Origin: an uncultured virus (IMG/VR IMGVR_UViG_3300030106_003254) | Lineage: Duplodnaviria; Heunggongvirae; Uroviricota; Caudoviricetes | Length of the DNA: 64,000 nt | IMG/VR virus record: IMGVR_UViG_3300030106_003254 | Reading direction: 5' to 3' (one strand) | Shown: one piece after another, positions 1 through 64,000 of the stretch | Layout of the letters: each line of letters begins with the position of its first letter | How positions within the stretch are numbered: the first letter of the stretch is position 1 | Position numbers and translations under genes: made by a program | The notes under the pieces: generated by a model | What the model saw: the letters and a program-made list of their open reading frames with translations, nothing else | Told to the model about the DNA's origin: nothing | Databases searched by the model: none

Positions 1-94
1 GTCTGTCTTCATGGGATTGAAGGATAGCAGGAATATCGCTAGGAACGATGTTTAGCTTTTCGATGTCTTTTTGGTTTTTTGTTTTGGTACTCAT
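1..94 (-). CDS. N-terminal part of a gene running off the window edge (MSTKTKNQKDIEKLNIVPSDIPAILQSHEDR...)
   Basis: ATG at 94 after an A/C-rich leader, frame open to position 1; not in the ORF track. Confidence 0.55.
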   Translation of the reverse strand, partial: MSTKTKNQKDIEKLNIVPSDIPAILQSHEDR

Positions 95-155
95 AATAGT
101 ATGAATTTAGGTATGTTGTGGGGGCTTAGCCCCCGGTTTGTTTAGAGGTAGGTGA

Positions 156-1172
156 TTAGAGCTGCATCATGTTATTGATTTCAGCAGCGGTGTTACCACC
201 CTGTATTTTGTTGATAAGCTCGTTAGCCCCTTTTGCGACTTCTTCTCGCATAGACTGGCCTTCCTCACCTTTCAACATTTCTACGTCATATAGACATAGG
301 CTTCTTGCGTCATCAGCAAGCTCGAGGATCTCATCGAGTTCCTCTCCCTCACCAACACATAAGTCCTCAATGAGGGATCTATTACCTCCTTCAGGTTCTA
401 CTAACTTAGATACGTTAGTAATGATGGAGTCATACATCTTACCCTTTGAGGTCGGGTCGTAGTCATTCATCTTATTTCTAAGTTTAGTAACTACGTCCAA
501 CAGGCGATCCTTTAGCTCTTTGTGAGCTTCAGCAGCCATAAGGTTTTGCTTACTCTCGAGTTCTTCTTTGAAGGAAGCCTTCATTTGATCCGTCAAACCT
601 TTCATGGTCATCGCTGCTTTTGGTGCGGCCATTGGATCTTTCTCGAAGCTATAGCAGAACTTTGTAGCTAGTTCATCATTTGATAGTGTGAACCACTTAC
701 TCTGTGCTGCGGATAGCGTTGGAGCTAACTTCATAAGAGCTTTCTCAGACTCAGGACGGATCTCTGACTCCCAGCGACTTATGAAGTCTGCTGCGAGAGC
801 GTCGAATTCCATTCTAGAGTCATTCCAGAACTTCTGTACTCTGAAGAAGTTAGAAGCAGGTATTACCTTACAGGTACCGCCTCTCATCTTGCTCTTACCC
901 AGAGAGATTGTATTCTCTGCGAAGAACGTCCTGATAGAAGATGCAAGACTTCTGATCTCTGCTGTATAATCTTCTCTGATAAGATATACATTGACAGCTA
1001 TCTTCTTGTCTTTGGCTTCATAAGTAGACTTAACTACTCCTTCAGCTCGTTTGCACTCCACTCTAGGATTAGGGAAGCTAATGCTCATGTTACACATGAT
1101 TAGGTTACATGAGGCATTGGATTCCTTAGTGTTGGGTGTTGGGTTTTGGTTAGTTAGTACGTCTGTACTCAT
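156..1172 (-). CDS. phage hypothetical protein, DUF3150-like helical protein
   Basis: 338-aa ORF; overall pattern resembles the DUF3150-type proteins seen in phage early regions next to AAA ATPase/VWA genes (recalled resemblance only). Confidence 0.5.
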   Translation of the reverse strand: MSTDVLTNQNPTPNTKESNASCNLIMCNMSISFPNPRVECKRAEGVVKSTYEAKDKKIAVNVYLIREDYTAEIRSLASSIRTFFAENTISLGKSKMRGGTCKVIPASNFFRVQKFWNDSRMEFDALAADFISRWESEIRPESEKALMKLAPTLSAAQSKWFTLSNDELATKFCYSFEKDPMAAPKAAMTMKGLTDQMKASFKEELESKQNLMAAEAHKELKDRLLDVVTKLRNKMNDYDPTSKGKMYDSIITNVSKLVEPEGGNRSLIEDLCVGEGEELDEILELADDARSLCLYDVEMLKGEEGQSMREEVAKGANELINKIQGGNTAAEINNMMQL

Positions 1173-1255
1173 AGGTATGTTGATGGTATTTAATGACTTA
1201 TCTGGTCAGTTGTTGTTTTAGTTGTAGTATTAAATACTACGTGTATCTTACTGCC

Positions 1256-1284
1256 TTGCAAGAGCAGAAAGAAATCTTTATATT
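1256..1284 (+). promoter_or_regulatory. sigma70-like promoter, probably leaderless
   Basis: TTGCAA-17 bp-TATATT, ATG 5 nt downstream. Confidence 0.55.
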
Positions 1285-1289
1285 ACCAC

Positions 1290-1844
1290 ATGGCAAAAAG
1301 AGGAAGACCTCCAAAAGATGATGTTCCTTGGGAGGACATCAAGAATGCGTATATGCTTGGCGAACCCTGTGGAGTGATATGCGAGCGATATCCCGGTTTG
1401 AAGCCCGGTACGCTGCGTTCTAGAGCTTCTCGTGAGGGTTGGACAACTCCCCGTAACATCAAGCAGAAGTTAGCGGAGAGGGTAAATGAGGTGAAAGTCG
1501 CCGAAATGACCGGGACTTTGTCACCAGCTCAAGCCAAGAGTCAATTAACTAATCTCGACGCTGTGGTCGATACATTAGCCCAGAGACAGGCTGAGCACCG
1601 TGAGACTATATCTAGAATCACGGAAGAAAAGTTTAGTAAGCATAAACTGCCACCGATTAAATCGTGGAGAGATGCAGATATAGCCGACAAGATGGCGCGA
1701 AGGGCTCTCGACATGGATGCCGATACACCCGACGCGGTCATCAATGTCGGGGTGCTAGGTAGCGGAGCAGTCATTGACGACCACTCCGCCCCTGTAGTTC
1801 TAGAAGAAAGCCATGATACAGAGCAAGATCATAAAGATGGATAG
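1290..1844 (+). CDS. putative terminase small subunit (N-terminal HTH)
   Basis: W-E-D-I-K-N-A-Y-x-x-G...TLRSRASREGW matches the TerS N-terminal HTH pattern; helical middle and acidic tail. Confidence 0.6.
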   Translation: MAKRGRPPKDDVPWEDIKNAYMLGEPCGVICERYPGLKPGTLRSRASREGWTTPRNIKQKLAERVNEVKVAEMTGTLSPAQAKSQLTNLDAVVDTLAQRQAEHRETISRITEEKFSKHKLPPIKSWRDADIADKMARRALDMDADTPDAVINVGVLGSGAVIDDHSAPVVLEESHDTEQDHKDG

Positions 1845-1961
1845 TATAGCTAGTAGAGTGTGAAAGAACTCTCTACGATGCTCTGCTAACTCTTCTTTAC
1901 GTCTTTTTGTACTCTTGTACATGTTTTCTTGGGTTTTCTTCCAAGTACGTTTATTAGACAT
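1800..1961 (-). CDS. small basic protein with C-terminal transmembrane helix (53 aa)
   Basis: hand translation MSNKRTWKK...TLLAILSIFMILLCIMAFF; below ORF-track cutoff; overlaps the 3' end of the TerS-like gene. Confidence 0.55.
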   Translation of the reverse strand: MSNKRTWKKTQENMYKSTKRRKEELAEHRREFFHTLLAILSIFMILLCIMAFF

Positions 1962-1966
1962 GATGT

Positions 1967-2125
1967 TTAATAGTTGGTTAGGTTTAGTTTAGCTTGTTTG
2001 CGTTCGGCTTTGGCAGACATTCGCTTAGCGATGACTGCACCTCGCCATGATCTACGCATAATACGCTTAGCTTCATGGATATCGAGGTGAGACTTACTAG
2101 CTGCTTTAGTTCTAAATGAGGGCAT
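1967..2125 (-). CDS. small basic hypothetical protein (52 aa)
   Basis: hand translation MPSFRTKAASKSHLDIHEAKRIMRRSW...; tightly packed between neighbouring minus-strand ORFs. Confidence 0.55.
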   Translation of the reverse strand: MPSFRTKAASKSHLDIHEAKRIMRRSWRGAVIAKRMSAKAERKQAKLNLTNY

Positions 2126-2128
2126 GGC

Positions 2129-2359
2129 TCACTTACTTAAAGCCGCTATTCTGCGTTTAGCGAGTGCTTTTAGCTTAAAGAAAGCTTTGGGGGCTTTCTT
2201 GTCTATACCTTCCCGGCGAGCTGCGATGACAATACTGTCAACGTCTCTCTTGGAAGGAGAGCGTTTGATTTGCTCTCTGAAGTTGAACCCTTCTGTTTTT
2301 GAAGGATTGATCCGGCTAGTTGTTTTGTTAGCTTTCATTTGTATATAGTGCCTCGACAT
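2129..2359 (-). CDS. small basic hypothetical protein
   Basis: 76-aa K/R-rich ORF co-oriented with the early cluster. Confidence 0.6.
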   Translation of the reverse strand: MSRHYIQMKANKTTSRINPSKTEGFNFREQIKRSPSKRDVDSIVIAARREGIDKKAPKAFFKLKALAKRRIAALSK

Positions 2360-2465
2360 GATAGTCAGAGGTCTTTGTGTTTGGTTTATTGGGTGTTGAA
2401 ACCCTTCCTACCAACAGAGGATTGGACTCTGCTGGTAGACTGGGATCTCCGTTTAAGGCAAGAGA

Positions 2466-2969
2466 TTAGCCATTGAGTGCTTCTACAGCGTCCCATACAT
2501 CGCCGAGGCGATACTTGAGGGTGCTATTAGATGGGCGATTAACCTTGAGGTTAACCTTCTCTCTTTCGACAACCTTGAATGTCTTAGGCTGTGTAGGAGC
2601 GATGTAAGGCAAACCTTTAGGGTTAGCTCGTCTGCACTGCGTCCAAAGGTGCGGTAGTCGCTGTATTCTAGGAGACCCAATACGAGCTCCTGTTACAAAC
2701 AACCATCCTTCACTTAGTCCTACAGCTTTAGGATCATTCTCCCATTTAGCTGTTGAACTCCAGTACTTACCTGTTGGGTGGATGAACTTGCCATCTCTAC
2801 TGACAAAGAAGTCTTTGCCGTAAGGTGCAGTCTTTTGCTCTTTAGCTGCTGCTTTAGCCTCTTTGATCTTGCTTTTAAGGCTAGCAGTAGCTTTGTTCAT
2901 CTGAGCCCCGATCTGGGCTGCTGTTGCACGGTTGCCTGCTTTCGCAGGTCTTTTGGTTTGTTTACTCAT
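2466..2969 (-). CDS. basic hypothetical protein
   Basis: 167-aa ORF with A/C-rich leader. Confidence 0.7.
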   Translation of the reverse strand: MSKQTKRPAKAGNRATAAQIGAQMNKATASLKSKIKEAKAAAKEQKTAPYGKDFFVSRDGKFIHPTGKYWSSTAKWENDPKAVGLSEGWLFVTGARIGSPRIQRLPHLWTQCRRANPKGLPYIAPTQPKTFKVVEREKVNLKVNRPSNSTLKYRLGDVWDAVEALNG

Positions 2970-3087
2970 TTTAGTTAGGTATTTGAGTTACTAGGATGAC
3001 CTCCTAGTGGGTTTGTGCGATGTGCACATTAGGACACTCCGATATCTATGTGATAGCGAAGTGCCCGTGATGTACACACTAACTAGG

Positions 3088-3414
3088 CTAGTTGCCGTGA
3101 GGATAGCTCTTGTATCCGGTCGGCGTTTGCCTGTAGCTGAGTGTATTGTCGTCGAGGGCTCGCTTCTTTTGGGCGGCTCTCGGCCACTTCATGCCTGTTG
3201 GGTGTTCGGTACCCAGACAACCAGCTTTGTATCCGGTGTATCCGTCTACTCCTACCTCGCCACTAAACTTGCCATCTATCTGTAGTCTGGCGTCCCAAGG
3301 CAGTTGCTTGAACTGCCGGGCACTAGCTAATATCTGGCGTTCCTTGGCGGATAGCTTGCTGAATTGCTCCTTGGCTTTGCTTGGTTTTTGTCTACGTCTA
3401 TTACGTTTACTCAT
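3088..3414 (-). CDS. basic hypothetical protein
   Basis: ORF track 3088..3447; ATG at 3414 after AACAACAACAAACCC is the more likely start. Confidence 0.65.
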   Translation of the reverse strand: MSKRNRRRQKPSKAKEQFSKLSAKERQILASARQFKQLPWDARLQIDGKFSGEVGVDGYTGYKAGCLGTEHPTGMKWPRAAQKKRALDDNTLSYRQTPTGYKSYPHGN

Positions 3415-3444
3415 GGGTTTGTTGTTGTTGCTTATTAAGTATTG

Positions 3445-3995
3445 CAACGCACTGTTTTAGTAGTGTGTTGCGAGCATATCGTATGCTCTAAGCTACACTC
3501 AGAGTATTGTGAAATACTCCTACCCAACACTTGGATGTTGGATCTTGGGTGTTGAGTATTGAGTGCAGGTGTAGAATACACGATGTTACTTATAGTTAAG
3601 TTGTTTCCTTCTAATCTATCTCCCTATGATAGTGTTGATTGATATTTAGTGTCGTTTACCTGAGATAACCACTCTCGTTAACCTACGGCATATTGCGTTC
3701 GGTCCTGTACATGCTGATATAACTCTACATACTTTCACACGTATGTGAGACTAACCTTGTAGTTGCTTGTCGCTTTCCGGCGTGAATTATGTACTACACC
3801 GGGACAGTATCGAATTAGGAGACACGTTTGTCCCATACCCGAGGACTCAATCCTGATTCGAGTTAGGCATAATAGATCTCAATGATAGGGTGAGGTCTAT
3901 TATACTAGCGTAACCTGTCAATTATTTGAGATGAATTTTGCTTACAAAGCAACGTGCGTTGAAACATACAATAATATGCAACGCTATTCATCTAC
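3445..3995 (-). ncRNA. candidate large structured RNA / long structured leader
   Basis: no long ORF; more than ten hairpins with nested multiloops, most G-U pairs favour the minus strand. Confidence 0.5.
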
Positions 3996-3997
3996 TA

Positions 3998-4012
3998 CAG
4001 TTTTCAAAGATC
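3998..4012 (-). promoter_or_regulatory. rrn-type boxA antitermination motif
   Basis: GATCTTTGAAAACTG resembles the (G/T)TCTTTGAAAACT boxA of many bacterial rRNA leaders; non-coding context. Confidence 0.6.
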
Positions 4013-4171
4013 GCATTTAAAGATTTAATAATAATGGAACTGGACTCATCCTATTCAATATCCAACGCATTAGATTACATTATTAATTAAACTAGACTCT
4101 TTTGAGTTCTTAAGGTTAAGGACGATATTCTATTTATCGCCGTACCTATCACTTGTATAATTCTGGACACT

Positions 4172-4207
4172 AAAAAGCCCCGAACCAGTTTCCCAGTCCG
4201 AGGCTTT
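4172..4207 (-). terminator. intrinsic terminator
   Basis: AAAGCCTCGGACTGG-GAAA-CTGGTTCGGGGCTTTTT directly after the 4223..4555 stop. Confidence 0.8.
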
Positions 4208-4222
4208 GTGATTTAGTAACTT

Positions 4223-4555
4223 TTAGCTTTTAGCTAGTTTTAAGATTGCCTCAACTTTTTGTAAGTTATTAATTGAGTTAATCATTCCGTTACGTGCCCG
4301 ATTAAGATAAACATCAGCTTTATAATCCTTCATAAGTTCAGAGTTTTTAAGCTGTGTTTTCGTTAACTCCGATTCCTTCAATAAGCGAAATCCTAAGCCG
4401 TTAGCTTGAGCATCAGCTCTTGGTATGATGTCCTTTTCATTTCGAAAAGGTACATCAGCATAGAGACTTGGATTTCTTTTTTCGTTTTGAATGAATCTGG
4501 AATTAAGATCATTAACCGATAGTTTAGTTTCGTTGTCGTTTTGTTTTTTAGACAT
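4223..4555 (-). CDS. hypothetical protein
   Basis: 110-aa ORF followed by its own terminator. Confidence 0.7.
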   Translation of the reverse strand: MSKKQNDNETKLSVNDLNSRFIQNEKRNPSLYADVPFRNEKDIIPRADAQANGLGFRLLKESELTKTQLKNSELMKDYKADVYLNRARNGMINSINNLQKVEAILKLAKS

Positions 4556-4627
4556 ATACTTTTTTTGTGTTGTGATCTACGCAGTAGATCGGGTTTATAT
4601 ACATCATATAGCCGTATACATAGACCA

Positions 4628-4702
4628 CGGGGGGAGGGGGTGGGAGCCCCCGCACCCTAGGCGTGATAGGTAGTCATTGTCTGTAAAAATTTCCCGTATT
4701 TT
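4628..4702. other. G-rich element, possible genome terminus / packaging initiation site
   Basis: GGGGGGAGGGGGTGGGAGCCCCC followed by AAAAATTTCCC, at a module boundary. Confidence 0.35.
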
Positions 4703-4842
4703 CATAGTATACGTATAAAATAAGGCCCGTAAGTCGTGGTTTTAATGGGGGTACCTACCTAAAACAAAATGACATAAACTTCTGTCACAAAGGGTAAAGA
4801 CGCCAAAAAAAGGGTAGGTAAGTTTTTAATCGACATCTTTAG

Positions 4843-5142
4843 GGTGGGGGATGGTGGAGATGTGGTGGAGATGTTTTGAACCATCCCCACCACGACCAAA
4901 ACACTTACACTCAGGGACTTAAAGGGTGGTGGTGGAGATGGTGGAGATGTTTTTACCTAAAAGTATAGAAGATAAGAATCATCATATCGCCCCACCCCTG
5001 TTAAACCCGAAAACCGGAAACTCACCAGAAAAAGTTTTTTTCCAAAACATCTCCACCATCCCCACCACTTTCTTGTAAGACTCTTGTTTTCAATGACTTA
5101 AGGTGGTGGAGATAGCGAAAAACCATCTCAACCATCCCCACC
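4843..5142. repeat. iteron-like 9-mer cluster (GGTGGAGAT / GGTGGGGAT), putative replication origin
   Basis: about 11 copies in both orientations around an A-rich core, downstream of the primase-helicase operon. Confidence 0.75.
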
Positions 5143-5144
5143 AC

Positions 5145-5372
5145 TCAAATAATCCAATCCTCAGGCCCTTGATCTTCGTCTTTTTTGTCTTCTTCACGCC
5201 ATTCAAATGGCTCTTCGTAGAACTCGTAATAAATGTATCTAACAGCAGCCCTTATTGACGGAAACAATGCCACGGGGTTTTTGCCCCAAAATAACGCCAC
5301 CTCCCCGAAAGGAGCTTCATACATTTTAGCTTCTCCGCATATTGCTATCAACTTAGGCATTTTCCCGGCCAT
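5145..5372 (-). CDS. hypothetical protein
   Basis: 75-aa ORF, TATATT 5 nt upstream of ATG. Confidence 0.55.
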   Translation of the reverse strand: MAGKMPKLIAICGEAKMYEAPFGEVALFWGKNPVALFPSIRAAVRYIYYEFYEEPFEWREEDKKDEDQGPEDWII

Positions 5373-5399
5373 GGGATAATATACCCTACAAGCAAAGCT

Positions 5400-5831
5400 T
5401 TAGCCCATGTATTCTTTAGAAACGCCCTTAAAAACACGCTGGTTTTGTCTAAAAGCTTCATTTGTAATGACTTTCGCCAAAGAGTCTAATACATGACTTC
5501 TTATAAACCTGTTTAACTCTATTGGGTCTTGTATTTCACTTATGCCCACAGACGCCTGCAATAAATGCTCTTTTTTATTTAACTTATACGTAATATTAAC
5601 CTTGTACTGCCAATCATCGGCGTCAGCGTAAACGTTAGCTGCGACATTTAAATCATTGTTTATTTCTACAGAACTTAAATATTGTCTGCTTAGATCTTTT
5701 TCTAACTCCTTGATTTTATCCTGTTTATTTTTCTTACGCTCACGTTTAGCGTCTATTTTATCCTGCTTTCTAGCTATCCGGATGTTTTCCTCTATAGACC
5801 GTTGTATTGCTTCTCTTACTTGTTTGTTCAT
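5400..5831 (-). CDS. hypothetical protein
   Basis: 143-aa ORF coupled to the primase stop by ATGA overlap. Confidence 0.7.
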   Translation of the reverse strand: MNKQVREAIQRSIEENIRIARKQDKIDAKRERKKNKQDKIKELEKDLSRQYLSSVEINNDLNVAANVYADADDWQYKVNITYKLNKKEHLLQASVGISEIQDPIELNRFIRSHVLDSLAKVITNEAFRQNQRVFKGVSKEYMG

Positions 5832-7957
5832 ATACTTATTTTATACGTAACTGAGCCTCGCACAAGTCGTTTTGAAACCTTTTTTGGATACTGAGAAGTC
5901 ATCTTGGACATTGTACGCCCGAATGTGATCTTGTTTAAACTTCTGGTAAACACCTTTAACTCATCAAAAGTCTCCATTGTACCCATAAGCTCACTCACAT
6001 TGCCTTCCCAAGGGTCTTCATTACTCCTCAACTTCCACCAAAACTGAATCATCTCCCAATCACGTTGATCGGCGGATAAGTCTTTGGCCATCGATATAAT
6101 ATCAGGGTGGTGATAAGTATTTATCCCAAACCTGCCGGAAGCTCCCTCAACAACCTCTTTTGGAGGTTTATACTCATTTTTGATATATGCAAGAGCATGA
6201 GGAAGCTCCCGGTCTATTATGTCCTCTATTTGTCTGTGTGTTTTCCCCCTAAACCAAGGTTTGTAATTATTAGACATTTTAACAATCATTAACTTGTCTA
6301 GAATCGTACCATCAAGATTAGGTAGTATAGATAATGAATCAGCGTCTGTATTCGTCGTTAAAACAACCCGTCCACGTCTTTCGATGTCTACAGGCTCTCT
6401 ATACATCGCTCTAACAGTCATTTTTGGGGATGCGGTCAGCTTTTTGATCATTTCACTGAATCTACGATGTTCCGACAAAGAAGACGCTGACGCATTATCA
6501 TCAACATACCAAACAGCACTTTCTGCTAATTCCTTGTTAAAATTTTCCTTACCTGTCAAGAAAGCCCCTGCATCAGCTCCCCCACTAAATATTTTGGGTA
6601 ATATGTATGTCGCAAAAAGAGATTTACCATAATCAGCGTCTCCAGCCATTATTAACGAATGCCCGGCTTGTGAATCGCCCCTTTCTGCGGAGTTATAAAA
6701 GTGTTGTAACCAAGAAAACACATAATGACTTGATCTAGGGTCATCCATCCACTCATTGAACCAATCAAACAAAGTAGGCCATAACTCGGGGTTTGGGTCG
6801 GCTGCTGGGGGTAAAACCCTAACATGTGCGTGAGTATTGATATACCTTTTCGCACCAACATTGACTACCTCATCAAAATTAAACAAAAAGGGGGCTGCGC
6901 CATGGATTCGACGTTCGTCTTGTACATAAACAATAACTTCGTCTATCTCAGTAGCGGCATCCCCCTTTTTGCGCGGCTTGCTTGAGAAACCAGCCAGTCT
7001 CAGGCGGGTGATAAAGTCCTCCTTTAACACTGGGCTCCAAACTTCTCTCCCATCCTTCACCCAATACTTCTGACCATCGAACCAAGTATCGGCAACCGCT
7101 TCAGCGACCTTTTTCTCTCTGTACTGTTCAACAAAAGCTTCACCCAATATCTCTGACCAAGACACAAAAGACTTACCCGCCCTAGTCGAGTAACACCACA
7201 TACCACCCAACTGCACAATACAACCTACCCGGTCTACTTTATCATCTATCCAAAACAGTGGACCCCTGCACCCAACATCAAATTCTCCAGTCCATCTCTT
7301 ACCAAAATCAGGGTACACTTCCTGTATTTTCTCATGAATAACATCCATTGGTATGCTAACTTTACCCTTAGGTCCCGATGTCTTTTTCGCACAGTCAAAA
7401 AATAAAGTTTCTAACTTCAATTCGTCAATCGGATCAGACACCTTTGTCCAAGAGGAACCTAACTCCCAACACATGGCTGGATTACGCGATGCAGCGTCAT
7501 AACCGTCCACCAAAGTCTTGGCTCTTGTCTTCACCAACAACATATCATACAACTTATTTAAAAAAGCCTCGTTATCCGAAGGCAGACCCTTAGAAAACTC
7601 CCAAACCCCTCTAACTTTACCAGAATAGGTTTTTGTCATGTAAGTAGGCTCCCAACCCACTGCACACTTCATCCCATCGATGATATCCTTTAGTGTTTTG
7701 TTAGGGAGAGAGTCATCATCATAATCAGCACAAAAACCATAAATTCTATAAGGCGGGTTAGAACCAGACACCCTATGATGTGGGTTTACCCCCTCAACGA
7801 GGGTATAAAAGATGTGTTTAGTTGCTGGATCTTTGCACCACTCCCTAAAACCCTCTTTTGAGGAGAATGATGGTATTTTTGATTGTAATGTTGCTGGATG
7901 TTTTAGTGATACTTTGGCTGTTTTGCTAGTGTGGTTTTCGAGTATGTAATATTTCAT
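5828..7957 (-). CDS. primase-helicase (AEP-like N-terminus, SF3/DUF5906-like NTPase C-terminus)
   Basis: FCADYDD and TYSGKVR primase-like motifs; Walker A GDADYGKS, WYVDD, VVLTTN. Confidence 0.8.
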   Translation of the reverse strand: MKYYILENHTSKTAKVSLKHPATLQSKIPSFSSKEGFREWCKDPATKHIFYTLVEGVNPHHRVSGSNPPYRIYGFCADYDDDSLPNKTLKDIIDGMKCAVGWEPTYMTKTYSGKVRGVWEFSKGLPSDNEAFLNKLYDMLLVKTRAKTLVDGYDAASRNPAMCWELGSSWTKVSDPIDELKLETLFFDCAKKTSGPKGKVSIPMDVIHEKIQEVYPDFGKRWTGEFDVGCRGPLFWIDDKVDRVGCIVQLGGMWCYSTRAGKSFVSWSEILGEAFVEQYREKKVAEAVADTWFDGQKYWVKDGREVWSPVLKEDFITRLRLAGFSSKPRKKGDAATEIDEVIVYVQDERRIHGAAPFLFNFDEVVNVGAKRYINTHAHVRVLPPAADPNPELWPTLFDWFNEWMDDPRSSHYVFSWLQHFYNSAERGDSQAGHSLIMAGDADYGKSLFATYILPKIFSGGADAGAFLTGKENFNKELAESAVWYVDDNASASSLSEHRRFSEMIKKLTASPKMTVRAMYREPVDIERRGRVVLTTNTDADSLSILPNLDGTILDKLMIVKMSNNYKPWFRGKTHRQIEDIIDRELPHALAYIKNEYKPPKEVVEGASGRFGINTYHHPDIISMAKDLSADQRDWEMIQFWWKLRSNEDPWEGNVSELMGTMETFDELKVFTRSLNKITFGRTMSKMTSQYPKKVSKRLVRGSVTYKISI

Positions 7958-9685
7958 TTATTTCGTATATCTTTCCATTTGTTCTACATCAGTACCTAGA
8001 GGTAGTGACTTACACCACTCCGGCGGCTCAGACATAATTCTATCTATGTCCTCTGCGGCCTCTTTTGCATTATCCAAGTCAGCTTCAATCACCACCTCAT
8101 CGTGGACTCTCAAAACAACCCTGTGACCAGCTTTTCGGAGGGCAAGTACTCTATCCATAAAAACATCTCTGGCAAATGCCTGAGTAGCATTTTCAATCAA
8201 GGTTCCTTTCCAAAACCTCAATCTTTGCATCTTACCTCCTCTAGGTATTTCAGCAGATAGCCCTTTTTCAAGTTCTACCCGCCGATATTTCATGGTTCTT
8301 CCTGAAGGGAGTCCAATTTCATAGTCCCCTCCGTTCGATTCACGCATATCTCTTTCCATAGAAGCCCAAAGTTTTACCAACTCAGGCATCTTAGATCTGA
8401 AAGTACGTACCATTGAAGTGGCATCATCGTACTCAACACCAGTTATGAGTGAAAATTTGTTAGCAGACATCGCAAACTGACATCCTAGACACATCTGTTT
8501 CATTGTGTGCCTTAATGTTGGGTTTTGGATTTTGAGTGGTGCTGAGTCTTTATACATACCAAAAGCTCTAGCCTGCGCCTCATACCAGTCCATTCCCTGC
8601 CTCGCAAGTTCCAACATGTCGTCTTCACCCGCTAACCAAGCCGCACAACGTGCCTCAATTTGCGCTAGATCAGAAACTAGAAGGGTTTTACCCGCTCCAG
8701 CCCTCACACAAGACCTTAAATCGACCCCATACATACCACCTCTAGGTAAATTCTGCATATTAAACCCAGAATCACCACTATCTCTGCCCGTATGAGCTCC
8801 AAAATACTTCATTCCGTATGGGAGCCTGCCATTTTCTATCCTACCTCCCATTGTTTCAAACTTCTTTAGTAGAGAGTTAGCTCCCCTAAGATCGTGAGTC
8901 GCCTCAAGAACTTTACCCTCTTCCGGGTTATCTTTGATCCATTCAATAACTTCTGGATCAGTCTTTGCCATAGAAGCTGGAGGCTCTTTCCCCTGAGAGC
9001 GGCACCATGCAGACCATTCTTTTGGAGAAAGAGCTCCTGCCTGTGCTTCAGTCCACGGCAATACTCTAATAGAATCGCAAATCTTTTGAGAGAGTATTCC
9101 TATAGACTTATGAATTTCTTCTTCGTCTATAGGAACCCCATCCCAACACATCCTTGTGGTCTCTCTGGAGAGGTCTCGCTCCCACTCAGGCCACGATGAT
9201 TCATTCTCTTTCCATAGGCAAGCACACCCCTTAGCATCAAACAGGGCATATTTAGCGAGCTCTATCTTCTCTTCTTTATCTAAATCCTCAAACTGCCTAC
9301 CTTTCATGTTATCCCTGACTTCTTTAGACATGACCAAGCCAAGAGATTCTTTTAAGGATTCCTTTAACGATCTCGGATATCCTGAGTAAGCAGCCATATC
9401 TGCTGTGCAGTGCCACTCTTTAAATTTAGTTGGGGGAATGACGCCAGTGCTTATTAAATGATCATGCACTGGTTCGTCAAACCCCCTATTGTGTGAGAGA
9501 GCTATAACCCCCTCAAGTTTGTCCCAAGGAGCGTCCTTGGGATGCCCTACCCACGCAAAGTTGTCATCACAATATATTGATACCATGTAAGCATCGAAAT
9601 TGTCATGTTTTAAATAGTTCTGAAGACCGTCTGTAATTGTGCAGTCTTTATCATAGTATGTTTCGTAATCAATACCTGCGTACAT
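7958..9685 (-). CDS. polA: DNA polymerase family A with 3'-5' exonuclease
   Basis: Exo I IDYET, Exo II HNRGFD, Exo III YALFD; HTGR; motif A SDLAQIEAR, motif B RHTMKQMCLG, motif C VHDE. Confidence 0.93.
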   Translation of the reverse strand: MYAGIDYETYYDKDCTITDGLQNYLKHDNFDAYMVSIYCDDNFAWVGHPKDAPWDKLEGVIALSHNRGFDEPVHDHLISTGVIPPTKFKEWHCTADMAAYSGYPRSLKESLKESLGLVMSKEVRDNMKGRQFEDLDKEEKIELAKYALFDAKGCACLWKENESSWPEWERDLSRETTRMCWDGVPIDEEEIHKSIGILSQKICDSIRVLPWTEAQAGALSPKEWSAWCRSQGKEPPASMAKTDPEVIEWIKDNPEEGKVLEATHDLRGANSLLKKFETMGGRIENGRLPYGMKYFGAHTGRDSGDSGFNMQNLPRGGMYGVDLRSCVRAGAGKTLLVSDLAQIEARCAAWLAGEDDMLELARQGMDWYEAQARAFGMYKDSAPLKIQNPTLRHTMKQMCLGCQFAMSANKFSLITGVEYDDATSMVRTFRSKMPELVKLWASMERDMRESNGGDYEIGLPSGRTMKYRRVELEKGLSAEIPRGGKMQRLRFWKGTLIENATQAFARDVFMDRVLALRKAGHRVVLRVHDEVVIEADLDNAKEAAEDIDRIMSEPPEWCKSLPLGTDVEQMERYTK

Positions 9686-9744
9686 GGGTTAGCTACTTTA
9701 TCACGTTTCTAGATTTTTTAGATTATTAAATATTAATGTAAATC

Positions 9745-9826
9745 GACACTGGATGTTCAATGTAGGGAGAAATCCAAAGAAAAACTCCCTTGTCCGAGGC
9801 TCTCCCCCGACTCTATTTCCAGTGCC
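9745..9826 (-). ncRNA. structured RNA unit B (three-way junction), unknown family
   Basis: P1 GGCACTGGA/TCCAGTGTC, P2 GTC-GGGG/CCTC-G-GAC, P3 GGGAG/CTCCC; homologous to unit A with compensatory changes. Confidence 0.7.
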
Positions 9827-9839
9827 ATTTGGTTTTGGT

Positions 9840-9911
9840 GAACTAGATGATCACTCTAGGGAACCTAACTTCCCCTTGTCCAAGGATCTCCCTTGACTCT
9901 ACTTCTAGTTC
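9840..9911 (-). ncRNA. structured RNA unit A (three-way junction), unknown family
   Basis: P1 GAACTAGA/TCTAGTTC, P2 GTC-AAGG/CCTT-G-GAC, P3 GGGGAA/TTCCCT; same linkers as unit B. Confidence 0.7.
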
Positions 9912-9912
9912 G

Positions 9913-9971
9913 GGAGTGTTAAAAAACCCAAGGGAACAACAACGAAGCACCTTGGTAGAAAGAAACACTCC
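9913..9971 (-). other. stem-loop preceding the RNA units; possible terminator or processing signal
   Basis: GGAGTGTT/AACACTCC outer stem, CCAAGG/CCTTGG inner stem followed by GTTTTTT. Confidence 0.5.
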
Positions 9972-9980
9972 AAATTAATA

Positions 9981-10778
9981 TTACTTTATACTCTCGATAA
10001 ACTGGAGTTCATCTTCATCAAGTCTTCCTGATCTTTTCATAACAGGAGCAAACCAAGATACATCACCCTCGGTTCTTAACTTAGATGTGAAAGACCACGC
10101 TGTAGTCCAAACTCCACTACCTTTAGCAAAAGCTGCGTAAGTAGCTATCTCTTTAGCTGTTGGTTTATACGCTGACTTAGATGCAGTGTAAATAGCTAAA
10201 GCATAATAGTTGCCGTCGTTCTCGTAAGGGAACAACTCCAAAGCGTCTTCTTCAAGTCCTTCAGGAGCTTGAATCAACATTGTTATGTGAGCAATAGGTC
10301 TACAAAAGTTTGGAGAACCCCACTCAAGTGAGTAACCTGCGGTGTGAACCTCTTCTTCAGTGTTGAACACTTTAGGAAGCTCCTCAGAACCCCAAGCAAC
10401 ATCCTCTTGATACTGCTTCACCATATTTGTTACAATAACCCTCAAAGGTTTATCTTTAAGAGTTAGGGTAGCTTCTTTGTTTAGAACAATAGCTCCCGGA
10501 GTAAAACCTTCATCAACTAGTGCTGATGTCTTAGCAACAATGTTAATCCTAGGAAGGTTTATATCAGAAGCGTCAAACTCCCCAGCTAAACCAGCCTCGT
10601 TTAATTGTTGATCTGTTAGGGTCAACTCCCCCTTGTCAGAATCCTGTACTATAATAGCACCCTGATCCTCTTCAGTTACTGTAACCTCTACAACTTCCTC
10701 CTCTTTTTTAGAAGCTGCTTTCTTTGCCGGGCTCTTTTTACCCTTTTTTTCCATTTCTGCGAATGATGTTTTTGCCAT
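9981..10778 (-). CDS. putative single-stranded DNA-binding protein
   Basis: DASDINLPRINIV motif typical of phage SSB-like proteins; lies between nuclease and polymerase genes. Confidence 0.55.
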   Translation of the reverse strand: MAKTSFAEMEKKGKKSPAKKAASKKEEEVVEVTVTEEDQGAIIVQDSDKGELTLTDQQLNEAGLAGEFDASDINLPRINIVAKTSALVDEGFTPGAIVLNKEATLTLKDKPLRVIVTNMVKQYQEDVAWGSEELPKVFNTEEEVHTAGYSLEWGSPNFCRPIAHITMLIQAPEGLEEDALELFPYENDGNYYALAIYTASKSAYKPTAKEIATYAAFAKGSGVWTTAWSFTSKLRTEGDVSWFAPVMKRSGRLDEDELQFIESIK

Positions 10779-10805
10779 TTTATTTATATTTATTTTTATT
10801 ATTTA

Positions 10806-13274
10806 CTATTTTATTTCGGATAAGAACTGAGAATCTTTAGCGGTTTCAATAGCACCAAGTCTATGGAGCTCTGACATCACTTCTGATACCCTTTCTTTTT
10901 TCTTACCACGAGGGGTCTTATCAGACACCAGTTTCTCCAGTTTGCCAACTGGAAATTTTTCAATTCCTTCTAGGAAATCTTCTACGTCTACCATATCCTT
11001 AACAGCCCCGAAAGCGGCTAGTGCAGATGTAATAGATCTTCTACCTCTTCTTTCTTTAATTTCAAATCCCGGTATTTGTATACCATCCTCCATAGCCATC
11101 TTTTTAGCAGCATACTCAACTCCAGCAGCCCATTTACGTACTATAGGGACTGCCTTTAACATATCTGCAATAACTTTAGGGTCGGTGCAATCACTACCAT
11201 GAATGTCCTCAGGCATATCTAAAAAGTCTTTAGCTGAAGGAGCGTATTTCTTAGCGGTCTCTAAAGATAGTTTAGCTAAAGAAGGACAACGACCAGCATT
11301 TTTACAGTAGTTACATATCTTTAACTGAGGAATGAGTTCATTAGGGTCTGCGTCTGAAAAACACGCCCTAACTTTCTTGGCCCTCTTAATTACATTGGAT
11401 ATAGCGTGAACCACTTCATCCATATCTTTCCGTTCAAAAGTGTGGAACAATATTTCATCCCTGCGACAAGCTATAAAGTAAAAGTGTATTGTGTCTAACT
11501 GCGGAAACCTTTGAAAGGCACCTAAAGCATACGCCTTTGCTTGCCAGTTATCTTGAGGCTCATCAACAGCCATTTGACCAGTCTTATAATCAATTTGAAC
11601 TGCTTCAGTTCCGTTAACTGTAAGTCGATCACAAGTACCAAACGTCTCCTCACCTGTAAGCTTCATTGTAAGCCTAATCTCTTTATAGTCATCTAACTCA
11701 CCAAAGTTCTCTGAGTAGCCGTGGTTATCGAATATAGCCTCTTCAGCGTTTCTACAACCTTGAGCTAGGGAAGACTCATAGTCGTTTAAATTAGACCAAT
11801 CTCCGGTCTCTAACGCCTCATGTATCCTAGTCCCCATCTCTGCGGCAGGGTTAGTACCACTTTCACCTTCGTAACCGGGACAATGGGCGGACATTTTAAT
11901 CGAAGAAGGGCCATATTCAGCGTGAGCTTGCTCTTCATCGACGACAGTTTGCTTTTTATCTTCCATATTAGTAGTATTATATACGTCATTTTGCGAATGA
12001 AGCAACTTTAAATTTTCAATTTTTGTCATCATTGAATTAACTATGCTAGTTTCTATAGTTTTTTCAGCTACTAACACCCTCTGAACACTTTCAGACATTC
12101 CCCCCAAACGATCCACACGTCCTAAACATTGATGAAAGTCTTTAGCATTATACGTAGGACTTATTAGAGCTAATCTGGGAGACTCTCCTGTGGTATCATG
12201 TAAACTAACCCCAACACCACCCGCAGCAGTATTACAGAGGATTACTTTTACTTTACCAGTTTGGAAAGCTTTTATAGCAGAATCCCTCACATCTTTATTC
12301 TGGCCTCCCTGCACAAAAGTGTGGTTTTCTTTAAGCCTGCGGGACAAAGCGTCTATTGAATCAGTAAAGTTTAAGAAAACAGCTACAGCATTTCCAGCTT
12401 CCCTAGCCTCGGTAACCATATCAGCAATGTCAGGAACCTTCAAAAGCTCTATTTCCTGCCTTAACCGTAGTATTTTAGTTAAAACTATAGGTTCATCCCC
12501 ATCACCTTCTTTTCTAGCCTCTAGTTTTTCTATTTCAGGCTCTAATTCCTTAAAAAGGCTGTTTATTTTAGCTTTTTTGCCAAACCTAATGGGGTCTGTA
12601 ACTATCCTAGTCTTTTGAAAGTGTGTGCCTAAATCTTCTCTCGTAAGCTTATGCCCACGTTCTGGGTATATAAGTTTATTAAGTTCTTTTAATTTCCCCC
12701 TATTTCTTTCTGGAAAGTTTAAAGAGTTCCACCGATCAAACTCACAACCCCAATTTTGAGCCCAAGCCCAGAAGTTACTTAGACTATGTAAACTCAACGT
12801 AAACCCTAGAGCTCTCATCTCTCTAGGGTCTTCAGCAGCAGTAGCTGATAGCAGTAAAATCTTAAAACCCTGCTTTTTAGCTGCAATAAGCATATTAGCG
12901 TTCAATGTACGAGTCCCTTTAGCTTTGTGACACTCGTCAAACACCAATAAAACCTCTTTTGGGTCCAAATTTACCCATTTAAACGCTTTTTTACCTGCTT
13001 TTTTGATCCAATTAGTGTTCCCAGCCCTTAATTTCTCCCAATTATACACATTATAGTCACTTACACCTTGCTTGTCTAAAGTGTCTTCCCAAGAAGCTAT
13101 TACCGTTTTCGGGCAAACCACGAACGGGGTAAGAGCCATGGTTTTAGCAATTTCCACCGCTTTGAGCGTTTTTCCCGTGCCCGTGTCGGACGAATCGAGA
13201 GCGGCTCCGTGTTTTTTGAGGGCTTCAACGAGGGCTTTATGTGATTTTTTCTGAGCTGGATAGAGTGTTAGCAC
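10806..13274 (-). CDS. SNF2-like SF2 helicase fused to Cas4-like PD-(D/E)XK nuclease (DUF2800-like)
   Basis: DTGTGKT, DECH, SAT, QCLGRVDR helicase motifs; HAEYGPSS..CPG, GTRIHE, GTCD, IDYKTG, CNYCKNAGRCP nuclease/Fe-S motifs. Confidence 0.85.
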   Translation of the reverse strand: MLTLYPAQKKSHKALVEALKKHGAALDSSDTGTGKTLKAVEIAKTMALTPFVVCPKTVIASWEDTLDKQGVSDYNVYNWEKLRAGNTNWIKKAGKKAFKWVNLDPKEVLLVFDECHKAKGTRTLNANMLIAAKKQGFKILLLSATAAEDPREMRALGFTLSLHSLSNFWAWAQNWGCEFDRWNSLNFPERNRGKLKELNKLIYPERGHKLTREDLGTHFQKTRIVTDPIRFGKKAKINSLFKELEPEIEKLEARKEGDGDEPIVLTKILRLRQEIELLKVPDIADMVTEAREAGNAVAVFLNFTDSIDALSRRLKENHTFVQGGQNKDVRDSAIKAFQTGKVKVILCNTAAGGVGVSLHDTTGESPRLALISPTYNAKDFHQCLGRVDRLGGMSESVQRVLVAEKTIETSIVNSMMTKIENLKLLHSQNDVYNTTNMEDKKQTVVDEEQAHAEYGPSSIKMSAHCPGYEGESGTNPAAEMGTRIHEALETGDWSNLNDYESSLAQGCRNAEEAIFDNHGYSENFGELDDYKEIRLTMKLTGEETFGTCDRLTVNGTEAVQIDYKTGQMAVDEPQDNWQAKAYALGAFQRFPQLDTIHFYFIACRRDEILFHTFERKDMDEVVHAISNVIKRAKKVRACFSDADPNELIPQLKICNYCKNAGRCPSLAKLSLETAKKYAPSAKDFLDMPEDIHGSDCTDPKVIADMLKAVPIVRKWAAGVEYAAKKMAMEDGIQIPGFEIKERRGRRSITSALAAFGAVKDMVDVEDFLEGIEKFPVGKLEKLVSDKTPRGKKKERVSEVMSELHRLGAIETAKDSQFLSEIK
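11976..12005 (-). promoter_or_regulatory. internal sigma70-like promoter before the nuclease domain
   Basis: TTGCTT-18 bp-TATAAT, in-frame ATG at 11966. Confidence 0.55.
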
Positions 13275-13692
13275 CGTATAGAGCGATTAAAACTGCGTCA
13301 CAATTTTTTAACGTCCACTTTGTTTGAGGGAAGAATCTCCCAGCAGCGTCTTTTAGAGCAGCTTTTCTTTGTGTTTTTATTTTTACTTGAGGTAATCCTA
13401 GTGATTTTTGCCATTTTTGGGGTAAAACTTCGTGTAGAGGTATTTTTAATGTTCTTATTACACCTCGTTCAAATCCATAATTTTGAGCAAACTTCCATGT
13501 AGAAGCTACTCCCTGCCCCGGAAAAGCATTTACTTTTTCTATAAATGCAGCATCTATTTTTTCTTTAGACGCTTCTTCTAGGACATCTATAAAGTCCTGT
13601 TCTGTAGAGTAGTTATTAATTAACGTGGGGATGTCGTTTTCTAATATGACTAAAGCACCCCCTACTCCCGGATCAACTCCCAATATTCTCAC
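13237..13692 (-). CDS. RuvC-like Holliday junction resolvase
   Basis: ILGVDPG, FIEKV, GQGVASTWKF, PQKWQK, DAVLIA. Confidence 0.85.
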   Translation of the reverse strand: MRILGVDPGVGGALVILENDIPTLINNYSTEQDFIDVLEEASKEKIDAAFIEKVNAFPGQGVASTWKFAQNYGFERGVIRTLKIPLHEVLPQKWQKSLGLPQVKIKTQRKAALKDAAGRFFPQTKWTLKNCDAVLIALYGANTLSSSEKIT

Positions 13693-13948
13693 TTAGTATT
13701 ATAGGTATTAATTCTTTTACTGTTAATTTTCTTTCTTTTGCTATTTCTTCTAATTTTATTTGTGTCTCTTTATTTAATATAATTTTGTGTTGAAAAGATT
13801 CGCCTACTTTATTCTCAACTAAATCTGTAACTAGTTGACTTAAAGAACCTCCTGCATCAGCGGCATATTTTTTACCATTTTCTACAGTTTCTTTAGGCAT
13901 ATACAAAGTTACCTTTGTTGGTTGTTTAATGTTTCCGGATCTTGCCAT
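13673..13948 (-). CDS. ribbon-helix-helix DNA-binding protein
   Basis: TKVTLYMPKETVENGKKYA...SLSQLV pattern; ATG 13948 preferred over the track start at 13984. Confidence 0.65.
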   Translation of the reverse strand: MARSGNIKQPTKVTLYMPKETVENGKKYAADAGGSLSQLVTDLVENKVGESFQHKIILNKETQIKLEEIAKERKLTVKELIPIILSENIGS

Positions 13949-14000
13949 ACATAAGTATTTAATTCGTCTAAATGCACAAGGCAACTAGAAAGTTTAAAAT

Positions 14001-15752
14001 TTGCGTGTAAAGTTAAATGTGCCTATTAAAAAATACGGGTATCAATTTCCAATGGGAACCAATGAAGTTACTATGGAGCTTCATGCGTTTTTAAATGACC
14101 GGGGCCCCGAAAACGGGGGTTTAGGTCAGTTTGAACATTTTAGAAATGCAGCAGACCTTTTGTGGAATGACCCTCAAAAACCAACGTCTAGAAATTTTAT
14201 ATGGTCTCCTTGGGCAGAAGACATGTTGTACGAAGCTTGTGACAACCAGTATCTTTCTATAGCAGGATGTGCTTCTTCTGGAAAGTCAGACACTATGGCT
14301 TTGTGGGGGATAATTAATTATTTAGCAGATCCCTACAATACTTTGGTTATAGTAACTTCAACTACATTACGAGAAGCTCGAAGACGTATTTGGAAGTCTA
14401 TAACAGAGCTTTGGGCTGCGGTACACGGTCTACCGGGTAAAATGGTTCCTTCTTTAGGACAAATTAAAGGTTTATCGAAAGATGGGGGTTTTTGGGAATC
14501 TACAGGCATAGTCCTAGTACCAGCAGAAAAACGAAAAGAAAAAGAAGCTATAGGTAAACTTGTAGGTATTAAACAAAAGCGATTAATCTTAATTGCAGAC
14601 GAGCTCCCAGAACTACCAGAGTCTTTAGTTCACGCAGCTTATACAAACTTATCTACCAACCCACACTTTCAAATGATTGGTTTAGGTAACCCAAATAGTC
14701 ATTTCGATGCTTTTGGAGTGTTTAGTAAACCTAAGTTAGGGTGGGGTTCTGTTACCGAGCAGGATAATGAGTGGGAAACTTCTAGAGGTAAATGTATTAG
14801 ATTTAATGCTGAAGAAAACCCCAATGTATTAGCGGGTAAGAATATATACCCATGGATGCCTGACAGAGAAACTGTAGAGGCTGCAAAAAGAGATTACGGA
14901 GCCGACTCTCTTTTGTACTACAGGATGTATAAAGGGTTTTGGTGCCCCGACGGTATAGATAGTGGTGTTTATTCCGAAGCCGATTTAGTTAGAGGGGTTG
15001 CGTCGATGCCAGCTAAGTTTGATAAAACTCCGGTTAAAGTAGCCGCTATAGACCCATCATTCACAAACGGAGGAGATAGATCCATAGTATTCTTTGGTTC
15101 TTTAGGTGAACAAGATGGCGTACAAGTATTACAATTCGATTCCTACGAGGCTTTAACCGAAAACATTAATGACAGAAAAACACCTCGTTCTGTTCAAATA
15201 GCTAGAAAATTTAAAGATATTTGCGTTAAAAACGGTGTATTACCTGAAAACGCAGCTTGTGACGCTACAGGAGCTGGAGGACCTTTCCACGATATAGTTA
15301 GTGTAGAGTGGAGTGATAGAGTGTTACCTGTTAACTTTGCAGGTAAAGCTTCTGATAGACCTGTATCAGCTACAGATAAAACTCCCGGTAATGACAGATA
15401 TGCTAATAGAATGTCAGAGATATGGTACCAAGGACAAGAACTTTTAAGGTCTCAACAACTTAGAGGGATACCCACCGATTTAGCTAGGGAGATGGTAGGA
15501 CGTAAATATGAAACAAGCGGATCTAATTTAAAAATTAAAGTAGAGTCTAAAATAGATTATAAAAGCCGCATAGGTAAATCACCCGACATAGCAGATGCAG
15601 CCTTTATATTAGTAGACTTATGTAGGTCTAGGCACGGTTTTATGGGTGGAGAAAGGTTTGTTGTAAACAAAGATAGACAAAAAACTTGGTCAGACAAAAT
15701 GAGATCTTTAGACATAACTGCCGCTTCTAGTAGAACTCTCCTTGATACATAG
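14001..15752 (+). CDS. terL: terminase large subunit
   Basis: Walker A GCASSGKS, Walker B LIADE, LGNP, nuclease AAIDPS and SPDIADA; start codon uncertain. Confidence 0.9.
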   Translation: MRVKLNVPIKKYGYQFPMGTNEVTMELHAFLNDRGPENGGLGQFEHFRNAADLLWNDPQKPTSRNFIWSPWAEDMLYEACDNQYLSIAGCASSGKSDTMALWGIINYLADPYNTLVIVTSTTLREARRRIWKSITELWAAVHGLPGKMVPSLGQIKGLSKDGGFWESTGIVLVPAEKRKEKEAIGKLVGIKQKRLILIADELPELPESLVHAAYTNLSTNPHFQMIGLGNPNSHFDAFGVFSKPKLGWGSVTEQDNEWETSRGKCIRFNAEENPNVLAGKNIYPWMPDRETVEAAKRDYGADSLLYYRMYKGFWCPDGIDSGVYSEADLVRGVASMPAKFDKTPVKVAAIDPSFTNGGDRSIVFFGSLGEQDGVQVLQFDSYEALTENINDRKTPRSVQIARKFKDICVKNGVLPENAACDATGAGGPFHDIVSVEWSDRVLPVNFAGKASDRPVSATDKTPGNDRYANRMSEIWYQGQELLRSQQLRGIPTDLAREMVGRKYETSGSNLKIKVESKIDYKSRIGKSPDIADAAFILVDLCRSRHGFMGGERFVVNKDRQKTWSDKMRSLDITAASSRTLLDT

Positions 15753-15781
15753 GGTTCGTCGTGGCAAATTAGTAGATTATT

Positions 15782-18019
15782 ATGGAATCAGGATTTAAAG
15801 AACTTTCGGATTTACCTTTAGAAAATTTAAATGATCAAGGTCGAGTACCTAAGTCTAGAATTAAAGATGTTAAATCAGCGACAGAATTATATAGAACTCT
15901 TAAAAAGGGGGACGAAGGATCTGCGGTAAATCGAGCTCGAGTCCAAGCTATGTTTGATGGTGTGGCTCCTTATTCAGAAACAGCTTTAAGACAATCTGGC
16001 CAAGCCTTTAGGTGTAATTTAAATTTTGGGGAGGCTGAGAAGTTTTTAGAAGCTGCGATGTCTGCTTATGTAGACTTAGTTAATTCTGTTGAAACCCTTG
16101 TAAGAGTAGAAACAGCCTTTGGCGACCCTAAACAACGCATTGAATGGAATAGGGTGATGTCGGAAGAGTATTCTTTTCAACTACGTAAGTGGCCTAGGTT
16201 TAATTATGAGTATTTAAATTTATGTAATCATTTTGTAGGACACGGAGTAGGTATAAATTATTTTGAAGATGAGAGGTCTTGGTATTGGAGATCGTCTGGG
16301 CTTGGAGATATTTTAATTCCTAGACAAACTAGAGCTACAGAAGATTCTATAGAAGTTGCCGCAGCCAGAAGATTTGTTCCGGTAAATGAAATGTATAAAT
16401 ACATTGAAAATCCTGAGGTAGCGGCGGAGCTAGGGTGGAATGTTGCAGAGGTTAAAAAAGCAATTAAACACGCTTCCTCTCAAACAGAATTGGATGATTG
16501 GGAAAGACTCCAAAATGAGATTAAAAATAACGACCTATGGACAGGAGCTAAATCTGCTAAAGTAGAGTTAGTACACATGTGGGTACGAGAGTTTAACGGT
16601 TCTGTATCTCATTTTATGACTCTCCCCAACGGAGACAACAAAGATTTTTTATATAAAAAGGTAAGTAGGTATAAGAACATTGAAGAGGCTTTTACCTTCT
16701 TTACTTATGGTATTGGTACTAATGGCACTTATCACAGCATAAGAGGACTTGGGTACAAGATTTATAGTCACGTTCAAGTCAGCAATAGGATAAGGTCTCA
16801 AGCAGTAGACAACGCCATGTTAGCGGGGGCCCCTATGATTCAACCAGATGATGAAAGGGCTTTAGAAAGCTTTGCGTTTAATTATTTTGGGCCTTTCGCT
16901 ATACTGCCCCCTAACATGAAGTATGTGGACAAAGCGTCCCCCAATACTTCCCAAACAATGATGCCAGTACTACAAGACTTAAGTCAGTTAGTGCAAGACA
17001 GAGCTGGACAATACTCAGCCGCTAACGTGTTTGGTAAAGGAGATAGAAGGTCTAAGTTTGAAGTAGCCGCACATCTAGAAGAAGCAGCAAAACTAAACGT
17101 TACCGCCTTAAACTTGTTTTATAACCCATGGGATAGGTTTCACATGGAAGTTGCTCGAAGGTTTTTCCGAATGGATTATGTTCCTACAGATCCCGGAGGA
17201 GAAGCAGTTTTAGAGTTTAGAGAAAGATGTTTCTTACGAGGAGTTCCTTTAGAAGCTTTAGCTGCTATGGATATACGAAAAACTAGAGCGGTTAGAGCTG
17301 TAGGGAGCGGAAGCCAAGCTAAAAGATCTGTTAGTCTCCAACAGTTGAATGAACTTGCAGGAGTATTTGATTCTGAAGGAAGACATAATCTTTTCCGAGA
17401 TCAAGTAGCTTCTCTTGTAGGACATGAAGCCGCTGACAGATATATACCAGCCAGACCAGACCAGAGGATTCCTGTAGATACTAAAGTAGCCCAACTAGAA
17501 AATGAGCACATGCTAGAAGGTAAACAGATAGATGTGTTCCCAAATGAGATACATGTAATTCATTTAGATGTGCACGTACCTGCAATCGAAGAGTTATTTA
17601 TGGCAGTAGAACAAGGTCAAATGGAGTTAGTAGACGCCGCTGTCAAAGCTATGTCTGTATTTGACCACTCTATGAAGCATTTAGAAAATATACAACAAGA
17701 TCCTACATTAGCGGGACGCGTTAATGAGTTTAATAGTAGGCTACAGCAAGTATCTGAATTGATAATTAATGGACAACGTCAATTAGCTAAGATGCAAAGA
17801 GAAGCAGAGGATTTACCAGAGGAAGTCGAAGGCCAAGGGAACCCAGAAGAAACGGGAAATGCTGTAGACGCTCAAGAAAAATTAATTGAACACCGATTAA
17901 AACTTCAAATGATGCAAGAAAAGCATGAAATGGAGATGATGATAAAGCTTCAAAAAGCAGAACAAGAACGTCAATTAGGAGATGCCAAAGCAGCGTCTAG
18001 TATTAGGGATATAGTATAA
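15782..18019 (+). CDS. portal protein
   Basis: 745 aa, directly after TerL, helical with Q/E-rich C-terminal coiled coil. Confidence 0.75.
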   Translation: MESGFKELSDLPLENLNDQGRVPKSRIKDVKSATELYRTLKKGDEGSAVNRARVQAMFDGVAPYSETALRQSGQAFRCNLNFGEAEKFLEAAMSAYVDLVNSVETLVRVETAFGDPKQRIEWNRVMSEEYSFQLRKWPRFNYEYLNLCNHFVGHGVGINYFEDERSWYWRSSGLGDILIPRQTRATEDSIEVAAARRFVPVNEMYKYIENPEVAAELGWNVAEVKKAIKHASSQTELDDWERLQNEIKNNDLWTGAKSAKVELVHMWVREFNGSVSHFMTLPNGDNKDFLYKKVSRYKNIEEAFTFFTYGIGTNGTYHSIRGLGYKIYSHVQVSNRIRSQAVDNAMLAGAPMIQPDDERALESFAFNYFGPFAILPPNMKYVDKASPNTSQTMMPVLQDLSQLVQDRAGQYSAANVFGKGDRRSKFEVAAHLEEAAKLNVTALNLFYNPWDRFHMEVARRFFRMDYVPTDPGGEAVLEFRERCFLRGVPLEALAAMDIRKTRAVRAVGSGSQAKRSVSLQQLNELAGVFDSEGRHNLFRDQVASLVGHEAADRYIPARPDQRIPVDTKVAQLENEHMLEGKQIDVFPNEIHVIHLDVHVPAIEELFMAVEQGQMELVDAAVKAMSVFDHSMKHLENIQQDPTLAGRVNEFNSRLQQVSELIINGQRQLAKMQREAEDLPEEVEGQGNPEETGNAVDAQEKLIEHRLKLQMMQEKHEMEMMIKLQKAEQERQLGDAKAASSIRDIV

Positions 18020-18063
18020 ATAACTTGTTGATCTCTTTGAGATCTGTATTAAATGTGTAGTTA

Positions 18064-18351
18064 ATGGAAAAAACTCTAGATAGATGGAGAAAAGATTCAC
18101 ACGCACGTTATAAATGGCAGGAATTTTTATCTACTCCTGAGTTTGATCAAGGTATTAAAGTTTTAGAGTCTCAAGCAGTCCCTATTGTTATTATGGGTGA
18201 GTCTATAGAACAAACCGCTAAAAGACAATGCTTTCAGGCTGGTTTTCATGCAGCTATTGCTTTAATTGAAAAATTACCTGAAATACACTACAAAAAAGTT
18301 CAAGAACAACTTCCCGAATGGGATCATATAAATACAGAAGATAATGAGTGA
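18064..18351 (+). CDS. hypothetical protein (head module)
   Basis: 95-aa ORF between portal and scaffold. Confidence 0.7.
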   Translation: MEKTLDRWRKDSHARYKWQEFLSTPEFDQGIKVLESQAVPIVIMGESIEQTAKRQCFQAGFHAAIALIEKLPEIHYKKVQEQLPEWDHINTEDNE

Positions 18352-19558
18352 AGAAACCGCAGTAGCTGAACAACCCCAAGAACAAGCTCCTATACAAGAA
18401 GGCATAACAGATGCCCCCGAAGCTAATGAGAGTAATCCAACCACATCAGAAGAAACTTCTGGTGAAGGCATGGATTTTTTAGATTTTATAGCAGATCAAG
18501 CTGAGCCTAAGGCTGAAGAATCAGAGACTGCACCTGAGTTTGACGTAGCGGACGAACCTGAACCTGAACTAACTCCTACCTCCGAAGAATCAGATGAGTC
18601 TCCCAAACCGGAAGAAGAACAAGATTATTTAGATAGTTTTGTAGCAGATTTTCCTGACGCAGATAGTTTATCTGATACTCTAGACGATAAAGCTGTAGCA
18701 AAATGGGGAGAACTTCGTAGAGAATTAGCCGAAGCCCGTTCAAAAGCTTCTAATTTAGAAGATAAAATAGACACTAATGAAACTCCGGCGTTAGTACCAG
18801 AACTAGAAAAGAAGCTTCAAGACGCTTCAGATAGGATATCTGAGTATGAAAACGAGTTAGCTGTAGCTAGAGTAGAACAGTCTGCTGAGTATAAACAGAC
18901 TGTTACAGAACCTCTTAACAATATTATGTCTGCTGCCGAAGCTTTAGCCGAGCGTACTGGAGTAGATGTAAATGAAGTTTTTGCCGTATTTTCAGAGGTA
19001 AATATAGAGAGACAGAATAATTCTCTAGAGAGACTTACTGAAGAAATGGGTGATAGGGACAAAATGATGCTTTATCGTATGGTAGATGACTCTGCGGCTA
19101 TCTTCGACCGAGACGCTATGCTTAAAGATAGAGCGGCAGAAGCTTCGGTTGAGTTAGATAGGCATAATGAAGCCTTAGAAAAAGAGGCTTTAGAAGAGTA
19201 CACACTAGAAACTAGAGCTGCTGTAAACAAGGTGTATGATAAATTTGAAAGCGTTATCCCTGATTTAGAAGGAGTTGATTTAGGTGATTTACGGAATAAA
19301 ACTTTAGACAGTGACTACGTTTCTTTGGATTCAGACCATCAAGCGTACGCACTTTCTGCGGGAAATCTTTTACCTAGTGTTGTAAAAGCGATCAGAGTGA
19401 AAGACCAAAAAATAGCTTCTTTAGAGAAACAATTATCAACATACCAAAACTCAACACCCAAAGCCGCCCAAGCTGGAGGATCTGTATCAGAACCCGCTCA
19501 GTCTCCTGAAGACGATAACTTAGGATTTTTTGAGGCTATAAGTAAACTTACTCAATAA
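18344..19558 (+). CDS. capsid scaffolding protein
   Basis: very acidic, disordered N-terminus plus coiled coil; directly upstream of the capsid gene. Confidence 0.7.
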   Translation: MSEETAVAEQPQEQAPIQEGITDAPEANESNPTTSEETSGEGMDFLDFIADQAEPKAEESETAPEFDVADEPEPELTPTSEESDESPKPEEEQDYLDSFVADFPDADSLSDTLDDKAVAKWGELRRELAEARSKASNLEDKIDTNETPALVPELEKKLQDASDRISEYENELAVARVEQSAEYKQTVTEPLNNIMSAAEALAERTGVDVNEVFAVFSEVNIERQNNSLERLTEEMGDRDKMMLYRMVDDSAAIFDRDAMLKDRAAEASVELDRHNEALEKEALEEYTLETRAAVNKVYDKFESVIPDLEGVDLGDLRNKTLDSDYVSLDSDHQAYALSAGNLLPSVVKAIRVKDQKIASLEKQLSTYQNSTPKAAQAGGSVSEPAQSPEDDNLGFFEAISKLTQ

Positions 19559-19565
19559 TATATTT

Positions 19566-19594
19566 TTGCATTTCAAAAATATGTGAGTTATACT
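19566..19594 (+). promoter_or_regulatory. sigma70-like promoter of the major capsid gene
   Basis: TTGCAT-17 bp-TATACT. Confidence 0.75.
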
Positions 19595-19759
19595 TTCTCT
19601 GGAACCACAGATTCCGTAATTTCTGTACACATAATTTGAGCTAGGCGTGTTAGCGTCATCTCCTCGGCTCAGGGAGAGTTAATCGGGTACAATAACCTAT
19701 ATGGATTATTGTGTTCACTTTTTTAAATTAACCGCCCTGAGGAGGGCATTATTAACAAG

Positions 19760-21043
19760 ATGGCTAAATCAACACAAACAGCTACCGTAGGTCAGTCCGG
19801 GGGTACTTTTAGTCCCGCTCTTTCTCTTACCGACATGTTGGTAAAGGAATCCGGTAGAATATCAGGCGATATTTATCGCAAAACAATAGACACGTCCCCG
19901 TGGCTCAAGCTCGTAAAACAAGACACTTGGCCAGACGAGATGGGAGATACCTTAAGTGTTCTTACATACGAGAGATCACTTGCAAAGAAGACAGCAGACA
20001 GTTCTTTAGGACAAGAGTGGGAAAACGTTAAAAGTAACGACGCAAACAAATATGCGATTCCAAACGCTACTAAAGTTACTCCAGCAACTTCAACCGCTAC
20101 ATACAGCCTAGCGCACACAGCTATTGAATCAGCTCCAATTATTGTAAACGACCTTCGTTTTTCATATAATTTCCGTGAGCAGTTAAGAGCTATTTACGAC
20201 AACCTCGTAGAAAACGTGTCTTGGGCTTGGAAAGAGCGTTATCGTGACCAGTATTATGCACTTTGTAAGCATAATATTATTGCTGGTTTTACCACAGCAG
20301 GGGTTACAGATGGATCTCTTGCCGAGGATACTACCGCAGGTACTTTCCCCACAGTTATGAGTGGCAGTGCTATCGATGAAGCTGGAGTTGGTGTTATTTC
20401 TAATGGCATTATGAACCAGACTTACATGCGTATGCTTCGTGATGGAGCTGGACAGAACCCAATGGGCCGCTCTAACGGACGTCCTGTATTCACAGCTATT
20501 ATGAGTGCAGAGGCTTCTGAGAAACTTATCACAGAGTCAGACACTCGTACTGACTACAGAGAAAGTGATCAGGTTAATGAGCTTCTTAAGCCACTCGGAG
20601 TAGAGAGATCTCATAGAGGTTTCTACCATTTAATCGATCCGTTTCCAAAGCGTTGGAATTATGGTAGCTCTACTTGGACTGAGCAAGCTCCTTACGATGC
20701 TAACGGTGCTATTAATTCAGCTTACGAAACTGCTGAATACGAAGACGTCATTATCTTCCACCAAGATGTGATGGAATCACTTGTTCCAAGACCTATTGGT
20801 TCTGCTGGATCAGGAACTTCGTTTAGCCCACAGTCTTATCGTGGTAAGTTCAACTTCTTGAATATTCAAGATCGTAACGAAAACCCAGATAACACTTGGG
20901 GTTACTTTAGAGGGATTCTCTCTAACACCGCCAAGCCGATTAAGCCTCAGTTTGCTTACATTATTCGTTGTAAACGTGCCTTTGGAACAGGGTCATTGTT
21001 GAACAATGATGGTGGTGCAATCAACGCCGACATCGTCGCTTAA
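19760..21043 (+). CDS. major capsid protein
   Basis: 427 aa, after scaffold, with its own promoter and a strong terminator. Confidence 0.75.
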   Translation: MAKSTQTATVGQSGGTFSPALSLTDMLVKESGRISGDIYRKTIDTSPWLKLVKQDTWPDEMGDTLSVLTYERSLAKKTADSSLGQEWENVKSNDANKYAIPNATKVTPATSTATYSLAHTAIESAPIIVNDLRFSYNFREQLRAIYDNLVENVSWAWKERYRDQYYALCKHNIIAGFTTAGVTDGSLAEDTTAGTFPTVMSGSAIDEAGVGVISNGIMNQTYMRMLRDGAGQNPMGRSNGRPVFTAIMSAEASEKLITESDTRTDYRESDQVNELLKPLGVERSHRGFYHLIDPFPKRWNYGSSTWTEQAPYDANGAINSAYETAEYEDVIIFHQDVMESLVPRPIGSAGSGTSFSPQSYRGKFNFLNIQDRNENPDNTWGYFRGILSNTAKPIKPQFAYIIRCKRAFGTGSLLNNDGGAINADIVA

Positions 21044-21075
21044 GGTAATTAAAGCTTAAACAAAGCGAATATCAC

Positions 21076-21113
21076 ATATACCCGCAGCCTCTAGGGGTTG
21101 CGGGTATATTTTT
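21076..21113 (+). terminator. intrinsic terminator
   Basis: ATATACCCGCAGCCTC-TA-GGGGTTGCGGGTATAT followed by a T tract. Confidence 0.85.
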
Positions 21114-21165
21114 GTTTTAATGCCTTAAGTGTGGTAAATTCTAAGAATTCAACAACTATTTAAAC

Positions 21166-21606
21166 ATGGCTAATATTCAGTTAAAAAGGGGACAAAAAAC
21201 TACGGTAGACGTTACTTATATACTTTCAGGGCAGACAAACGCATTTAATTTCACTTCACAGACTTATTATACCGCAAAACTGTATATTAGAAGAAAGACT
21301 GGAGACTCTTATGGAGGTATCCTTGTAGACACTTTGACCACTACCGGACAAGCTACAGACCATAATTCAATAGATAATGGATCAGGAGGTCAGGGAGGTA
21401 ACGGCAGAATTACTTTTGTTAACCCGGGAAATACTGCGACTAAAAATATTCAACTTCATTGGAATACAGCTCAGTCTACTGCTCTCCCAAACGAAACAGT
21501 TACTGTTTACGGAGATTTAAAGATTTTTGGAGAGTCTTCAGATTACACACAATGTATCCACTCTATAAGATTAACCTTTGATATCGTACAAGAGATTACT
21601 TCCTAG
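21166..21606 (+). CDS. virion protein, possible fibre attachment/adaptor
   Basis: 146-aa beta-rich ORF preceding the fibre genes. Confidence 0.5.
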   Translation: MANIQLKRGQKTTVDVTYILSGQTNAFNFTSQTYYTAKLYIRRKTGDSYGGILVDTLTTTGQATDHNSIDNGSGGQGGNGRITFVNPGNTATKNIQLHWNTAQSTALPNETVTVYGDLKIFGESSDYTQCIHSIRLTFDIVQEITS

Positions 21607-21608
21607 TA

Positions 21609-22634
21609 ATGGCTAATGATTCAATTACTATTAATCAATCAGTTAATTCTGTTACAGCCACATCTCAAAGCAGTTCGGCCTCTGTAACAGATACCGAGAA
21701 TACTGTAACTGCATCAGGCACTAGCCCTACGGCAAGTGCAACACAAACCATATCAACCGCATCAGCTACTTCTAGTCGGTTTGCTCTAGGAGCTTCTTTA
21801 AGTTCCTTGTCCGACATGAATGTGAACACAGCAGATGCTTTAGCTTTACTATCAGCAGCAGAAGTTCAATTACTAGATGGAGCTATAGTTACTACCACTC
21901 AGTTAAATTTTCTTTCTGGAGTATCTTCTAGTTTACAAGACCAGTTAAATCTTAAAGCTCCTTTAGCTAGCCCTACCTTTACAGGAAATCCTATAGCCCC
22001 CACCCAATCTGCTGGAAATAATAGTACTCGAATAGCTACCACAGCTTATGTAGATAATGCTGTTTCTTTAGAAAACACCATAGAAGAATTAGATGACACA
22101 TCTATAACCTCTGTAGCTAATAATGAACTTCTTCAATATAATAGTTCTAGTTCCAAGTGGGTTAATAGAACTTTTGCAGAAGCTGGAGTAGCTCCCGTAG
22201 CTACCCCCACCTTTACTGGTCAAATTACACATTCAGGAGTTATACTCACAGCAGGAACAAGCATAGACCAAGTTAAAACTTCTGTAGTTTCTATGACAGT
22301 TACTCCAACTTTTCAAGACACTAACATAACTCAATCAGGAGCTATGCCTACCGGAACTTATGTTATGTTATTGCATGTAAATGATGCAGCAGGGGGAGGT
22401 TCAGCAGAAGCTTACTACTCAGCTATTATAAATATTTATGGCGGTACGACTAGTGCGGATGATTTTTCTAGTGAGGTAGACTTACATAGATCTGGAGGAT
22501 CAGATAATGGTAAAATGATTTTTATAAGAACTCGTTCTGAGGCTGATACAAACAATGTGCGTATTGAGATGGCAGCTAATTTTACGGCTTCAAGTGCAAG
22601 TAATTATACATTTAAATTTAGAAGACTTATTTAA
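21609..22634 (+). CDS. short tail-fibre-like protein
   Basis: KAPLASPTFTG..APT...IATTAYV fibre repeat; S/T-rich; shares a module with the next gene. Confidence 0.7.
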   Translation: MANDSITINQSVNSVTATSQSSSASVTDTENTVTASGTSPTASATQTISTASATSSRFALGASLSSLSDMNVNTADALALLSAAEVQLLDGAIVTTTQLNFLSGVSSSLQDQLNLKAPLASPTFTGNPIAPTQSAGNNSTRIATTAYVDNAVSLENTIEELDDTSITSVANNELLQYNSSSSKWVNRTFAEAGVAPVATPTFTGQITHSGVILTAGTSIDQVKTSVVSMTVTPTFQDTNITQSGAMPTGTYVMLLHVNDAAGGGSAEAYYSAIINIYGGTTSADDFSSEVDLHRSGGSDNGKMIFIRTRSEADTNNVRIEMAANFTASSASNYTFKFRRLI

Positions 22635-25600
22635 TGGCTTCAGAAGGAAAATATTTTAAAGGAGACATCCACACATTAGGGAACGTAGGTATAGGTAACC
22701 TATCTGCTTCATATAAACTTGATGTTACTGGAGCGGCCAACATTTCAGGTAATTTAAGTGTTGGGGGTATTCCCACTGCACCTACTGCATCAGCAGCTAC
22801 TAACAACACACAGTTAGCTACAACGCAGTACGTCACCACAGCGATAACTAATCTCATAGACTCCAGCCCCGACACGCTCAACACACTCAATGAGATAGCA
22901 GCAGCATTGAATGACGATGCGAACTTCGCTGGAACTATAACTACATCGATAGCGACCAAGCTTCCTTTAGCGGGTGGCACGATGACTGGCAACTTAAATC
23001 TTGGAGACAACATTAAGTTGCAGCTAGGACAATCCAATGATCTTCAGATCTACCACGATGGATCAAATAGTATTATAAAAGATAATGGAACTGGCGGTTT
23101 GTTTTTATTAGCTGATGTTGCTACGTACATTCAATCACCTACTGGAGAAAGTAAGGCGAAGTTTACTAAAGACGGCAGTGTTGAACTTTTCTACAACAAC
23201 TCAAAGAAATTTGAGACTGTCTCTGGGGGAGTTGATATTACAGGAAACATTACAGTTAGCGGAACTGGAACCCTAACTGGAGTTCTAAAACTTCCTGATG
23301 GAGCCGTAGGTGCGCCCGCTTTGTCATTCGCAAATGATGCTGATTCTGGCATCTATTGGGATAATGCCAACAAAGCCATAAGATTTTCAATCGATGGAGT
23401 TCAAAGGGGATACTTTAGTACAGCAGGAATATTATCTGTTGCGAATGTTTATACTGGAAATACGGGTCAATTCCGAAACTATGGTGGAACATGGAAAGCC
23501 ACAACTGGATTAACAGGTAATGGTTTTGAGTTCTCCAACTCAGTAGATGGCACAGCAATGACGTTATCGTCTGCTGGAGTTTTAAATGTAACTGGTAACA
23601 TTACATTAGGAGGAACCGTAGATGGAAGGGACGTAGCTGCTGATGGATCAAAGCTAGATGGTATTGATGCTGGAGCTAAAGACGATCAAACCGCTGCGGA
23701 AATCCTAACGGAACTCAAGACCGTTGATGGAACTGGTTCTGGATTAGACGCAGATACTTTAGATGGTAGTCATGCTTCAACATTTGCTGCTGCCTCAGAT
23801 TTAAGTACGCACGTTGGTGCTACTAATCCTCATAATATTACAGCGAGTACAGTAAGTTTAGGGAACGTAACGAACGAGTCCAAAGCGACTATGTTCACAA
23901 GTGCAGCTCTCACAGGCACACCAACCGCTCCTACAGCCAACGCAGGTACTAATACCACTCAGATAGCAACTACAGCGTTTGTAACTTCTGCGGTAGCTTT
24001 AGAGAACACTCTAGCTGAGATGGACGACGTTACGTTTGCATCTTTAGCTGACAATGAATTACTACAATACAATTCTTCTAATAGTAAATGGGAGAATAAA
24101 ACGATATCAGAAGTAGGGTTAGCTTTAGCCTCAGATTTAAGTACGCACGTTGGTGCTACTAACCCACATAATATCACTTTATCTGGTCTTGGAGGACTCC
24201 CTCTCGCAGGAGGGACGATGACTGGTCTTGTTTCTTTAACAGGAGGAGGATCTACTTCGCCTGTTGGAGTTAATGGATTGCATTTGATGTTTGATAGCAG
24301 TGGAGGTACTGCTCATATTAATGCACAGCAAAATGGGACAAGTAATAGACACTTATCATTCAAGGCTGCTTCTTATAGTTTTAATAGTGGTAATGCGACG
24401 TTTGCTGGTATTGTAACAATACCCGACGGTGCTGCCAATGCTCCAAGTCTTAGAACAGCTTCACATAACTCAGGTTTATTTACAACTTCAGGAACATTAC
24501 AGTTTTCCGTTGATGGGGTAGCAAGGGCTTATATAAACAGTGCAGGAATTACCTCAAATGGTAATCTCTATACATCGGCTACAGGACAGTTTAGGAATTT
24601 TAGTGGAACGTGGTCGGCAACAACTGGCACTGCTAATAAAGGGTGGGAGTTCTTTAATACAGATAATAGCAACACTATTCGTGCAGCTAAACTTTCTTCT
24701 ACAGGAACCCTAGAGCTTAATGGAGGTACTACTGCCACAAAGATTGAGGCATACGAGACTTATTCAGATGATAATAATTATGAGAGATCTTTCTTTAAGC
24801 ATGCTTCTAGCTTCTTGGAGATAGGAACTGAGGCATTAGGTACAGGCACAGCAAGTGGGTTAAAACTCAAGACAGGAGGGAATGATGTTATAACAATAGG
24901 GACTGATCAAAAAGTAAAAGTTGGGGGTGGAACAAATACCCCATCTTTGGGAGGCGGAACAGTCTTTAGAGTAGATATGACTCAAGGTGCTGGCAATTAT
25001 GCGAGCATCGCTATCTTGGGAGGCAACACAGGAAGATCTAGTTTATTCTTTGGGGATCTTCACGCAGAGCAAAGAGGTGCTTTGGATTACAGGCATGGAG
25101 ACGACTCTCTGTCTATAAGCACAGCAGCAGGAGAAAGGATGCGTATTCTTTCTGATGGTAAGGTAGGTATAGGTACTGTTTCTCCAAACTACTTACTCGA
25201 TGTCGAAGGGTCGGGAGCGTCCATGCGTGTACGAAATACAGCAACCGATGCTGTTACGCAAATTGTGATGAGGTCAGGAGGATCATCAGGGGAGAATCAA
25301 ATTAGATTTGGCGATGATGATGATGCGAATAGGGGAATGATTCGCTACAGGCACAATGGCGATAGTCTAGCCTTTGATGTAGCTGATGCAGAGAGGATGC
25401 GTATTGACTCATCTGGAAGACTCGGTATCGGAACAACTACGATCCCACATTTGCTTTCAGTCAAAGGAACAATTTCAAGACTCAATAGTTCTGGAATACA
25501 GGTTATAAACCTTGGAACAACAAGTGATCATGGTCAGTTAACAATTAATAATTCAGGAGGCACAACGAAAGTTGCCCTCAATAGTAGTGGAGATGACAGT

Positions 25601-28600
25601 TATATCAATGCAGGTGACTTCGGTATTGGTACTACAAGCCCTTCCTCTAAGTTGCACGTATTGTCAGGTGTTGTTTCAGGTTATTCGGAGGATACCTATG
25701 CTGATATAATAGTAGAAGATTCAGATGCTCGAATACAAGTTGTTTCAGATAATGGAGGAACTAATGGTTCTTCAATAATATTAACTAATGTTGATTCTGG
25801 AACTCATAGTAATTGGGCGATAGGACAAACAACTACAGGTAATTCAAACAAGTTACACATTGGGCATAATACTAGTTCTGGTGGTGATACTAGTAATTTT
25901 TCAACTACACAAGATTTAGTTATTACCACAGATGGTAAGGTCGGTATTGGAACCACAAGCCCTGCTGAATTACTCCATGTGCAGGGAAGCAATGCAACTA
26001 TTAATGTTCGAGAAAGCGGTGCTGCTACTGTTAAAATGCGAGCAGGATCTGTTGGTAGAATAGGAACATATTCAGATAATGATTTCTCTATTGTTAGCAA
26101 TAGCACGGATCAAGTTCGTATTAAAAGTGACGGCAACGTAGGCATAGGGGTTACAAACCCAAGTAAAAAGCTACATATTGATGGTGACATAAAGCTTAAA
26201 AACTCAGGTAAGCTATTCTTATGGAATGACAATGATAATAATTATTTAGACTATCAAAATTGGATAGCTAGTACAGGCAATGCTCAACTTATAAGAAATA
26301 CGGGAGCAGGTGGTATTAAGTTAAAAAGTACATCTTTAGAAGTTGTTGTTACTACTGGTTTGGGTATAGGAACCAGTACTCCACTAGCTCCTCTCCATGT
26401 GCAGGGAACAGCACTAACAGGATACGCCAGTGGAGATGTAAATGCTGACACCATGATGGTGATTGAGAATGATGATAATGCTAGATTGGCTATTGTAGCA
26501 GGTTCATTATCTGATGTTCTTTTCGGTGATGCTGCGGATCAAGATGTAGGAAGAATTAGATACAACCACTCATCCGACAGTATGGCTTTCTTTACTGCTG
26601 GAGCTGAGTGCATGAGGATTAAAGATAGTGGTGAGGTTGGCATCGGAACCACAAGCCCGACAAGTGAACTTCATGTTCATTCTGGGGCTTTCTCTAGTGG
26701 AGATGCTGAGATAAGAAATGATGCTAGAGTTAACAGGAATTACAAGTTAGCACTAGGTACAACGACCAAGTACATTGGTACAGTCCAAATGAATGGCAAT
26801 GGTGACTCTTCAGGTTTCCATGTGCGGATATATGATGGGCATAGTAAAGTTTGGAGAGAGGTAAATGTAGTTGTACAAAATTCAGGTGGCACAAATTACC
26901 CGAAGGTAACTGTCGAGGGAGGTGGAGATGATGTAAATATTAATGTAGAGTTTGCTTATGTAAATAGATCAGGAGCAGCTCAAAAGACAGACTTCTATTT
27001 AGTTCCAACATCAAACAAAGCTTATACACAATTAATTTTCGTTGATGGATTTATTGAAAGAGACACAGGTCATAGCAGTACAAGCTCGACTAATATTAAC
27101 TTAGATACTGCGATTGGGATATATAAAGCAGCTACGGATGACTCAAGCAAAATCGGAATAGGAACTACTGACCCAACAGAAAAGCTCGAAGTTATTGGAG
27201 ACATTTTAATAAATGGTGGTCCTGCTGGAGGGAGAAGTTTACAATTAAAAAGAACTGGGGCAACCAATCCTTGGAAGCTTGTACAAGGACACACACAGAC
27301 AGATTATTTTGAAATATTAGAAGGTTCGGATACTAGATTTTTAATTAAGAACGGAGGTAACGTAGGCATTGGAACTAATGCCCCTGCACATAAACTAGAT
27401 GTTTCTGGTTCTGCAAGGTTATTAGCTACTGCACCTACACTGACTCTACAAGATTCAGATGAATCTAACGTATTTGGGCAGATTATCGAAAGTTCTGGAG
27501 TATTAACTGTACGTTCAAGAGATGGGAGTAATCACGGTGAGATAAGGTTTGAACGAGGTAACGGGTCGGCAGTTCTTGAAACTGCACGGTTTGATTCTAG
27601 TGGAAACACAACACTTTCTGGAAACCTCACAGTACAGGGAGACATCTCTACTACAGGCACATTCACTATAATAGACACAGATGTCAGCACTACTGAACAG
27701 CTTGTAGTAACGAATGATGGAACTGGCCCTGCTGTTGTTGTTAATCAAAAAGGAGTACAGCCCGTAGTTGATTTCCAAGATGACAGTACTTCTGTTTTCT
27801 ACATAAAGAACGGAGGTAATGTTGGTATTGGTAATGGTATAACAAATCCTCTAAATAGACTGCATGTTGAAACTAGCGACTCAACAATTGCTAGGTTTAG
27901 ATCAACAACTAATAAGGCAGCTATTTTAATACAGGATGATGATACTGACGGATACTTTAGTGCTGAATCTGGCAGAGTCTCAATGGGATTCAATTCAGGG
28001 TTACATGCAGATAATATCAATATTCTTGAATCGGGTAGTAATTATTATGTAGGGATAGGAACGGTTAGTCCTGTTGGCCCATTGACTCTTGCTAATGTCA
28101 CTGGTGGTAATTGGAATGATGGATTGATAATAGATGATCCTACAGGGTGGGCAGCGACTGTATATAAGAGGAGTAACAGTCCTAAAATGTTTACAGGTCT
28201 TTATACTGGTAACGACAACTACATCTGGATGTCAACAGGGTATAGTAACTCTGGAACTAGTATAACCGCACCAAGAGCGGATGCGGTCCTGATGGCAAGA
28301 CCTAGCACTGATGATCTACAGATATATTTAGAAACGCATTTTGGAAATAGGATAGGTGTCGGGACTACAAGCCCTGCTGCTATATTAGATATAGTAGATT
28401 CTCAAACACAATCAGGTTCGGCAGGAAGAGCTACAATCCAAACAACCGCCACAACAACCACTACTAGTACGCAAAGTAGCGGAATGTATGCAATACAAAA
28501 TTACTTTAACCTAACGGGTACAGGCGGTAGTTTTCAGAATTCAGCTCATCAACAGGTGATGACAACAGTTAGTTCTACTGGAACAGTAACTGGGTTAAAA

Positions 28601-31516
28601 AATCATATAAGTAGAGTTCACACTTCAGGCAGTGGACAAATAAATAATGTATCTCATTATAATATCCATACAGAATTAGATGGAAACGGTACTATCAGTA
28701 ATTGGATGGGATATGCTGTTGCCGACGGCACTTTAGCCACATTTACAAATTCAGGCCATACAATAACTAATACTTATGGTTTGTATATAGGGGATATAAC
28801 TTCAGGCACTCAAACCAATACCCCTTATGGAGTTTATCAGGCGAGTACTGATATGAGAAACTATTTTGGAGGTAATGTTGGTATAGGAGTTACGTCCCCA
28901 CCTGCGAGGCTAACAGTTCGTGTAGATGGTAATGCAGATACTGATCAGTTAAGAGTTGAGAATTCATCTGGTAGATTGTTCTCAGTAGATAATGAAGGTG
29001 ATGTAAAAGCTCACGGAAGTATTTTCTTACAAGACAACGGCAAGCTTATAGCGACAAGAAAGCTTATTGCAAGAGATGCAAATGGATTACTTCTTGCAGA
29101 AGATAGTGCGAGTACAGGTATTGCTATAAGTGATGCTGGAAACACTACAGTTCAAGGAGTCTTAACAGCCTCCAGTCATGCAGATTTTAATGGCAATGCT
29201 ACGTTTATTAGTGAGAGTAAATTATTTAAGGATGGTACAATTAATTCTACTAATGATGTAACTAGCGTTGTTGCTGGAAACGATACAGTATTATTCTCAA
29301 ATCCTGTACCTAGAACCCATCATGATTTATTAGCATTCAATTCTAATGTTACTCAAGAAACACATGACGGAACTTCTTGGAGTAGTTCAAGTCTACATAC
29401 AGAACTTTTTGACAACAAAGAAGACAATGCAATCACTGCGATTTCATCAAGTCAAAGTGGGGTAAGATGGACTGTTACTAATTTTGCTTACACAGGGGCA
29501 ACTCATGTACAAATTAATAACACATATTCTAGTGGTTCAGGGGGTGATTATCAGGTTACTATAGAGTCTTCATCTGATGGAACTAACTGGACACAAAGAC
29601 ATCAATCTACAGTAAGTATCGGAGCTATAGCAAGGTTCTTTAGAGTCCCATATTTAGGTGGTGATTCTTATGGCAGAATTACAATATATAGATCTTCAGG
29701 TACACGAAATATAAATTTGGTAAATGTAAGATGGTCAACTAATAGAGCAGGTGATCAAGGTCAGGGCAGAGAATATGAGCGTCCTTATGATTGGAACTAT
29801 CTTAAATCTGTAAAAGTCCCTCATTACCTACATGTTGGAAATGATTTATCGACAACCATGTCATCAAGCAATGCAAAACGCTTGGTAGTAGGTGATGGAT
29901 ATGGTGCAGAGGGGATCACGATATATTCAGGTCATGACAGTGGAGGTTATTTATATTTTGCTGATGGTACAGCAGGGGATGCTAGTTACAGGGGTTCAGT
30001 TCAGTATTCGCATAGCACAAATGCTATGTCATTCCATACTGCTGGCACTGCTACTAGGATGTTTATCAATAGTACAGGTGGAATAGGACTAGGGACTTCT
30101 TCAATAAATACTGGCATTGGCTTACAGGTAGCTAATGGTAGTCTTTATGTAACTAATGGCACTGCTTATGTTAAGCATCTTGAGGCACAGTATTTTGGCA
30201 ACGGGACAGAGTTAAAGTTATCCGCTGGTCAAAGTGCAGATCTCAAATTGATGCACTACAATACTGTAGATCTTATAATAAAATCTGATGGTAAAGTAGG
30301 CATCAACGACACAGCACCTCAAGGAAAGTTACAAATAGATGCAGGAGGTGATGTAAATGCTATTCACTTGGTTAACAGTGGGCAAAATTCTTCTAATTTT
30401 GCTACTAGACCAATATCAATAATTTTCGGTGATGAGCAAAAAGGTGCAAGCGCAAGGCATCAAGCAAGCATAAATTGTGTTCGTGAAGCATGGTCAAGTA
30501 CACCTGCTGCGCTGACATTTAAAACAGCTACTGGAGTTAATACAGCGACTGAAAGGATGCGTATTACTTCTGGTGGTAATGTAGGTATAGACACGACCGC
30601 TCCTACTTGCAAGCTACAAGTTGATGAGTACACAGTAGGCTCTAATGGAAATCAGGATAGTGGAATAGCTACCGCTGCGATATTTACGAATAGTGGTAGT
30701 GATGGTTTATATCTAGGTGTTAAGAATGCCAGTTACCCAAATAGGGGGTATGCCTTCAAAGTCACTAGCAATGGCGTTAACTCTGATTTCACAATTAGAG
30801 AACATGGTTTAACAGGTGACAGGTTTACGATCAAGACTGGCGGTAACGTAGGAATAGGAACCTCAGGCCCACAATCTAAATTTCATGTATCTGGTGGAGA
30901 TATTAGAATAGATAACAACCAACAGTATTTGGCAGAGACTGCTGGTGGTGGGGTGATAGGTGTTGCTAAGATGGATGGTTCAGACAACCTCTTGATCGGT
31001 GATGGCAATCTAAAGATTGATGTAACTGGCACTACGCCAAGATTGGTCATTGATTCCAGTGGTGATGTAGGCATAGGTACTACTACCCCATCAGAGAAGT
31101 TAGATGTCACAGGCATTACAAGGATCGGCAGCTCATCAGATGCGGGACACTTAATTGGTAGTAAAATTAATTATGCGATAAGTAATACTTTCTCTACAGG
31201 ACTTACAGTTACTTTGGCAAACCATAGAGCTTGTCATGTAAAAATATTTATATCAGGTGATTGGAGTAACCATAGTTCGATTGCTTATGTAGGTGAGTTC
31301 TTTATACAGAACACTGCCAATATAGGTTCGTACAATGAGCCAGGAATTATCCTAACAGAACACGATAATTTACCAAGTGATCAAATAGAATCTAAAATTG
31401 TAGACGGGACTGAGGACTCATTTGAAATTCAATTTAGAACATCATCACAAGTTAGTAACCCAATAGCAGGAAAACTTTGTTACCACGTAATGGGAGACGC
31501 ATCAGCAGTATCATAA
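22634..31516 (+). CDS. giant tail fibre protein 1 (2960 aa)
   Basis: many GNVGIGTTSP..KL.V repeats; DTLNTLNEIAAALNDD, LPLAGGTMTG, GSGLDADTLDG fibre motifs. Confidence 0.88.
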   Translation: MASEGKYFKGDIHTLGNVGIGNLSASYKLDVTGAANISGNLSVGGIPTAPTASAATNNTQLATTQYVTTAITNLIDSSPDTLNTLNEIAAALNDDANFAGTITTSIATKLPLAGGTMTGNLNLGDNIKLQLGQSNDLQIYHDGSNSIIKDNGTGGLFLLADVATYIQSPTGESKAKFTKDGSVELFYNNSKKFETVSGGVDITGNITVSGTGTLTGVLKLPDGAVGAPALSFANDADSGIYWDNANKAIRFSIDGVQRGYFSTAGILSVANVYTGNTGQFRNYGGTWKATTGLTGNGFEFSNSVDGTAMTLSSAGVLNVTGNITLGGTVDGRDVAADGSKLDGIDAGAKDDQTAAEILTELKTVDGTGSGLDADTLDGSHASTFAAASDLSTHVGATNPHNITASTVSLGNVTNESKATMFTSAALTGTPTAPTANAGTNTTQIATTAFVTSAVALENTLAEMDDVTFASLADNELLQYNSSNSKWENKTISEVGLALASDLSTHVGATNPHNITLSGLGGLPLAGGTMTGLVSLTGGGSTSPVGVNGLHLMFDSSGGTAHINAQQNGTSNRHLSFKAASYSFNSGNATFAGIVTIPDGAANAPSLRTASHNSGLFTTSGTLQFSVDGVARAYINSAGITSNGNLYTSATGQFRNFSGTWSATTGTANKGWEFFNTDNSNTIRAAKLSSTGTLELNGGTTATKIEAYETYSDDNNYERSFFKHASSFLEIGTEALGTGTASGLKLKTGGNDVITIGTDQKVKVGGGTNTPSLGGGTVFRVDMTQGAGNYASIAILGGNTGRSSLFFGDLHAEQRGALDYRHGDDSLSISTAAGERMRILSDGKVGIGTVSPNYLLDVEGSGASMRVRNTATDAVTQIVMRSGGSSGENQIRFGDDDDANRGMIRYRHNGDSLAFDVADAERMRIDSSGRLGIGTTTIPHLLSVKGTISRLNSSGIQVINLGTTSDHGQLTINNSGGTTKVALNSSGDDSYINAGDFGIGTTSPSSKLHVLSGVVSGYSEDTYADIIVEDSDARIQVVSDNGGTNGSSIILTNVDSGTHSNWAIGQTTTGNSNKLHIGHNTSSGGDTSNFSTTQDLVITTDGKVGIGTTSPAELLHVQGSNATINVRESGAATVKMRAGSVGRIGTYSDNDFSIVSNSTDQVRIKSDGNVGIGVTNPSKKLHIDGDIKLKNSGKLFLWNDNDNNYLDYQNWIASTGNAQLIRNTGAGGIKLKSTSLEVVVTTGLGIGTSTPLAPLHVQGTALTGYASGDVNADTMMVIENDDNARLAIVAGSLSDVLFGDAADQDVGRIRYNHSSDSMAFFTAGAECMRIKDSGEVGIGTTSPTSELHVHSGAFSSGDAEIRNDARVNRNYKLALGTTTKYIGTVQMNGNGDSSGFHVRIYDGHSKVWREVNVVVQNSGGTNYPKVTVEGGGDDVNINVEFAYVNRSGAAQKTDFYLVPTSNKAYTQLIFVDGFIERDTGHSSTSSTNINLDTAIGIYKAATDDSSKIGIGTTDPTEKLEVIGDILINGGPAGGRSLQLKRTGATNPWKLVQGHTQTDYFEILEGSDTRFLIKNGGNVGIGTNAPAHKLDVSGSARLLATAPTLTLQDSDESNVFGQIIESSGVLTVRSRDGSNHGEIRFERGNGSAVLETARFDSSGNTTLSGNLTVQGDISTTGTFTIIDTDVSTTEQLVVTNDGTGPAVVVNQKGVQPVVDFQDDSTSVFYIKNGGNVGIGNGITNPLNRLHVETSDSTIARFRSTTNKAAILIQDDDTDGYFSAESGRVSMGFNSGLHADNINILESGSNYYVGIGTVSPVGPLTLANVTGGNWNDGLIIDDPTGWAATVYKRSNSPKMFTGLYTGNDNYIWMSTGYSNSGTSITAPRADAVLMARPSTDDLQIYLETHFGNRIGVGTTSPAAILDIVDSQTQSGSAGRATIQTTATTTTTSTQSSGMYAIQNYFNLTGTGGSFQNSAHQQVMTTVSSTGTVTGLKNHISRVHTSGSGQINNVSHYNIHTELDGNGTISNWMGYAVADGTLATFTNSGHTITNTYGLYIGDITSGTQTNTPYGVYQASTDMRNYFGGNVGIGVTSPPARLTVRVDGNADTDQLRVENSSGRLFSVDNEGDVKAHGSIFLQDNGKLIATRKLIARDANGLLLAEDSASTGIAISDAGNTTVQGVLTASSHADFNGNATFISESKLFKDGTINSTNDVTSVVAGNDTVLFSNPVPRTHHDLLAFNSNVTQETHDGTSWSSSSLHTELFDNKEDNAITAISSSQSGVRWTVTNFAYTGATHVQINNTYSSGSGGDYQVTIESSSDGTNWTQRHQSTVSIGAIARFFRVPYLGGDSYGRITIYRSSGTRNINLVNVRWSTNRAGDQGQGREYERPYDWNYLKSVKVPHYLHVGNDLSTTMSSSNAKRLVVGDGYGAEGITIYSGHDSGGYLYFADGTAGDASYRGSVQYSHSTNAMSFHTAGTATRMFINSTGGIGLGTSSINTGIGLQVANGSLYVTNGTAYVKHLEAQYFGNGTELKLSAGQSADLKLMHYNTVDLIIKSDGKVGINDTAPQGKLQIDAGGDVNAIHLVNSGQNSSNFATRPISIIFGDEQKGASARHQASINCVREAWSSTPAALTFKTATGVNTATERMRITSGGNVGIDTTAPTCKLQVDEYTVGSNGNQDSGIATAAIFTNSGSDGLYLGVKNASYPNRGYAFKVTSNGVNSDFTIREHGLTGDRFTIKTGGNVGIGTSGPQSKFHVSGGDIRIDNNQQYLAETAGGGVIGVAKMDGSDNLLIGDGNLKIDVTGTTPRLVIDSSGDVGIGTTTPSEKLDVTGITRIGSSSDAGHLIGSKINYAISNTFSTGLTVTLANHRACHVKIFISGDWSNHSSIAYVGEFFIQNTANIGSYNEPGIILTEHDNLPSDQIESKIVDGTEDSFEIQFRTSSQVSNPIAGKLCYHVMGDASAVS
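23792..24162 (+). repeat. perfect 35-bp direct repeat (23792-23826 and 24128-24162)
   Basis: GCCTCAGATTTAAGTACGCACGTTGGTGCTACTAA twice, 336 bp apart, in frame. Confidence 0.9.
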
Positions 31517-31517
31517 A

Positions 31518-34500
31518 ATGGCAGACCAAACTATACCATCAATAAAGAATTTAAGAGGCAATATCGGAATCGGTACTGCGAGCCCATCTGCCCAGTTGGA
31601 TGTTGGTTCAGTTTTTAAATTTAATACTACAACTGATCTTTTAACTATAACTAATGATCAAAATACTGGTGGAATTAATTTATCTGGTGGCAATAGTAGA
31701 ATATATTTTGGTGGTTATAGGGCTATTGAAGGTGATCAAAGTGGTGGAACATTGTATCTAGGTGAGGGGTATGGAACGATATCTTTAATGGACGATACCA
31801 TCGTAACTGGTAATGTCGGCATAGGAACCACAAGCCCAGTATCTAAATTAACAGTTGAAAGCAGTGCTAACGCATTAGCTGATGTCGATGAGCCAGAAAA
31901 CCATCACTTGCTTTTAAGAAATCCTGCAAATGATACCACTGAAGGTGTTGGTATGGGGTTCTTGGTTTCTGCCCTCACTGTTGATGTTGGTGCTTCTATA
32001 TTATGTAAAAGAGTTGGCCCAAATGCACAGAGTGAGCTTCAATTTTGGAATAAGCAAAACACAACTAGTGATGGAGTTATAACTCAATCAATGACTATTG
32101 ATGAAGATGGTAATGTTGGTATAAATAAAACATCTCCTGCACAAAAGCTTCACATTAAAGGCGATGCTTTAAGAATTGAAGAATCCGCATCAACTACAGG
32201 AAGGCACTTAGATATTGTTCCAGCAGTTAGTGGGCAGCCCCATAAGTACACAAGTACGTCAACTGGATCGGGCCACCAATTTGAAAATAGTTCTGGCACT
32301 ATCGCAATACTAGATGCAAATGGTTCAGCTTTTTATCAAGACCTAACAATAGCCTCGTCAAATTTAAAACTTAGCTCTGCCCATTATGTGCAATTTGGTA
32401 GTGCTAATGCTAGAATCCAAGGAAGTAATGGTTCTAACTATTTAAAGTTTTATACAGCGGGTGTAGAAAGATTAGCTATAACTAATACAGAAGCTACTTT
32501 CAGTGGTGACCTTGTAGTTACAGGCGGTCTAACCATCAATGGCACAACGACAACCATAGATACAACAAATTTACTGGTTGAAGATAAGAACATTGTGTTA
32601 GGCAATGTGTCTAGCCCATCTGACACAACGGCTGATGGTGGTGGTATTACTCTTAAAGGTGCTAGTGATTATACAATCAACTGGACTAATTCAACTAACT
32701 CATGGCACTTCAATCAAGGGATTACAGTTGGAGTGGACGGGACAGGACATGATGTGGTTTTCTATGGTGATACCGCAGATCGTTATATGACATGGGATCA
32801 GTCAGCAGACAGGTTAAATCTTAGAGATCATGTGGAGCTAACTTTAGGAACTCATAATGATTTGAAGTTATTCCATGACAATGTACGTGGACGTATTGTT
32901 TACACAGGGTCAAATGAGCTTCAGATTTCAGCAGGTAGCACTGTCCAAATAGGTTTTAATGATGGAACTGGTGCTTATGGTGAAACTGCAATTAAGTTCG
33001 TAAAAGATGGAGCGGTGTCCATACGACACGATAACTCCCAGAAATTCACTACAGATGCAGGTGGTATCACTGTCACTGGAAAGATGACCTCTGACACGAT
33101 TACCACAGCGTTAAGCTTGGAGATGTTTGCATCTGGGGGTAATAACTACATTTCTTCAGCATCTTCAGGTTCTCATTTGCTCATAAGAAATACAGGGGGA
33201 GCTAATGTAGAACTTTTAGTCAACACAAGTGAGAAAGGTGTTATAGCCATACCAAATGGAGCAGTAGAGCTATACCACGATAACGCAAAGAAGTTCTATA
33301 CATCTTCAACAGGAGCCACATTAAATGGAAATCTGGTTATGGGTGGAGGGCAAGTCAAATTTGCTGATGGCGGTCATGTTATGCTTGGAGATAACAATGA
33401 TCTACGCCTTTATCATTCAGGAAGTTCTTATATAGATAACATAACAAATGATCTAATTATAAGAAATACCGCTGCCTCTAAAGATATTATTTTTTATACA
33501 AACAACGGTACATCAACCATAGAGTCTCTAAGAATTGATGGGTCAGGTGAAGATTTAAACTCAAGAGTTAATCTTCATGGGGGTGATTCTAGTTTGTATC
33601 CATATATAACTGGATTTGTTGCGCCACAAAACCCAGAAGGTCATCACATAAAGTGTCCATATTTCTTCAATGATTTAGCTTATGCTCGATTACGAGGAGC
33701 TACAGTAACTGTTACAGTTACAGGAGGGTCGTCTCCTAGCACGACGAATATAGATAGAATGCTTGATGCCTCCACCTACTTCTGGAGCGTGTCCACTTCA
33801 GGTGTTTCAGAAATCGTGATAACGATGGAGGATCTGCCTAAAAACTTTACTCATACAACACACATGGGTATAACCTTTGGAAATGAAGGATGGAGAGCTA
33901 AGAATGTAAAGCTAGAGGCTTATTATAATAGTCAGTGGAATACCCTAAAAGATGTAACAGATCAAAAAGAGGAGTATGTCCACATAAGGCATAACACGAG
34001 TAGTAATGCACAAACGAAGTTGAGATGGACGTTGAGTAATTTCCAAACAACATCAATGCGAATAGCTTCTATCTATTGCTACAACTATAACGCAAATGGA
34101 ATGAGCGACCTCTATGTTACAAGAGATGGAGGAAATGTTTATGGTAATATTGCCTTTCAAGATAGTAAATATGCCACATTCGGAGGAGGGGTAGATCTTT
34201 CAATAGGTCACGACGGCAGTAATAGTTACATCATGGAGAACGGGACTGGAGATTTATATCTAGACTCAAATAATGCTAGTATATTTTTAAGAGATTCAAA
34301 TAGTGGTAATGTAATGCTTGCTGCCAAAGGAGGTAGCAGTGAAAAAGTTGAGCTATATTATGGGGGTGCTCTCAAACTAACCACTACGGCAGGGGGGGCT
34401 GATGTATCGGGTACATTCGGTACAGGTCATATAAATTTAGATGGCGAGCTAAACTTCACAACGAATGGTAGCAAGTACATAGATGCTAACACACTAGCTG

Positions 34501-37500
34501 ATAGCAACACTTTTAATATTAGACACCACAATCCAAGTGGGAATGCATTTCAAACAGCCTTTCAGTCAGCAGCCAATGGAGGCACAACTCTCTATCATTC
34601 TGGGAATGCCAAATTCGCTACCACGACTGATGGAATTCAGTTGTATGGAAATGGTTACATAGATTTACCTGATAATGGCAGGGCTAGATTTGGTGGCTCT
34701 CAGGAGTTGGCTATTTATCACAATGGAGCTAATAATGGTTTCATACACAATACGACTGCATATCTTGTTTTAGAAAGTGATAATATTATTTTAAGAAACA
34801 CGGCAAGTAATGAAGACTATGCCAAATTTTTAGGTAATGGTGCTTGCGAACTGTACCATAATAACTCCAAGAAACTAGAGACTAACTCTGCTGGAGTTAC
34901 AGTTACTGGAAAGCTATCAGCCACTGAGGTAGCTGTCACTAATATAGTTACTAATAAACTTGTTAAGTTCAATGGTATGTTGTTAGACGACAGCATTATT
35001 AGTGATGACGCATCAACAGTTACAGTCGGAGGTGCTTTAACAGTTGGGGTAGATGACGCAGGGCATGATGTTATTTTTTATGGAGCTACCGCTTCTCGAT
35101 ATTTAAAGTGGAACCAAGCAGAGGACAGGTTAAACCTTAGAGACAATACAAAGTTCTCAATAGGTAATTCAAATGACCTTCAGCTAGAGTTCAACGGCAC
35201 ACATGGCTACATAAAAAATAATGTAGGGGGTAGCTTGTACATTCAGACGGCTAATACTATCCAACTAGAAAACTCTTCTGGTCAGGATATGTTAACTGCT
35301 GCGAGCGGTGGTGCAGTAAAATTATTTCATGGGGGTAACTCGACAGCTAAATTAGAGACTACCTCAACAGGAATCGATGTAACAGGTCAAATATCTAGTG
35401 ATGCCTTCGGCCCTTGGTATTCTACAAGTACTTATGTATATGATTCTACTAATGGCACTAGATACTTTTGGAATTTATTAGGCACGTTGCCAGCAGCGAG
35501 TGGGAAGGGATCTATTGAGTATGAAGCTAAAGATGATGAAAACTATCCTCACTTTGTAAAAGGCACTATTGCATTTGGTTCTTTTACTGGAGGTTCGTAT
35601 GTCTCTACTAGTATTCAACACGACCAACAAACGGCAGACTACTTTGGGGTTCAAGTTAGAATAGATACAAGCAGAAGAATTTGGATTAGGATACCAAATT
35701 GTGATTGGTCACATTTCTTTAGATTTAGAGTACATGTTAACGCAGGGAGCTTTACAACTAATACAAGTTGGTCAACAGGGACTACTAGATATGATACTCA
35801 TACAACGGCAGTACCTCCGAACTCTAGCAGTGATATTTTATCAGGGCAAAATTTAAGGGCTGTAGACAATGATGTTACAGGCACTGTTCCTACCTATGAC
35901 AATTTTCATAATTTTGGTAGGCTTCGAGCAAGAAATAGAATGCAGTCTGGTAATGGGTTTGCGTCTGCCCCTGCTTATGGCTTCACTAGTGGAATAAATA
36001 CAGGAATGTATTGGGACAACTATGATACTTCTCCACAAAAAGATCAGATAAACTTTTCTGTAGATGGGACAAGGAGACTTAGGATAAATGAAGCAGGTAC
36101 GTTTGTTGATGGTAACTCATACGTAGCTAATGGTTATCAGTTTAGAACTTTCCAAGAATGGACAGCTACAACAGGTGGTACAGGATACGGATTTAAGTTT
36201 AGGAATACAGCGGATGCTATTGATAGCATGACTATAAGTTATGCAGGAAATGCAGTAACTGCTGGTTCTATTACAAGTACAGAAGGATATTTTAATAGTA
36301 GTACTTTAAACTTACATGGCACAAGTTCTGTAAATTACCTATCATCTCAGTCTGCTTCTAGAGATCTCCAAATAAGAAATACGGGAGCGAATAAGGACAT
36401 TGTATTTAAAACTAAAGATTCATCAGGAGAGAATGAAACTCTTAGATTTAGAGGATCAGTAAACCATATAGTCGCAAGCGGTGACATAGAGGCAAGATTT
36501 GGCACAAACTCTAGAACTTTTAATCTGTATGAAACATATAGTGATAGTTCTAACTATGAGAGAACATCTTTTAATCATAGTGGTGGGTACTTTAATTTAA
36601 GCACACAAGATCTTGGTACAGGAACAGCAAGTGGTATAAAATTTAAAACTGATGATTTAACGGCATTAAGTATAGCTGCTGGTGGGCTTGTCACAGTTCA
36701 TAGTAGAAACTCTTCATCAAGCACTAATATACTTAGTGTGGGTGGGTCTAGTAATGGGTACATGAGTGTCCGACACGTTGAGGGCAAGAACTCAAGTTCA
36801 AATGCTTATGGCCCAATTTATATAAACCACTTATCGAACAATAATGTTTTTCTAGCCTCTGGAGGAGGTAAGGTAGGGATAGGTCAAACAAGTAGCCCAT
36901 CTGCGTGGCTTTCAGTTGTTAAGGATAATGACAACTCTGGCGATCAATTCCTTGTAGCCGACACTGAAGGTGCTAGTGCAGCGGTAAGGACTTACACACA
37001 TGGGGGAAGCCCAGCAGGTTTAATACTAAACCATTACTATGCAGTAGCTGGTAGTTCCAATGAGTACATGCGGTATGCTGATTTTGTAGCAAACGTAGGG
37101 AATGGTGCAGGTACTACAATGCGTTTCATTACTAAAAACGCAGCCAACACTTATTCAACTACTGTCATTGATAATGAAGGCAACGTAGGTATAGGAACTA
37201 CTTCCCCAACACAAAAACTACAAATTTCAGATGATGCTCCTGTTTTATTTTTAAGTAGTCAGGTTAATAGTGCTGCTGGGTCAAAAATTAGATTTTCTGA
37301 ATATCATTCTGGAAGTTTTCAAGGTGCATTCCTTCACTATGATGGCGATAATAATAGATTTAATATCGGTGTACATCACGCAAACGATACTGATCTAGCT
37401 AATGATGCAAATGCAATAACCATAAGAAGAGACAATAGCTTTGTTGGTATTGGAACTGCAAGCCCTGCACAAAAGCTCCACATACATGATGGTCATCTTA

Positions 37501-38129
37501 GATTAAATGATACATATAAAATTGAGTGGGGTGGTAGTGATGCCCGAATAGACGGAAGTCACTCTAGTGATTATTTAAGATTTTTCACATCAAACACAGA
37601 ACGTATTAGGATTGTAGATGGAGGCAACGTAGGAATAGGAACTACAAGTCCAAATTATTTGCTAGATGTTGAGAAGTCAGGGGCAGGTATGCGTGTCTAC
37701 AACACAGACAATAATGGGCAAACTGACCTTCATTTAAGAACAGCAGGAACAACAGGGTCATCAAGAATATTCTTTGGAGACACTGCTGTTCCAGATATCG
37801 GATCTATAATCTATAGGCATAATGGGAACAGTTTAGCTTTTGAGACTAATGGTTCAGAGAGGATGCGAATAATAGGGGGTTCAGATGGCTTCGTAGGTAT
37901 AGGCACGACATCTCCACAACAAGAGCTAGATGTCGATGGGGTTATTAAACAAAAGGTATATACAGTCAGCAACCTACCATCAGCAAGTACCTCAACTATA
38001 GGAGCTAGAGCGTTTGTAAGTGATTCATATTACCCATTTAGCTCTAGTTATCTAGGATCTCAGATTTCAGGCGGAGGCAGTAATTTTAGTCCTGTTTACT
38101 CTGATGGCAGTTATTGGTACATGGGTTAA
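31518..38129 (+). CDS. giant tail fibre protein 2 (2203 aa)
   Basis: GNVGIGT repeats, GAVELYHDN.KK repeats, VEDKNIVLG...ADGGGITLKG module. Confidence 0.88.
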   Translation: MADQTIPSIKNLRGNIGIGTASPSAQLDVGSVFKFNTTTDLLTITNDQNTGGINLSGGNSRIYFGGYRAIEGDQSGGTLYLGEGYGTISLMDDTIVTGNVGIGTTSPVSKLTVESSANALADVDEPENHHLLLRNPANDTTEGVGMGFLVSALTVDVGASILCKRVGPNAQSELQFWNKQNTTSDGVITQSMTIDEDGNVGINKTSPAQKLHIKGDALRIEESASTTGRHLDIVPAVSGQPHKYTSTSTGSGHQFENSSGTIAILDANGSAFYQDLTIASSNLKLSSAHYVQFGSANARIQGSNGSNYLKFYTAGVERLAITNTEATFSGDLVVTGGLTINGTTTTIDTTNLLVEDKNIVLGNVSSPSDTTADGGGITLKGASDYTINWTNSTNSWHFNQGITVGVDGTGHDVVFYGDTADRYMTWDQSADRLNLRDHVELTLGTHNDLKLFHDNVRGRIVYTGSNELQISAGSTVQIGFNDGTGAYGETAIKFVKDGAVSIRHDNSQKFTTDAGGITVTGKMTSDTITTALSLEMFASGGNNYISSASSGSHLLIRNTGGANVELLVNTSEKGVIAIPNGAVELYHDNAKKFYTSSTGATLNGNLVMGGGQVKFADGGHVMLGDNNDLRLYHSGSSYIDNITNDLIIRNTAASKDIIFYTNNGTSTIESLRIDGSGEDLNSRVNLHGGDSSLYPYITGFVAPQNPEGHHIKCPYFFNDLAYARLRGATVTVTVTGGSSPSTTNIDRMLDASTYFWSVSTSGVSEIVITMEDLPKNFTHTTHMGITFGNEGWRAKNVKLEAYYNSQWNTLKDVTDQKEEYVHIRHNTSSNAQTKLRWTLSNFQTTSMRIASIYCYNYNANGMSDLYVTRDGGNVYGNIAFQDSKYATFGGGVDLSIGHDGSNSYIMENGTGDLYLDSNNASIFLRDSNSGNVMLAAKGGSSEKVELYYGGALKLTTTAGGADVSGTFGTGHINLDGELNFTTNGSKYIDANTLADSNTFNIRHHNPSGNAFQTAFQSAANGGTTLYHSGNAKFATTTDGIQLYGNGYIDLPDNGRARFGGSQELAIYHNGANNGFIHNTTAYLVLESDNIILRNTASNEDYAKFLGNGACELYHNNSKKLETNSAGVTVTGKLSATEVAVTNIVTNKLVKFNGMLLDDSIISDDASTVTVGGALTVGVDDAGHDVIFYGATASRYLKWNQAEDRLNLRDNTKFSIGNSNDLQLEFNGTHGYIKNNVGGSLYIQTANTIQLENSSGQDMLTAASGGAVKLFHGGNSTAKLETTSTGIDVTGQISSDAFGPWYSTSTYVYDSTNGTRYFWNLLGTLPAASGKGSIEYEAKDDENYPHFVKGTIAFGSFTGGSYVSTSIQHDQQTADYFGVQVRIDTSRRIWIRIPNCDWSHFFRFRVHVNAGSFTTNTSWSTGTTRYDTHTTAVPPNSSSDILSGQNLRAVDNDVTGTVPTYDNFHNFGRLRARNRMQSGNGFASAPAYGFTSGINTGMYWDNYDTSPQKDQINFSVDGTRRLRINEAGTFVDGNSYVANGYQFRTFQEWTATTGGTGYGFKFRNTADAIDSMTISYAGNAVTAGSITSTEGYFNSSTLNLHGTSSVNYLSSQSASRDLQIRNTGANKDIVFKTKDSSGENETLRFRGSVNHIVASGDIEARFGTNSRTFNLYETYSDSSNYERTSFNHSGGYFNLSTQDLGTGTASGIKFKTDDLTALSIAAGGLVTVHSRNSSSSTNILSVGGSSNGYMSVRHVEGKNSSSNAYGPIYINHLSNNNVFLASGGGKVGIGQTSSPSAWLSVVKDNDNSGDQFLVADTEGASAAVRTYTHGGSPAGLILNHYYAVAGSSNEYMRYADFVANVGNGAGTTMRFITKNAANTYSTTVIDNEGNVGIGTTSPTQKLQISDDAPVLFLSSQVNSAAGSKIRFSEYHSGSFQGAFLHYDGDNNRFNIGVHHANDTDLANDANAITIRRDNSFVGIGTASPAQKLHIHDGHLRLNDTYKIEWGGSDARIDGSHSSDYLRFFTSNTERIRIVDGGNVGIGTTSPNYLLDVEKSGAGMRVYNTDNNGQTDLHLRTAGTTGSSRIFFGDTAVPDIGSIIYRHNGNSLAFETNGSERMRIIGGSDGFVGIGTTSPQQELDVDGVIKQKVYTVSNLPSASTSTIGARAFVSDSYYPFSSSYLGSQISGGGSNFSPVYSDGSYWYMG

Positions 38130-38174
38130 TAAAATACTTGAATCTACGTATTTACTGCATATCCTAACAATATT

Positions 38175-38378
38175 ATGGAAGAAGTTACACTTAAACTAAA
38201 TAAGGATCTAATCCAAGTAAACATCCAAGCTATCGATATCGCTGTTAAAGCTGTCGGTTTAAATGGTGCTGAAGCTCTAGTAGTTCTAGCCAAAACAATA
38301 TCTGAGCAAACAGGCGAGACTGTCGCTCCTCCAGAGCAGCCAGAAGCTGAAGAGGCTCAAGTAGAAGTAGTTGAGTAA
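38175..38378 (+). CDS. small fibre-associated protein
   Basis: 67-aa ORF preceded by TTGAAT-16-TATCCT. Confidence 0.65.
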   Translation: MEEVTLKLNKDLIQVNIQAIDIAVKAVGLNGAEALVVLAKTISEQTGETVAPPEQPEAEEAQVEVVE

Positions 38379-38989
38379 TGCGGTTTTACGTAGATATAGA
38401 TAATGAAGACCATGTAAATGGTATTACTAAAGCGAGAGAGCATTATAATGCTGCTCTTCCTAAGATAAGTAATCCTGATTATGTGGAGCCTAACCTACAA
38501 GAATGGATTGATAATCCTGACTATGAGCCACCTCAAGGTGACCCAATAATCGAGAACCCTGATTATGTACCTGCTCAAGAGGCAGTAGGAGAGCCTCTTA
38601 TAATGAATCCTGATTATGTGGAGGCAGTTGAAGCTGTCGGACAACCACAGATACCTAATCCTGATTATGATGAGGAAGATGAGGATTCTGAAGAGTTCAT
38701 AGACAACCCTGACTACGTTCCTGCATCAGATGCTGTAGGGGACGAGATGATTGACAACCCTGATTATGTAGAAGCTACTGAGGCTGTCGGGGAGCCAATG
38801 ATTGAAAACCCTGATTACGTAGCACCTGTTGGTGAGCCTATTATAGACAATCCTGACTACACGGAAGGCACTCCAGATCTTCCAACGATGATTGATGATG
38901 AAGGCTTTACAGATAATAAAGACTACATGAAGTGGGTTATTGAGAAGGCTGCTGAGTCCTACGCCAAGGAATTTGGTATCATTGAATAA
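38378..38989 (+). CDS. acidic proline-rich protein with nine IxNPDY repeats
   Basis: repeats visible in translation; TAATG coupling to the upstream gene. Confidence 0.8.
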   Translation: MRFYVDIDNEDHVNGITKAREHYNAALPKISNPDYVEPNLQEWIDNPDYEPPQGDPIIENPDYVPAQEAVGEPLIMNPDYVEAVEAVGQPQIPNPDYDEEDEDSEEFIDNPDYVPASDAVGDEMIDNPDYVEATEAVGEPMIENPDYVAPVGEPIIDNPDYTEGTPDLPTMIDDEGFTDNKDYMKWVIEKAAESYAKEFGIIE

Positions 38990-39010
38990 GTATGATATAT
39001 TGCTCGCTAT

Positions 39011-39184
39011 ATGAGCAATAGTGAGATCGTAGCTAAAGGGGTTACAGGTGTAACAGGATCGTTAATAGCGGTTACCATTCCTTACGCAGAAGTTATTCAA
39101 TGGGGCATCCAAGTTGTTGGAGGTCTCTTAGGTATTACTGTAGCTATAATTACTTTGTATAATCTAATTAAGAAGAAGAAATGA
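39011..39184 (+). CDS. putative holin-like membrane protein (57 aa)
   Basis: hand translation MSNSEIVAKGVTGVTGSLIAVTIPYAEVIQWGIQVVGGLLGITVAIITLYNLIKKKK; hydrophobic with basic tail; upstream TTGGTA-17-TATATT. Confidence 0.65.
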   Translation: MSNSEIVAKGVTGVTGSLIAVTIPYAEVIQWGIQVVGGLLGITVAIITLYNLIKKKK

Positions 39185-39348
39185 ACAAGCAAGCAATACT
39201 AGGTATCATCAGACATATACTAACTTTTGGAGGAGGTTTTATGACACAGAACGGATTAGCTACTGGAGAAGAGATTACCACAGGGGTTTCTGCCGCAGTA
39301 ACTCTTGTCGGCGTTATTTGGTCTATACTGTCCAAAAAGTCTAAATGA
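39181..39348 (+). CDS. putative holin (Pam3-gp28-like, 55 aa)
   Basis: hand translation MNKQAILGIIRHILTFGGG...AVTLVGVIWSILSKKSK; two hydrophobic segments; ATGA coupling at both ends. Confidence 0.7.
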   Translation: MNKQAILGIIRHILTFGGGFMTQNGLATGEEITTGVSAAVTLVGVIWSILSKKSK

Positions 39349-39563
39349 AGAAGTTTTTAGGGCTAATCAAATCAGCCTTAGACGCTTTCGTTCATTTTTC
39401 TGAATGGAAAAGGAGGACTTATATACATGAACTTGAAGATGAAATTGATCGCCTCGCTGCTGATGGTAGCCCTGCTGCCAAGCTGCAACTTGAGCGACTT
39501 AGCAGGAGACTCAAAACTGAACGAGAGCTCCTTGTACGACCCTCCGACGATAACATTGATTAA
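39345..39563 (+). CDS. possible inner-membrane spanin component
   Basis: 72-aa helical ORF overlapped by a lipoprotein gene in another frame; membrane anchor weak. Confidence 0.4.
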   Translation: MKKFLGLIKSALDAFVHFSEWKRRTYIHELEDEIDRLAADGSPAAKLQLERLSRRLKTERELLVRPSDDNID

Positions 39564-39669
39564 AGGTTACGATTATCCTTTTCAAGAGGGTAATTTAATG
39601 GGACGAGGTCAAAAGTTTCACAGTGATTATTCTTATCGCCGTGCTATAATAATAGGAGGAGACAAATAA
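39427..39669 (+). CDS. lipoprotein, possible outer-membrane spanin
   Basis: signal peptide with lipobox LLPSC. Confidence 0.55.
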   Translation: MNLKMKLIASLLMVALLPSCNLSDLAGDSKLNESSLYDPPTITLIKGYDYPFQEGNLMGRGQKFHSDYSYRRAIIIGGDK

Positions 39670-39923
39670 TGCCAAATATAAACATGACACCACGGGCCGG
39701 AGCTAAAGCCGGGAAAAAAGGAAAAGACCTTTTAAGAGCTAGTATTATCGAAAAGAACAAGAAAACAGTTACTCCAAGAGCTACAGCCGTCGCTAGACCC
39801 CTTAAAAGTAACGATGCTAACTTCCGTGGTTATACACCAGAGTTAGGGGGTATGATGCAAAAAGAAGATAAAGACGGAAATCCAATAGGAAAGCCTTACT
39901 ACGCACCTCCAAGAAGACGATAA
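39669..39923 (+). CDS. basic hypothetical protein
   Basis: 84-aa ORF, TAATG-coupled on both sides. Confidence 0.65.
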   Translation: MPNINMTPRAGAKAGKKGKDLLRASIIEKNKKTVTPRATAVARPLKSNDANFRGYTPELGGMMQKEDKDGNPIGKPYYAPPRRR

Positions 39924-40429
39924 TGTTCTGGAAAAGACTATTTCAACCTAAGAAAAAGGTAGTATCTAAAAAACCCGTCGTAAACTCCGCAGCCGGGATA
40001 CAAACAACGGCTTACGATTTAGCGATGCGTTATGTAGGTGTGAAGGAAGTACCGGGTACAAAAGACAACCCTATAGTGCTTTCTATGCTTAGATTGGATA
40101 GTAATTGGCCTGAACACGACGAAGTTCCTTGGTGTTCTGGTTTTATGAACTGGATTGCATGGCATTTAAGATTACCCAGATCTAAGAGTTTAATGGCTAG
40201 AAGCTGGTTAAACGTAGGAAAACCTGTCTCTTTGAGTGATGCTGAACCGGGATTTGACGTAGTTATATTGTGGAGAGGTAATCCTGACGGCCCAAGTGGA
40301 CATGTTGGTTTATACGCAGGTACTGGGTCTGGTACTATAAAGATCTTGGGAGGAAACCAAGGAAATGCTGTAACTATATCAGAATATCCTAAGAATAGAT
40401 TACTAGGAATTCGTAGAATATATGGTTAA
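39923..40429 (+). CDS. TIGR02594-family NlpC/P60-like peptidoglycan hydrolase (endolysin candidate)
   Basis: DEVPWCSGFMNW, ARSWL, GHVG, LGGNQ motifs. Confidence 0.85.
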   Translation: MFWKRLFQPKKKVVSKKPVVNSAAGIQTTAYDLAMRYVGVKEVPGTKDNPIVLSMLRLDSNWPEHDEVPWCSGFMNWIAWHLRLPRSKSLMARSWLNVGKPVSLSDAEPGFDVVILWRGNPDGPSGHVGLYAGTGSGTIKILGGNQGNAVTISEYPKNRLLGIRRIYG

Positions 40430-40460
40430 TTATAGTAGATAAATTTAAACTATATAATAC

Positions 40461-40727
40461 ATGGCTCAAGTTAACCAAATAACAGGAATAAAAGTTACAG
40501 CAGATAGCGGAACAGCATGCACATTCGTTAAAATTGAAAATGGCGTTATGGATGTAGATACTTTGGCAGCAGGAACCTCTTCTACGTTTCAACTTACTTC
40601 AGTAACTGTAGATACTACTAACCACGTAGTTAGTGGGTACACTTCTGACGGAGTTCGTTACGTTTTTGATAAACGTGGGGCGGGACAAGGTTCTTTAGAT
40701 ATCGCATTAGCTGGATCTGACACTTAA
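40461..40727 (+). CDS. hypothetical virion protein
   Basis: 88-aa beta-rich ORF. Confidence 0.6.
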   Translation: MAQVNQITGIKVTADSGTACTFVKIENGVMDVDTLAAGTSSTFQLTSVTVDTTNHVVSGYTSDGVRYVFDKRGAGQGSLDIALAGSDT

Positions 40728-40735
40728 GCTTTAAT

Positions 40736-42487
40736 ATGCCTAAGCCTCCGTCACCGCCTCCGCGTAAGCAGAGAGTGTTAAACTTCGTATCTCCGAAGGT
40801 AGCGGATATTATTTTCTATGAACTTCGTGATGGTAGGCTTCCTCAATATAAGACTACCCCGGCATACGGAACCGCTCACCCAGATAAAAGAAAGTACCCA
40901 AACCATAAATTAGTTTTCGTTACCCCCGCAACCGCCTCGGAAGACGGGTGGCAAAAATGGTATTACGCAGCTTCTAGAGAGTCTCAAGATGATTACAATT
41001 TTGAGATTGATGGAGATGAAAGACTCACTAGAACATACATATATCCTAGGGCAGACTATTTACTAGATACATACAAGACTTCAGTCAAACCTGCCGTAGG
41101 TACTGTTGATACAAAATTTACAGATTTTCAATTTCAAGAGGAAGACATTAGAAGAACTTCAGACAAAATTATAGATTCATATTTTGTTGTAATACAACGT
41201 GTCTTTGTAAACCCTAATAAAATAGTGGCGGCTTCTGAGTCTGGAACTGCTAGAGGTGAGACAGGGTCTGAAACTACTTTGGGTACATATCAAACTGCAC
41301 ACGCAGTTTCTCCCGGAATAGTTCTACAAAGGTCTTCTAGGTTAACCGAGTATGATCTTTGGAATAACACAGAAAGCCGTTTAGCTTTACGTGCTGGTGT
41401 AAATAACACCGCTACAACACAAAGAGTGGGTTACACTGAGACAAGCACTTCAGAGTTATCATTAACAGAACCCGCAGCTAGTTCAGAGCCTTCTTTCAAT
41501 AAAAGGTTAGTTACCACAGATGCTGAAGGTAAAGATGCTGTTTGGGCTGCTAGTAGGTCTACAAGGGCAGCTAAACCTGCTAATGGTAGTGAAATGGTTA
41601 CGTTTTTAGGGGGTGGGGTAGCTGATGTAGATATTAGATTAGTTACAGATTTAACTCAACCTGACACAGGTTTTTATGTTGTAGGGTCTAGTGTAAGTCC
41701 TTTAGGTAACGGAGACGCTATTAAAACAACTAAAACTATTAATGATTACCCAGCTTTAGTAGAAAATAGATACGACAGTCAGTTGGACGCTATGCTGACT
41801 ATAACTAAAACAGTAGTAGTACCGGGAACTGTAACAGGCAGTAAGTCTGTAGGAAACATTACAGAGATTAGACCTGTTGACAGGTGGCGTTCTGTTCAAA
41901 TAGTTACGACGGCTGCTGGAGTAGAACGTACAGAAATAATACCCGGAGTATTTAACTTTAGAGTCCCCCCTGTACTAAACAGGTGCGGCTTTTATTACAC
42001 TTATGCTTATGCTAATTCGGGTGCTGGGAATTACGCCCAAGACAGAGACGTTTCACTTTTGTTTGAGGTAACAGAAGCTTATACTGAAGCCGTTAAAGGT
42101 CAGACACGTAGGATAATAACCAGTTCTTTGGACGGCATTATAGAAGAAAACCCAGTCATTAACTTTAAACCTCAGAGTCATACCATTAACTGGCTTTCGG
42201 CATCTTCTTATTACAGCTCTAAAACTGTTTGGGCTAAAGCAAACGTTAGGTCTTGGCAGTCCCCCATGGCTCTATGTCCGGGACTTGATATAGAAAGCCC
42301 TCCACATTTTCCCGGAGATCAATTAAACGGGTTTGCCATAGATGATCAATACACTACTAGGATACCAGCAACTTCTCCTACAGGTCTTCCCGCAGCAGGT
42401 ACTTTAATGACTATAGATATTAAAACCAGAAAACTTAAATTAGGTTATTGGGAAGTTTTAATTACAGAAATATTTAGTCCCGGTTAA
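40736..42487 (+). CDS. virion/tail structural protein
   Basis: 583-aa T/S/V-rich ORF in the structural module. Confidence 0.55.
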   Translation: MPKPPSPPPRKQRVLNFVSPKVADIIFYELRDGRLPQYKTTPAYGTAHPDKRKYPNHKLVFVTPATASEDGWQKWYYAASRESQDDYNFEIDGDERLTRTYIYPRADYLLDTYKTSVKPAVGTVDTKFTDFQFQEEDIRRTSDKIIDSYFVVIQRVFVNPNKIVAASESGTARGETGSETTLGTYQTAHAVSPGIVLQRSSRLTEYDLWNNTESRLALRAGVNNTATTQRVGYTETSTSELSLTEPAASSEPSFNKRLVTTDAEGKDAVWAASRSTRAAKPANGSEMVTFLGGGVADVDIRLVTDLTQPDTGFYVVGSSVSPLGNGDAIKTTKTINDYPALVENRYDSQLDAMLTITKTVVVPGTVTGSKSVGNITEIRPVDRWRSVQIVTTAAGVERTEIIPGVFNFRVPPVLNRCGFYYTYAYANSGAGNYAQDRDVSLLFEVTEAYTEAVKGQTRRIITSSLDGIIEENPVINFKPQSHTINWLSASSYYSSKTVWAKANVRSWQSPMALCPGLDIESPPHFPGDQLNGFAIDDQYTTRIPATSPTGLPAAGTLMTIDIKTRKLKLGYWEVLITEIFSPG

Positions 42488-43903
42488 ATGTCAAGGTTAA
42501 GAGATTTAGAAGCGGAGGTAGAAGCTTTACGCATGCTTGTCGGCGATTTGTCCGACGCCGTAAACAATAAAGAACCTAAAGAAGATGCCGCTGATAAAGA
42601 GGCTAAAGCAGATAAACCTGATAGAGAAGAAGTAAAGAAAGACCAAGAAGAAATTGGTTTTAACGAATTACTGCGGCAACAAGAAGAAGCTAATGAAGTG
42701 TCTGCTCTTGAGAGGTTTCGTACGGGGCCTTCAGCTTTAGAAGATTTTAATAATGAAACTCGTAGGAGACGTGCCGAGTTAGACGATTTTTTTAATGGAG
42801 ACATTAGGCTACAAGAAGAATTACAAAAAGACCCCGAAGCAGTTAAAGGAGAGGTCCAAGAAATCGTAAATAATGAAAAACCTCAACCTGCTAGAAACCC
42901 TGTTAAGATTGATCCCGGATCACCTAAAAAAGAAGAACTACGCACTAACGCACAGCCCGGTTTTATATCTCTTAAGGCAGAAGACCCTGACGGAAAGTAT
43001 TTTAATTACGAGGTTTTAGGAGTAAAGACTGGGTCAGAGTTAACAGACCCTTCAGTTTATAACCTCCCCCTAGCTGCCGATGGTACGAGAGGAGGAGCTC
43101 AAATAGGGTACCCAGAACCCGGTACAGGTGAAAGAGATTATCCAGTTAAATTAGGAACTGGAGCTGACGCTGAACAAATGTATGTAAATGTCCCTTGGAC
43201 GGATACTGGATCATACAGCGGCCCTTTTAAGTTAGAGAAAGTTACTATTAGTGGTACAGATAAAGTTAGAGTACATGCAGGAAAGTTATACGCTCGAGTA
43301 GACACCTGTACGATGTCTGCTCAAACAGTTTTAACCGCAGCTAGTACTTCTTATCATGCTACTGAAAAAACAGATGGGCAGTCTGGAAGACCTAATCTAA
43401 ATCATACTCATACTGTTGGCGGGTATACAGATAATACAACTCTTAGTGGTGTTTCTGGTAGCGAACATTTACACGTTTTGGGTTCGTCTGTTACTGTAGG
43501 CCCTGCATCTTTCCCAAATTTGGTTAATTCCACAACACCAGCCACTATATTTAAAATAACAGGACAAGCTGAAAGCTCCATCAATACCGACACCCACGCA
43601 CAGCAAGATTTTTCACAGTCTACAGGTGTGTTTTACGCTAAATGGGAAGTTACAATCAATAGTAGTGCTGTAGTAACAGATGCTACATTAGATGTAGTTA
43701 GAACCGCAGTAGGGGGTACAGCTCCTTCAGATGTGCCTTTTGGGCCCTTAACTGAAGGTTCAGGTACTTTAACAAGAGCCAGTAGTTCAGCTAGAATAGG
43801 CACTTTTTATAGAGAAATAGGCACTGTAACATCTAGTTCAGTTACACAAACTATGCACGATAACGTTCATTGGTCGATGTTTGTATTACCTGAAGTAACT
43901 TAA
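42488..43903 (+). CDS. tail spike/needle-like protein
   Basis: acidic coiled N-terminus; LPLAADGTRGG and YVNVPWTDT fibre motifs; two HxH motifs. Confidence 0.5.
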   Translation: MSRLRDLEAEVEALRMLVGDLSDAVNNKEPKEDAADKEAKADKPDREEVKKDQEEIGFNELLRQQEEANEVSALERFRTGPSALEDFNNETRRRRAELDDFFNGDIRLQEELQKDPEAVKGEVQEIVNNEKPQPARNPVKIDPGSPKKEELRTNAQPGFISLKAEDPDGKYFNYEVLGVKTGSELTDPSVYNLPLAADGTRGGAQIGYPEPGTGERDYPVKLGTGADAEQMYVNVPWTDTGSYSGPFKLEKVTISGTDKVRVHAGKLYARVDTCTMSAQTVLTAASTSYHATEKTDGQSGRPNLNHTHTVGGYTDNTTLSGVSGSEHLHVLGSSVTVGPASFPNLVNSTTPATIFKITGQAESSINTDTHAQQDFSQSTGVFYAKWEVTINSSAVVTDATLDVVRTAVGGTAPSDVPFGPLTEGSGTLTRASSSARIGTFYREIGTVTSSSVTQTMHDNVHWSMFVLPEVT

Positions 43904-43959
43904 TTATTACCCCACAGATATATTGGCCTTTTCAAGATAAAAGGTTATATTTGACGTAT

Positions 43960-44631
43960 ATGGCTAACGAACGTCCTTTAACATTATCCGAAGCTAGAAC
44001 ACTGTTAAGCACACATGCACACACAGATGATTTTGAGTTAGCTTTGAATGAAGCTTTAGAACGTATATATTCTGAAGGTATTTGGGATGGTGTAGTAGAT
44101 AGAATAGATCTAAACCCTAATGGGGGTACTTATATTTCTAATGAAATAATAACCCTTCCCTATGATTATGAGGCACTCATAGCTATTGCTATAGACGATA
44201 ATCCTGTACCGATCATGGCTAGGCAATATGAATTCATGTCATCAGGCCCCGGTATTGAGGATGCAGGTAAAGGCGGAGGAGTTATAGTAGACTTAGGTTT
44301 TGATGATTCTGGAGGAACTGCCCTCCGTAAGTATAAAATACTTACAGACATTACTTCTAGCACAGAGGTAGAAGGACTCTTAAAGAAAAGATTCAAGTAT
44401 TTGACCGCAGATAGCGATTTAGTATTCCCAGCCAACATTGGGGCGTTGAAACACGCACTGTTGGCTATTGTGTACGAGAATGAGGGAGATATAGAAAGAA
44501 GCACAGCTTTTTGGGCTGAGTGCTATGACATTTTACAATCAGCTAAACAAGTAAGTAAAGCTGGCATTAACAATCCTAACCCACAACAACCTTGGGGTTT
44601 TATGACTAACAAACCATATAACATTATATAA
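43960..44631 (+). CDS. putative head-tail adaptor / tail tubular A-like protein
   Basis: size, position and helical ends; TTGGCC-17-TATATT upstream supports ATG 43960. Confidence 0.5.
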   Translation: MANERPLTLSEARTLLSTHAHTDDFELALNEALERIYSEGIWDGVVDRIDLNPNGGTYISNEIITLPYDYEALIAIAIDDNPVPIMARQYEFMSSGPGIEDAGKGGGVIVDLGFDDSGGTALRKYKILTDITSSTEVEGLLKKRFKYLTADSDLVFPANIGALKHALLAIVYENEGDIERSTAFWAECYDILQSAKQVSKAGINNPNPQQPWGFMTNKPYNII

Positions 44632-45131
44632 TGGCTAACATTGACTCAACACCGAGAGATATTCCTTATTCTGGGGATCAAAGACCTGAGTTTCAAACTC
44701 GTATGGGAGAATACAGGCGTGTAAGAAATCTTTTAAACAGGGCTGCTGGAGCGGCTAGAAGAAGAGGAGATGCTACTAGTTATATATCTCTTGTAGACTT
44801 AGGGGCTAAACGTGGCATCCAAGTAGGGGGCACCGATAGAGTACCAAGGATACAGCAGAAAGTTTTAGCAGATATGGCGAGAGATCGTGAAAACGCCATA
44901 GCAAACGCTGAAGCTGCTCGTAAGGCAAAAGATATAGCTAATCAACCTATGCCGGAAGGCCCTAGAGTGCGAAGGGAAAGACCTCCAGTTAATGTTGCGC
45001 CGCCCGAATCAGACGACGCAAAAACAGCCTTACAACAAACTACACCAGTAGACCCTAACGATGAGCAGTTTGGGTTAGTTAATAGCCCTTATGGGGATCA
45101 ATATTACCAAGAAGATTTTAGTTTTAGTTAA
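44631..45131 (+). CDS. putative internal virion protein
   Basis: 166-aa ORF at the start of the ejection-protein-like cluster. Confidence 0.5.
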   Translation: MANIDSTPRDIPYSGDQRPEFQTRMGEYRRVRNLLNRAAGAARRRGDATSYISLVDLGAKRGIQVGGTDRVPRIQQKVLADMARDRENAIANAEAARKAKDIANQPMPEGPRVRRERPPVNVAPPESDDAKTALQQTTPVDPNDEQFGLVNSPYGDQYYQEDFSFS

Positions 45132-47580
45132 AAATATTATGGCAGATGCAGACATGATGGGGCGTAGACGCCGCGAACAAATTCTAGCAGAAGAACAAGA
45201 AAAATACGGCCCTACGTATCGACCCACTCAGTTCGGTAGTAGTATTTCTTTTGAAGAAACTAAATTAACTTCAGAAAAAGCTAAACAATTATTACCATCT
45301 ATCCACAACACTTTAACGGCATTAGGGTTAGTACCCGGAGCCGGGATAGTCTTTGATATAGCTGACGCCGGTGTCTATGGTTTAGAAGCTTTGTTTGCTA
45401 AAGACTCCGAATCTCGAAAAAGCGCAATGGCAGGCATGGCGTTAGCGGGAACTGCGGCAATACCTCTTGTTGGGCTTGGTGGTGGACTAGCTAAACTCGG
45501 AAAAAATTTACAAAAATCTTCGGAAGAAGTTATGTCTTTGGGTAAAGAAGCTCAAGAGATTGCGAAAAAAGCTGAAGACACTTTAGCTAAACTTTCCCCA
45601 AACCCTTCTTCTAAAGAATTAGCAGATTTAGATAAACTAAATAATGCTTTTAATGACATCGTAAATAAACAGCTTCCAAAAGCTAAAGAGCAATTTAGCG
45701 ATCTTTTGAACCAAGCAGACGAAGCTTTAAAATCAACTAAAACAAAAGCTTCTCAAACCGTAACAGACGCCACATCAGGGATGTCTGTTAAAAATAGGAC
45801 TAAGTATATAGAGGAAACTCAAAAAATTATAGGTGATATTAAGAAAAGCACCGCAGACGACATTAAAAAATTTAAAGAAATAAGAACTGGGGCTAAGAAA
45901 ACTGTTAAACAATCTGAAAAAGGTATACCCGGAGCTACTGATACTATTGGCTATGTTAGGTATTCACAGGATGTAGCTGCTCGAGGTAAACTTCCTCCAG
46001 CTACTCAGAAAAGATTAAATAAACTAGATGATGAGTTGGGTGTAACAGCAAAGAATCAACCTTTTGAGCAGCGTCGAACGGCAGACTTTCAAGCGAGAAA
46101 CCCAGACGTTAGTTTAGCACCATCTATTGTTAGACCCTCCAAAACAGAGTTAGCTCCGGTAGTGCAGAAAAATGCTATAGAAAAAAATGTCACTCCCTTT
46201 AGAACTACTACCGATACAAGAGCTCGGGGCAACCCAGCACAGGAATTGCTTTTAAGGCAGAGGCAGGCAAGAAGGCGAGGTTTTTCGGGTGCTTCTGAGT
46301 CTCAAAGACGTAATTTTGGGTTAGTCCCAAACCAAAAACGTTTGCCCGCTCCCCCTACTACTTCGACAGGAAGCACAGTACCAGTTCCAAATGTTGGAAA
46401 AGGTACGGCTGGAGCGACGTCTACTCCGACATCTACTTCTATGCCGCCGATTAATCCTAGTGCGGTACCTTCGGCAACAAGAACTTACCCGACACCTTCG
46501 GGCAGTCCTACAGTAAATGCCAGTACTCCTACGAGAGCTGGAAGGGATTTACCTTTTCCCAATGTACCTACTCAGACAGTACTAAACACTACTAAAACAG
46601 GAAAACCATTTCCTAGACAACCCGTTAGAGCTGGAGACGAAGCACTTCAAGGTACAGCAGGGTTTACTTCTAGAATCCCCGGAGCTTCTTTGCGTCGTCC
46701 TAAAACAACCGCTTTAGCTATGGGAGGGGTAATGGGTCTTACTGCTGCGGGTAGAGCTATTCAGATGAGTAGAGCTGATCAACAGAGAAAAGAAAATCAA
46801 CTTAGGCAGGAAGAAGCTCGTCGGCAGACTCAAAGAGAAGCTGAAGAAGCTTTTAGTGTTGGGCAAGAAGAAGCTGAAGAAGCTTTCAACGCCTCAGGCG
46901 CAAAAGCAGCTCCAACCGCACGAGCAACTTCTAGTTCAGATACAGCTCCTAATTGGAGAGATTCTATGCCTTCAGGAAGGGTCGCACCTAAGACGTTATT
47001 TGACGCAGCGATGCCTGAAGTACCTGTACCACCACAACCTCAAAAAAGTAAAGAGCCTGTAGATACCCCTGAACCGGGTAAAGTAGCTCAAGATGATCTA
47101 CGGAAAAAGATAGTAAATTCTATCGACGTAGATAAAACACGTAAGAGAGAACAAGACAGGATAAATAGACTTCAGCTACAAGCTAGGAGAGCTATGGGGA
47201 CAGGCACCCCAAGAGGAGGCGGGTTACAGTTTTTAAGAACTGAACCAGAACGTTTGAATAGGATAGAAGAGGGGCAAGCAAGTATTGCTGCCGATCAGAC
47301 TCCTAGGGACGAAGCTTTGAGGAGAGCCCGTCAAAGGATGGATACAGTTAGAGCCGCTCAAAGAGGTAGGGATCAATACTATCAAGACATAGTTAAAGGG
47401 AGTAGACGTAGGACTAATCCATACATGGTTGGCCCCGCACCCGATAGTAAGGGGTTTGAAACAGAAGCTGACGCAAAAAGAATTAGAAACATTCAAGAAG
47501 GAAAGTTTGCAGATATTTTAGACGACGAGGATAAGACAAACATACGTAGGCGTTTTAATTTATTTAGAAAAAACAGATAA
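45091..47580 (+). CDS. putative internal virion protein with pre-toxin TG-like segment
   Basis: LGLVPGAGIVFDIADAGVY...AAIPLVG segment; true start may be ATG 45139. Confidence 0.55.
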   Translation: MGINITKKILVLVKNIMADADMMGRRRREQILAEEQEKYGPTYRPTQFGSSISFEETKLTSEKAKQLLPSIHNTLTALGLVPGAGIVFDIADAGVYGLEALFAKDSESRKSAMAGMALAGTAAIPLVGLGGGLAKLGKNLQKSSEEVMSLGKEAQEIAKKAEDTLAKLSPNPSSKELADLDKLNNAFNDIVNKQLPKAKEQFSDLLNQADEALKSTKTKASQTVTDATSGMSVKNRTKYIEETQKIIGDIKKSTADDIKKFKEIRTGAKKTVKQSEKGIPGATDTIGYVRYSQDVAARGKLPPATQKRLNKLDDELGVTAKNQPFEQRRTADFQARNPDVSLAPSIVRPSKTELAPVVQKNAIEKNVTPFRTTTDTRARGNPAQELLLRQRQARRRGFSGASESQRRNFGLVPNQKRLPAPPTTSTGSTVPVPNVGKGTAGATSTPTSTSMPPINPSAVPSATRTYPTPSGSPTVNASTPTRAGRDLPFPNVPTQTVLNTTKTGKPFPRQPVRAGDEALQGTAGFTSRIPGASLRRPKTTALAMGGVMGLTAAGRAIQMSRADQQRKENQLRQEEARRQTQREAEEAFSVGQEEAEEAFNASGAKAAPTARATSSSDTAPNWRDSMPSGRVAPKTLFDAAMPEVPVPPQPQKSKEPVDTPEPGKVAQDDLRKKIVNSIDVDKTRKREQDRINRLQLQARRAMGTGTPRGGGLQFLRTEPERLNRIEEGQASIAADQTPRDEALRRARQRMDTVRAAQRGRDQYYQDIVKGSRRRTNPYMVGPAPDSKGFETEADAKRIRNIQEGKFADILDDEDKTNIRRRFNLFRKNR

Positions 47581-47581
47581 C

Positions 47582-48913
47582 ATGGCAAGTGAGATTGAAT
47601 TAGCTGCTGAACAAGTTTTAGGAGCTGGGGCTCTCCCCAGAAATAATAGGATGTTTGATCCTATATCGTTACCATCTGGATTAGATTCAAGAGATTACCT
47701 TCGTATATCCCAGCAGTCCATGGCAGATGATAGTGCTCGTCGAAACATAGTCAGTTCTGCGATGCAAGACAGACTTAAACAGGAAAATGTTTTTAGACAG
47801 TTGGAAGCTTCTAAACAAGAACAGTCTGCTTTACAGGAGTTATACAGGTTAGACACTTTTGACCCAGAGTTTAACGAAAAAGCTGATATGTATACTGAGT
47901 TAGCTGCGTACTCTCCTAGAGTAGCGAACGCTTTACAAGCTAAACGGAATAGGTTTAACCAAGAAGCTGCGGCGTTGTCTGGTGTTTCAAGTGCTTTAGC
48001 TGTTAAAAGGGCAAAGGACGAAGAGATACGAGACTCTTTAGCTGTAGCTAGAGAACTTTTAAGAACAAGGGGTGCTAATAGCTCTATGTTCTTGAGATGG
48101 AAAACAGGTCTTGCTAGAGATGCTGGACTTAAAGAGCTAGAAGAAAAACAGTCGTTTCAAACAAGTAGAAGTGGTGCAGCTAAAGCTTTAGAAGATTATG
48201 GTAAAGGTTTAGCTACGTTACAAGAAAGCGTAAATTCTAAATTACTTAATATACCTAACTTACCAGAATCTTGGAGCGAGAGAAATATTATGGACATAGG
48301 TTTTCCAGAACAGTCTCCTGAAGAAGAAGTGACTATAAACAAAGATAATGTTGATTTGTATGATGTAGATCCGCAGCTTAGTAAAAAAATAAAAGGTCAA
48401 GATTTAACAAGTACAGGTGTTTATAGAAAAAGAATGTCAGACCCACAAGCTAATGTCATTAGCTCTTATGGGTTTAGTCCAGAGCAAGAAAACGAAGCAC
48501 TGCTGCTTATAAATCAGGGAGCTGATGTGGAGATGTTTAAAAATGCTGATGCGTTTAATTCTTATGTCATACCCCCGGGTCAAGACGAGCCTAAATCAGA
48601 AAATTTTAAAAAGTATTGGGAACAATCTAATAGAGCACAGCCCGCATCTTTAAGTGATGAGGGAGAAAGATATAAGAAAAACCGAGAAGCAACTTTATCA
48701 AACTTACACAGCCAACTTAAAGCAATAGATGAAGTTCCTTTACAGATTCAAAAGTTTTTTAATTCATCAAGTATTTCTAGAAAAGCTTTACAAGAATATT
48801 TTGCAGATAGAGCTAGACGTGCAGCAACTGCTGCCGAAACTGGTATAGATGTTTCGGGTGAAAGTTCGACGCAAGTAGACGACTACATAAATCAAAAAAT
48901 TAATAGTAGATAG
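47582..48913 (+). CDS. putative internal virion (ejection) protein
   Basis: 443-aa helical ORF before the giant protein. Confidence 0.55.
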   Translation: MASEIELAAEQVLGAGALPRNNRMFDPISLPSGLDSRDYLRISQQSMADDSARRNIVSSAMQDRLKQENVFRQLEASKQEQSALQELYRLDTFDPEFNEKADMYTELAAYSPRVANALQAKRNRFNQEAAALSGVSSALAVKRAKDEEIRDSLAVARELLRTRGANSSMFLRWKTGLARDAGLKELEEKQSFQTSRSGAAKALEDYGKGLATLQESVNSKLLNIPNLPESWSERNIMDIGFPEQSPEEEVTINKDNVDLYDVDPQLSKKIKGQDLTSTGVYRKRMSDPQANVISSYGFSPEQENEALLLINQGADVEMFKNADAFNSYVIPPGQDEPKSENFKKYWEQSNRAQPASLSDEGERYKKNREATLSNLHSQLKAIDEVPLQIQKFFNSSSISRKALQEYFADRARRAATAAETGIDVSGESSTQVDDYINQKINSR

Positions 48914-48915
48914 AT

Positions 48916-51900
48916 ATGGCTAATGTTCCTTTTTGGAAAGATATTGAATCCAATGAAAATTACATAAACGCCCCTGTCGAGGATAAATTAACTATATTAG
49001 ATGGATGGGAGAAGGATAGATATGCAGAAGGTGTTTTTACTTCTCCCGAATCTAAAATGCACTTCGAGGCGGCTGTTTTTGGGGTTAGGGAAAAGTTAAG
49101 TAATCCTGAAGGAACTGACGAAGAAATTTTACAAGGCATAACACGACGCAAACAATTTCAAACTTTTGATTATAGAAATAGGTTTGAAGAGACACGTAAA
49201 AGAGATGCGAGAATAAATGCCCAATCTCTTGGTAGGAGTACCTACCTCAACGAAGATATTGTTTTTAGTGACGCCGAAAATAATTGGATCAAAAATAATA
49301 ACGTTAATCAGAACTTAAGTAATGATTGGGTTATTAGAAGAGGTTTAAATGAAGATGACCCAGAAGACTATGAGGTTAACTATGCGTTAGCCCTTTTAGG
49401 TAAAGACGAGTTTTCTAACAGGATTAATGCTCAAGACAACTTAAGTCAGTCCGATAAAAATAGAATTATATCTAACTACAAAAACTACGAGATAGGGGCT
49501 TATGAAGATCTTTTTACTAGCATAAGTTCTAAACAAGTAGGTACTACTGGTAACACTTTTCAAGAAGACGAAGATGATGACGAGATCTTGGTGGAGAGCA
49601 ACCCAATGTTCCTGACAAAAGATCGTCTAAATAACTACAGAAAAAAAGCTTCCACGGAACCTGACGACATGGAAGCTGTAGTTGATAATATTGTATTGGC
49701 TTGGGGAGACAGAAGGGGTTTAAACAAAGAAGAGTTACTTAATCGAGATAACCCTCTAAGAGAAAACATTAAAAATTTTTACAAAGACAGCTTATTAGAA
49801 CACCGAGAAGTTTGGCAAGACGGTGAAGTAGCTAGACAAAACTCAGCAGGAGAGTGGGTTTTAAATAAGAAATGGACAGGTGATTTATCTTTAACAGAAG
49901 AACAAGTTAGGGAAAAAGTTGAGAAGTCTAGTTTAGATATACCTAAAGAAGTTCTTGAATCTTTTTTAATAGAGAAAGGTGTTAAGGATGATGTAGTAGC
50001 TCAAAACTTAATAGATCAAGTCTACATGACGTTTGAGGGAGAACCTTCGTGGTTTACTCCAGCGTTCGCCAAAGAACTATATACTTTCATAGAAGCTAAT
50101 AAAGACAAGGACTGGACAGCCAAAGACATTGTACGTGAGTATCAAAAGGAATTTAAAGGTGTAGGGTTTTTTGGGAAGTCTATTGATTTTGTCCAATCAG
50201 CAATGACGGGGGCTGCTTATATATTTGGTGATGCAGCCGCAGGTGGGATAGGAATGGCTAGAAACCTTATGGGTGATAAAGAGGGGGAAGAACTTTTAGC
50301 AGCTCGAAGACAGTTCCAGCAGTCTAAAGATGCTATGGATAAGTTGTCAGGTAATAAATGGGGTTCGATGCTTGGAGGTGAAGCTGCGTTGATTTTAGCT
50401 ACTTTGGGAGGCTCTTCAACGTTTAGAGCAGGGAGTGCATTATTTGATCAATCTAGGATTGTTAGGTTAGGTAATAACACTAAGAAACTTAAAGCCGTTA
50501 ACAAGAGGCTAGATGGCATTGCGAATAATTTGGAGAATGGAGACATCCTAAATGATATTGGTAAGCTTAAAAGGTTTACTAATCGAGTTGCAGGAGAGAC
50601 TTATGCAGGACTACAAGCCTCTCGTTCTATGACAGGTTTTTATTCTGACTCATACTTTACCCGTAAAGAAAACCTTATGTCTGAGGGTATGGACGAAGAT
50701 GAGGCAGGAGACTTAGCTAGCAGAACTTCTATAGGGCCTTCACTTCTAGCAGGTGCCGTTACTTGGGGTCTGATGAAACTTATACCGGGCGGTGCCGAGG
50801 ATGCTTTTACAAACTTTAGCACACTCACTACAAAACAACTAGCTGCTAAAATGAACATATCTCCCAAGAAGCTTGGTGAGTTATTAAAGAATGATAAGTT
50901 TAAAGATGCAGCAAAAGGATTTTTAAGAGAACAAGGACGTTTAAAAACTTTAACTTCAAGCGGAGCTGGCGGGTTTATTGTAGGGGGTGTAAAAGAGTCT
51001 GTAGAAGAAGGTTTAGATGAATTTTTCCAAGGCGTAAACGCCATGGTTACTTATAACCAAGAGTTAACTATGGACGACGTTTTGTCGGGAGCTTTTGAGG
51101 GGGCTATTGTCGGAGGTATTCTAGGTGCGAGTATTAGTGGTCCGATATCTTTAAGGAATAGAAATATCTCGCAATTTGATCCTGAGATACAAGCGCGTGT
51201 ACAGAGGTTAAATGACTTAGCGGTTCAGCTAGAAACTACCAACCCTGAAACAGCCCAAGCGTTAAATGAGAAGCAGGAAGAGCTAATTAATAACGCAGAG
51301 TCAACATTGGAGCCTGTTTCAGAAGAAGAGATAGCGTCTGAAGTAGAAGAGTTGCAAGAAGCTCAAGCTTCTGTTTTTAACGAAAGTTTAAATAAAGCAC
51401 AGGAAATAATCGCAGGTGATGGCACTAATACAGAAAAAGCTGAAGCTTTGAATAGCCTAGCTGCTGAGATATACCCAACTTTTCAAGATAACGTAGGTTT
51501 ATTTAAAACCTTTAGAGACAGGGTTAGTGCTAGTTCTGGGGGAGACATAAGAAATGCTGGTTTGTTTCCAGACGCAGATACTTTAGCTCTACAAGCTTTA
51601 ACTGAAAGTTTAAATCAAGATGGAGTTACTCCACAGGGAACTCCTACCAAACGTTTTATAATACCTAAAGCTAGGTCTATACTGAGTGCAGCCGACGATT
51701 CTAATGACCAAGTAGATACAAATTTGTTAGGGGCATTGGATGTAGCCTTGTCATTGCCTGAAGCTGAAATGTTTTTAAACCGAAGGGCGGGCGTTAAATC
51801 TAATAAGGATGGGGCAATCACAAAAAGACTAAACGGATTTTTAAATACATTCAACAGTACTTTAGATAGTTTTAATAATGCGGTCGAAGCAAGTCGTTTA

Positions 51901-54900
51901 GATCCTCAAAATGCAGAAAAACTTGATGCGATTACTAGAGCAGCTAATCAATTTAGAGAAGCTATAAAGTCTTTTTATAAGACTTCTAGGCAAAGTTATA
52001 ATAGAACCCTTAAGAAGACTTATAAAGAAGTCCCTTCAAGGAACACTATTATAACCTCTGCACAAGAAGGAGAAGCGGTTCCCATAGCTAATATTTTAAA
52101 CTACGTAGACACTAAAAATAAATTTTTAGACCTACCTACCTTTGAAAAATTAAATGTGACTTCAGCTATCCCCGGGGATGCTTTTACTTCTCTCAGCGCA
52201 GAAGATAATATTTTTATTAACGAGATAGAAAACTTAGAAGGTTTTTCTGAAGTAGATCGCTCTAATGAACAACAGCTAGAAGAGTTTATAGAACGAGCGG
52301 CCAATGAACTTGAAGTTACAGACCCTTCTGTTAAAGCTTACGCATTTAATAGACTTGTAGAGAGAGTAAGCACACGACCAACAACTCCTACGGAAACACC
52401 TGTAGAGCCCACAGATGAGGATCTTACAACTGATTCTTTCCGCAACTGGGTTATAAACACTAAGGGAATAGATGTAAACGAGGTAACTAACATGGATCAA
52501 GCTATTGCGTTGTGGGAAGAGTTTTCGTCAGAAGTCGCCCAAGACTTAGATCCATCTCAAGCAGGTAGGGATATAAGAAATGTCTTTGGTACGTTTGGTG
52601 TAGATCAAACACCCGCTCAAGAAGATATGGGTGAAGAGTCTACTGTAGAAGACCCAGAGTTAACTGAAGAAACACAACCACCTTCTGTTGAGCAAGATGT
52701 AATAGAAACATTGCTTGATGTAGATTCCGCGAAAGAAATAAAGGACTTAATAGATGAAGCTGCTGAGATAAGGCAGCCCGGAGATTTAGAAGCATTAAAA
52801 GATACTGTCAATTTTATTGGCGATTTTTTTAGTTCTATCGATGTTGGACAAACTTTAGGGTCTGTAACCAATACAAACGATCTTTTAGGACTTGAAGACG
52901 TAGCTACTTTAAAAGCTGAGGTAGATAGCGATCTAGAAGCTATACTTAAATATTATAATACCCTTACTAAAAGAAAATTAAATATCCCCAACCTTTTAGA
53001 CATAAGAACTGAAGAGCAGTTAGCAGATGTAGAGGATAAGTATATGGTATCTTTACAAGATGCTACTACGATAGGTAAAGAAAACGGGGCTGAAATACAC
53101 GCTAAGTTTATGTCAGGTCAGGGAGTGTATTTGACACCATCTTCTTTTGTCTATGCTACGGGAGAGAAAGCAAATCAAAGTCGCAGACGATTTGGTTCTA
53201 ATGAAAAAAACATGGCTCTAAAAAATAACAAGGCTTTACGAGAAAAATATCCAATTATAGAAGAGGTACCTGAAGGAACTGTAGTTAAAAAGATTTCTAT
53301 ACAAGGTTTGAGGGATAAATATTCAGGAAAGAATGTCAGTTACAAAGAACTTGTAGAGACCGATAGGTCGTCAGTAATCCTAGGTAAAAATCCTTTGTTG
53401 TATAAGTATTTTTTAGTTTTAGACGGCAATGGAGAGTTTGTGTTTACAAATAACCCTTACACAGTGGCCGCTTGGTTTTCGTACTCACCTAAAAAGGGTG
53501 AAAGGTCTGGCCCTATTGAGATACCTAAAGGGTTTGATATAGATCAACTAAACCCCGCTTTTATAAGAGATAAAAACAACACAGGAAATAAAATTATAGG
53601 AGTCAGAGTTAATTTCCCAAGTTTATCAAAGCCCAACGAATTAGCTGTAGTCGAGGCGGGAGGCACTTCGTTAGCAGATCTCCACGCTAAAAACGCTAAA
53701 AATGAAGGAGGTAAAAAAAGGAAAGGAACTACACAGCCTTACAACCAAGAGTTAGACAAACTGATAGAAGCTTTTGGGGCAACTCCTGACCCAGATCAAA
53801 AAATTACACTAACCCCGGAAGAGTATAAGTGGTTAGGTTTACCTGAAGATTCTAGGCAGAGTATGCTCATGGCTTTAGAGACTGCGTGGAATAGAAACAC
53901 TGAAAGTGCTAGGTTAAAAGGTTTGGAGCGTGTTGAGGTACAAGGTAAAAGAAAGTTTATGGCAAGAGCTTTGTTGTCTATCCTTAAAACTAGAATAGCA
54001 AAACAAGCTGGAGGAAACATTGGGGATGCAGAGAATTTAAGAGCTCTATGGACTCGTTTTGAGTTAAACTTTAATGAGTATAGCTACACAAAAGCGTTTA
54101 AAGATTTAGTAAATAAATACCCAAGTAAGGCACCTATACTAGGCGATTTAGGTATTGTAGGTCTTTTCTCTACAGAAAATACCGCTAAATCAGAATTAAA
54201 ATATATAGGAGACTACCAAACAGAAGGTTTAGAAGGTAATTGGGGTAATGTTGAAGAGTTAATATCCAGAACCGTCTCGAAAGAAGGTACAGGAACACGC
54301 GCTAAAAGACATACTACCCCTATAAATGAAGCCAGTATGTCAATGGTTTCTAAAGCTTTTGAAGATGTATCAAACACACCTTTTGATGGCCTTACTGATA
54401 AGACTCGTAGAAAGATTAAAGCTTCGGTACGTAAAGAGATCGAAGAGTTAGGTTTAGTTGATGGAGATCCTGAGTCACTTAGAGTAGCTTTAAACCGTAT
54501 CGTGATAGGGGCTCAAGAAGGTAAGTACCTTGAGAACTACGGAAACGTAGCTAAGATGCTTCTAGATAGTGGGCTAGACTTAAGTAATATAAACTTTAAG
54601 ATAGGTATCGAAGCCAAAGTAGCTGGATATTATAAACCTAATAAGACAGGTTCTGGAGGAGAGATCGCCATAAGTAACAATATCGATAATGGTAGAGGTG
54701 TTCACGATTTAGTTACACACGAAATATTACACAGTGTTTTAGATAACATCATATCAAACCCATCCCCGGAACAAGAGATAGCCATACTTGCTATAGATAC
54801 TCTTATTGATAAAGGTCGTATTTACTTTGAAGATTTCGTAGCTAACAGACGTGGAGGAGCGAGAAGGGCTTTTTGGCAAGCTGCTGCTGAATCAGCAGAC

Positions 54901-57900
54901 TTTGACATAGAAGTTATCAAAAGGTTGGTAGATGAAAGTAACTCTCCTATTAAAGAAGAACTCAATCTAGATAATGATACTCCTTCTGATTTAGACTACA
55001 GAAACATATACAGGAACATTCGTGTCGAAGAACTAAAAGGAGCAGCTTACTACGACGATGTTTCACAACTTAGACACGCTTTCGGTGTTAACCCTGATGG
55101 AACATTTAGAGACACTGTAAGTACTAGAAAAGAGTTTATAGCTCATTTTCTTACAGACCCTACAGTTACTTGGTTTTTAAGTGAGACAGATCGTTTAAGT
55201 TCATCAGGAACTTTATTAGATAAACTTATTAGGGGTGTCAACAGGGCTATAACTTTGAGTCCACCAGATGAGAGAGAATCTTTCCTCAGAATATTTTTAA
55301 GTAAAACTGATGGTAGTGAGAACTACATAGACTTAGCTACTATTAAAAACATAAGAGACATTACAGGTCTCAGCGAGCAAGACATCGAAGACGCTAGGAA
55401 CTACAGAGAGTCTGTAGCAGCTTTTACAGGAGAGCCTATTTCGTATTCTGAATCTCAGGAAGTTATTGATTACTGGGATTCTTTAAACACTAACTCTCCG
55501 GCAAGAACTGTAGCGGCAGCTTTCAACGTGTCTATAGTTCCTTCTGATAATGTGGGAACTCCCGAAGTATATGATTCAAACGTAGTTATGGTGCCTAAAG
55601 GGTACTACCCAGAAGTTGAACGAGATATACTATCTAAAGTAGTTGAAACCGCATATACACAGAGTTACGCAACTGGTAGACGTACTCAAGTCGCTGGAGG
55701 GTTTGTTCAAAGTTCTCCAGACTCAGCCGATACAATCTCCAATATGATGGAAACAGCAGGCTCTTTTGAGGGTTTGATGGGCGACTTAGTTGCAGATGCT
55801 TACTATGGAAAAGAAAGTTCCGAAGAATTAGGGTACGGATACCCTTTAAGTAGTTTAAGAAACCATATACTTGCAGGAAACTTTGGTCAGAGAGTTGCTA
55901 GTCAGCTAGATCAAATTATGGGGGCTATGGATAACATTATTCCGAATGCCCGAAAGTATGCTGATGACGCTTTTATAAATGGAAACAATTCTTTTCACCG
56001 CGTAACCGCAGCTACCGCCATAAGAAAATTTAATTTAAACGTTAGCCCAGACAGTTACATAGATTTATTCAAAACTGCTGTAGAGACTAGGACTTCATTT
56101 GAAGACCTATTAGATGAAAACTTTATTGTAGAAGAGGATAGGAATGATTTAGAAAAAATAAAAGAATATCACATAGAGCAGCTTAATAAGTACAGCGAAA
56201 GTTCTGACCCTGACACAGTAGCTGCCGCAGCATTAGAAAAAGATTTGTTAGGGTTAACTTCAAACACTTCTTTCTCCGAAGCACAGACAGCTTTTGAACC
56301 AGATGAAGATCAAAAACGACGGGGGAGTATTTTTAGTAGGCTGTTTAAAATACCTCAAGATCCTAAGAACAAGTTTGAAAAAGGAGACCCATTACCACTA
56401 GCTGCTGATTATTTGGGCGTTGTTTCAGCGGGAGCTACTTTGGATACTAAAGGTAAAGAAACTTTGGTAAGAAAATTTCTTGGTAGAAATAACTTAGTCA
56501 TTAAAAACTTAGATAGGTTTTTACAGGGTATGTCTGTTTCTGGTAGAGCAGGAGCAGTTTTTCAAAAACAAAGCCAAGAACTTAGAAATAATTTAAGTAA
56601 GCGTACTGTACAGGCTAGAAACTTCGACTTATCAATAAGAAGTTTAATTGCTAAAGGAACAGGCGATAAAGAGTTTAAACAGCTAGATAAGTTAGCAAGC
56701 GGATATAAAGATGTTTTCCTAGAGAGAACTTGGGGAGTAGACTCCGCTGGAGAACAGTTAGCCCAAGACATTAACACAACTCTTGGAACCACAGATGATG
56801 ACGCTATTGTAGACGAGTTTATTAGAGAGACTGATTACACAAACGACCCTAACTATGCTTTAAATCTAAGAGACGAGCGGAATAAAAAGATAAAAATTGC
56901 TTCAGGTATAAAAGCTCGGAAGAGCTTACAGGCAGACAAGATCGAAAAAGAAGATGGTAACCCTGACCGTGCCGATAAGATTCGATCAGAGGCTAGGGCA
57001 GAAATGAATAAACAAGTAGATGAGGCTAACGATGCTTATCATTCTTTGTGGGTAGACTTGTATAAAGCGGCTGCTGATCATTTTAGAGAAAAACAAGAAG
57101 TAGCTTTTAGACGTGTTAAGCAATTTGATGAATATATAAACCAAGACAAAGAATTAACTAAAGATAATTCTTTGTATGTAAACCTTCGTCAGTTAAGAGG
57201 AGTTGTAACTGATCTACAAAAAGATATAACTAAAGACTCTCTATTAGCAGATGTGTTAGGTAATAATCTACCTAGAAACTTGAGAGCTAAGTTAGGGGCA
57301 AGTGAAGATGTCTACTTAACTAAAACATACCAAGCTCTAGATAACTCAAGAGGTTATGGAGATTGGATTCAATCTGTCGATGAAGAAGCACAAGAAAGGT
57401 ACAGAGTAGGTTTTGATTATTTCGCAGATCAAATTGCTGAAGAACAAACTGATAAACTCAAACCAGAAGAAAACAATCTAAGTAGGGTTTTTGTTAAAAA
57501 CGCTTTGAGAAAGCAAGTAGACTCCCAAGAAGTTAAACTACGATTACAGAACTTCTTAGAGAGTTTCCAAAGATCTCCAAGGGGAACTACTTTAGGTCTA
57601 AGTAACCCTAAAGTTTTAGCCCCAAGAAAACCTATAGACGCTCCTTTAAGAAAGTTTGTAGGAGAATACGAAGATAATATTTATAATGCTTCTAGAACTT
57701 TAACGACTTTAAGTGCCTTAGTTGAAAACAATAGATTTTTAAATAACATAAAAACTTCTCTAGAGTCTGCACAAGCAAAAGCTAGAGAAGATGGTAACCG
57801 AGATGTAGTATTTATCACAGATAAAGCTGCCGTAGCCCAGAACAACGGGCTTGTTAAGTTTCATATAGCAGATCGTAAAGGTTTAGTTTCTAGAGAACAG

Positions 57901-60105
57901 CTTGGACCGCTAGCCGATTTATATGCCCCTAGCTATATAGTTGAGGGTATACAAGGTTTGGGTAGAAAAGATCCGGGAGAGGTATTGACTCTAGCTATGC
58001 GGACAGCTTCTTGGACTATGGCTAACTTAACATCCAGAAGACCTAGAACTCACGTAAGAAACTTTTTAGGAAACCCGATGTTCTTAGTTGCGTCAGGTAT
58101 GCCATTAAATGCTATAGGGCACATTTTCCGCCCACTGTTGTCAACTGTAAGAGCTGATAAAACGCCTTTTGTGGGAAGGTTTTTAGGTAGATCAGCGGGA
58201 GGGCAGGCTTTTAGAGACGCCTTAGCTCACTCAATGGGGGTTAATGATGACAGTATGATAAGAAAGTTATTAGGAACTTCTGAAGGGCCTTTATCAGTAC
58301 GCAGTGAAGAAGTCACGAAACTTAGAGATAGGTGGGCAGAGCTCGGTGTTACTAACCAAGATTTAATTTCTAATATAAGACAAGAGTTGGCTGAAGCGAT
58401 GGGGGTAGAAAACATAGACCCGGTACTAGGTTTATCTAGCCCGGGTAAAGGTGTTGGTGAGTTAGGTAAGAAATGGAGACAAATTGATGGGGTATTGAAT
58501 CAATTATATGCCGCTGAAGACGAATACTGGAAAATCACTGCGTTTGAAGGTCAGTTAAATAAATTAGCCAGTGTGTTTGGGCTTAGTAACAAACCCGTCA
58601 ACACTGAAATAATATATGGGCCATTAGTTCTTAGGGAGAAGTTGAGTCAAATGACTGAGGAGCAAGCTAATAATATTCTTGGAACTTACAAAGCAAACAC
58701 TCCGACGGAAGTTGAATTGAGGAAGATTGATCCTAAAGCGGCTGCTATAGACGCTTTAGAGAAAGCCGCTGCTGAAAATGTTAGGTTAACTATGCCTAAC
58801 TATTCAAATACAATAGATTATATCCGAAGACTGAAGAAACTAAACTTAAACGCTTTAGTCGCTCCGTTCATTTCATTCCAAGCTGAGATGCTACGTATTA
58901 TGTTCCAAACACCTACGATGGTTGTAGATGAACTTAAGTTAGCTAATGATTTAAGGGCTAGAGGTTTGACTAACGAAGCTAGTAAAATGGCGTCGATGGC
59001 TTTTAACAGAGGTGCTTGGTACGGCATTTCTACCGCAGCCGGAGCTAAAGGAGTCTCTCTTTTGGCTACTACAATATTTACAGTATTTGAAGGTATTAAA
59101 CAGTTCATGTCTGAAGATGATGAGGAGTTTAACTTTGATGCCGTCTTGAAAGAAAGATTAGCTATGGCTGTTAATGGTCAGCTAGAAAAAGATACACAGC
59201 GTTTTCTAACGAGTTGGTACAGGCGAGGACATATAGCCGTCCTAGATATAGACAGAGAAAAAGGTAAAACAACGTGGTCTGACATATCTCATTTGGTGCC
59301 TCAGTCAGATGTTACGGCTCCGATAGCAAACTTACTAGCTTCTTTCCAAGGTACAGTCGATGAGTCTGTCAGAAGAAATCTTTTTGAAGGTATGGTAGAG
59401 ACTATAGGTCCTTACTTCGCTAAACAGATATGGCTTCAAGCTATCTTAGGAACAGATTCTAGAGATAGTACTCTTCAGGAAATCAATCAAAACTTTATAC
59501 CAATCGGTTTAAGTGACAGAATTCTAACGACTGCTAAAACTGCCATACCCGGATTTGCTACAGACGCTTATTCGCTTTTAAAGGCGATGTCTAAAGGAGA
59601 GACTACTGTAAGAGGGAGGGTTATAACACCTTTCCAAGAATTTATGAGTGCTGGTCTGGGTCAGAAAGTTATAACTTCTGACATGAAAGATCGATTGAAC
59701 CGTAGATTAAAATTCACAGCAGCGGGTTTAAGAGATGCTAAGACTGGTTTTAGAGACGTCATAAGGGGAGGTACCACAACAACTCCTGACGAAGTCGAAG
59801 CAGAAACCTTAAAGTGGCAGCAAAATAGACAAGAATTTATTCGCCGAGCCTATAAAGATATACTTGCAGCTAAAAGAACTCACTTGACTGAAGAAGATGT
59901 CGAAATGGTTCTCGAAGAAAGTAGCTTGAGCTCCAGCGATAAAGACATGATATTTAACGGATACTACACACCATCTTATTTGACGGGAACTGATTACAAA
60001 GATGGCGAAGCACAAGATAAAGAATTTGGTACTTCAAGTATCCCCGCCGCAGAAAAAATATTAAACGATTACAAAGAAATAACTTTCGATGAGCAAGAAG
60101 ACTAA
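48916..60105 (+). CDS. giant internal virion / large polyvalent protein with zincin metallopeptidase motif (3729 aa)
   Basis: uninterrupted ORF; HEILH at 54718-54732 after VAGYY...EIAI; Gly/Ala-rich hydrophobic segments. Confidence 0.7.
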   Translation: MANVPFWKDIESNENYINAPVEDKLTILDGWEKDRYAEGVFTSPESKMHFEAAVFGVREKLSNPEGTDEEILQGITRRKQFQTFDYRNRFEETRKRDARINAQSLGRSTYLNEDIVFSDAENNWIKNNNVNQNLSNDWVIRRGLNEDDPEDYEVNYALALLGKDEFSNRINAQDNLSQSDKNRIISNYKNYEIGAYEDLFTSISSKQVGTTGNTFQEDEDDDEILVESNPMFLTKDRLNNYRKKASTEPDDMEAVVDNIVLAWGDRRGLNKEELLNRDNPLRENIKNFYKDSLLEHREVWQDGEVARQNSAGEWVLNKKWTGDLSLTEEQVREKVEKSSLDIPKEVLESFLIEKGVKDDVVAQNLIDQVYMTFEGEPSWFTPAFAKELYTFIEANKDKDWTAKDIVREYQKEFKGVGFFGKSIDFVQSAMTGAAYIFGDAAAGGIGMARNLMGDKEGEELLAARRQFQQSKDAMDKLSGNKWGSMLGGEAALILATLGGSSTFRAGSALFDQSRIVRLGNNTKKLKAVNKRLDGIANNLENGDILNDIGKLKRFTNRVAGETYAGLQASRSMTGFYSDSYFTRKENLMSEGMDEDEAGDLASRTSIGPSLLAGAVTWGLMKLIPGGAEDAFTNFSTLTTKQLAAKMNISPKKLGELLKNDKFKDAAKGFLREQGRLKTLTSSGAGGFIVGGVKESVEEGLDEFFQGVNAMVTYNQELTMDDVLSGAFEGAIVGGILGASISGPISLRNRNISQFDPEIQARVQRLNDLAVQLETTNPETAQALNEKQEELINNAESTLEPVSEEEIASEVEELQEAQASVFNESLNKAQEIIAGDGTNTEKAEALNSLAAEIYPTFQDNVGLFKTFRDRVSASSGGDIRNAGLFPDADTLALQALTESLNQDGVTPQGTPTKRFIIPKARSILSAADDSNDQVDTNLLGALDVALSLPEAEMFLNRRAGVKSNKDGAITKRLNGFLNTFNSTLDSFNNAVEASRLDPQNAEKLDAITRAANQFREAIKSFYKTSRQSYNRTLKKTYKEVPSRNTIITSAQEGEAVPIANILNYVDTKNKFLDLPTFEKLNVTSAIPGDAFTSLSAEDNIFINEIENLEGFSEVDRSNEQQLEEFIERAANELEVTDPSVKAYAFNRLVERVSTRPTTPTETPVEPTDEDLTTDSFRNWVINTKGIDVNEVTNMDQAIALWEEFSSEVAQDLDPSQAGRDIRNVFGTFGVDQTPAQEDMGEESTVEDPELTEETQPPSVEQDVIETLLDVDSAKEIKDLIDEAAEIRQPGDLEALKDTVNFIGDFFSSIDVGQTLGSVTNTNDLLGLEDVATLKAEVDSDLEAILKYYNTLTKRKLNIPNLLDIRTEEQLADVEDKYMVSLQDATTIGKENGAEIHAKFMSGQGVYLTPSSFVYATGEKANQSRRRFGSNEKNMALKNNKALREKYPIIEEVPEGTVVKKISIQGLRDKYSGKNVSYKELVETDRSSVILGKNPLLYKYFLVLDGNGEFVFTNNPYTVAAWFSYSPKKGERSGPIEIPKGFDIDQLNPAFIRDKNNTGNKIIGVRVNFPSLSKPNELAVVEAGGTSLADLHAKNAKNEGGKKRKGTTQPYNQELDKLIEAFGATPDPDQKITLTPEEYKWLGLPEDSRQSMLMALETAWNRNTESARLKGLERVEVQGKRKFMARALLSILKTRIAKQAGGNIGDAENLRALWTRFELNFNEYSYTKAFKDLVNKYPSKAPILGDLGIVGLFSTENTAKSELKYIGDYQTEGLEGNWGNVEELISRTVSKEGTGTRAKRHTTPINEASMSMVSKAFEDVSNTPFDGLTDKTRRKIKASVRKEIEELGLVDGDPESLRVALNRIVIGAQEGKYLENYGNVAKMLLDSGLDLSNINFKIGIEAKVAGYYKPNKTGSGGEIAISNNIDNGRGVHDLVTHEILHSVLDNIISNPSPEQEIAILAIDTLIDKGRIYFEDFVANRRGGARRAFWQAAAESADFDIEVIKRLVDESNSPIKEELNLDNDTPSDLDYRNIYRNIRVEELKGAAYYDDVSQLRHAFGVNPDGTFRDTVSTRKEFIAHFLTDPTVTWFLSETDRLSSSGTLLDKLIRGVNRAITLSPPDERESFLRIFLSKTDGSENYIDLATIKNIRDITGLSEQDIEDARNYRESVAAFTGEPISYSESQEVIDYWDSLNTNSPARTVAAAFNVSIVPSDNVGTPEVYDSNVVMVPKGYYPEVERDILSKVVETAYTQSYATGRRTQVAGGFVQSSPDSADTISNMMETAGSFEGLMGDLVADAYYGKESSEELGYGYPLSSLRNHILAGNFGQRVASQLDQIMGAMDNIIPNARKYADDAFINGNNSFHRVTAATAIRKFNLNVSPDSYIDLFKTAVETRTSFEDLLDENFIVEEDRNDLEKIKEYHIEQLNKYSESSDPDTVAAAALEKDLLGLTSNTSFSEAQTAFEPDEDQKRRGSIFSRLFKIPQDPKNKFEKGDPLPLAADYLGVVSAGATLDTKGKETLVRKFLGRNNLVIKNLDRFLQGMSVSGRAGAVFQKQSQELRNNLSKRTVQARNFDLSIRSLIAKGTGDKEFKQLDKLASGYKDVFLERTWGVDSAGEQLAQDINTTLGTTDDDAIVDEFIRETDYTNDPNYALNLRDERNKKIKIASGIKARKSLQADKIEKEDGNPDRADKIRSEARAEMNKQVDEANDAYHSLWVDLYKAAADHFREKQEVAFRRVKQFDEYINQDKELTKDNSLYVNLRQLRGVVTDLQKDITKDSLLADVLGNNLPRNLRAKLGASEDVYLTKTYQALDNSRGYGDWIQSVDEEAQERYRVGFDYFADQIAEEQTDKLKPEENNLSRVFVKNALRKQVDSQEVKLRLQNFLESFQRSPRGTTLGLSNPKVLAPRKPIDAPLRKFVGEYEDNIYNASRTLTTLSALVENNRFLNNIKTSLESAQAKAREDGNRDVVFITDKAAVAQNNGLVKFHIADRKGLVSREQLGPLADLYAPSYIVEGIQGLGRKDPGEVLTLAMRTASWTMANLTSRRPRTHVRNFLGNPMFLVASGMPLNAIGHIFRPLLSTVRADKTPFVGRFLGRSAGGQAFRDALAHSMGVNDDSMIRKLLGTSEGPLSVRSEEVTKLRDRWAELGVTNQDLISNIRQELAEAMGVENIDPVLGLSSPGKGVGELGKKWRQIDGVLNQLYAAEDEYWKITAFEGQLNKLASVFGLSNKPVNTEIIYGPLVLREKLSQMTEEQANNILGTYKANTPTEVELRKIDPKAAAIDALEKAAAENVRLTMPNYSNTIDYIRRLKKLNLNALVAPFISFQAEMLRIMFQTPTMVVDELKLANDLRARGLTNEASKMASMAFNRGAWYGISTAAGAKGVSLLATTIFTVFEGIKQFMSEDDEEFNFDAVLKERLAMAVNGQLEKDTQRFLTSWYRRGHIAVLDIDREKGKTTWSDISHLVPQSDVTAPIANLLASFQGTVDESVRRNLFEGMVETIGPYFAKQIWLQAILGTDSRDSTLQEINQNFIPIGLSDRILTTAKTAIPGFATDAYSLLKAMSKGETTVRGRVITPFQEFMSAGLGQKVITSDMKDRLNRRLKFTAAGLRDAKTGFRDVIRGGTTTTPDEVEAETLKWQQNRQEFIRRAYKDILAAKRTHLTEEDVEMVLEESSLSSSDKDMIFNGYYTPSYLTGTDYKDGEAQDKEFGTSSIPAAEKILNDYKEITFDEQED

Positions 60106-60382
60106 AGATCCAAGGTTAGCTAGAATAGGAGCCAGTAGATATAACCAAGCGGTAACCACCCCGGGGCATCCTACAAAATCTCATGCCGTAGTAGCTAAAA
60201 AAGACGGAAAAGTTAAACTAATCCGTTTTGGTGAAAAGGGTGCTAAGACTGCTGGTAAACCTAAAGCTGGTGAGTCTCGCAGAATGAAGATGAAACGTAA
60301 GTCTTTTAAAGCAAGACACGCTAAGAACATTGCAAGAGGACCTATGTCAGCAGCTTACTGGGCTAACAAGGTTAAATGGTAG
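60089..60382 (+). CDS. small basic conserved phage protein
   Basis: KLIRFG...RKSFKARH...SAAYWANKVKW pattern common in marine phages. Confidence 0.75.
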   Translation: MSKKTKDPRLARIGASRYNQAVTTPGHPTKSHAVVAKKDGKVKLIRFGEKGAKTAGKPKAGESRRMKMKRKSFKARHAKNIARGPMSAAYWANKVKW

Positions 60383-60457
60383 AACCCCCAGACATACCTA
60401 TTCCAATATTAATAGGTTTGATTATCCTTCTTTTGATTCTTGTGCTGCGATAAGCAA

Positions 60458-60679
60458 CTAATAGCCGTAACCACCGGAACTCTTCTTAGCCTTCTTAGAG
60501 ACTATCTTTTTCTTAAGCATTTTAGCTCCAGAGCTTTTACCTTGTTTATCTTTTTCGCCTTTCTTGTGCATCCAACCTTTGTTTTTTAATTTTAAATGCT
60601 CCTCGTATGATTTAGTCATCCTACCCGGACCCCCATCGGGGGGATACATCATGTGATGTTTGTAGTCTGCTTTCTTCAT
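60458..60679 (-). CDS. small lysine-rich protein
   Basis: HMMY...HLKLKNKGWMH pattern; C/A-rich repeat leader. Confidence 0.65.
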   Translation of the reverse strand: MKKADYKHHMMYPPDGGPGRMTKSYEEHLKLKNKGWMHKKGEKDKQGKSSGAKMLKKKIVSKKAKKSSGGYGY

Positions 60680-60714
60680 GTGTTGGGTTTTGGGTGTTGG
60701 GTGTTGAGTAGAGT

Positions 60715-60909
60715 TTAGTCTGTCTCAACGATATCAAGTCCGATACAAAACTTAGGAGGTATTACTTTAGCTTGAACATCTACTCCTACGCTTACTGAAG
60801 GATTTGTAAATGGTACAGGTAAAGAAGCTCCTGTGTTTATGGACTCACATGACACGCCGCAAGCTAGAATAAAAGCGGCCCCTAATAGCTTAACAATCTT
60901 ATAGTTCAT
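60715..60909 (-). CDS. small putative lipoprotein
   Basis: basic N-terminus, hydrophobic stretch and Cys (ILAC or GVSC). Confidence 0.55.
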   Translation of the reverse strand: MNYKIVKLLGAAFILACGVSCESINTGASLPVPFTNPSVSVGVDVQAKVIPPKFCIGLDIVETD

Positions 60910-60943
60910 TCATTAATTAAACACCATTTATACGTAATTGCAA

Positions 60944-61302
60944 CTAAGCACCCCACATAACCCTTACCCTGAACATTTCCCTACGAACCCAGCCATATAT
61001 CTGTCCGTTTAAGTCCTTATACTGCATTCTAAAGGATATATACTCGTTAAAGTTGCTTCTAAGCGGCGCATACGGCCTAAACCACTCGTAATTTGGGTCT
61101 ATAACGTTGTTTTCATCTACTTGCTTAACCTCGACTATGTACCAAATAGGTCGGTCAAAAGTAGAATCTGAAATCCAACCTAAAGTTACCGTCCCACTAT
61201 AGATGTCATGTTCTATAGTTATTTCAGGTACTGGNNNNNNNNNNCGTCTGCTTGAAGTAATGGGGCTATACTACAAAACAGGGCTGTTAACAGCCATCTC
61301 AC
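60944..61302 (-). CDS. secreted protein spanning an assembly gap
   Basis: GTG start MRWLLTALFCSIAPLLQAD, N gap 61235-61244, then PVPEITIEH...EMFRVRVMWGA stop; missed by the ORF track. Confidence 0.6.
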
Positions 61303-61303
61303 A

Positions 61304-61597
61304 TTAATGCTCCTTTGGCACTCCGTTATATAATTTCGACATTACTTTGTCCATATCCATTTCTAACATTCCTATTTTTAAATCTTGCCTAACATCCGAT
61401 GGTAAAGATCCAGACCCCCACTTACCTGCGGGCCATAGTTTAACAAACTCTGAGTTCTCGCTTACGTCTTTAGCAATCATCTGGATTTGAAAATCGTTGT
61501 GCTGAACTTCGGATTGTAGTTTAGAAGCCCACCACACAATGCCAGCAGCCTGTACTACAAGACCTATTCCTAGTGATAATATTGTTTTAGTGTCCAT
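61304..61597 (-). CDS. membrane-anchored hypothetical protein
   Basis: N-terminal TM helix ILSLGIGLVVQAAGIVWW. Confidence 0.7.
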   Translation of the reverse strand: MDTKTILSLGIGLVVQAAGIVWWASKLQSEVQHNDFQIQMIAKDVSENSEFVKLWPAGKWGSGSLPSDVRQDLKIGMLEMDMDKVMSKLYNGVPKEH

Positions 61598-61599
61598 GT

Positions 61600-61839
61600 T
61601 TAAGCTGATCTAGCTCTTCGTATAGTCCCTGCTCTGTAAGCTCGTGCTTCGGCTTCGGTGTAAGGCACTCTTTTAGCTCCCGGATGTTTTCTTTTCTTCC
61701 CTACATCCCCACCCAACATATCTCGAGAGTCTCTAGGTAAGTACCTTTCGCCTGTTTCAGAAGACTTTTTTCCAGACGCAGTGCCCCAGTCTTCCTTAGT
61801 CCAATCAATTAGATCTTGCTGTGACTTTTTATACGCCAT
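61600..61839 (-). CDS. DUF5872-like protein, C-terminal half
   Basis: SQQDLIDWTKEDWGT..GKKS..TGERYLP motif. Confidence 0.6.
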   Translation of the reverse strand: MAYKKSQQDLIDWTKEDWGTASGKKSSETGERYLPRDSRDMLGGDVGKKRKHPGAKRVPYTEAEARAYRAGTIRRARSA

Positions 61840-62024
61840 CAGTTAGTATATCCTCCCCCTGCTTTTTTGTACTGCATTGCCAACAGTTGGGCTTTACGTG
61901 CAGACCACTGTCCCGGCTTACCTCCTTTTGTTCCTGCTAAAATCTTACGGAAAAGCCTTTTACGCATTCCGGGCTTAGTATAATTACCCGCTTTGTTAAC
62001 AGTAGATTTCTTTTTCTTAGCCAT
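61839..62024 (-). CDS. DUF5872-like protein, N-terminal half
   Basis: YTKPGMRKR...GGKPGQWSARKAQLLA..YKKAGGGY motif. Confidence 0.65.
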   Translation of the reverse strand: MAKKKKSTVNKAGNYTKPGMRKRLFRKILAGTKGGKPGQWSARKAQLLAMQYKKAGGGYTN

Positions 62025-62025
62025 A

Positions 62026-62334
62026 TTAATTTTTGTATGGAGAACTTATTGTCCAAGAAGACCTGTCTATATTTGGCGTGTTTATAAACAAAGGCATATT
62101 ATCTCCTTTAGTTCCTGCCACGTTGTACCAAAAGTATTCAGTAGCTTCTTCTTCGGACATCCCATCTTCCATAAGAATTTTAATACTTTTCTCGATAGAG
62201 TATACAGCTCTAGGAGAACTATCTTCGCCAGCAATACCTACAAAAGCACCATCTAATTCATCAGGTATAATTACTTCGGCTTCTTCGTCTGAAACTACAG
62301 TTCCAATAAATTCCTCAATGTCATCCCTTGTCAT
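62026..62334 (-). CDS. conserved acidic phage protein
   Basis: DGAFVGI...AVYS...GMSEEEATEYF.YN..G pattern. Confidence 0.7.
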   Translation of the reverse strand: MTRDDIEEFIGTVVSDEEAEVIIPDELDGAFVGIAGEDSSPRAVYSIEKSIKILMEDGMSEEEATEYFWYNVAGTKGDNMPLFINTPNIDRSSWTISSPYKN

Positions 62335-62434
62335 GTTTTTTCTTTTTTACCCAAGGAGCGGTAGTTATATTAGGTTTTTTGGCTGTGGACTTTTTTGCTC
62401 CAGTCTTTTTAGGTTGTTTTCCGTATTTAGCCAT
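62321..62434 (-). CDS. very small lysine-rich protein (37 aa)
   Basis: ATG 62434 lies 5 nt after an extended -10 TGGTATCTT. Confidence 0.45.
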   Translation of the reverse strand: MAKYGKQPKKTGAKKSTAKKPNITTAPWVKKKKHDKG

Positions 62435-62474
62435 AGTTAAAGATACCATAAATACGGATAAATCAAGTTTACAA

Positions 62475-62807
62475 TTAGGGAGCACTTGTGCTGAATAACC
62501 ATCCACATAGTTTAGGATTCCTTGTAAGAACAGTCCTTAACCCCGTAGCAGTTCTAGAAGTAAAAGATTCTTCGCTAGAACTGTCGGTTAATTCCATGTG
62601 GAAGTGTATTGCGTGTAATATTTCGTGAAGGAAAACGTCTTTTGTTCCGTCCGGGGGTAAATCATCCCGAACTAATATAAGTTGTTCACTCGTGTGACAC
62701 CTGCCCATTTCTTCGTCTGATAGGGTAGACGTTAGCTCTAGCTTATATTTATGAGCTAAAACATCTACATACTTGCAAGGAGGGTCGTTAGCCTTGGGTT
62801 TTTTCAT
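62475..62807 (-). CDS. small zinc metallopeptidase-like protein (ImmA/IrrE-like fold)
   Basis: GRC...ILVR...VFLHEILHAI...EE. Confidence 0.7.
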   Translation of the reverse strand: MKKPKANDPPCKYVDVLAHKYKLELTSTLSDEEMGRCHTSEQLILVRDDLPPDGTKDVFLHEILHAIHFHMELTDSSSEESFTSRTATGLRTVLTRNPKLCGWLFSTSAP

Positions 62808-63115
62808 TAGCCTTTACGTCCCCTTAAAGCTCTTTTACGCTTCATTCGAGCGAATGTAGCTTTTCTTGCCCCGTCAGATCTATTTTGTTTTCTATCTCCT
62901 AAACCAGCAATAGACCCATTTTTGTGGACTAAGTCTTTACCAGCAGGAGTTTTACCATAGTGGCCCATGGTTCGAGCACGTTTATTTAACTCTGATCTGT
63001 ATTTTCTACGCCTAGCAGAAGATTGATCTCGTTCGTACTCTTTCTTGTAATCTCTCTTTTTAATAGCCATAACTTGTTCCGGGGATACGATACAACGTAC
63101 CCCCGGACAAGTCAC
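62807..63115 (-). CDS. basic protein, degenerate HNH-like
   Basis: RDYKKEY...GKDLVHK...NR pattern; start may be the internal MAIKKR. Confidence 0.5.
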   Translation of the reverse strand: MTCPGVRCIVSPEQVMAIKKRDYKKEYERDQSSARRRKYRSELNKRARTMGHYGKTPAGKDLVHKNGSIAGLGDRKQNRSDGARKATFARMKRKRALRGRKG

Positions 63116-63131
63116 GGACGATTAAAGAACT

Positions 63132-63515
63132 TTAAGAGTCTTTCTTTTTAAGGAAATCCTCTATAACTCCTTCTAATAGAAGGTCTGACAGGTCTATACC
63201 TGCATCTTGACCGTCTTTATAGTCGAAGTTTAGTTCTATATTTCGCATCAATATCTCTCGAAAGTTGTCGGGAGACCCTTCAACAATCTCTAGAGTTTTT
63301 ACTGTAGACACAAAGAATTGAACTAAGCCCTGCATTACATCAAAAGCTTTGATTTCTTTGTCGTCTAGAGCACCTGCAAAGGCAGCGATTAATTCCTCTG
63401 CAAGTTCGCACCCTACCTCAGTAGGTTCATGTACGAAGTTTTCGTCATCTAGTTCCATAGTAGAAACTTCATTTAGTCTGTTGTTCATGTTTATATTTAA
63501 CTCGCGCCTTGTCAC
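63132..63515 (-). CDS. acidic hypothetical protein
   Basis: ORF in a packed minus-strand cluster; start uncertain. Confidence 0.6.
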   Translation of the reverse strand: MTRRELNINMNNRLNEVSTMELDDENFVHEPTEVGCELAEELIAAFAGALDDKEIKAFDVMQGLVQFFVSTVKTLEIVEGSPDNFREILMRNIELNFDYKDGQDAGIDLSDLLLEGVIEDFLKKKDS

Positions 63516-63687
63516 GAGCTTGTAGTCGCCTCGTAATGAGGCGTATTAATTCCGATCCGTCTCCTGTACTAAAGACTTTGGGAAACTTTTTGTTCCTCCA
63601 ACTTCTTGGCTTAGCTTCATACCAGCCATCCATACGAATAACTAGTTTAACAAGCCGTAGCATGAAACGATGTTTGATCGACATCAA
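63469..63687 (-). CDS. basic hypothetical protein
   Basis: 72-aa ORF coupled by ATGA overlap. Confidence 0.55.
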   Translation of the reverse strand: MMSIKHRFMLRLVKLVIRMDGWYEAKPRSWRNKKFPKVFSTGDGSELIRLITRRLQARDKARVKYKHEQQTK

Positions 63688-63881
63688 TCTGGTTGAATTA
63701 TGGTAGTTTCTTTTTCTGGGGTTTCTTCACCAGCCCCTGCGTCCTCGTCGCTTTCAGTCGAAGGCGGCGGAAATACGACGTTATGCCAGTAATCCAAGAG
63801 GATTTTTTTGGCTTTGTTGTATCTCGTTTGGAGCGAGGGGATTGCATTTTTTATATTATCTTCTAGATCTGCTAGTTTCAC
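63684..63881 (-). CDS. hypothetical protein
   Basis: 65-aa ORF in the same cluster. Confidence 0.5.
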   Translation of the reverse strand: MKLADLEDNIKNAIPSLQTRYNKAKKILLDYWHNVVFPPPSTESDEDAGAGEETPEKETTIIQPD

Positions 63882-64000
63882 TAATGATGCCAGAGGGTTT
63901 GTTAGTACCTGTTTCTCAATGTAATCAAAGTAACTTTGATCTTTGTTACGGGTTAGTGCTTTTACAGCTTCTAACCCGAACTCATTAAGAACTGTGGCTA

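Follow-up and report, generated by a model that had tools for sequence, protein, structure and literature searches.

To our knowledge, no function is known for the large phage non-coding RNAs GOLLD and ROOL or for those of phages ICP1 and K. GOLLD and ROOL are described as phage-borne, multi-stem RNAs of 0.6-1.3 kb with a conserved 3′ and a variable 5′ part (PMC5737381, PMC12286853), and the lytic phages ICP1 and K as carrying highly transcribed RNAs in ORF-less kilobases, the ICP1 RNA of about 800 nt lying beside the lysis cluster (PMC7567579, PMC10383478). Long untranslated RNAs are also produced from rrn operons, whose antitermination complex needs boxA alone (PMC13753749); in the same account CRISPR operons are also preceded by boxA, and the B. 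subtilis rrn boxA consensus AUGAUCUUUGAAA binds NusB. Regulation by boxA is further described for suhB (10.1101/091223). At the head of phage early operons, antitermination is mediated by lambda nut/N and by HK022 put, a double hairpin of about 65 nt that works in cis through the β′ zinc finger (PMC8632103). Tandem units of 7 nt near stop codons are found in bacteria, where they have no known function (Rehm 2015, PMC4692102).

The locus studied here is located in the window, a stretch of 64,000 nucleotides from an uncultured tailed phage (IMG/VR IMGVR_UViG_3300030106_003254), and is a conserved, partly structured non-coding element. By analogy, it would work most like an rrn leader combined with a large ICP1-like phage ncRNA. 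As in the rrn leader, a boxA of the B. subtilis/Verrucomicrobiota type precedes a long untranslated folded RNA, but no rRNA or tRNA lies behind it, neither a promoter nor a boxC or leader-trailer stalk was found, and the phage boxA is restricted to one clade. The ORF-less kilobase in a lytic phage is shared with ICP1 and phage K, where high transcription was shown; for the present element, no DNA similarity to cultured phages was found. It falls outside GOLLD, ROOL and all Rfam families: the size and layout are similar, but it has no Rfam match and no tRNA island, its modules are mosaic and, with no terminator at its 3′ end, it continues into an early gene. The position at the head of an early operon, the boxA and the small basic first gene recall lambda nut/N and HK022 put; however, the element is ten times longer and has no boxB tetraloop beside boxA, the first-gene protein is unrelated by the searches made, and put differs in size and layout (PMC8632103). 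The heptamer arrays of the phage resemble the bacterial repeats in unit length and proximity to stop codons, but consist of a single C/A-rich arm on one strand only and also occur within coding sequence and a structured RNA domain.

The minus strand of the window encodes polA (7958-9685), primase (5828-7957) and a helicase-nuclease (10806-13274), and the plus strand tail genes and a terS-like gene (1290-1844). The latter lies antisense within the early cluster, 12 kb from the remaining plus-strand structural genes, as it does in L016. An ORF of 3729 aa at 48916-60105 (plus strand), with an HExxH motif and without PHROG match, is probably an internal virion protein. Blastn against cultured phages returned 12 records, every one a 29-nt chance-level match; among these phages the primase had no match and polA identity was only about 25%. 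As these matches were too poor and distant primase relatives (about 35% identity) spanned bins labelled Blastopirellula, Opitutae, Verrucomicrobiales, Acidimicrobiaceae and Altibacter, no host was assigned.

A primase scan yielded 12 related loci. Three stop within primase, L011 stops before the gap, and eight reach it, either entire (L008, L010, L013, L016, L019) or cut (L009, L014, L015). Pattern scans contributed L027, L029, L042, L045 and L076; true homologues accounted for four of six viral matches and at least five among the 52 metagenome matches listed. Additional pattern scans gave no further lineage (in one, 6/15 matches were from an unrelated phage group; in another, 28/30 were unrelated). 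Grouped by eye, without a tree, the sequences form five lineages: window/L008/L009, L013, L016/L027/L014, L015 and L019. The order is constant: primase is followed by inverted repeats, a conserved A/T-then-G/C element and a gene of roughly 100 aa that is poorly conserved across relatives, and then come a strong hairpin, the gap and small early genes. An ORF-poor gap was present at the syntenic place in eight related loci, with a length of about 790-1290 nt in the complete ones. BoxA was not found in 73 distant primase-relative loci (about 35% identity). Six ORF-free gaps were seen among distant primase relatives; those of L105, L111, L117, L118 and L158 measure 460-585 nt, some with z of -3 to -5, and have no boxA.

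In the window, the largest stretch without ORFs of at least 60 aa is 3461-4222 (762 nt; the runner-up is 471 nt). An earlier sequence-only reading had described a non-coding region of about 550 nt; the gap is real, but its extent had been understated, the full element running on the minus strand from 4222 to 3415, from a terminator-like hairpin to the Arg-rich first early gene. Its features, and the heptamer sites elsewhere in the window, are as follows:

4172..4207, minus strand: hairpin resembling a terminator (GAAA loop, U-tract), following a 110-aa gene; 5′ edge of the gap
4013..4171, minus strand: variable spacer, in which TGATAGG (4151-4145) is complementary to the D2 loop
3999..4012, minus strand: rRNA-type boxA GATCTTTGAAAA(CT), core 4012-4001, missed by the sequence-only reading
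3929..3993, minus strand: D1, three-way junction with a GCGTTG/CAACGC hairpin
3803..3919, minus strand: D2+D3 multiloop
3904-3868, minus strand: D2 hairpin, with CCCTATCA shown in the loop
3861-3810, minus strand: D3, 11-bp stem, mismatched at its fifth pair
3728..3802, minus strand: D4 hairpin (3802-3777) and D5 hairpin with GTGTGAAA loop (3748-3728)
3582..3727, minus strand: A-rich, weakly folded linker, z not below shuffles
3481..3581, minus strand: 3′ domain, P1-ACC bulge-P2 around the heptamer tract
3581-3572/3490-3481 (P1), 3568-3560/3501-3493 (P2) and 3563-3536 (heptamer tract), minus strand: parts of the 3′ domain
3444..3471, minus strand: terminal hairpin GCAAC...GTTGC(A), in 7/7 sequences examined
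3415..3443, minus strand: A/C-rich translation-start region with a third GCAAC
3088..3414, minus strand: first early gene, 108 aa, with Arg/Lys-rich N-terminus
1130..1150, minus strand: heptamer array in the early region, behind a TAA
8516..8536, minus strand: heptamer motif within polA
60681..60708, minus strand: heptamer array between two leftward genes

A strong hairpin marks the 5′ edge in 8/8 elements, with a clear U-tract in five (window, L008, L009, L013, L015) and a weak or absent one in L014, L016 and L019. The promoter scan found nine sites against 10.5 expected and no sigma70-like site in 4171-4013. TTGACA-N11-TATAAT at 3921-3899 was rejected as a promoter, the spacing being wrong and the motif absent in L008. 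BoxA, which opens the conserved part of the element on its 5′ side, agrees across 11 nt with the B. subtilis consensus (PMC13753749); it is the single exact copy of GATCTTTGAAAA in 64 kb, with a chance expectation of 4e-4 in the gap, and is retained in L008, L009, L029 and L042. Differences from the window fall mostly upstream of it (34/36 in L029, 25/31 in L042), with two and six, respectively, from boxA onward, a step in conservation that recombination could also have caused. Upstream of 16S genes in the phylum of Verrucomicrobiales bin L163, the exact 12-mer was present at 93-147 nt in 4/30 loci, and 20/30 leaders had a site with at most two mismatches from the motif. In a PWM built from these 16S-leader sites, which is partly circular because it was seeded with the phage motif, the window boxA was the top site on both strands with 20.0 bits, and L008 and L009 scored 16.1 and 21.7; the best site in L013, L014, L015, L016 and L019 reached 6.8 bits (the L014 and L015 loci are cut). 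A boxA-like AACCTTGAGAAC in L013 was discarded, as the PWM gave no support. No GNRA boxB adjoins boxA; D1 comes next, with loops TATT and TGT.

The stretch 3445-3995 folded better than dinucleotide shuffles (z -3.59 on the minus and -3.95 on the plus strand). The description 'densely structured' applies to the final 140 nt, where the signal is concentrated (z -6.7), and moderately to 3920-3801, but not to the middle 280 nt, which fold at shuffle level: 120-nt windows from 3860 to 3561 gave z of -0.7 to +2.2, and 3580-3860 against mononucleotide shuffles -1.0/-0.1. All 11 arm pairs named in the sequence-only reading were located on the minus strand (3993-3444), three with a C-A or A-C mismatch. 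Three of these stems are probably not the conserved ones: in place of TCACA/TGTGA a CATAC/GTATG stem forms, with covariation in L008, GCATGT/ATATGC has no clear L008 counterpart, and GAGCATA/TATGCTC competes with the longer enclosing P1 of all lineages.

Folding energy by itself leaves the strand undecided in the window. With the terminator excluded, the opposite strand folds better in the window (z -6.5 vs -4.4; 12 shuffles) and in L008 (z -7.7 vs -6.0; 12 shuffles), whereas in the other six of the eight elements it is the early strand that folds better locally. The minus strand is indicated by boxA, the U-tract and the gene order. GNRA/UNCG-type tetraloops across eight elements numbered 12 on the early strand against one on the other and 1.2 in shuffles; the window contributed none on the early strand, and the canonical C-G closing pair is missing in 7/12. 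Seven distinct substitutions were counted from boxA onward in two close relatives: two form a compensatory pair, three turn a wobble or mismatch into a Watson-Crick pair, one is in a loop and one breaks an end pair.

The Rfam covariance-model search of the whole window gave no match, GOLLD, ROOL, group I intron, tmRNA and RNase P included at gathering score; a second search gave four matches at E 2-5, none within 3445-3995, and six relative loci gave just four sub-threshold matches. ARAGORN found no tRNA in the window and none in 10/10 loci. The best antisense target within the phage's own genome had E 0.04. In the main texts searched, no account of the element or of a boxA-led lytic-phage ncRNA was present. 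The claim of a structured non-coding RNA region of a class without Rfam match was supported by the Rfam null, the syntenic ORF-poor gaps, covarying helices and frame-breaking indels.

The modules are real but patchy. In D1, 91% of cells were paired and 3/16 pairs had changed on both sides, with 6-35/500 shuffles equally high; the covariation is within the window's clade, perhaps with L014, and the D1 model R2 had no match in L013, L015, L016 or L019. In D3, using hand-set registers, both sides had changed in 6/10 pairs between window and L008, 7/9 between L008 and L013 and 2/9 between window and L013, and the fifth-pair mismatch is common to window, L029, L008 and L013. The D3 stem was missed by RNAalifold on the MAFFT alignment because of misregistration. 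D4 has counterparts in L008 and L013, and D5 in L008. In the 3′ half of the linker, sequence conservation with L008 persists.

The P1-bulge-P2 layout is common to window, L008, L013, L016, L027 and L019, and the 3′ domain with P1, ACC bulge, P2 and GCAAC/GTTGC hairpin is present in all complete elements; in L019 the P2 sequence is entirely different and the pairing is kept. Model R1, built from four sequences, recovered the held-out L013 with 55.5 bits (E 4.8e-12), and with filters off the syntenic site ranked first within L019 (14.9 bits, E 0.018); there was no match in 19 distant primase-relative loci. In the MAFFT alignment, where the register of L013 and L019 is partly wrong, pairing extends to 82% of cells, and 7/31 pairs changed on both sides; with only five lineages, shuffle controls were borderline, with 12-71/500 for four measures and 286/500 for pair types. 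The terminal hairpin is 28 nt long in six sequences and 38 nt in L019, and its inner pairs vary. Its reading as GCAAC-N17-CGTT, which we take to be an ECF promoter consensus, was abandoned, as the covarying inner pairs and a longer spacing in L019 weaken it. T(A/T)AGCAAC sits 12 nt past GTTGC in 6/7 sequences, and from the sequence the third GCAAC could pair with the terminal GTTGC as a switch.

The 108-aa protein of the first early gene had no PHROG, Pfam or Atlas match. Seven representatives were found at E<=0.001, five of which were either training members or short with a basic N-terminus. Early genes are separated at 2985-3085 and 2408-2440 (minus strand) by long hairpins, possible RNase III sites; L010 and L013 conserve the former, whose last part is found three times in G001.

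Within the 3′ domain lie C(C/T)CAA(T/C)A units, a (CCCAACA)n tract. A search for such heptamer arrays gave 15 matches against 1.04 expected. In a strand count over the window and seven relatives, 19 were on the early strand and one on the opposite strand; in distant loci there were five in 906 kb, and in L019 none. A further array lies at 2400 in the window. Heptamers within polA occur in the window, L009-L011 and L014-L016; among four lineages this motif has the tied-highest 24-nt nucleotide identity (20/24), the tie being one unrelated stretch 50 nt off, against a background in which 60/381 invariant polA residues share a codon. C-rich, G-poor RNA of this kind may serve in Rho loading. The same CCCAA(T/C)A arrays are intergenic in the non-phage-looking contigs L026, L033, L038-L041, L052, L054, L067, L068 and L075, and on some non-phage-looking metagenome contigs they form inverted pairs.

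Upstream of the gap, 4620-4725 (minus strand) carries TACGTA...AAATTTTACA...CCCTATC followed by a G/C run, conserved in all nine aligned sequences; it is a candidate genome end, resembling cos/pac sites, and the L011 contig terminates within its counterpart. Just downstream of the primase cluster, 4847-5145 contains GGTGGAGATG/CATCCCCACCAC repeats in direct and inverted orientation, likely a replication origin, with conservation of about 70% in L011 and L013-L016. CCCTA(T/G)C occurs in both orientations (window 4670, 4145, 3889 and 3634; L014 11820-11971; L016 11824-11919) in hairpin loops, palindromes and the terminus-like element. L019 14276-15480 has four hairpin-type copies of GATACGT(C), and heptamer arrays and boxA are absent.

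We tentatively interpret the element as an early ncRNA under Nus protection, composed of modules that bind host proteins, a reading to which we give a little less than an even chance. Host RNA polymerase would transcribe the early region leftward, with the gap forming the 5′ portion of the transcript. Its RNA modules may fold independently and be exchanged among lineages like early genes, with the fixed 3′ domain closing the string beside the first gene. A long untranslated RNA is a target for Rho, which would explain why the window's clade has placed a host rRNA boxA in front; NusB-S10 would load there, take the polymerase through and help folding as in rrn operons. The modules, perhaps once processed, would most likely bind or decoy host proteins during takeover, and the 3′ domain would display a (CCCAACA)n site that the phage repeats past early stops and in polA. 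What the sequences show is the gap and its synteny, the covarying helices, the boxA match and the strand bias of the heptamers; transcription, Nus loading, processing and the decoy role are inferred. A bare antiterminator takes less than 100 nt and boxA serves long untranslated RNAs, so that the RNA is read as the product; mosaic turnover beside small orphan early genes suggests that host proteins may be bound.

The sequence-only reading had left open an ncRNA or an antitermination leader, of which the latter is backed by the rRNA-type boxA, although this is confined to the window's clade; of the two, a modular ncRNA co-transcribed with the early genes is favoured. A purely cis-acting antitermination or attenuation leader in the style of lambda N/nut or HK022 put is the main rival, less probable though not far-fetched. 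BoxA and hairpins would then modify the polymerase, the Arg-rich first gene would be an N analogue and the heptamers nut or Rho-loading sites grading expression. It fits a boxA at the head of the region, a protein with basic N-terminus immediately downstream and heptamers directly past TAA, followed by hairpins, at five sites (three of them in L013, the others in L016). However, a signal of the size of put leaves 0.8-1.3 kb of variable modules unaccounted for, a GNRA boxB beside boxA is missing, the 108-aa protein resembles no known family in the searches made and its L019 homologue is not the first gene, and five loci have no boxA. A single large, ornate RNA of the GOLLD/ROOL kind, folding as a unit and possibly oligomeric, would be of comparable size and could draw on the conserved 3′ and variable 5′ parts of GOLLD and the unconserved linker of ROOL (PMC12286853), as well as on a possible loop pairing of 9-12 bp between TGATAGG and CCTATCA in window and L008. 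We consider it unlikely, with no Rfam match or tRNA, the D1 model missing in other lineages and no long-range pairings found in common between lineages; only the 3′ domain is common to all, in a set too small for R-scape-type tests of a whole-length fold.

A DNA-level control region near a genome end, with operators, promoters or packaging-protein sites whose palindromes mimic RNA stems, is given the same low probability. Both strands do fold, wobble is neutral on strand (G-T 14 vs A-C 13), CCCTA(T/G)C lies both ways round in the gap and in the conserved element 4725-4620, L016 has three GGCTAGG-N5-CCTAGCC palindromes, and the GCAAC-N18-GTTGC spacing is constant in 6/7; yet pairing is kept where stem sequences change, tetraloops are strand-biased, boxA works as RNA and the spacing differs in L019. 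That the gap is filler, tiny ORFs or decayed neutral DNA, is very improbable: 17 ORFs of at least 20 aa overlap it, seven of them inside it on the minus strand, and its middle is unstructured and fast-changing, but the reading frames that window and L008 share are disrupted by indels of 1, 2 and 5 nt, and conservation from boxA on is strong.

The modular early ncRNA may be taken further, to an early 'RNA cassette': a mimic of the rRNA operon that borrows Nus factors, carries swappable decoys against host defence or regulatory proteins and includes a (CCCAACA)n site that is selected even within polA. This extension is speculative and we think it improbable; if true, the bacterial heptamer repeats would gain a first function. 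The narrow distribution of the element limits its significance. It offers handles in its host rRNA boxA, fixed 3′ domain, swappable modules and the heptamer site along the early operon, and if the modules are decoys, the phage early region would carry an RNA payload alongside its protein payload.

Follow-up and report, generated by a model that had tools for sequence, protein, structure and literature searches.

The window, which is the whole 64,000-nucleotide stretch of DNA analysed here and a piece of a tailed-phage genome, carries on its minus strand two neighbouring copies of a unit that almost certainly belongs to a real structured RNA family. The family is new, as no known Rfam family contains it, and in kind it is a phage small structured RNA. 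A preliminary description made from the sequence had proposed a small-RNA family that is missing from annotation and combines a constant scaffold with a variable loop. This proposal was upheld by the lack of an Rfam match, by covarying homologues in unrelated phages and by the presence of the units in metatranscriptome contigs, and the alternative set against it, a simple local duplication, was ruled out by the homologues with covariation. A near-invariant core in many unrelated phages that share no phage protein points to either a chemistry of its own or a very conserved host target. The family is at least a new phage RNA class and at best, if the respective reading is true, a new ribozyme or an RNA-based counter-defence. 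It is short, has more than 100 natural variants and is open to transcription, cleavage, probing and pull-down assays.

Secondary structure of the RNA family

The consensus of the family reads P1, A(A/C)UAGA, G, P2 (six pairs with a GAGAN loop), AC, one or two purines, P3, at most four bases, NU(G/U)AACA and P1'. The junction strands J1 and J3 are A(A/C)UAGAG and NU(G/U)A(A/U)CA, respectively, with U replacing G in J3 in 18 of the 111 listed units. The analysis established a secondary structure made up of P1, the six pairs of P2 together with a G:C pair and a bulged A, and the GAGAN loop. Compensated variation was present at P1 pairs 1-5 and at all six P2 pairs, and unaided RNAalifold recovered both helices; 14 of 17 pairs had changes on both sides. 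Against a shuffle control that is inflated by related sequences, the covariation score was 0.756 for alignment A2 (79 distinct rows, revised register; 0.218 shuffled) and 0.797 for alignment A1 (register of the preliminary description; about 0.22 shuffled), and in neither case did any of 500 shuffles score as high. The slid controls of A2 reached at most 0.159.

The register of P2, fixed by divergent tandem copies found by the covariance model, is a G:C pair, a bulged A and then six pairs. The revised pairs were intact in all 79 A2 rows and the bulged base was A in 78 of them, whereas the register proposed earlier, with a bulged G, had to be given up, its two inner pairs being broken in 5 and 4 of the 79 rows. 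The strand was fixed by the excess of G-U pairs over A-C pairs (121 vs 26), in support of the strand call that had been made from the G-U pairs of the window.

Pairing in P1 and P2 went together. Among the 103 distinct matches listed from the metagenome scan, P1 and the 3' motif occurred in 50 of the 60 with a full inner P2 and in 6 of the 43 without it; among the 101 listed from a relaxed viral scan, P1 was formed in 75 of the 87 with P2 and in none of the 14 without it. Both counts were made without a pairing filter, and no pair of P1 was prescribed by the search pattern. The search patterns account in part for the invariance of J1, the loop and J3; 15 mostly model-found copies also keep all three.

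The stretch bearing P3 ranged from 9 to 78 nt, the shortest having no stem, and P3 was dispensable, since it is missing in some members (L273, L290); a member of this kind is about 60 nt long. P1 pairs 1 and 2 were biased to G-C (92 and 79 of the 111 listed units). In the fold that we propose, J1 and J3 would pair up irregularly and so lengthen P1, and the P2 arm of fixed length would bend back and dock with its GNRA-like loop close to the top of P1. Such docking is consistent with the constant length of P2 and with the G-C bias at P1 pairs 1 and 2. The result would be a rigid core of about 55-60 nt, from which P3 would project as a free, dispensable arm.

The two units and the cassette in the window

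The two minus-strand units, described earlier as 72 and 82 nt long, were present where they had been placed, and the compensatory stem substitutions quoted between them were correct. Their coordinates, with those of the neighbouring elements and genes, are listed in Table 1.

Table 1. Features of the RNA cassette and its flanking genes in the window
Feature	Position	Strand	Remarks
U1, unit 1 of the three-way-junction RNA	9840..9911	-	72 nt; covariance model 59.0 bits
U1 J1	9897..9903	-	last G pairs with C of the conserved AC
U1 P2	9880..9896	-	six pairs; GAGAN pentaloop cap at 9886-9890
U1 conserved AC	9878..9879	-	bulged A, then C paired with last G of J1
U1 P3, variable hairpin	9858..9875	-	
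U1 J3	9848..9854	-	
U2, unit 2 of the three-way-junction RNA	9745..9826	-	82 nt; covariance model 71.2 bits
U2 J1	9811..9817	-	
U2 P2	9794..9810	-	six pairs; GAGAG loop at 9800-9804
U2 conserved AC	9792..9793	-	bulged A, paired C
U2 P3, variable hairpin	9764..9790	-	U-rich loop
U2 J3	9754..9760	-	
H0, long interrupted hairpin	9913..9971	-	directly 5' of U1; folding z -2.66
Possible enclosing stem, 5' arm	9974..9982	-	predicted; overlaps upstream stop codon
Possible enclosing stem, 3' arm	9729..9737	-	predicted
Upstream gene, 265 aa	9981..10778	-	SSB by position only; Pam3_Gp34-like lead
Downstream gene, family A DNA polymerase	7958..9685	-	PF00476, phrog_17
Extended -10-like site	9695..9703	-	putative, from sequence; 9 nt before polA start codon

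The core of U2 is of the consensus type (AAUAGAG and UUGAACA), and that of U1 is slightly atypical (AGUAGAG and GUGAUCA). In close strains, the P2 stem of U2 appeared as GGGG/CCUC, GAGG/CCUC and GGGG/CCCC. The shared core pattern occurred twice in the 64 kb window compared with 0.01-0.02 occurrences expected, and none of 100 shuffles contained two matches. With the covariance model, whose training set included both, U1 and U2 were the only copies in the window. The folding z scores of U1 and U2 were -2.6 and -2.9 on the minus strand and -2.8 and -1.5 on the plus strand. The minimum free energy (MFE) structure of U2 was the three-way junction; that of U1 was a different structure and its centroid was without P2, so the fold of U1 rests on the covariation of the family. 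At this site the window and its relatives had one or two copies.

Two elements that were not in the preliminary description, H0 and a possible enclosing stem, were recognized around the units. In the relatives L177 and L269, the stems of H0 were changed and its U/G-rich loop was the same, while L372 had a different hairpin in its place. The enclosing stem, a predicted 9-bp A/U stem, could embrace H0, U1 and U2 together; L372 had a different one, and it was absent from the predicted MFE structure of L269. The sequence ACCA follows U1 on its 3' side, and it was found there alone and not in other members. A kink-turn, a sarcin-ricin mimic, a CsrA site and a tRNA mimic, judged by their general consensus, were considered and rejected, as the family does not conserve what they would need: a G in J3, GGA in the loop and ACCA on the 3' side.

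The cassette lies within a minus-strand replication operon encoding an Arc-like repressor, a Holliday-junction resolvase, a helicase fused to a PD-(D/E)XK nuclease, the 265-aa protein, a family A polymerase and a primase; a gene resembling the terminase small subunit starts at 1290 of the window. The gene upstream of the units had been called SSB. This name came from position, for the 265-aa gene had no match in Pfam, PHROGs or NCBIfam, and the sole lead to its identity was Pam3_Gp34-like clusters. The putative extended -10 site before polA was kept in L269, a relative of about 78% identity, and not in L372. No sigma-70 or extended -10 site was found upstream of the cassette of the window. A Shine-Dalgarno-like word preceded just 7% of the 43 ORF starts of the window. 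The phage of the window probably has a Verrucomicrobiota-type host, because genes of its relatives recur on contigs that were binned in an Opitutae genome.

Three very long ORFs were also observed in the window, at 22634-31516 (2960 aa), 31518-38129 (2203 aa) and 48916-60105 (3729 aa). A homologue of the window ORF 14001-15752, L350:4319-7147 in G003, gave a weak intein-domain match below the Pfam cut-off.

Distribution and genomic position

At least 162 distinct units, at least 111 of them non-redundant at 90%, were collected from viral contigs, metagenome contigs and GTDB genomes by a filter that required at least 5 of 6 P2 pairs and at least 3 of 4 P1 pairs and therefore favours pairing. 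In the GTDB genomes, 4 true members were present among 49 distinct pattern matches. The carriers were unrelated phages, mostly marine, as well as prophages and one conjugative region. Among cellular genomes, G005 carried the unit in a prophage with an integrase and G019 in a Mu-like prophage, while G003 and G004 carried it on phage-like contigs. In G002 (titled Terriglobia), it lay in a conjugative region with a relaxase and a coupling protein; G190 had a weaker match of 43.5 bits among non-phage genes. The placement of G005, titled Methylomirabilota, is doubtful because the sample of its phylum shares genomes with the Verrucomicrobiae sample, and it may belong to Verrucomicrobiae.

Across 16 carrier regions, no protein family was common to more than 5, and many pairs of regions shared none. 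BLASTP of the 564 ORFs of these regions, in partial records in which a distant partner could escape, found no phage partner protein common to the carriers. As no phage protein family is widely shared, any partner would be host-encoded. In the 407 kb record of G006, a gene like the RNA ligase RtcB (L353:14808-15917) was observed about 4.6 kb from the unit.

The nearest upstream ORF was on the strand of the unit in 78 of the 82 listed non-redundant units with enough flank, and the nearest downstream ORF in 64 of 81, the other 17 being on the opposite strand. Ten of the 82 overlapped an ORF called by a simple ORF caller. Many units were no more than 25 nt away from a stop or start codon, and many began within this distance of a stop codon. 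UUUU stood right after P1 in 26 of the 111 listed units compared with 5-7 in downstream control windows. An AUG inside P1' or ending it was seen in L146, L345, L379, L432 and L471, and in L146 and L345 the AUG within P1' is the start of the downstream resolvase gene. Promoters of the units' own were not enriched: of 46 contexts, 12 had a sigma-70 or extended -10 site in the 110 nt upstream, and 8.7 were expected from shuffles.

The neighbours (65 proteins scanned, most without a match) were varied early and replication genes, including RIIB, exonuclease VIII, a clamp loader, T7-like RNA polymerase, antirestriction, resolvase, helicase and methylase genes. In L101 and L103, the unit ended about 20 nt before the start of the T7-like RNA polymerase gene. 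Related phages carried the unit at different junctions of one operon: 3' of the 265-aa gene in the window, L269 and L372, between helicase and nuclease in G292 and G293, after the resolvase in G293 and before it in G003. The helicase and the PD-(D/E)XK nuclease, one fused ORF in the window (10806-13274), are two genes in L215 (G292) and G293, with the RNA unit between them. Units were most often single and formed arrays of 1-3 copies, with a neighbouring unit within 250 nt for 24 of the 111 listed. A three-unit array at L534:350-560 had a degenerate first copy, and a single contig (L439 and L440) had units at two sites 6.5 kb apart.

RNA evidence from metatranscriptomes

A small share of the region 9000-10800 was present in 8 RNA or probable-RNA runs, of which four (X1, X2, X5 and X8), from three studies, were examined with the match positions not known beforehand; the counts refer to these four. 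All four marine runs had a contig on the cassette of H0, U1 and U2 within 9752-10031 (9809-10031, 9819-9974, 9752-9950 and 9789-9962), and only two other pieces were present across the 1.8 kb. In run X2, the depth was 26.5 on the cassette compared with 4.1 on its one coding piece. These are assembled contigs from runs that were picked by way of this stretch, and they carry no ends, strand or reliable level and may include DNA carry-over. The divergence between close strains was about 0-2% for the cassette and 0-3% for the genes, and the RNA signal on the cassette is therefore not an artefact of conservation.

U1 was wholly bridged by contigs of X1, X5 and X8 and the 5' half of U2 by X5, while J3 of U2 was unbridged; three of the four RNA contigs contained H0 entirely or for the most part. 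This pattern suggests one stable RNA spanning H0, U1 and U2. The earlier idea that the units are processed from the replication transcript thus held in part: the contigs gather on the cassette, where H0, U1 and U2 appear joined and not as separate RNAs of 70-85 nt, and contigs make neither ends nor strand visible.

Comparison with known RNAs

No match to Rfam 15 was obtained in the window at the gathering threshold, and searches at E up to 10 in small windows and E up to 1 in 18 member loci gave chance-level matches only. ARAGORN found no tRNA or tmRNA gene in the window. When the cassette was compared by BLASTN with 50,697 annotated phage records, the best 20 of 73 rows held only short chance matches with E of 3 or worse.

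The loops of the C4 antisense RNA of P1 and P7 are complementary to sites in the phage's own mRNA, and its maturation involves RNase P. C4 antisense RNA corresponds to Rfam RF01695 and is listed in PMC2864571. The family resembles it in being a small RNA that phages encode within an early operon, that has hairpins and a closing stem and that is probably cut from a longer transcript, but differs in that its conservation lies in the junction strands and its variable loop can be lost. The Rfam covariance models of C4 had no match in the window or the member loci. The likeness to C4 drawn in the preliminary description was not sustained, since P3 can be missing and none of 13 loops outperformed shuffled loops as an antisense sequence.

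The hammerhead core has the consensus CUGANGA and GAAA, which is absent from J1 and J3 of the family. In size, three-way junction, invariant unpaired purines, variable peripheral stems and phage intergenic position, the family is like the small self-cleaving ribozymes that occur near phage genes, namely hammerhead, twister, pistol, twister sister and hatchet (PMC6765202). Unlike small self-cleaving ribozymes, it had no Rfam match and no permuted forms were found, and apparently uncut RNA extended across U1.

The c-di-GMP-I (GEMM-I) riboswitch has a three-way junction and a six-pair GNRA-capped arm followed by AC, and needs P3 as a receptor arm. The family shares the junction, the capped arm and the AC, but it has a dispensable P3 and hence no receptor arm, no expression platform and no Rfam match.

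By context, the closest known system is STAXI, a mobile-element motif of unknown function consisting of a repeated pseudoknot with UUCG loops (PMC2864571). Both are tandem structured motifs of mobile elements that lie close to genes for SSB, antirestriction and other DNA-handling functions. In contrast to STAXI, the family has a three-way junction and a GAGAN loop, is most often single, has a consensus without pseudoknot or UUCG and had no Rfam match. Fremin, Bhatt and Kyrpides (2023; PMC10690425) reported 8,495 unnamed IMG/VR candidate structured RNAs, which share with the family the source collection (IMG/VR intergenic regions) and the size range, and the family could be one of them. No description of the motif was found in the part of that paper covered here, and three supplementary files gave no match. 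At the level of listings and abstracts, mostly of non-subscription papers, no description of the motif was found in the literature.

Possible functions of the RNA

Our tentative preference, held at somewhat less than even confidence, is for a stable trans-acting RNA whose rigid core binds a conserved host factor. The unit would be transcribed together with the early or replication operon and would outlive the surrounding mRNA, in the window as one species of about 230 nt that contains H0, U1 and U2. It would then work in trans, as a decoy for or an inhibitor of a conserved factor of the host, which is most likely a protein, and extra tandem copies would raise the dose or avidity. Such an RNA agrees best with units that do not depend on position, occur in tandem, accumulate and have no phage protein in common among their carriers; we infer the decoy step by exclusion. 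The covariance model detected the RNA in 2, 2, 1 and 1 of 151 genomes in four overlapping samples, counts that include the centre genome and come from 29 scored candidates per genome, so in the genomes searched it did not emerge as a core RNA of hosts. That no host core RNA which it could mimic was found, with one or two of 151 genomes per sample, counts against the trans-acting reading.

The units could instead be cis-acting elements at gene junctions, such as a protein-assisted terminator, an antiterminator, a nuclease barrier or a processing site, which would set the levels of neighbouring genes and leave a decay-resistant remnant as the RNA in the libraries. We consider this doubtful. Several observations speak in its favour: the strand agreement with flanking ORFs, the closeness of many units to stop or start codons, the excess of UUUU after P1, and the AUG within P1' in L146 and L345. 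The wedging of many units between stop and start codons, in some with the AUG in P1', and the excess of UUUU are also compatible with a cis role and count against the trans-acting reading. The GAGAN loop also recalls lambda boxB. In one case, L126:1440-1536 on the minus strand of a conjugative region in a genome titled Terriglobia, 7 nt of the P3 loop are complementary to the Shine-Dalgarno sequence of the next ORF. However, three quarters of the units have no U-tract, no function is common to the neighbouring genes, and a cis element needs neither tandem copies 10-15 nt apart nor an RNA signal centred on the cassette.

The conserved core may also be an autonomous active site, either of a new self-cleaving ribozyme class or of a tandem-overproduced aptamer that soaks up a host nucleotide or immune signal. 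Taken together, these two versions are again doubtful, and each of them is unlikely by itself. A ribozyme that cuts polycistronic phage transcripts would agree with the compact three-way junction, the invariant unpaired purines, the free peripheral stems and the position between phage genes; according to PMC6765202, self-cleaving ribozymes have phage genes as neighbours and may process polycistronic transcripts. The missing Rfam ribozyme match and the absent hammerhead core stand against it, and so does the failure to find circularly permuted forms, which are common among self-cleaving ribozymes though not required. In a first scan of viral contigs for the P1-closed permuted form, the one locus found was not a member, and in a second scan of 43 loci all matches whose P2 was intact proved to be tandem neighbours or ordinary units. 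The contigs bridging U1 and the 5' half of U2 add light weight against efficient self-cleavage at U1, since U1 is atypical, J3 of U2 is unbridged and the contigs may derive from DNA.

The aptamer version, which we rate slightly lower than the ribozyme, would be a riboswitch or an RNA sponge for a nucleotide or an immune second messenger, the sponge being considered because no shared expression platform was seen; it would be an RNA counterpart of phage sponge proteins. The purine-rich conserved junction strands and the six-pair GNRA-capped arm are broadly like those of GEMM-I, and the multi-copy, location-independent occurrence agrees with a sponge or another aptamer. Rfam gave no riboswitch match even when E values as high as 10 were allowed, and this argues against it, as does the dispensability of P3, the receptor arm of GEMM-I. 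So does the downstream gene class, which was inconsistent: in place of one class preceded by an expression platform, the neighbours were varied and the downstream ORF was on the opposite strand in 17 of 81 units.

An antisense RNA of the C4 type, with the P3 loop targeting translation starts, is very improbable. Some P3 loops are anti-Shine-Dalgarno-like, others being U/G-rich, and the loop of U1 has an 8-nt match ahead of the start codon of ORF 2466-2969; on the other hand, some members have no P3, and of 13 loops, taken from 10 genomes, none did better than its shuffled versions at the start regions of its own phage (best P 0.17), in a comparison confined to translation starts, with the loop of H0 trimmed to 9 nt and that of G291 left out as too short. 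A single-stranded DNA structure in replication or recombination, suggested by the frequent DNA-handling neighbours and also raised for STAXI (PMC2864571), is hardly credible, as the strand of the units follows transcription and the region is enriched in RNA libraries.

Further elements near the units

Additional structured elements were observed beside some units. Directly 5' of the unit in L002, L004, L026 and L029 lies another small element with three arms, which has a GCAA-type tetraloop and a C/U-rich, anti-Shine-Dalgarno-like loop and most often stands behind an extended -10 site. More structured non-coding stretches, with no Rfam match, occur 3' of the unit in L171 and L116, and that of L116 contains a duplicated internal-loop motif. 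In L498, a stem 5' of the unit closes on the same 3' junction word with a different interior, which is possibly a related or degenerate element.
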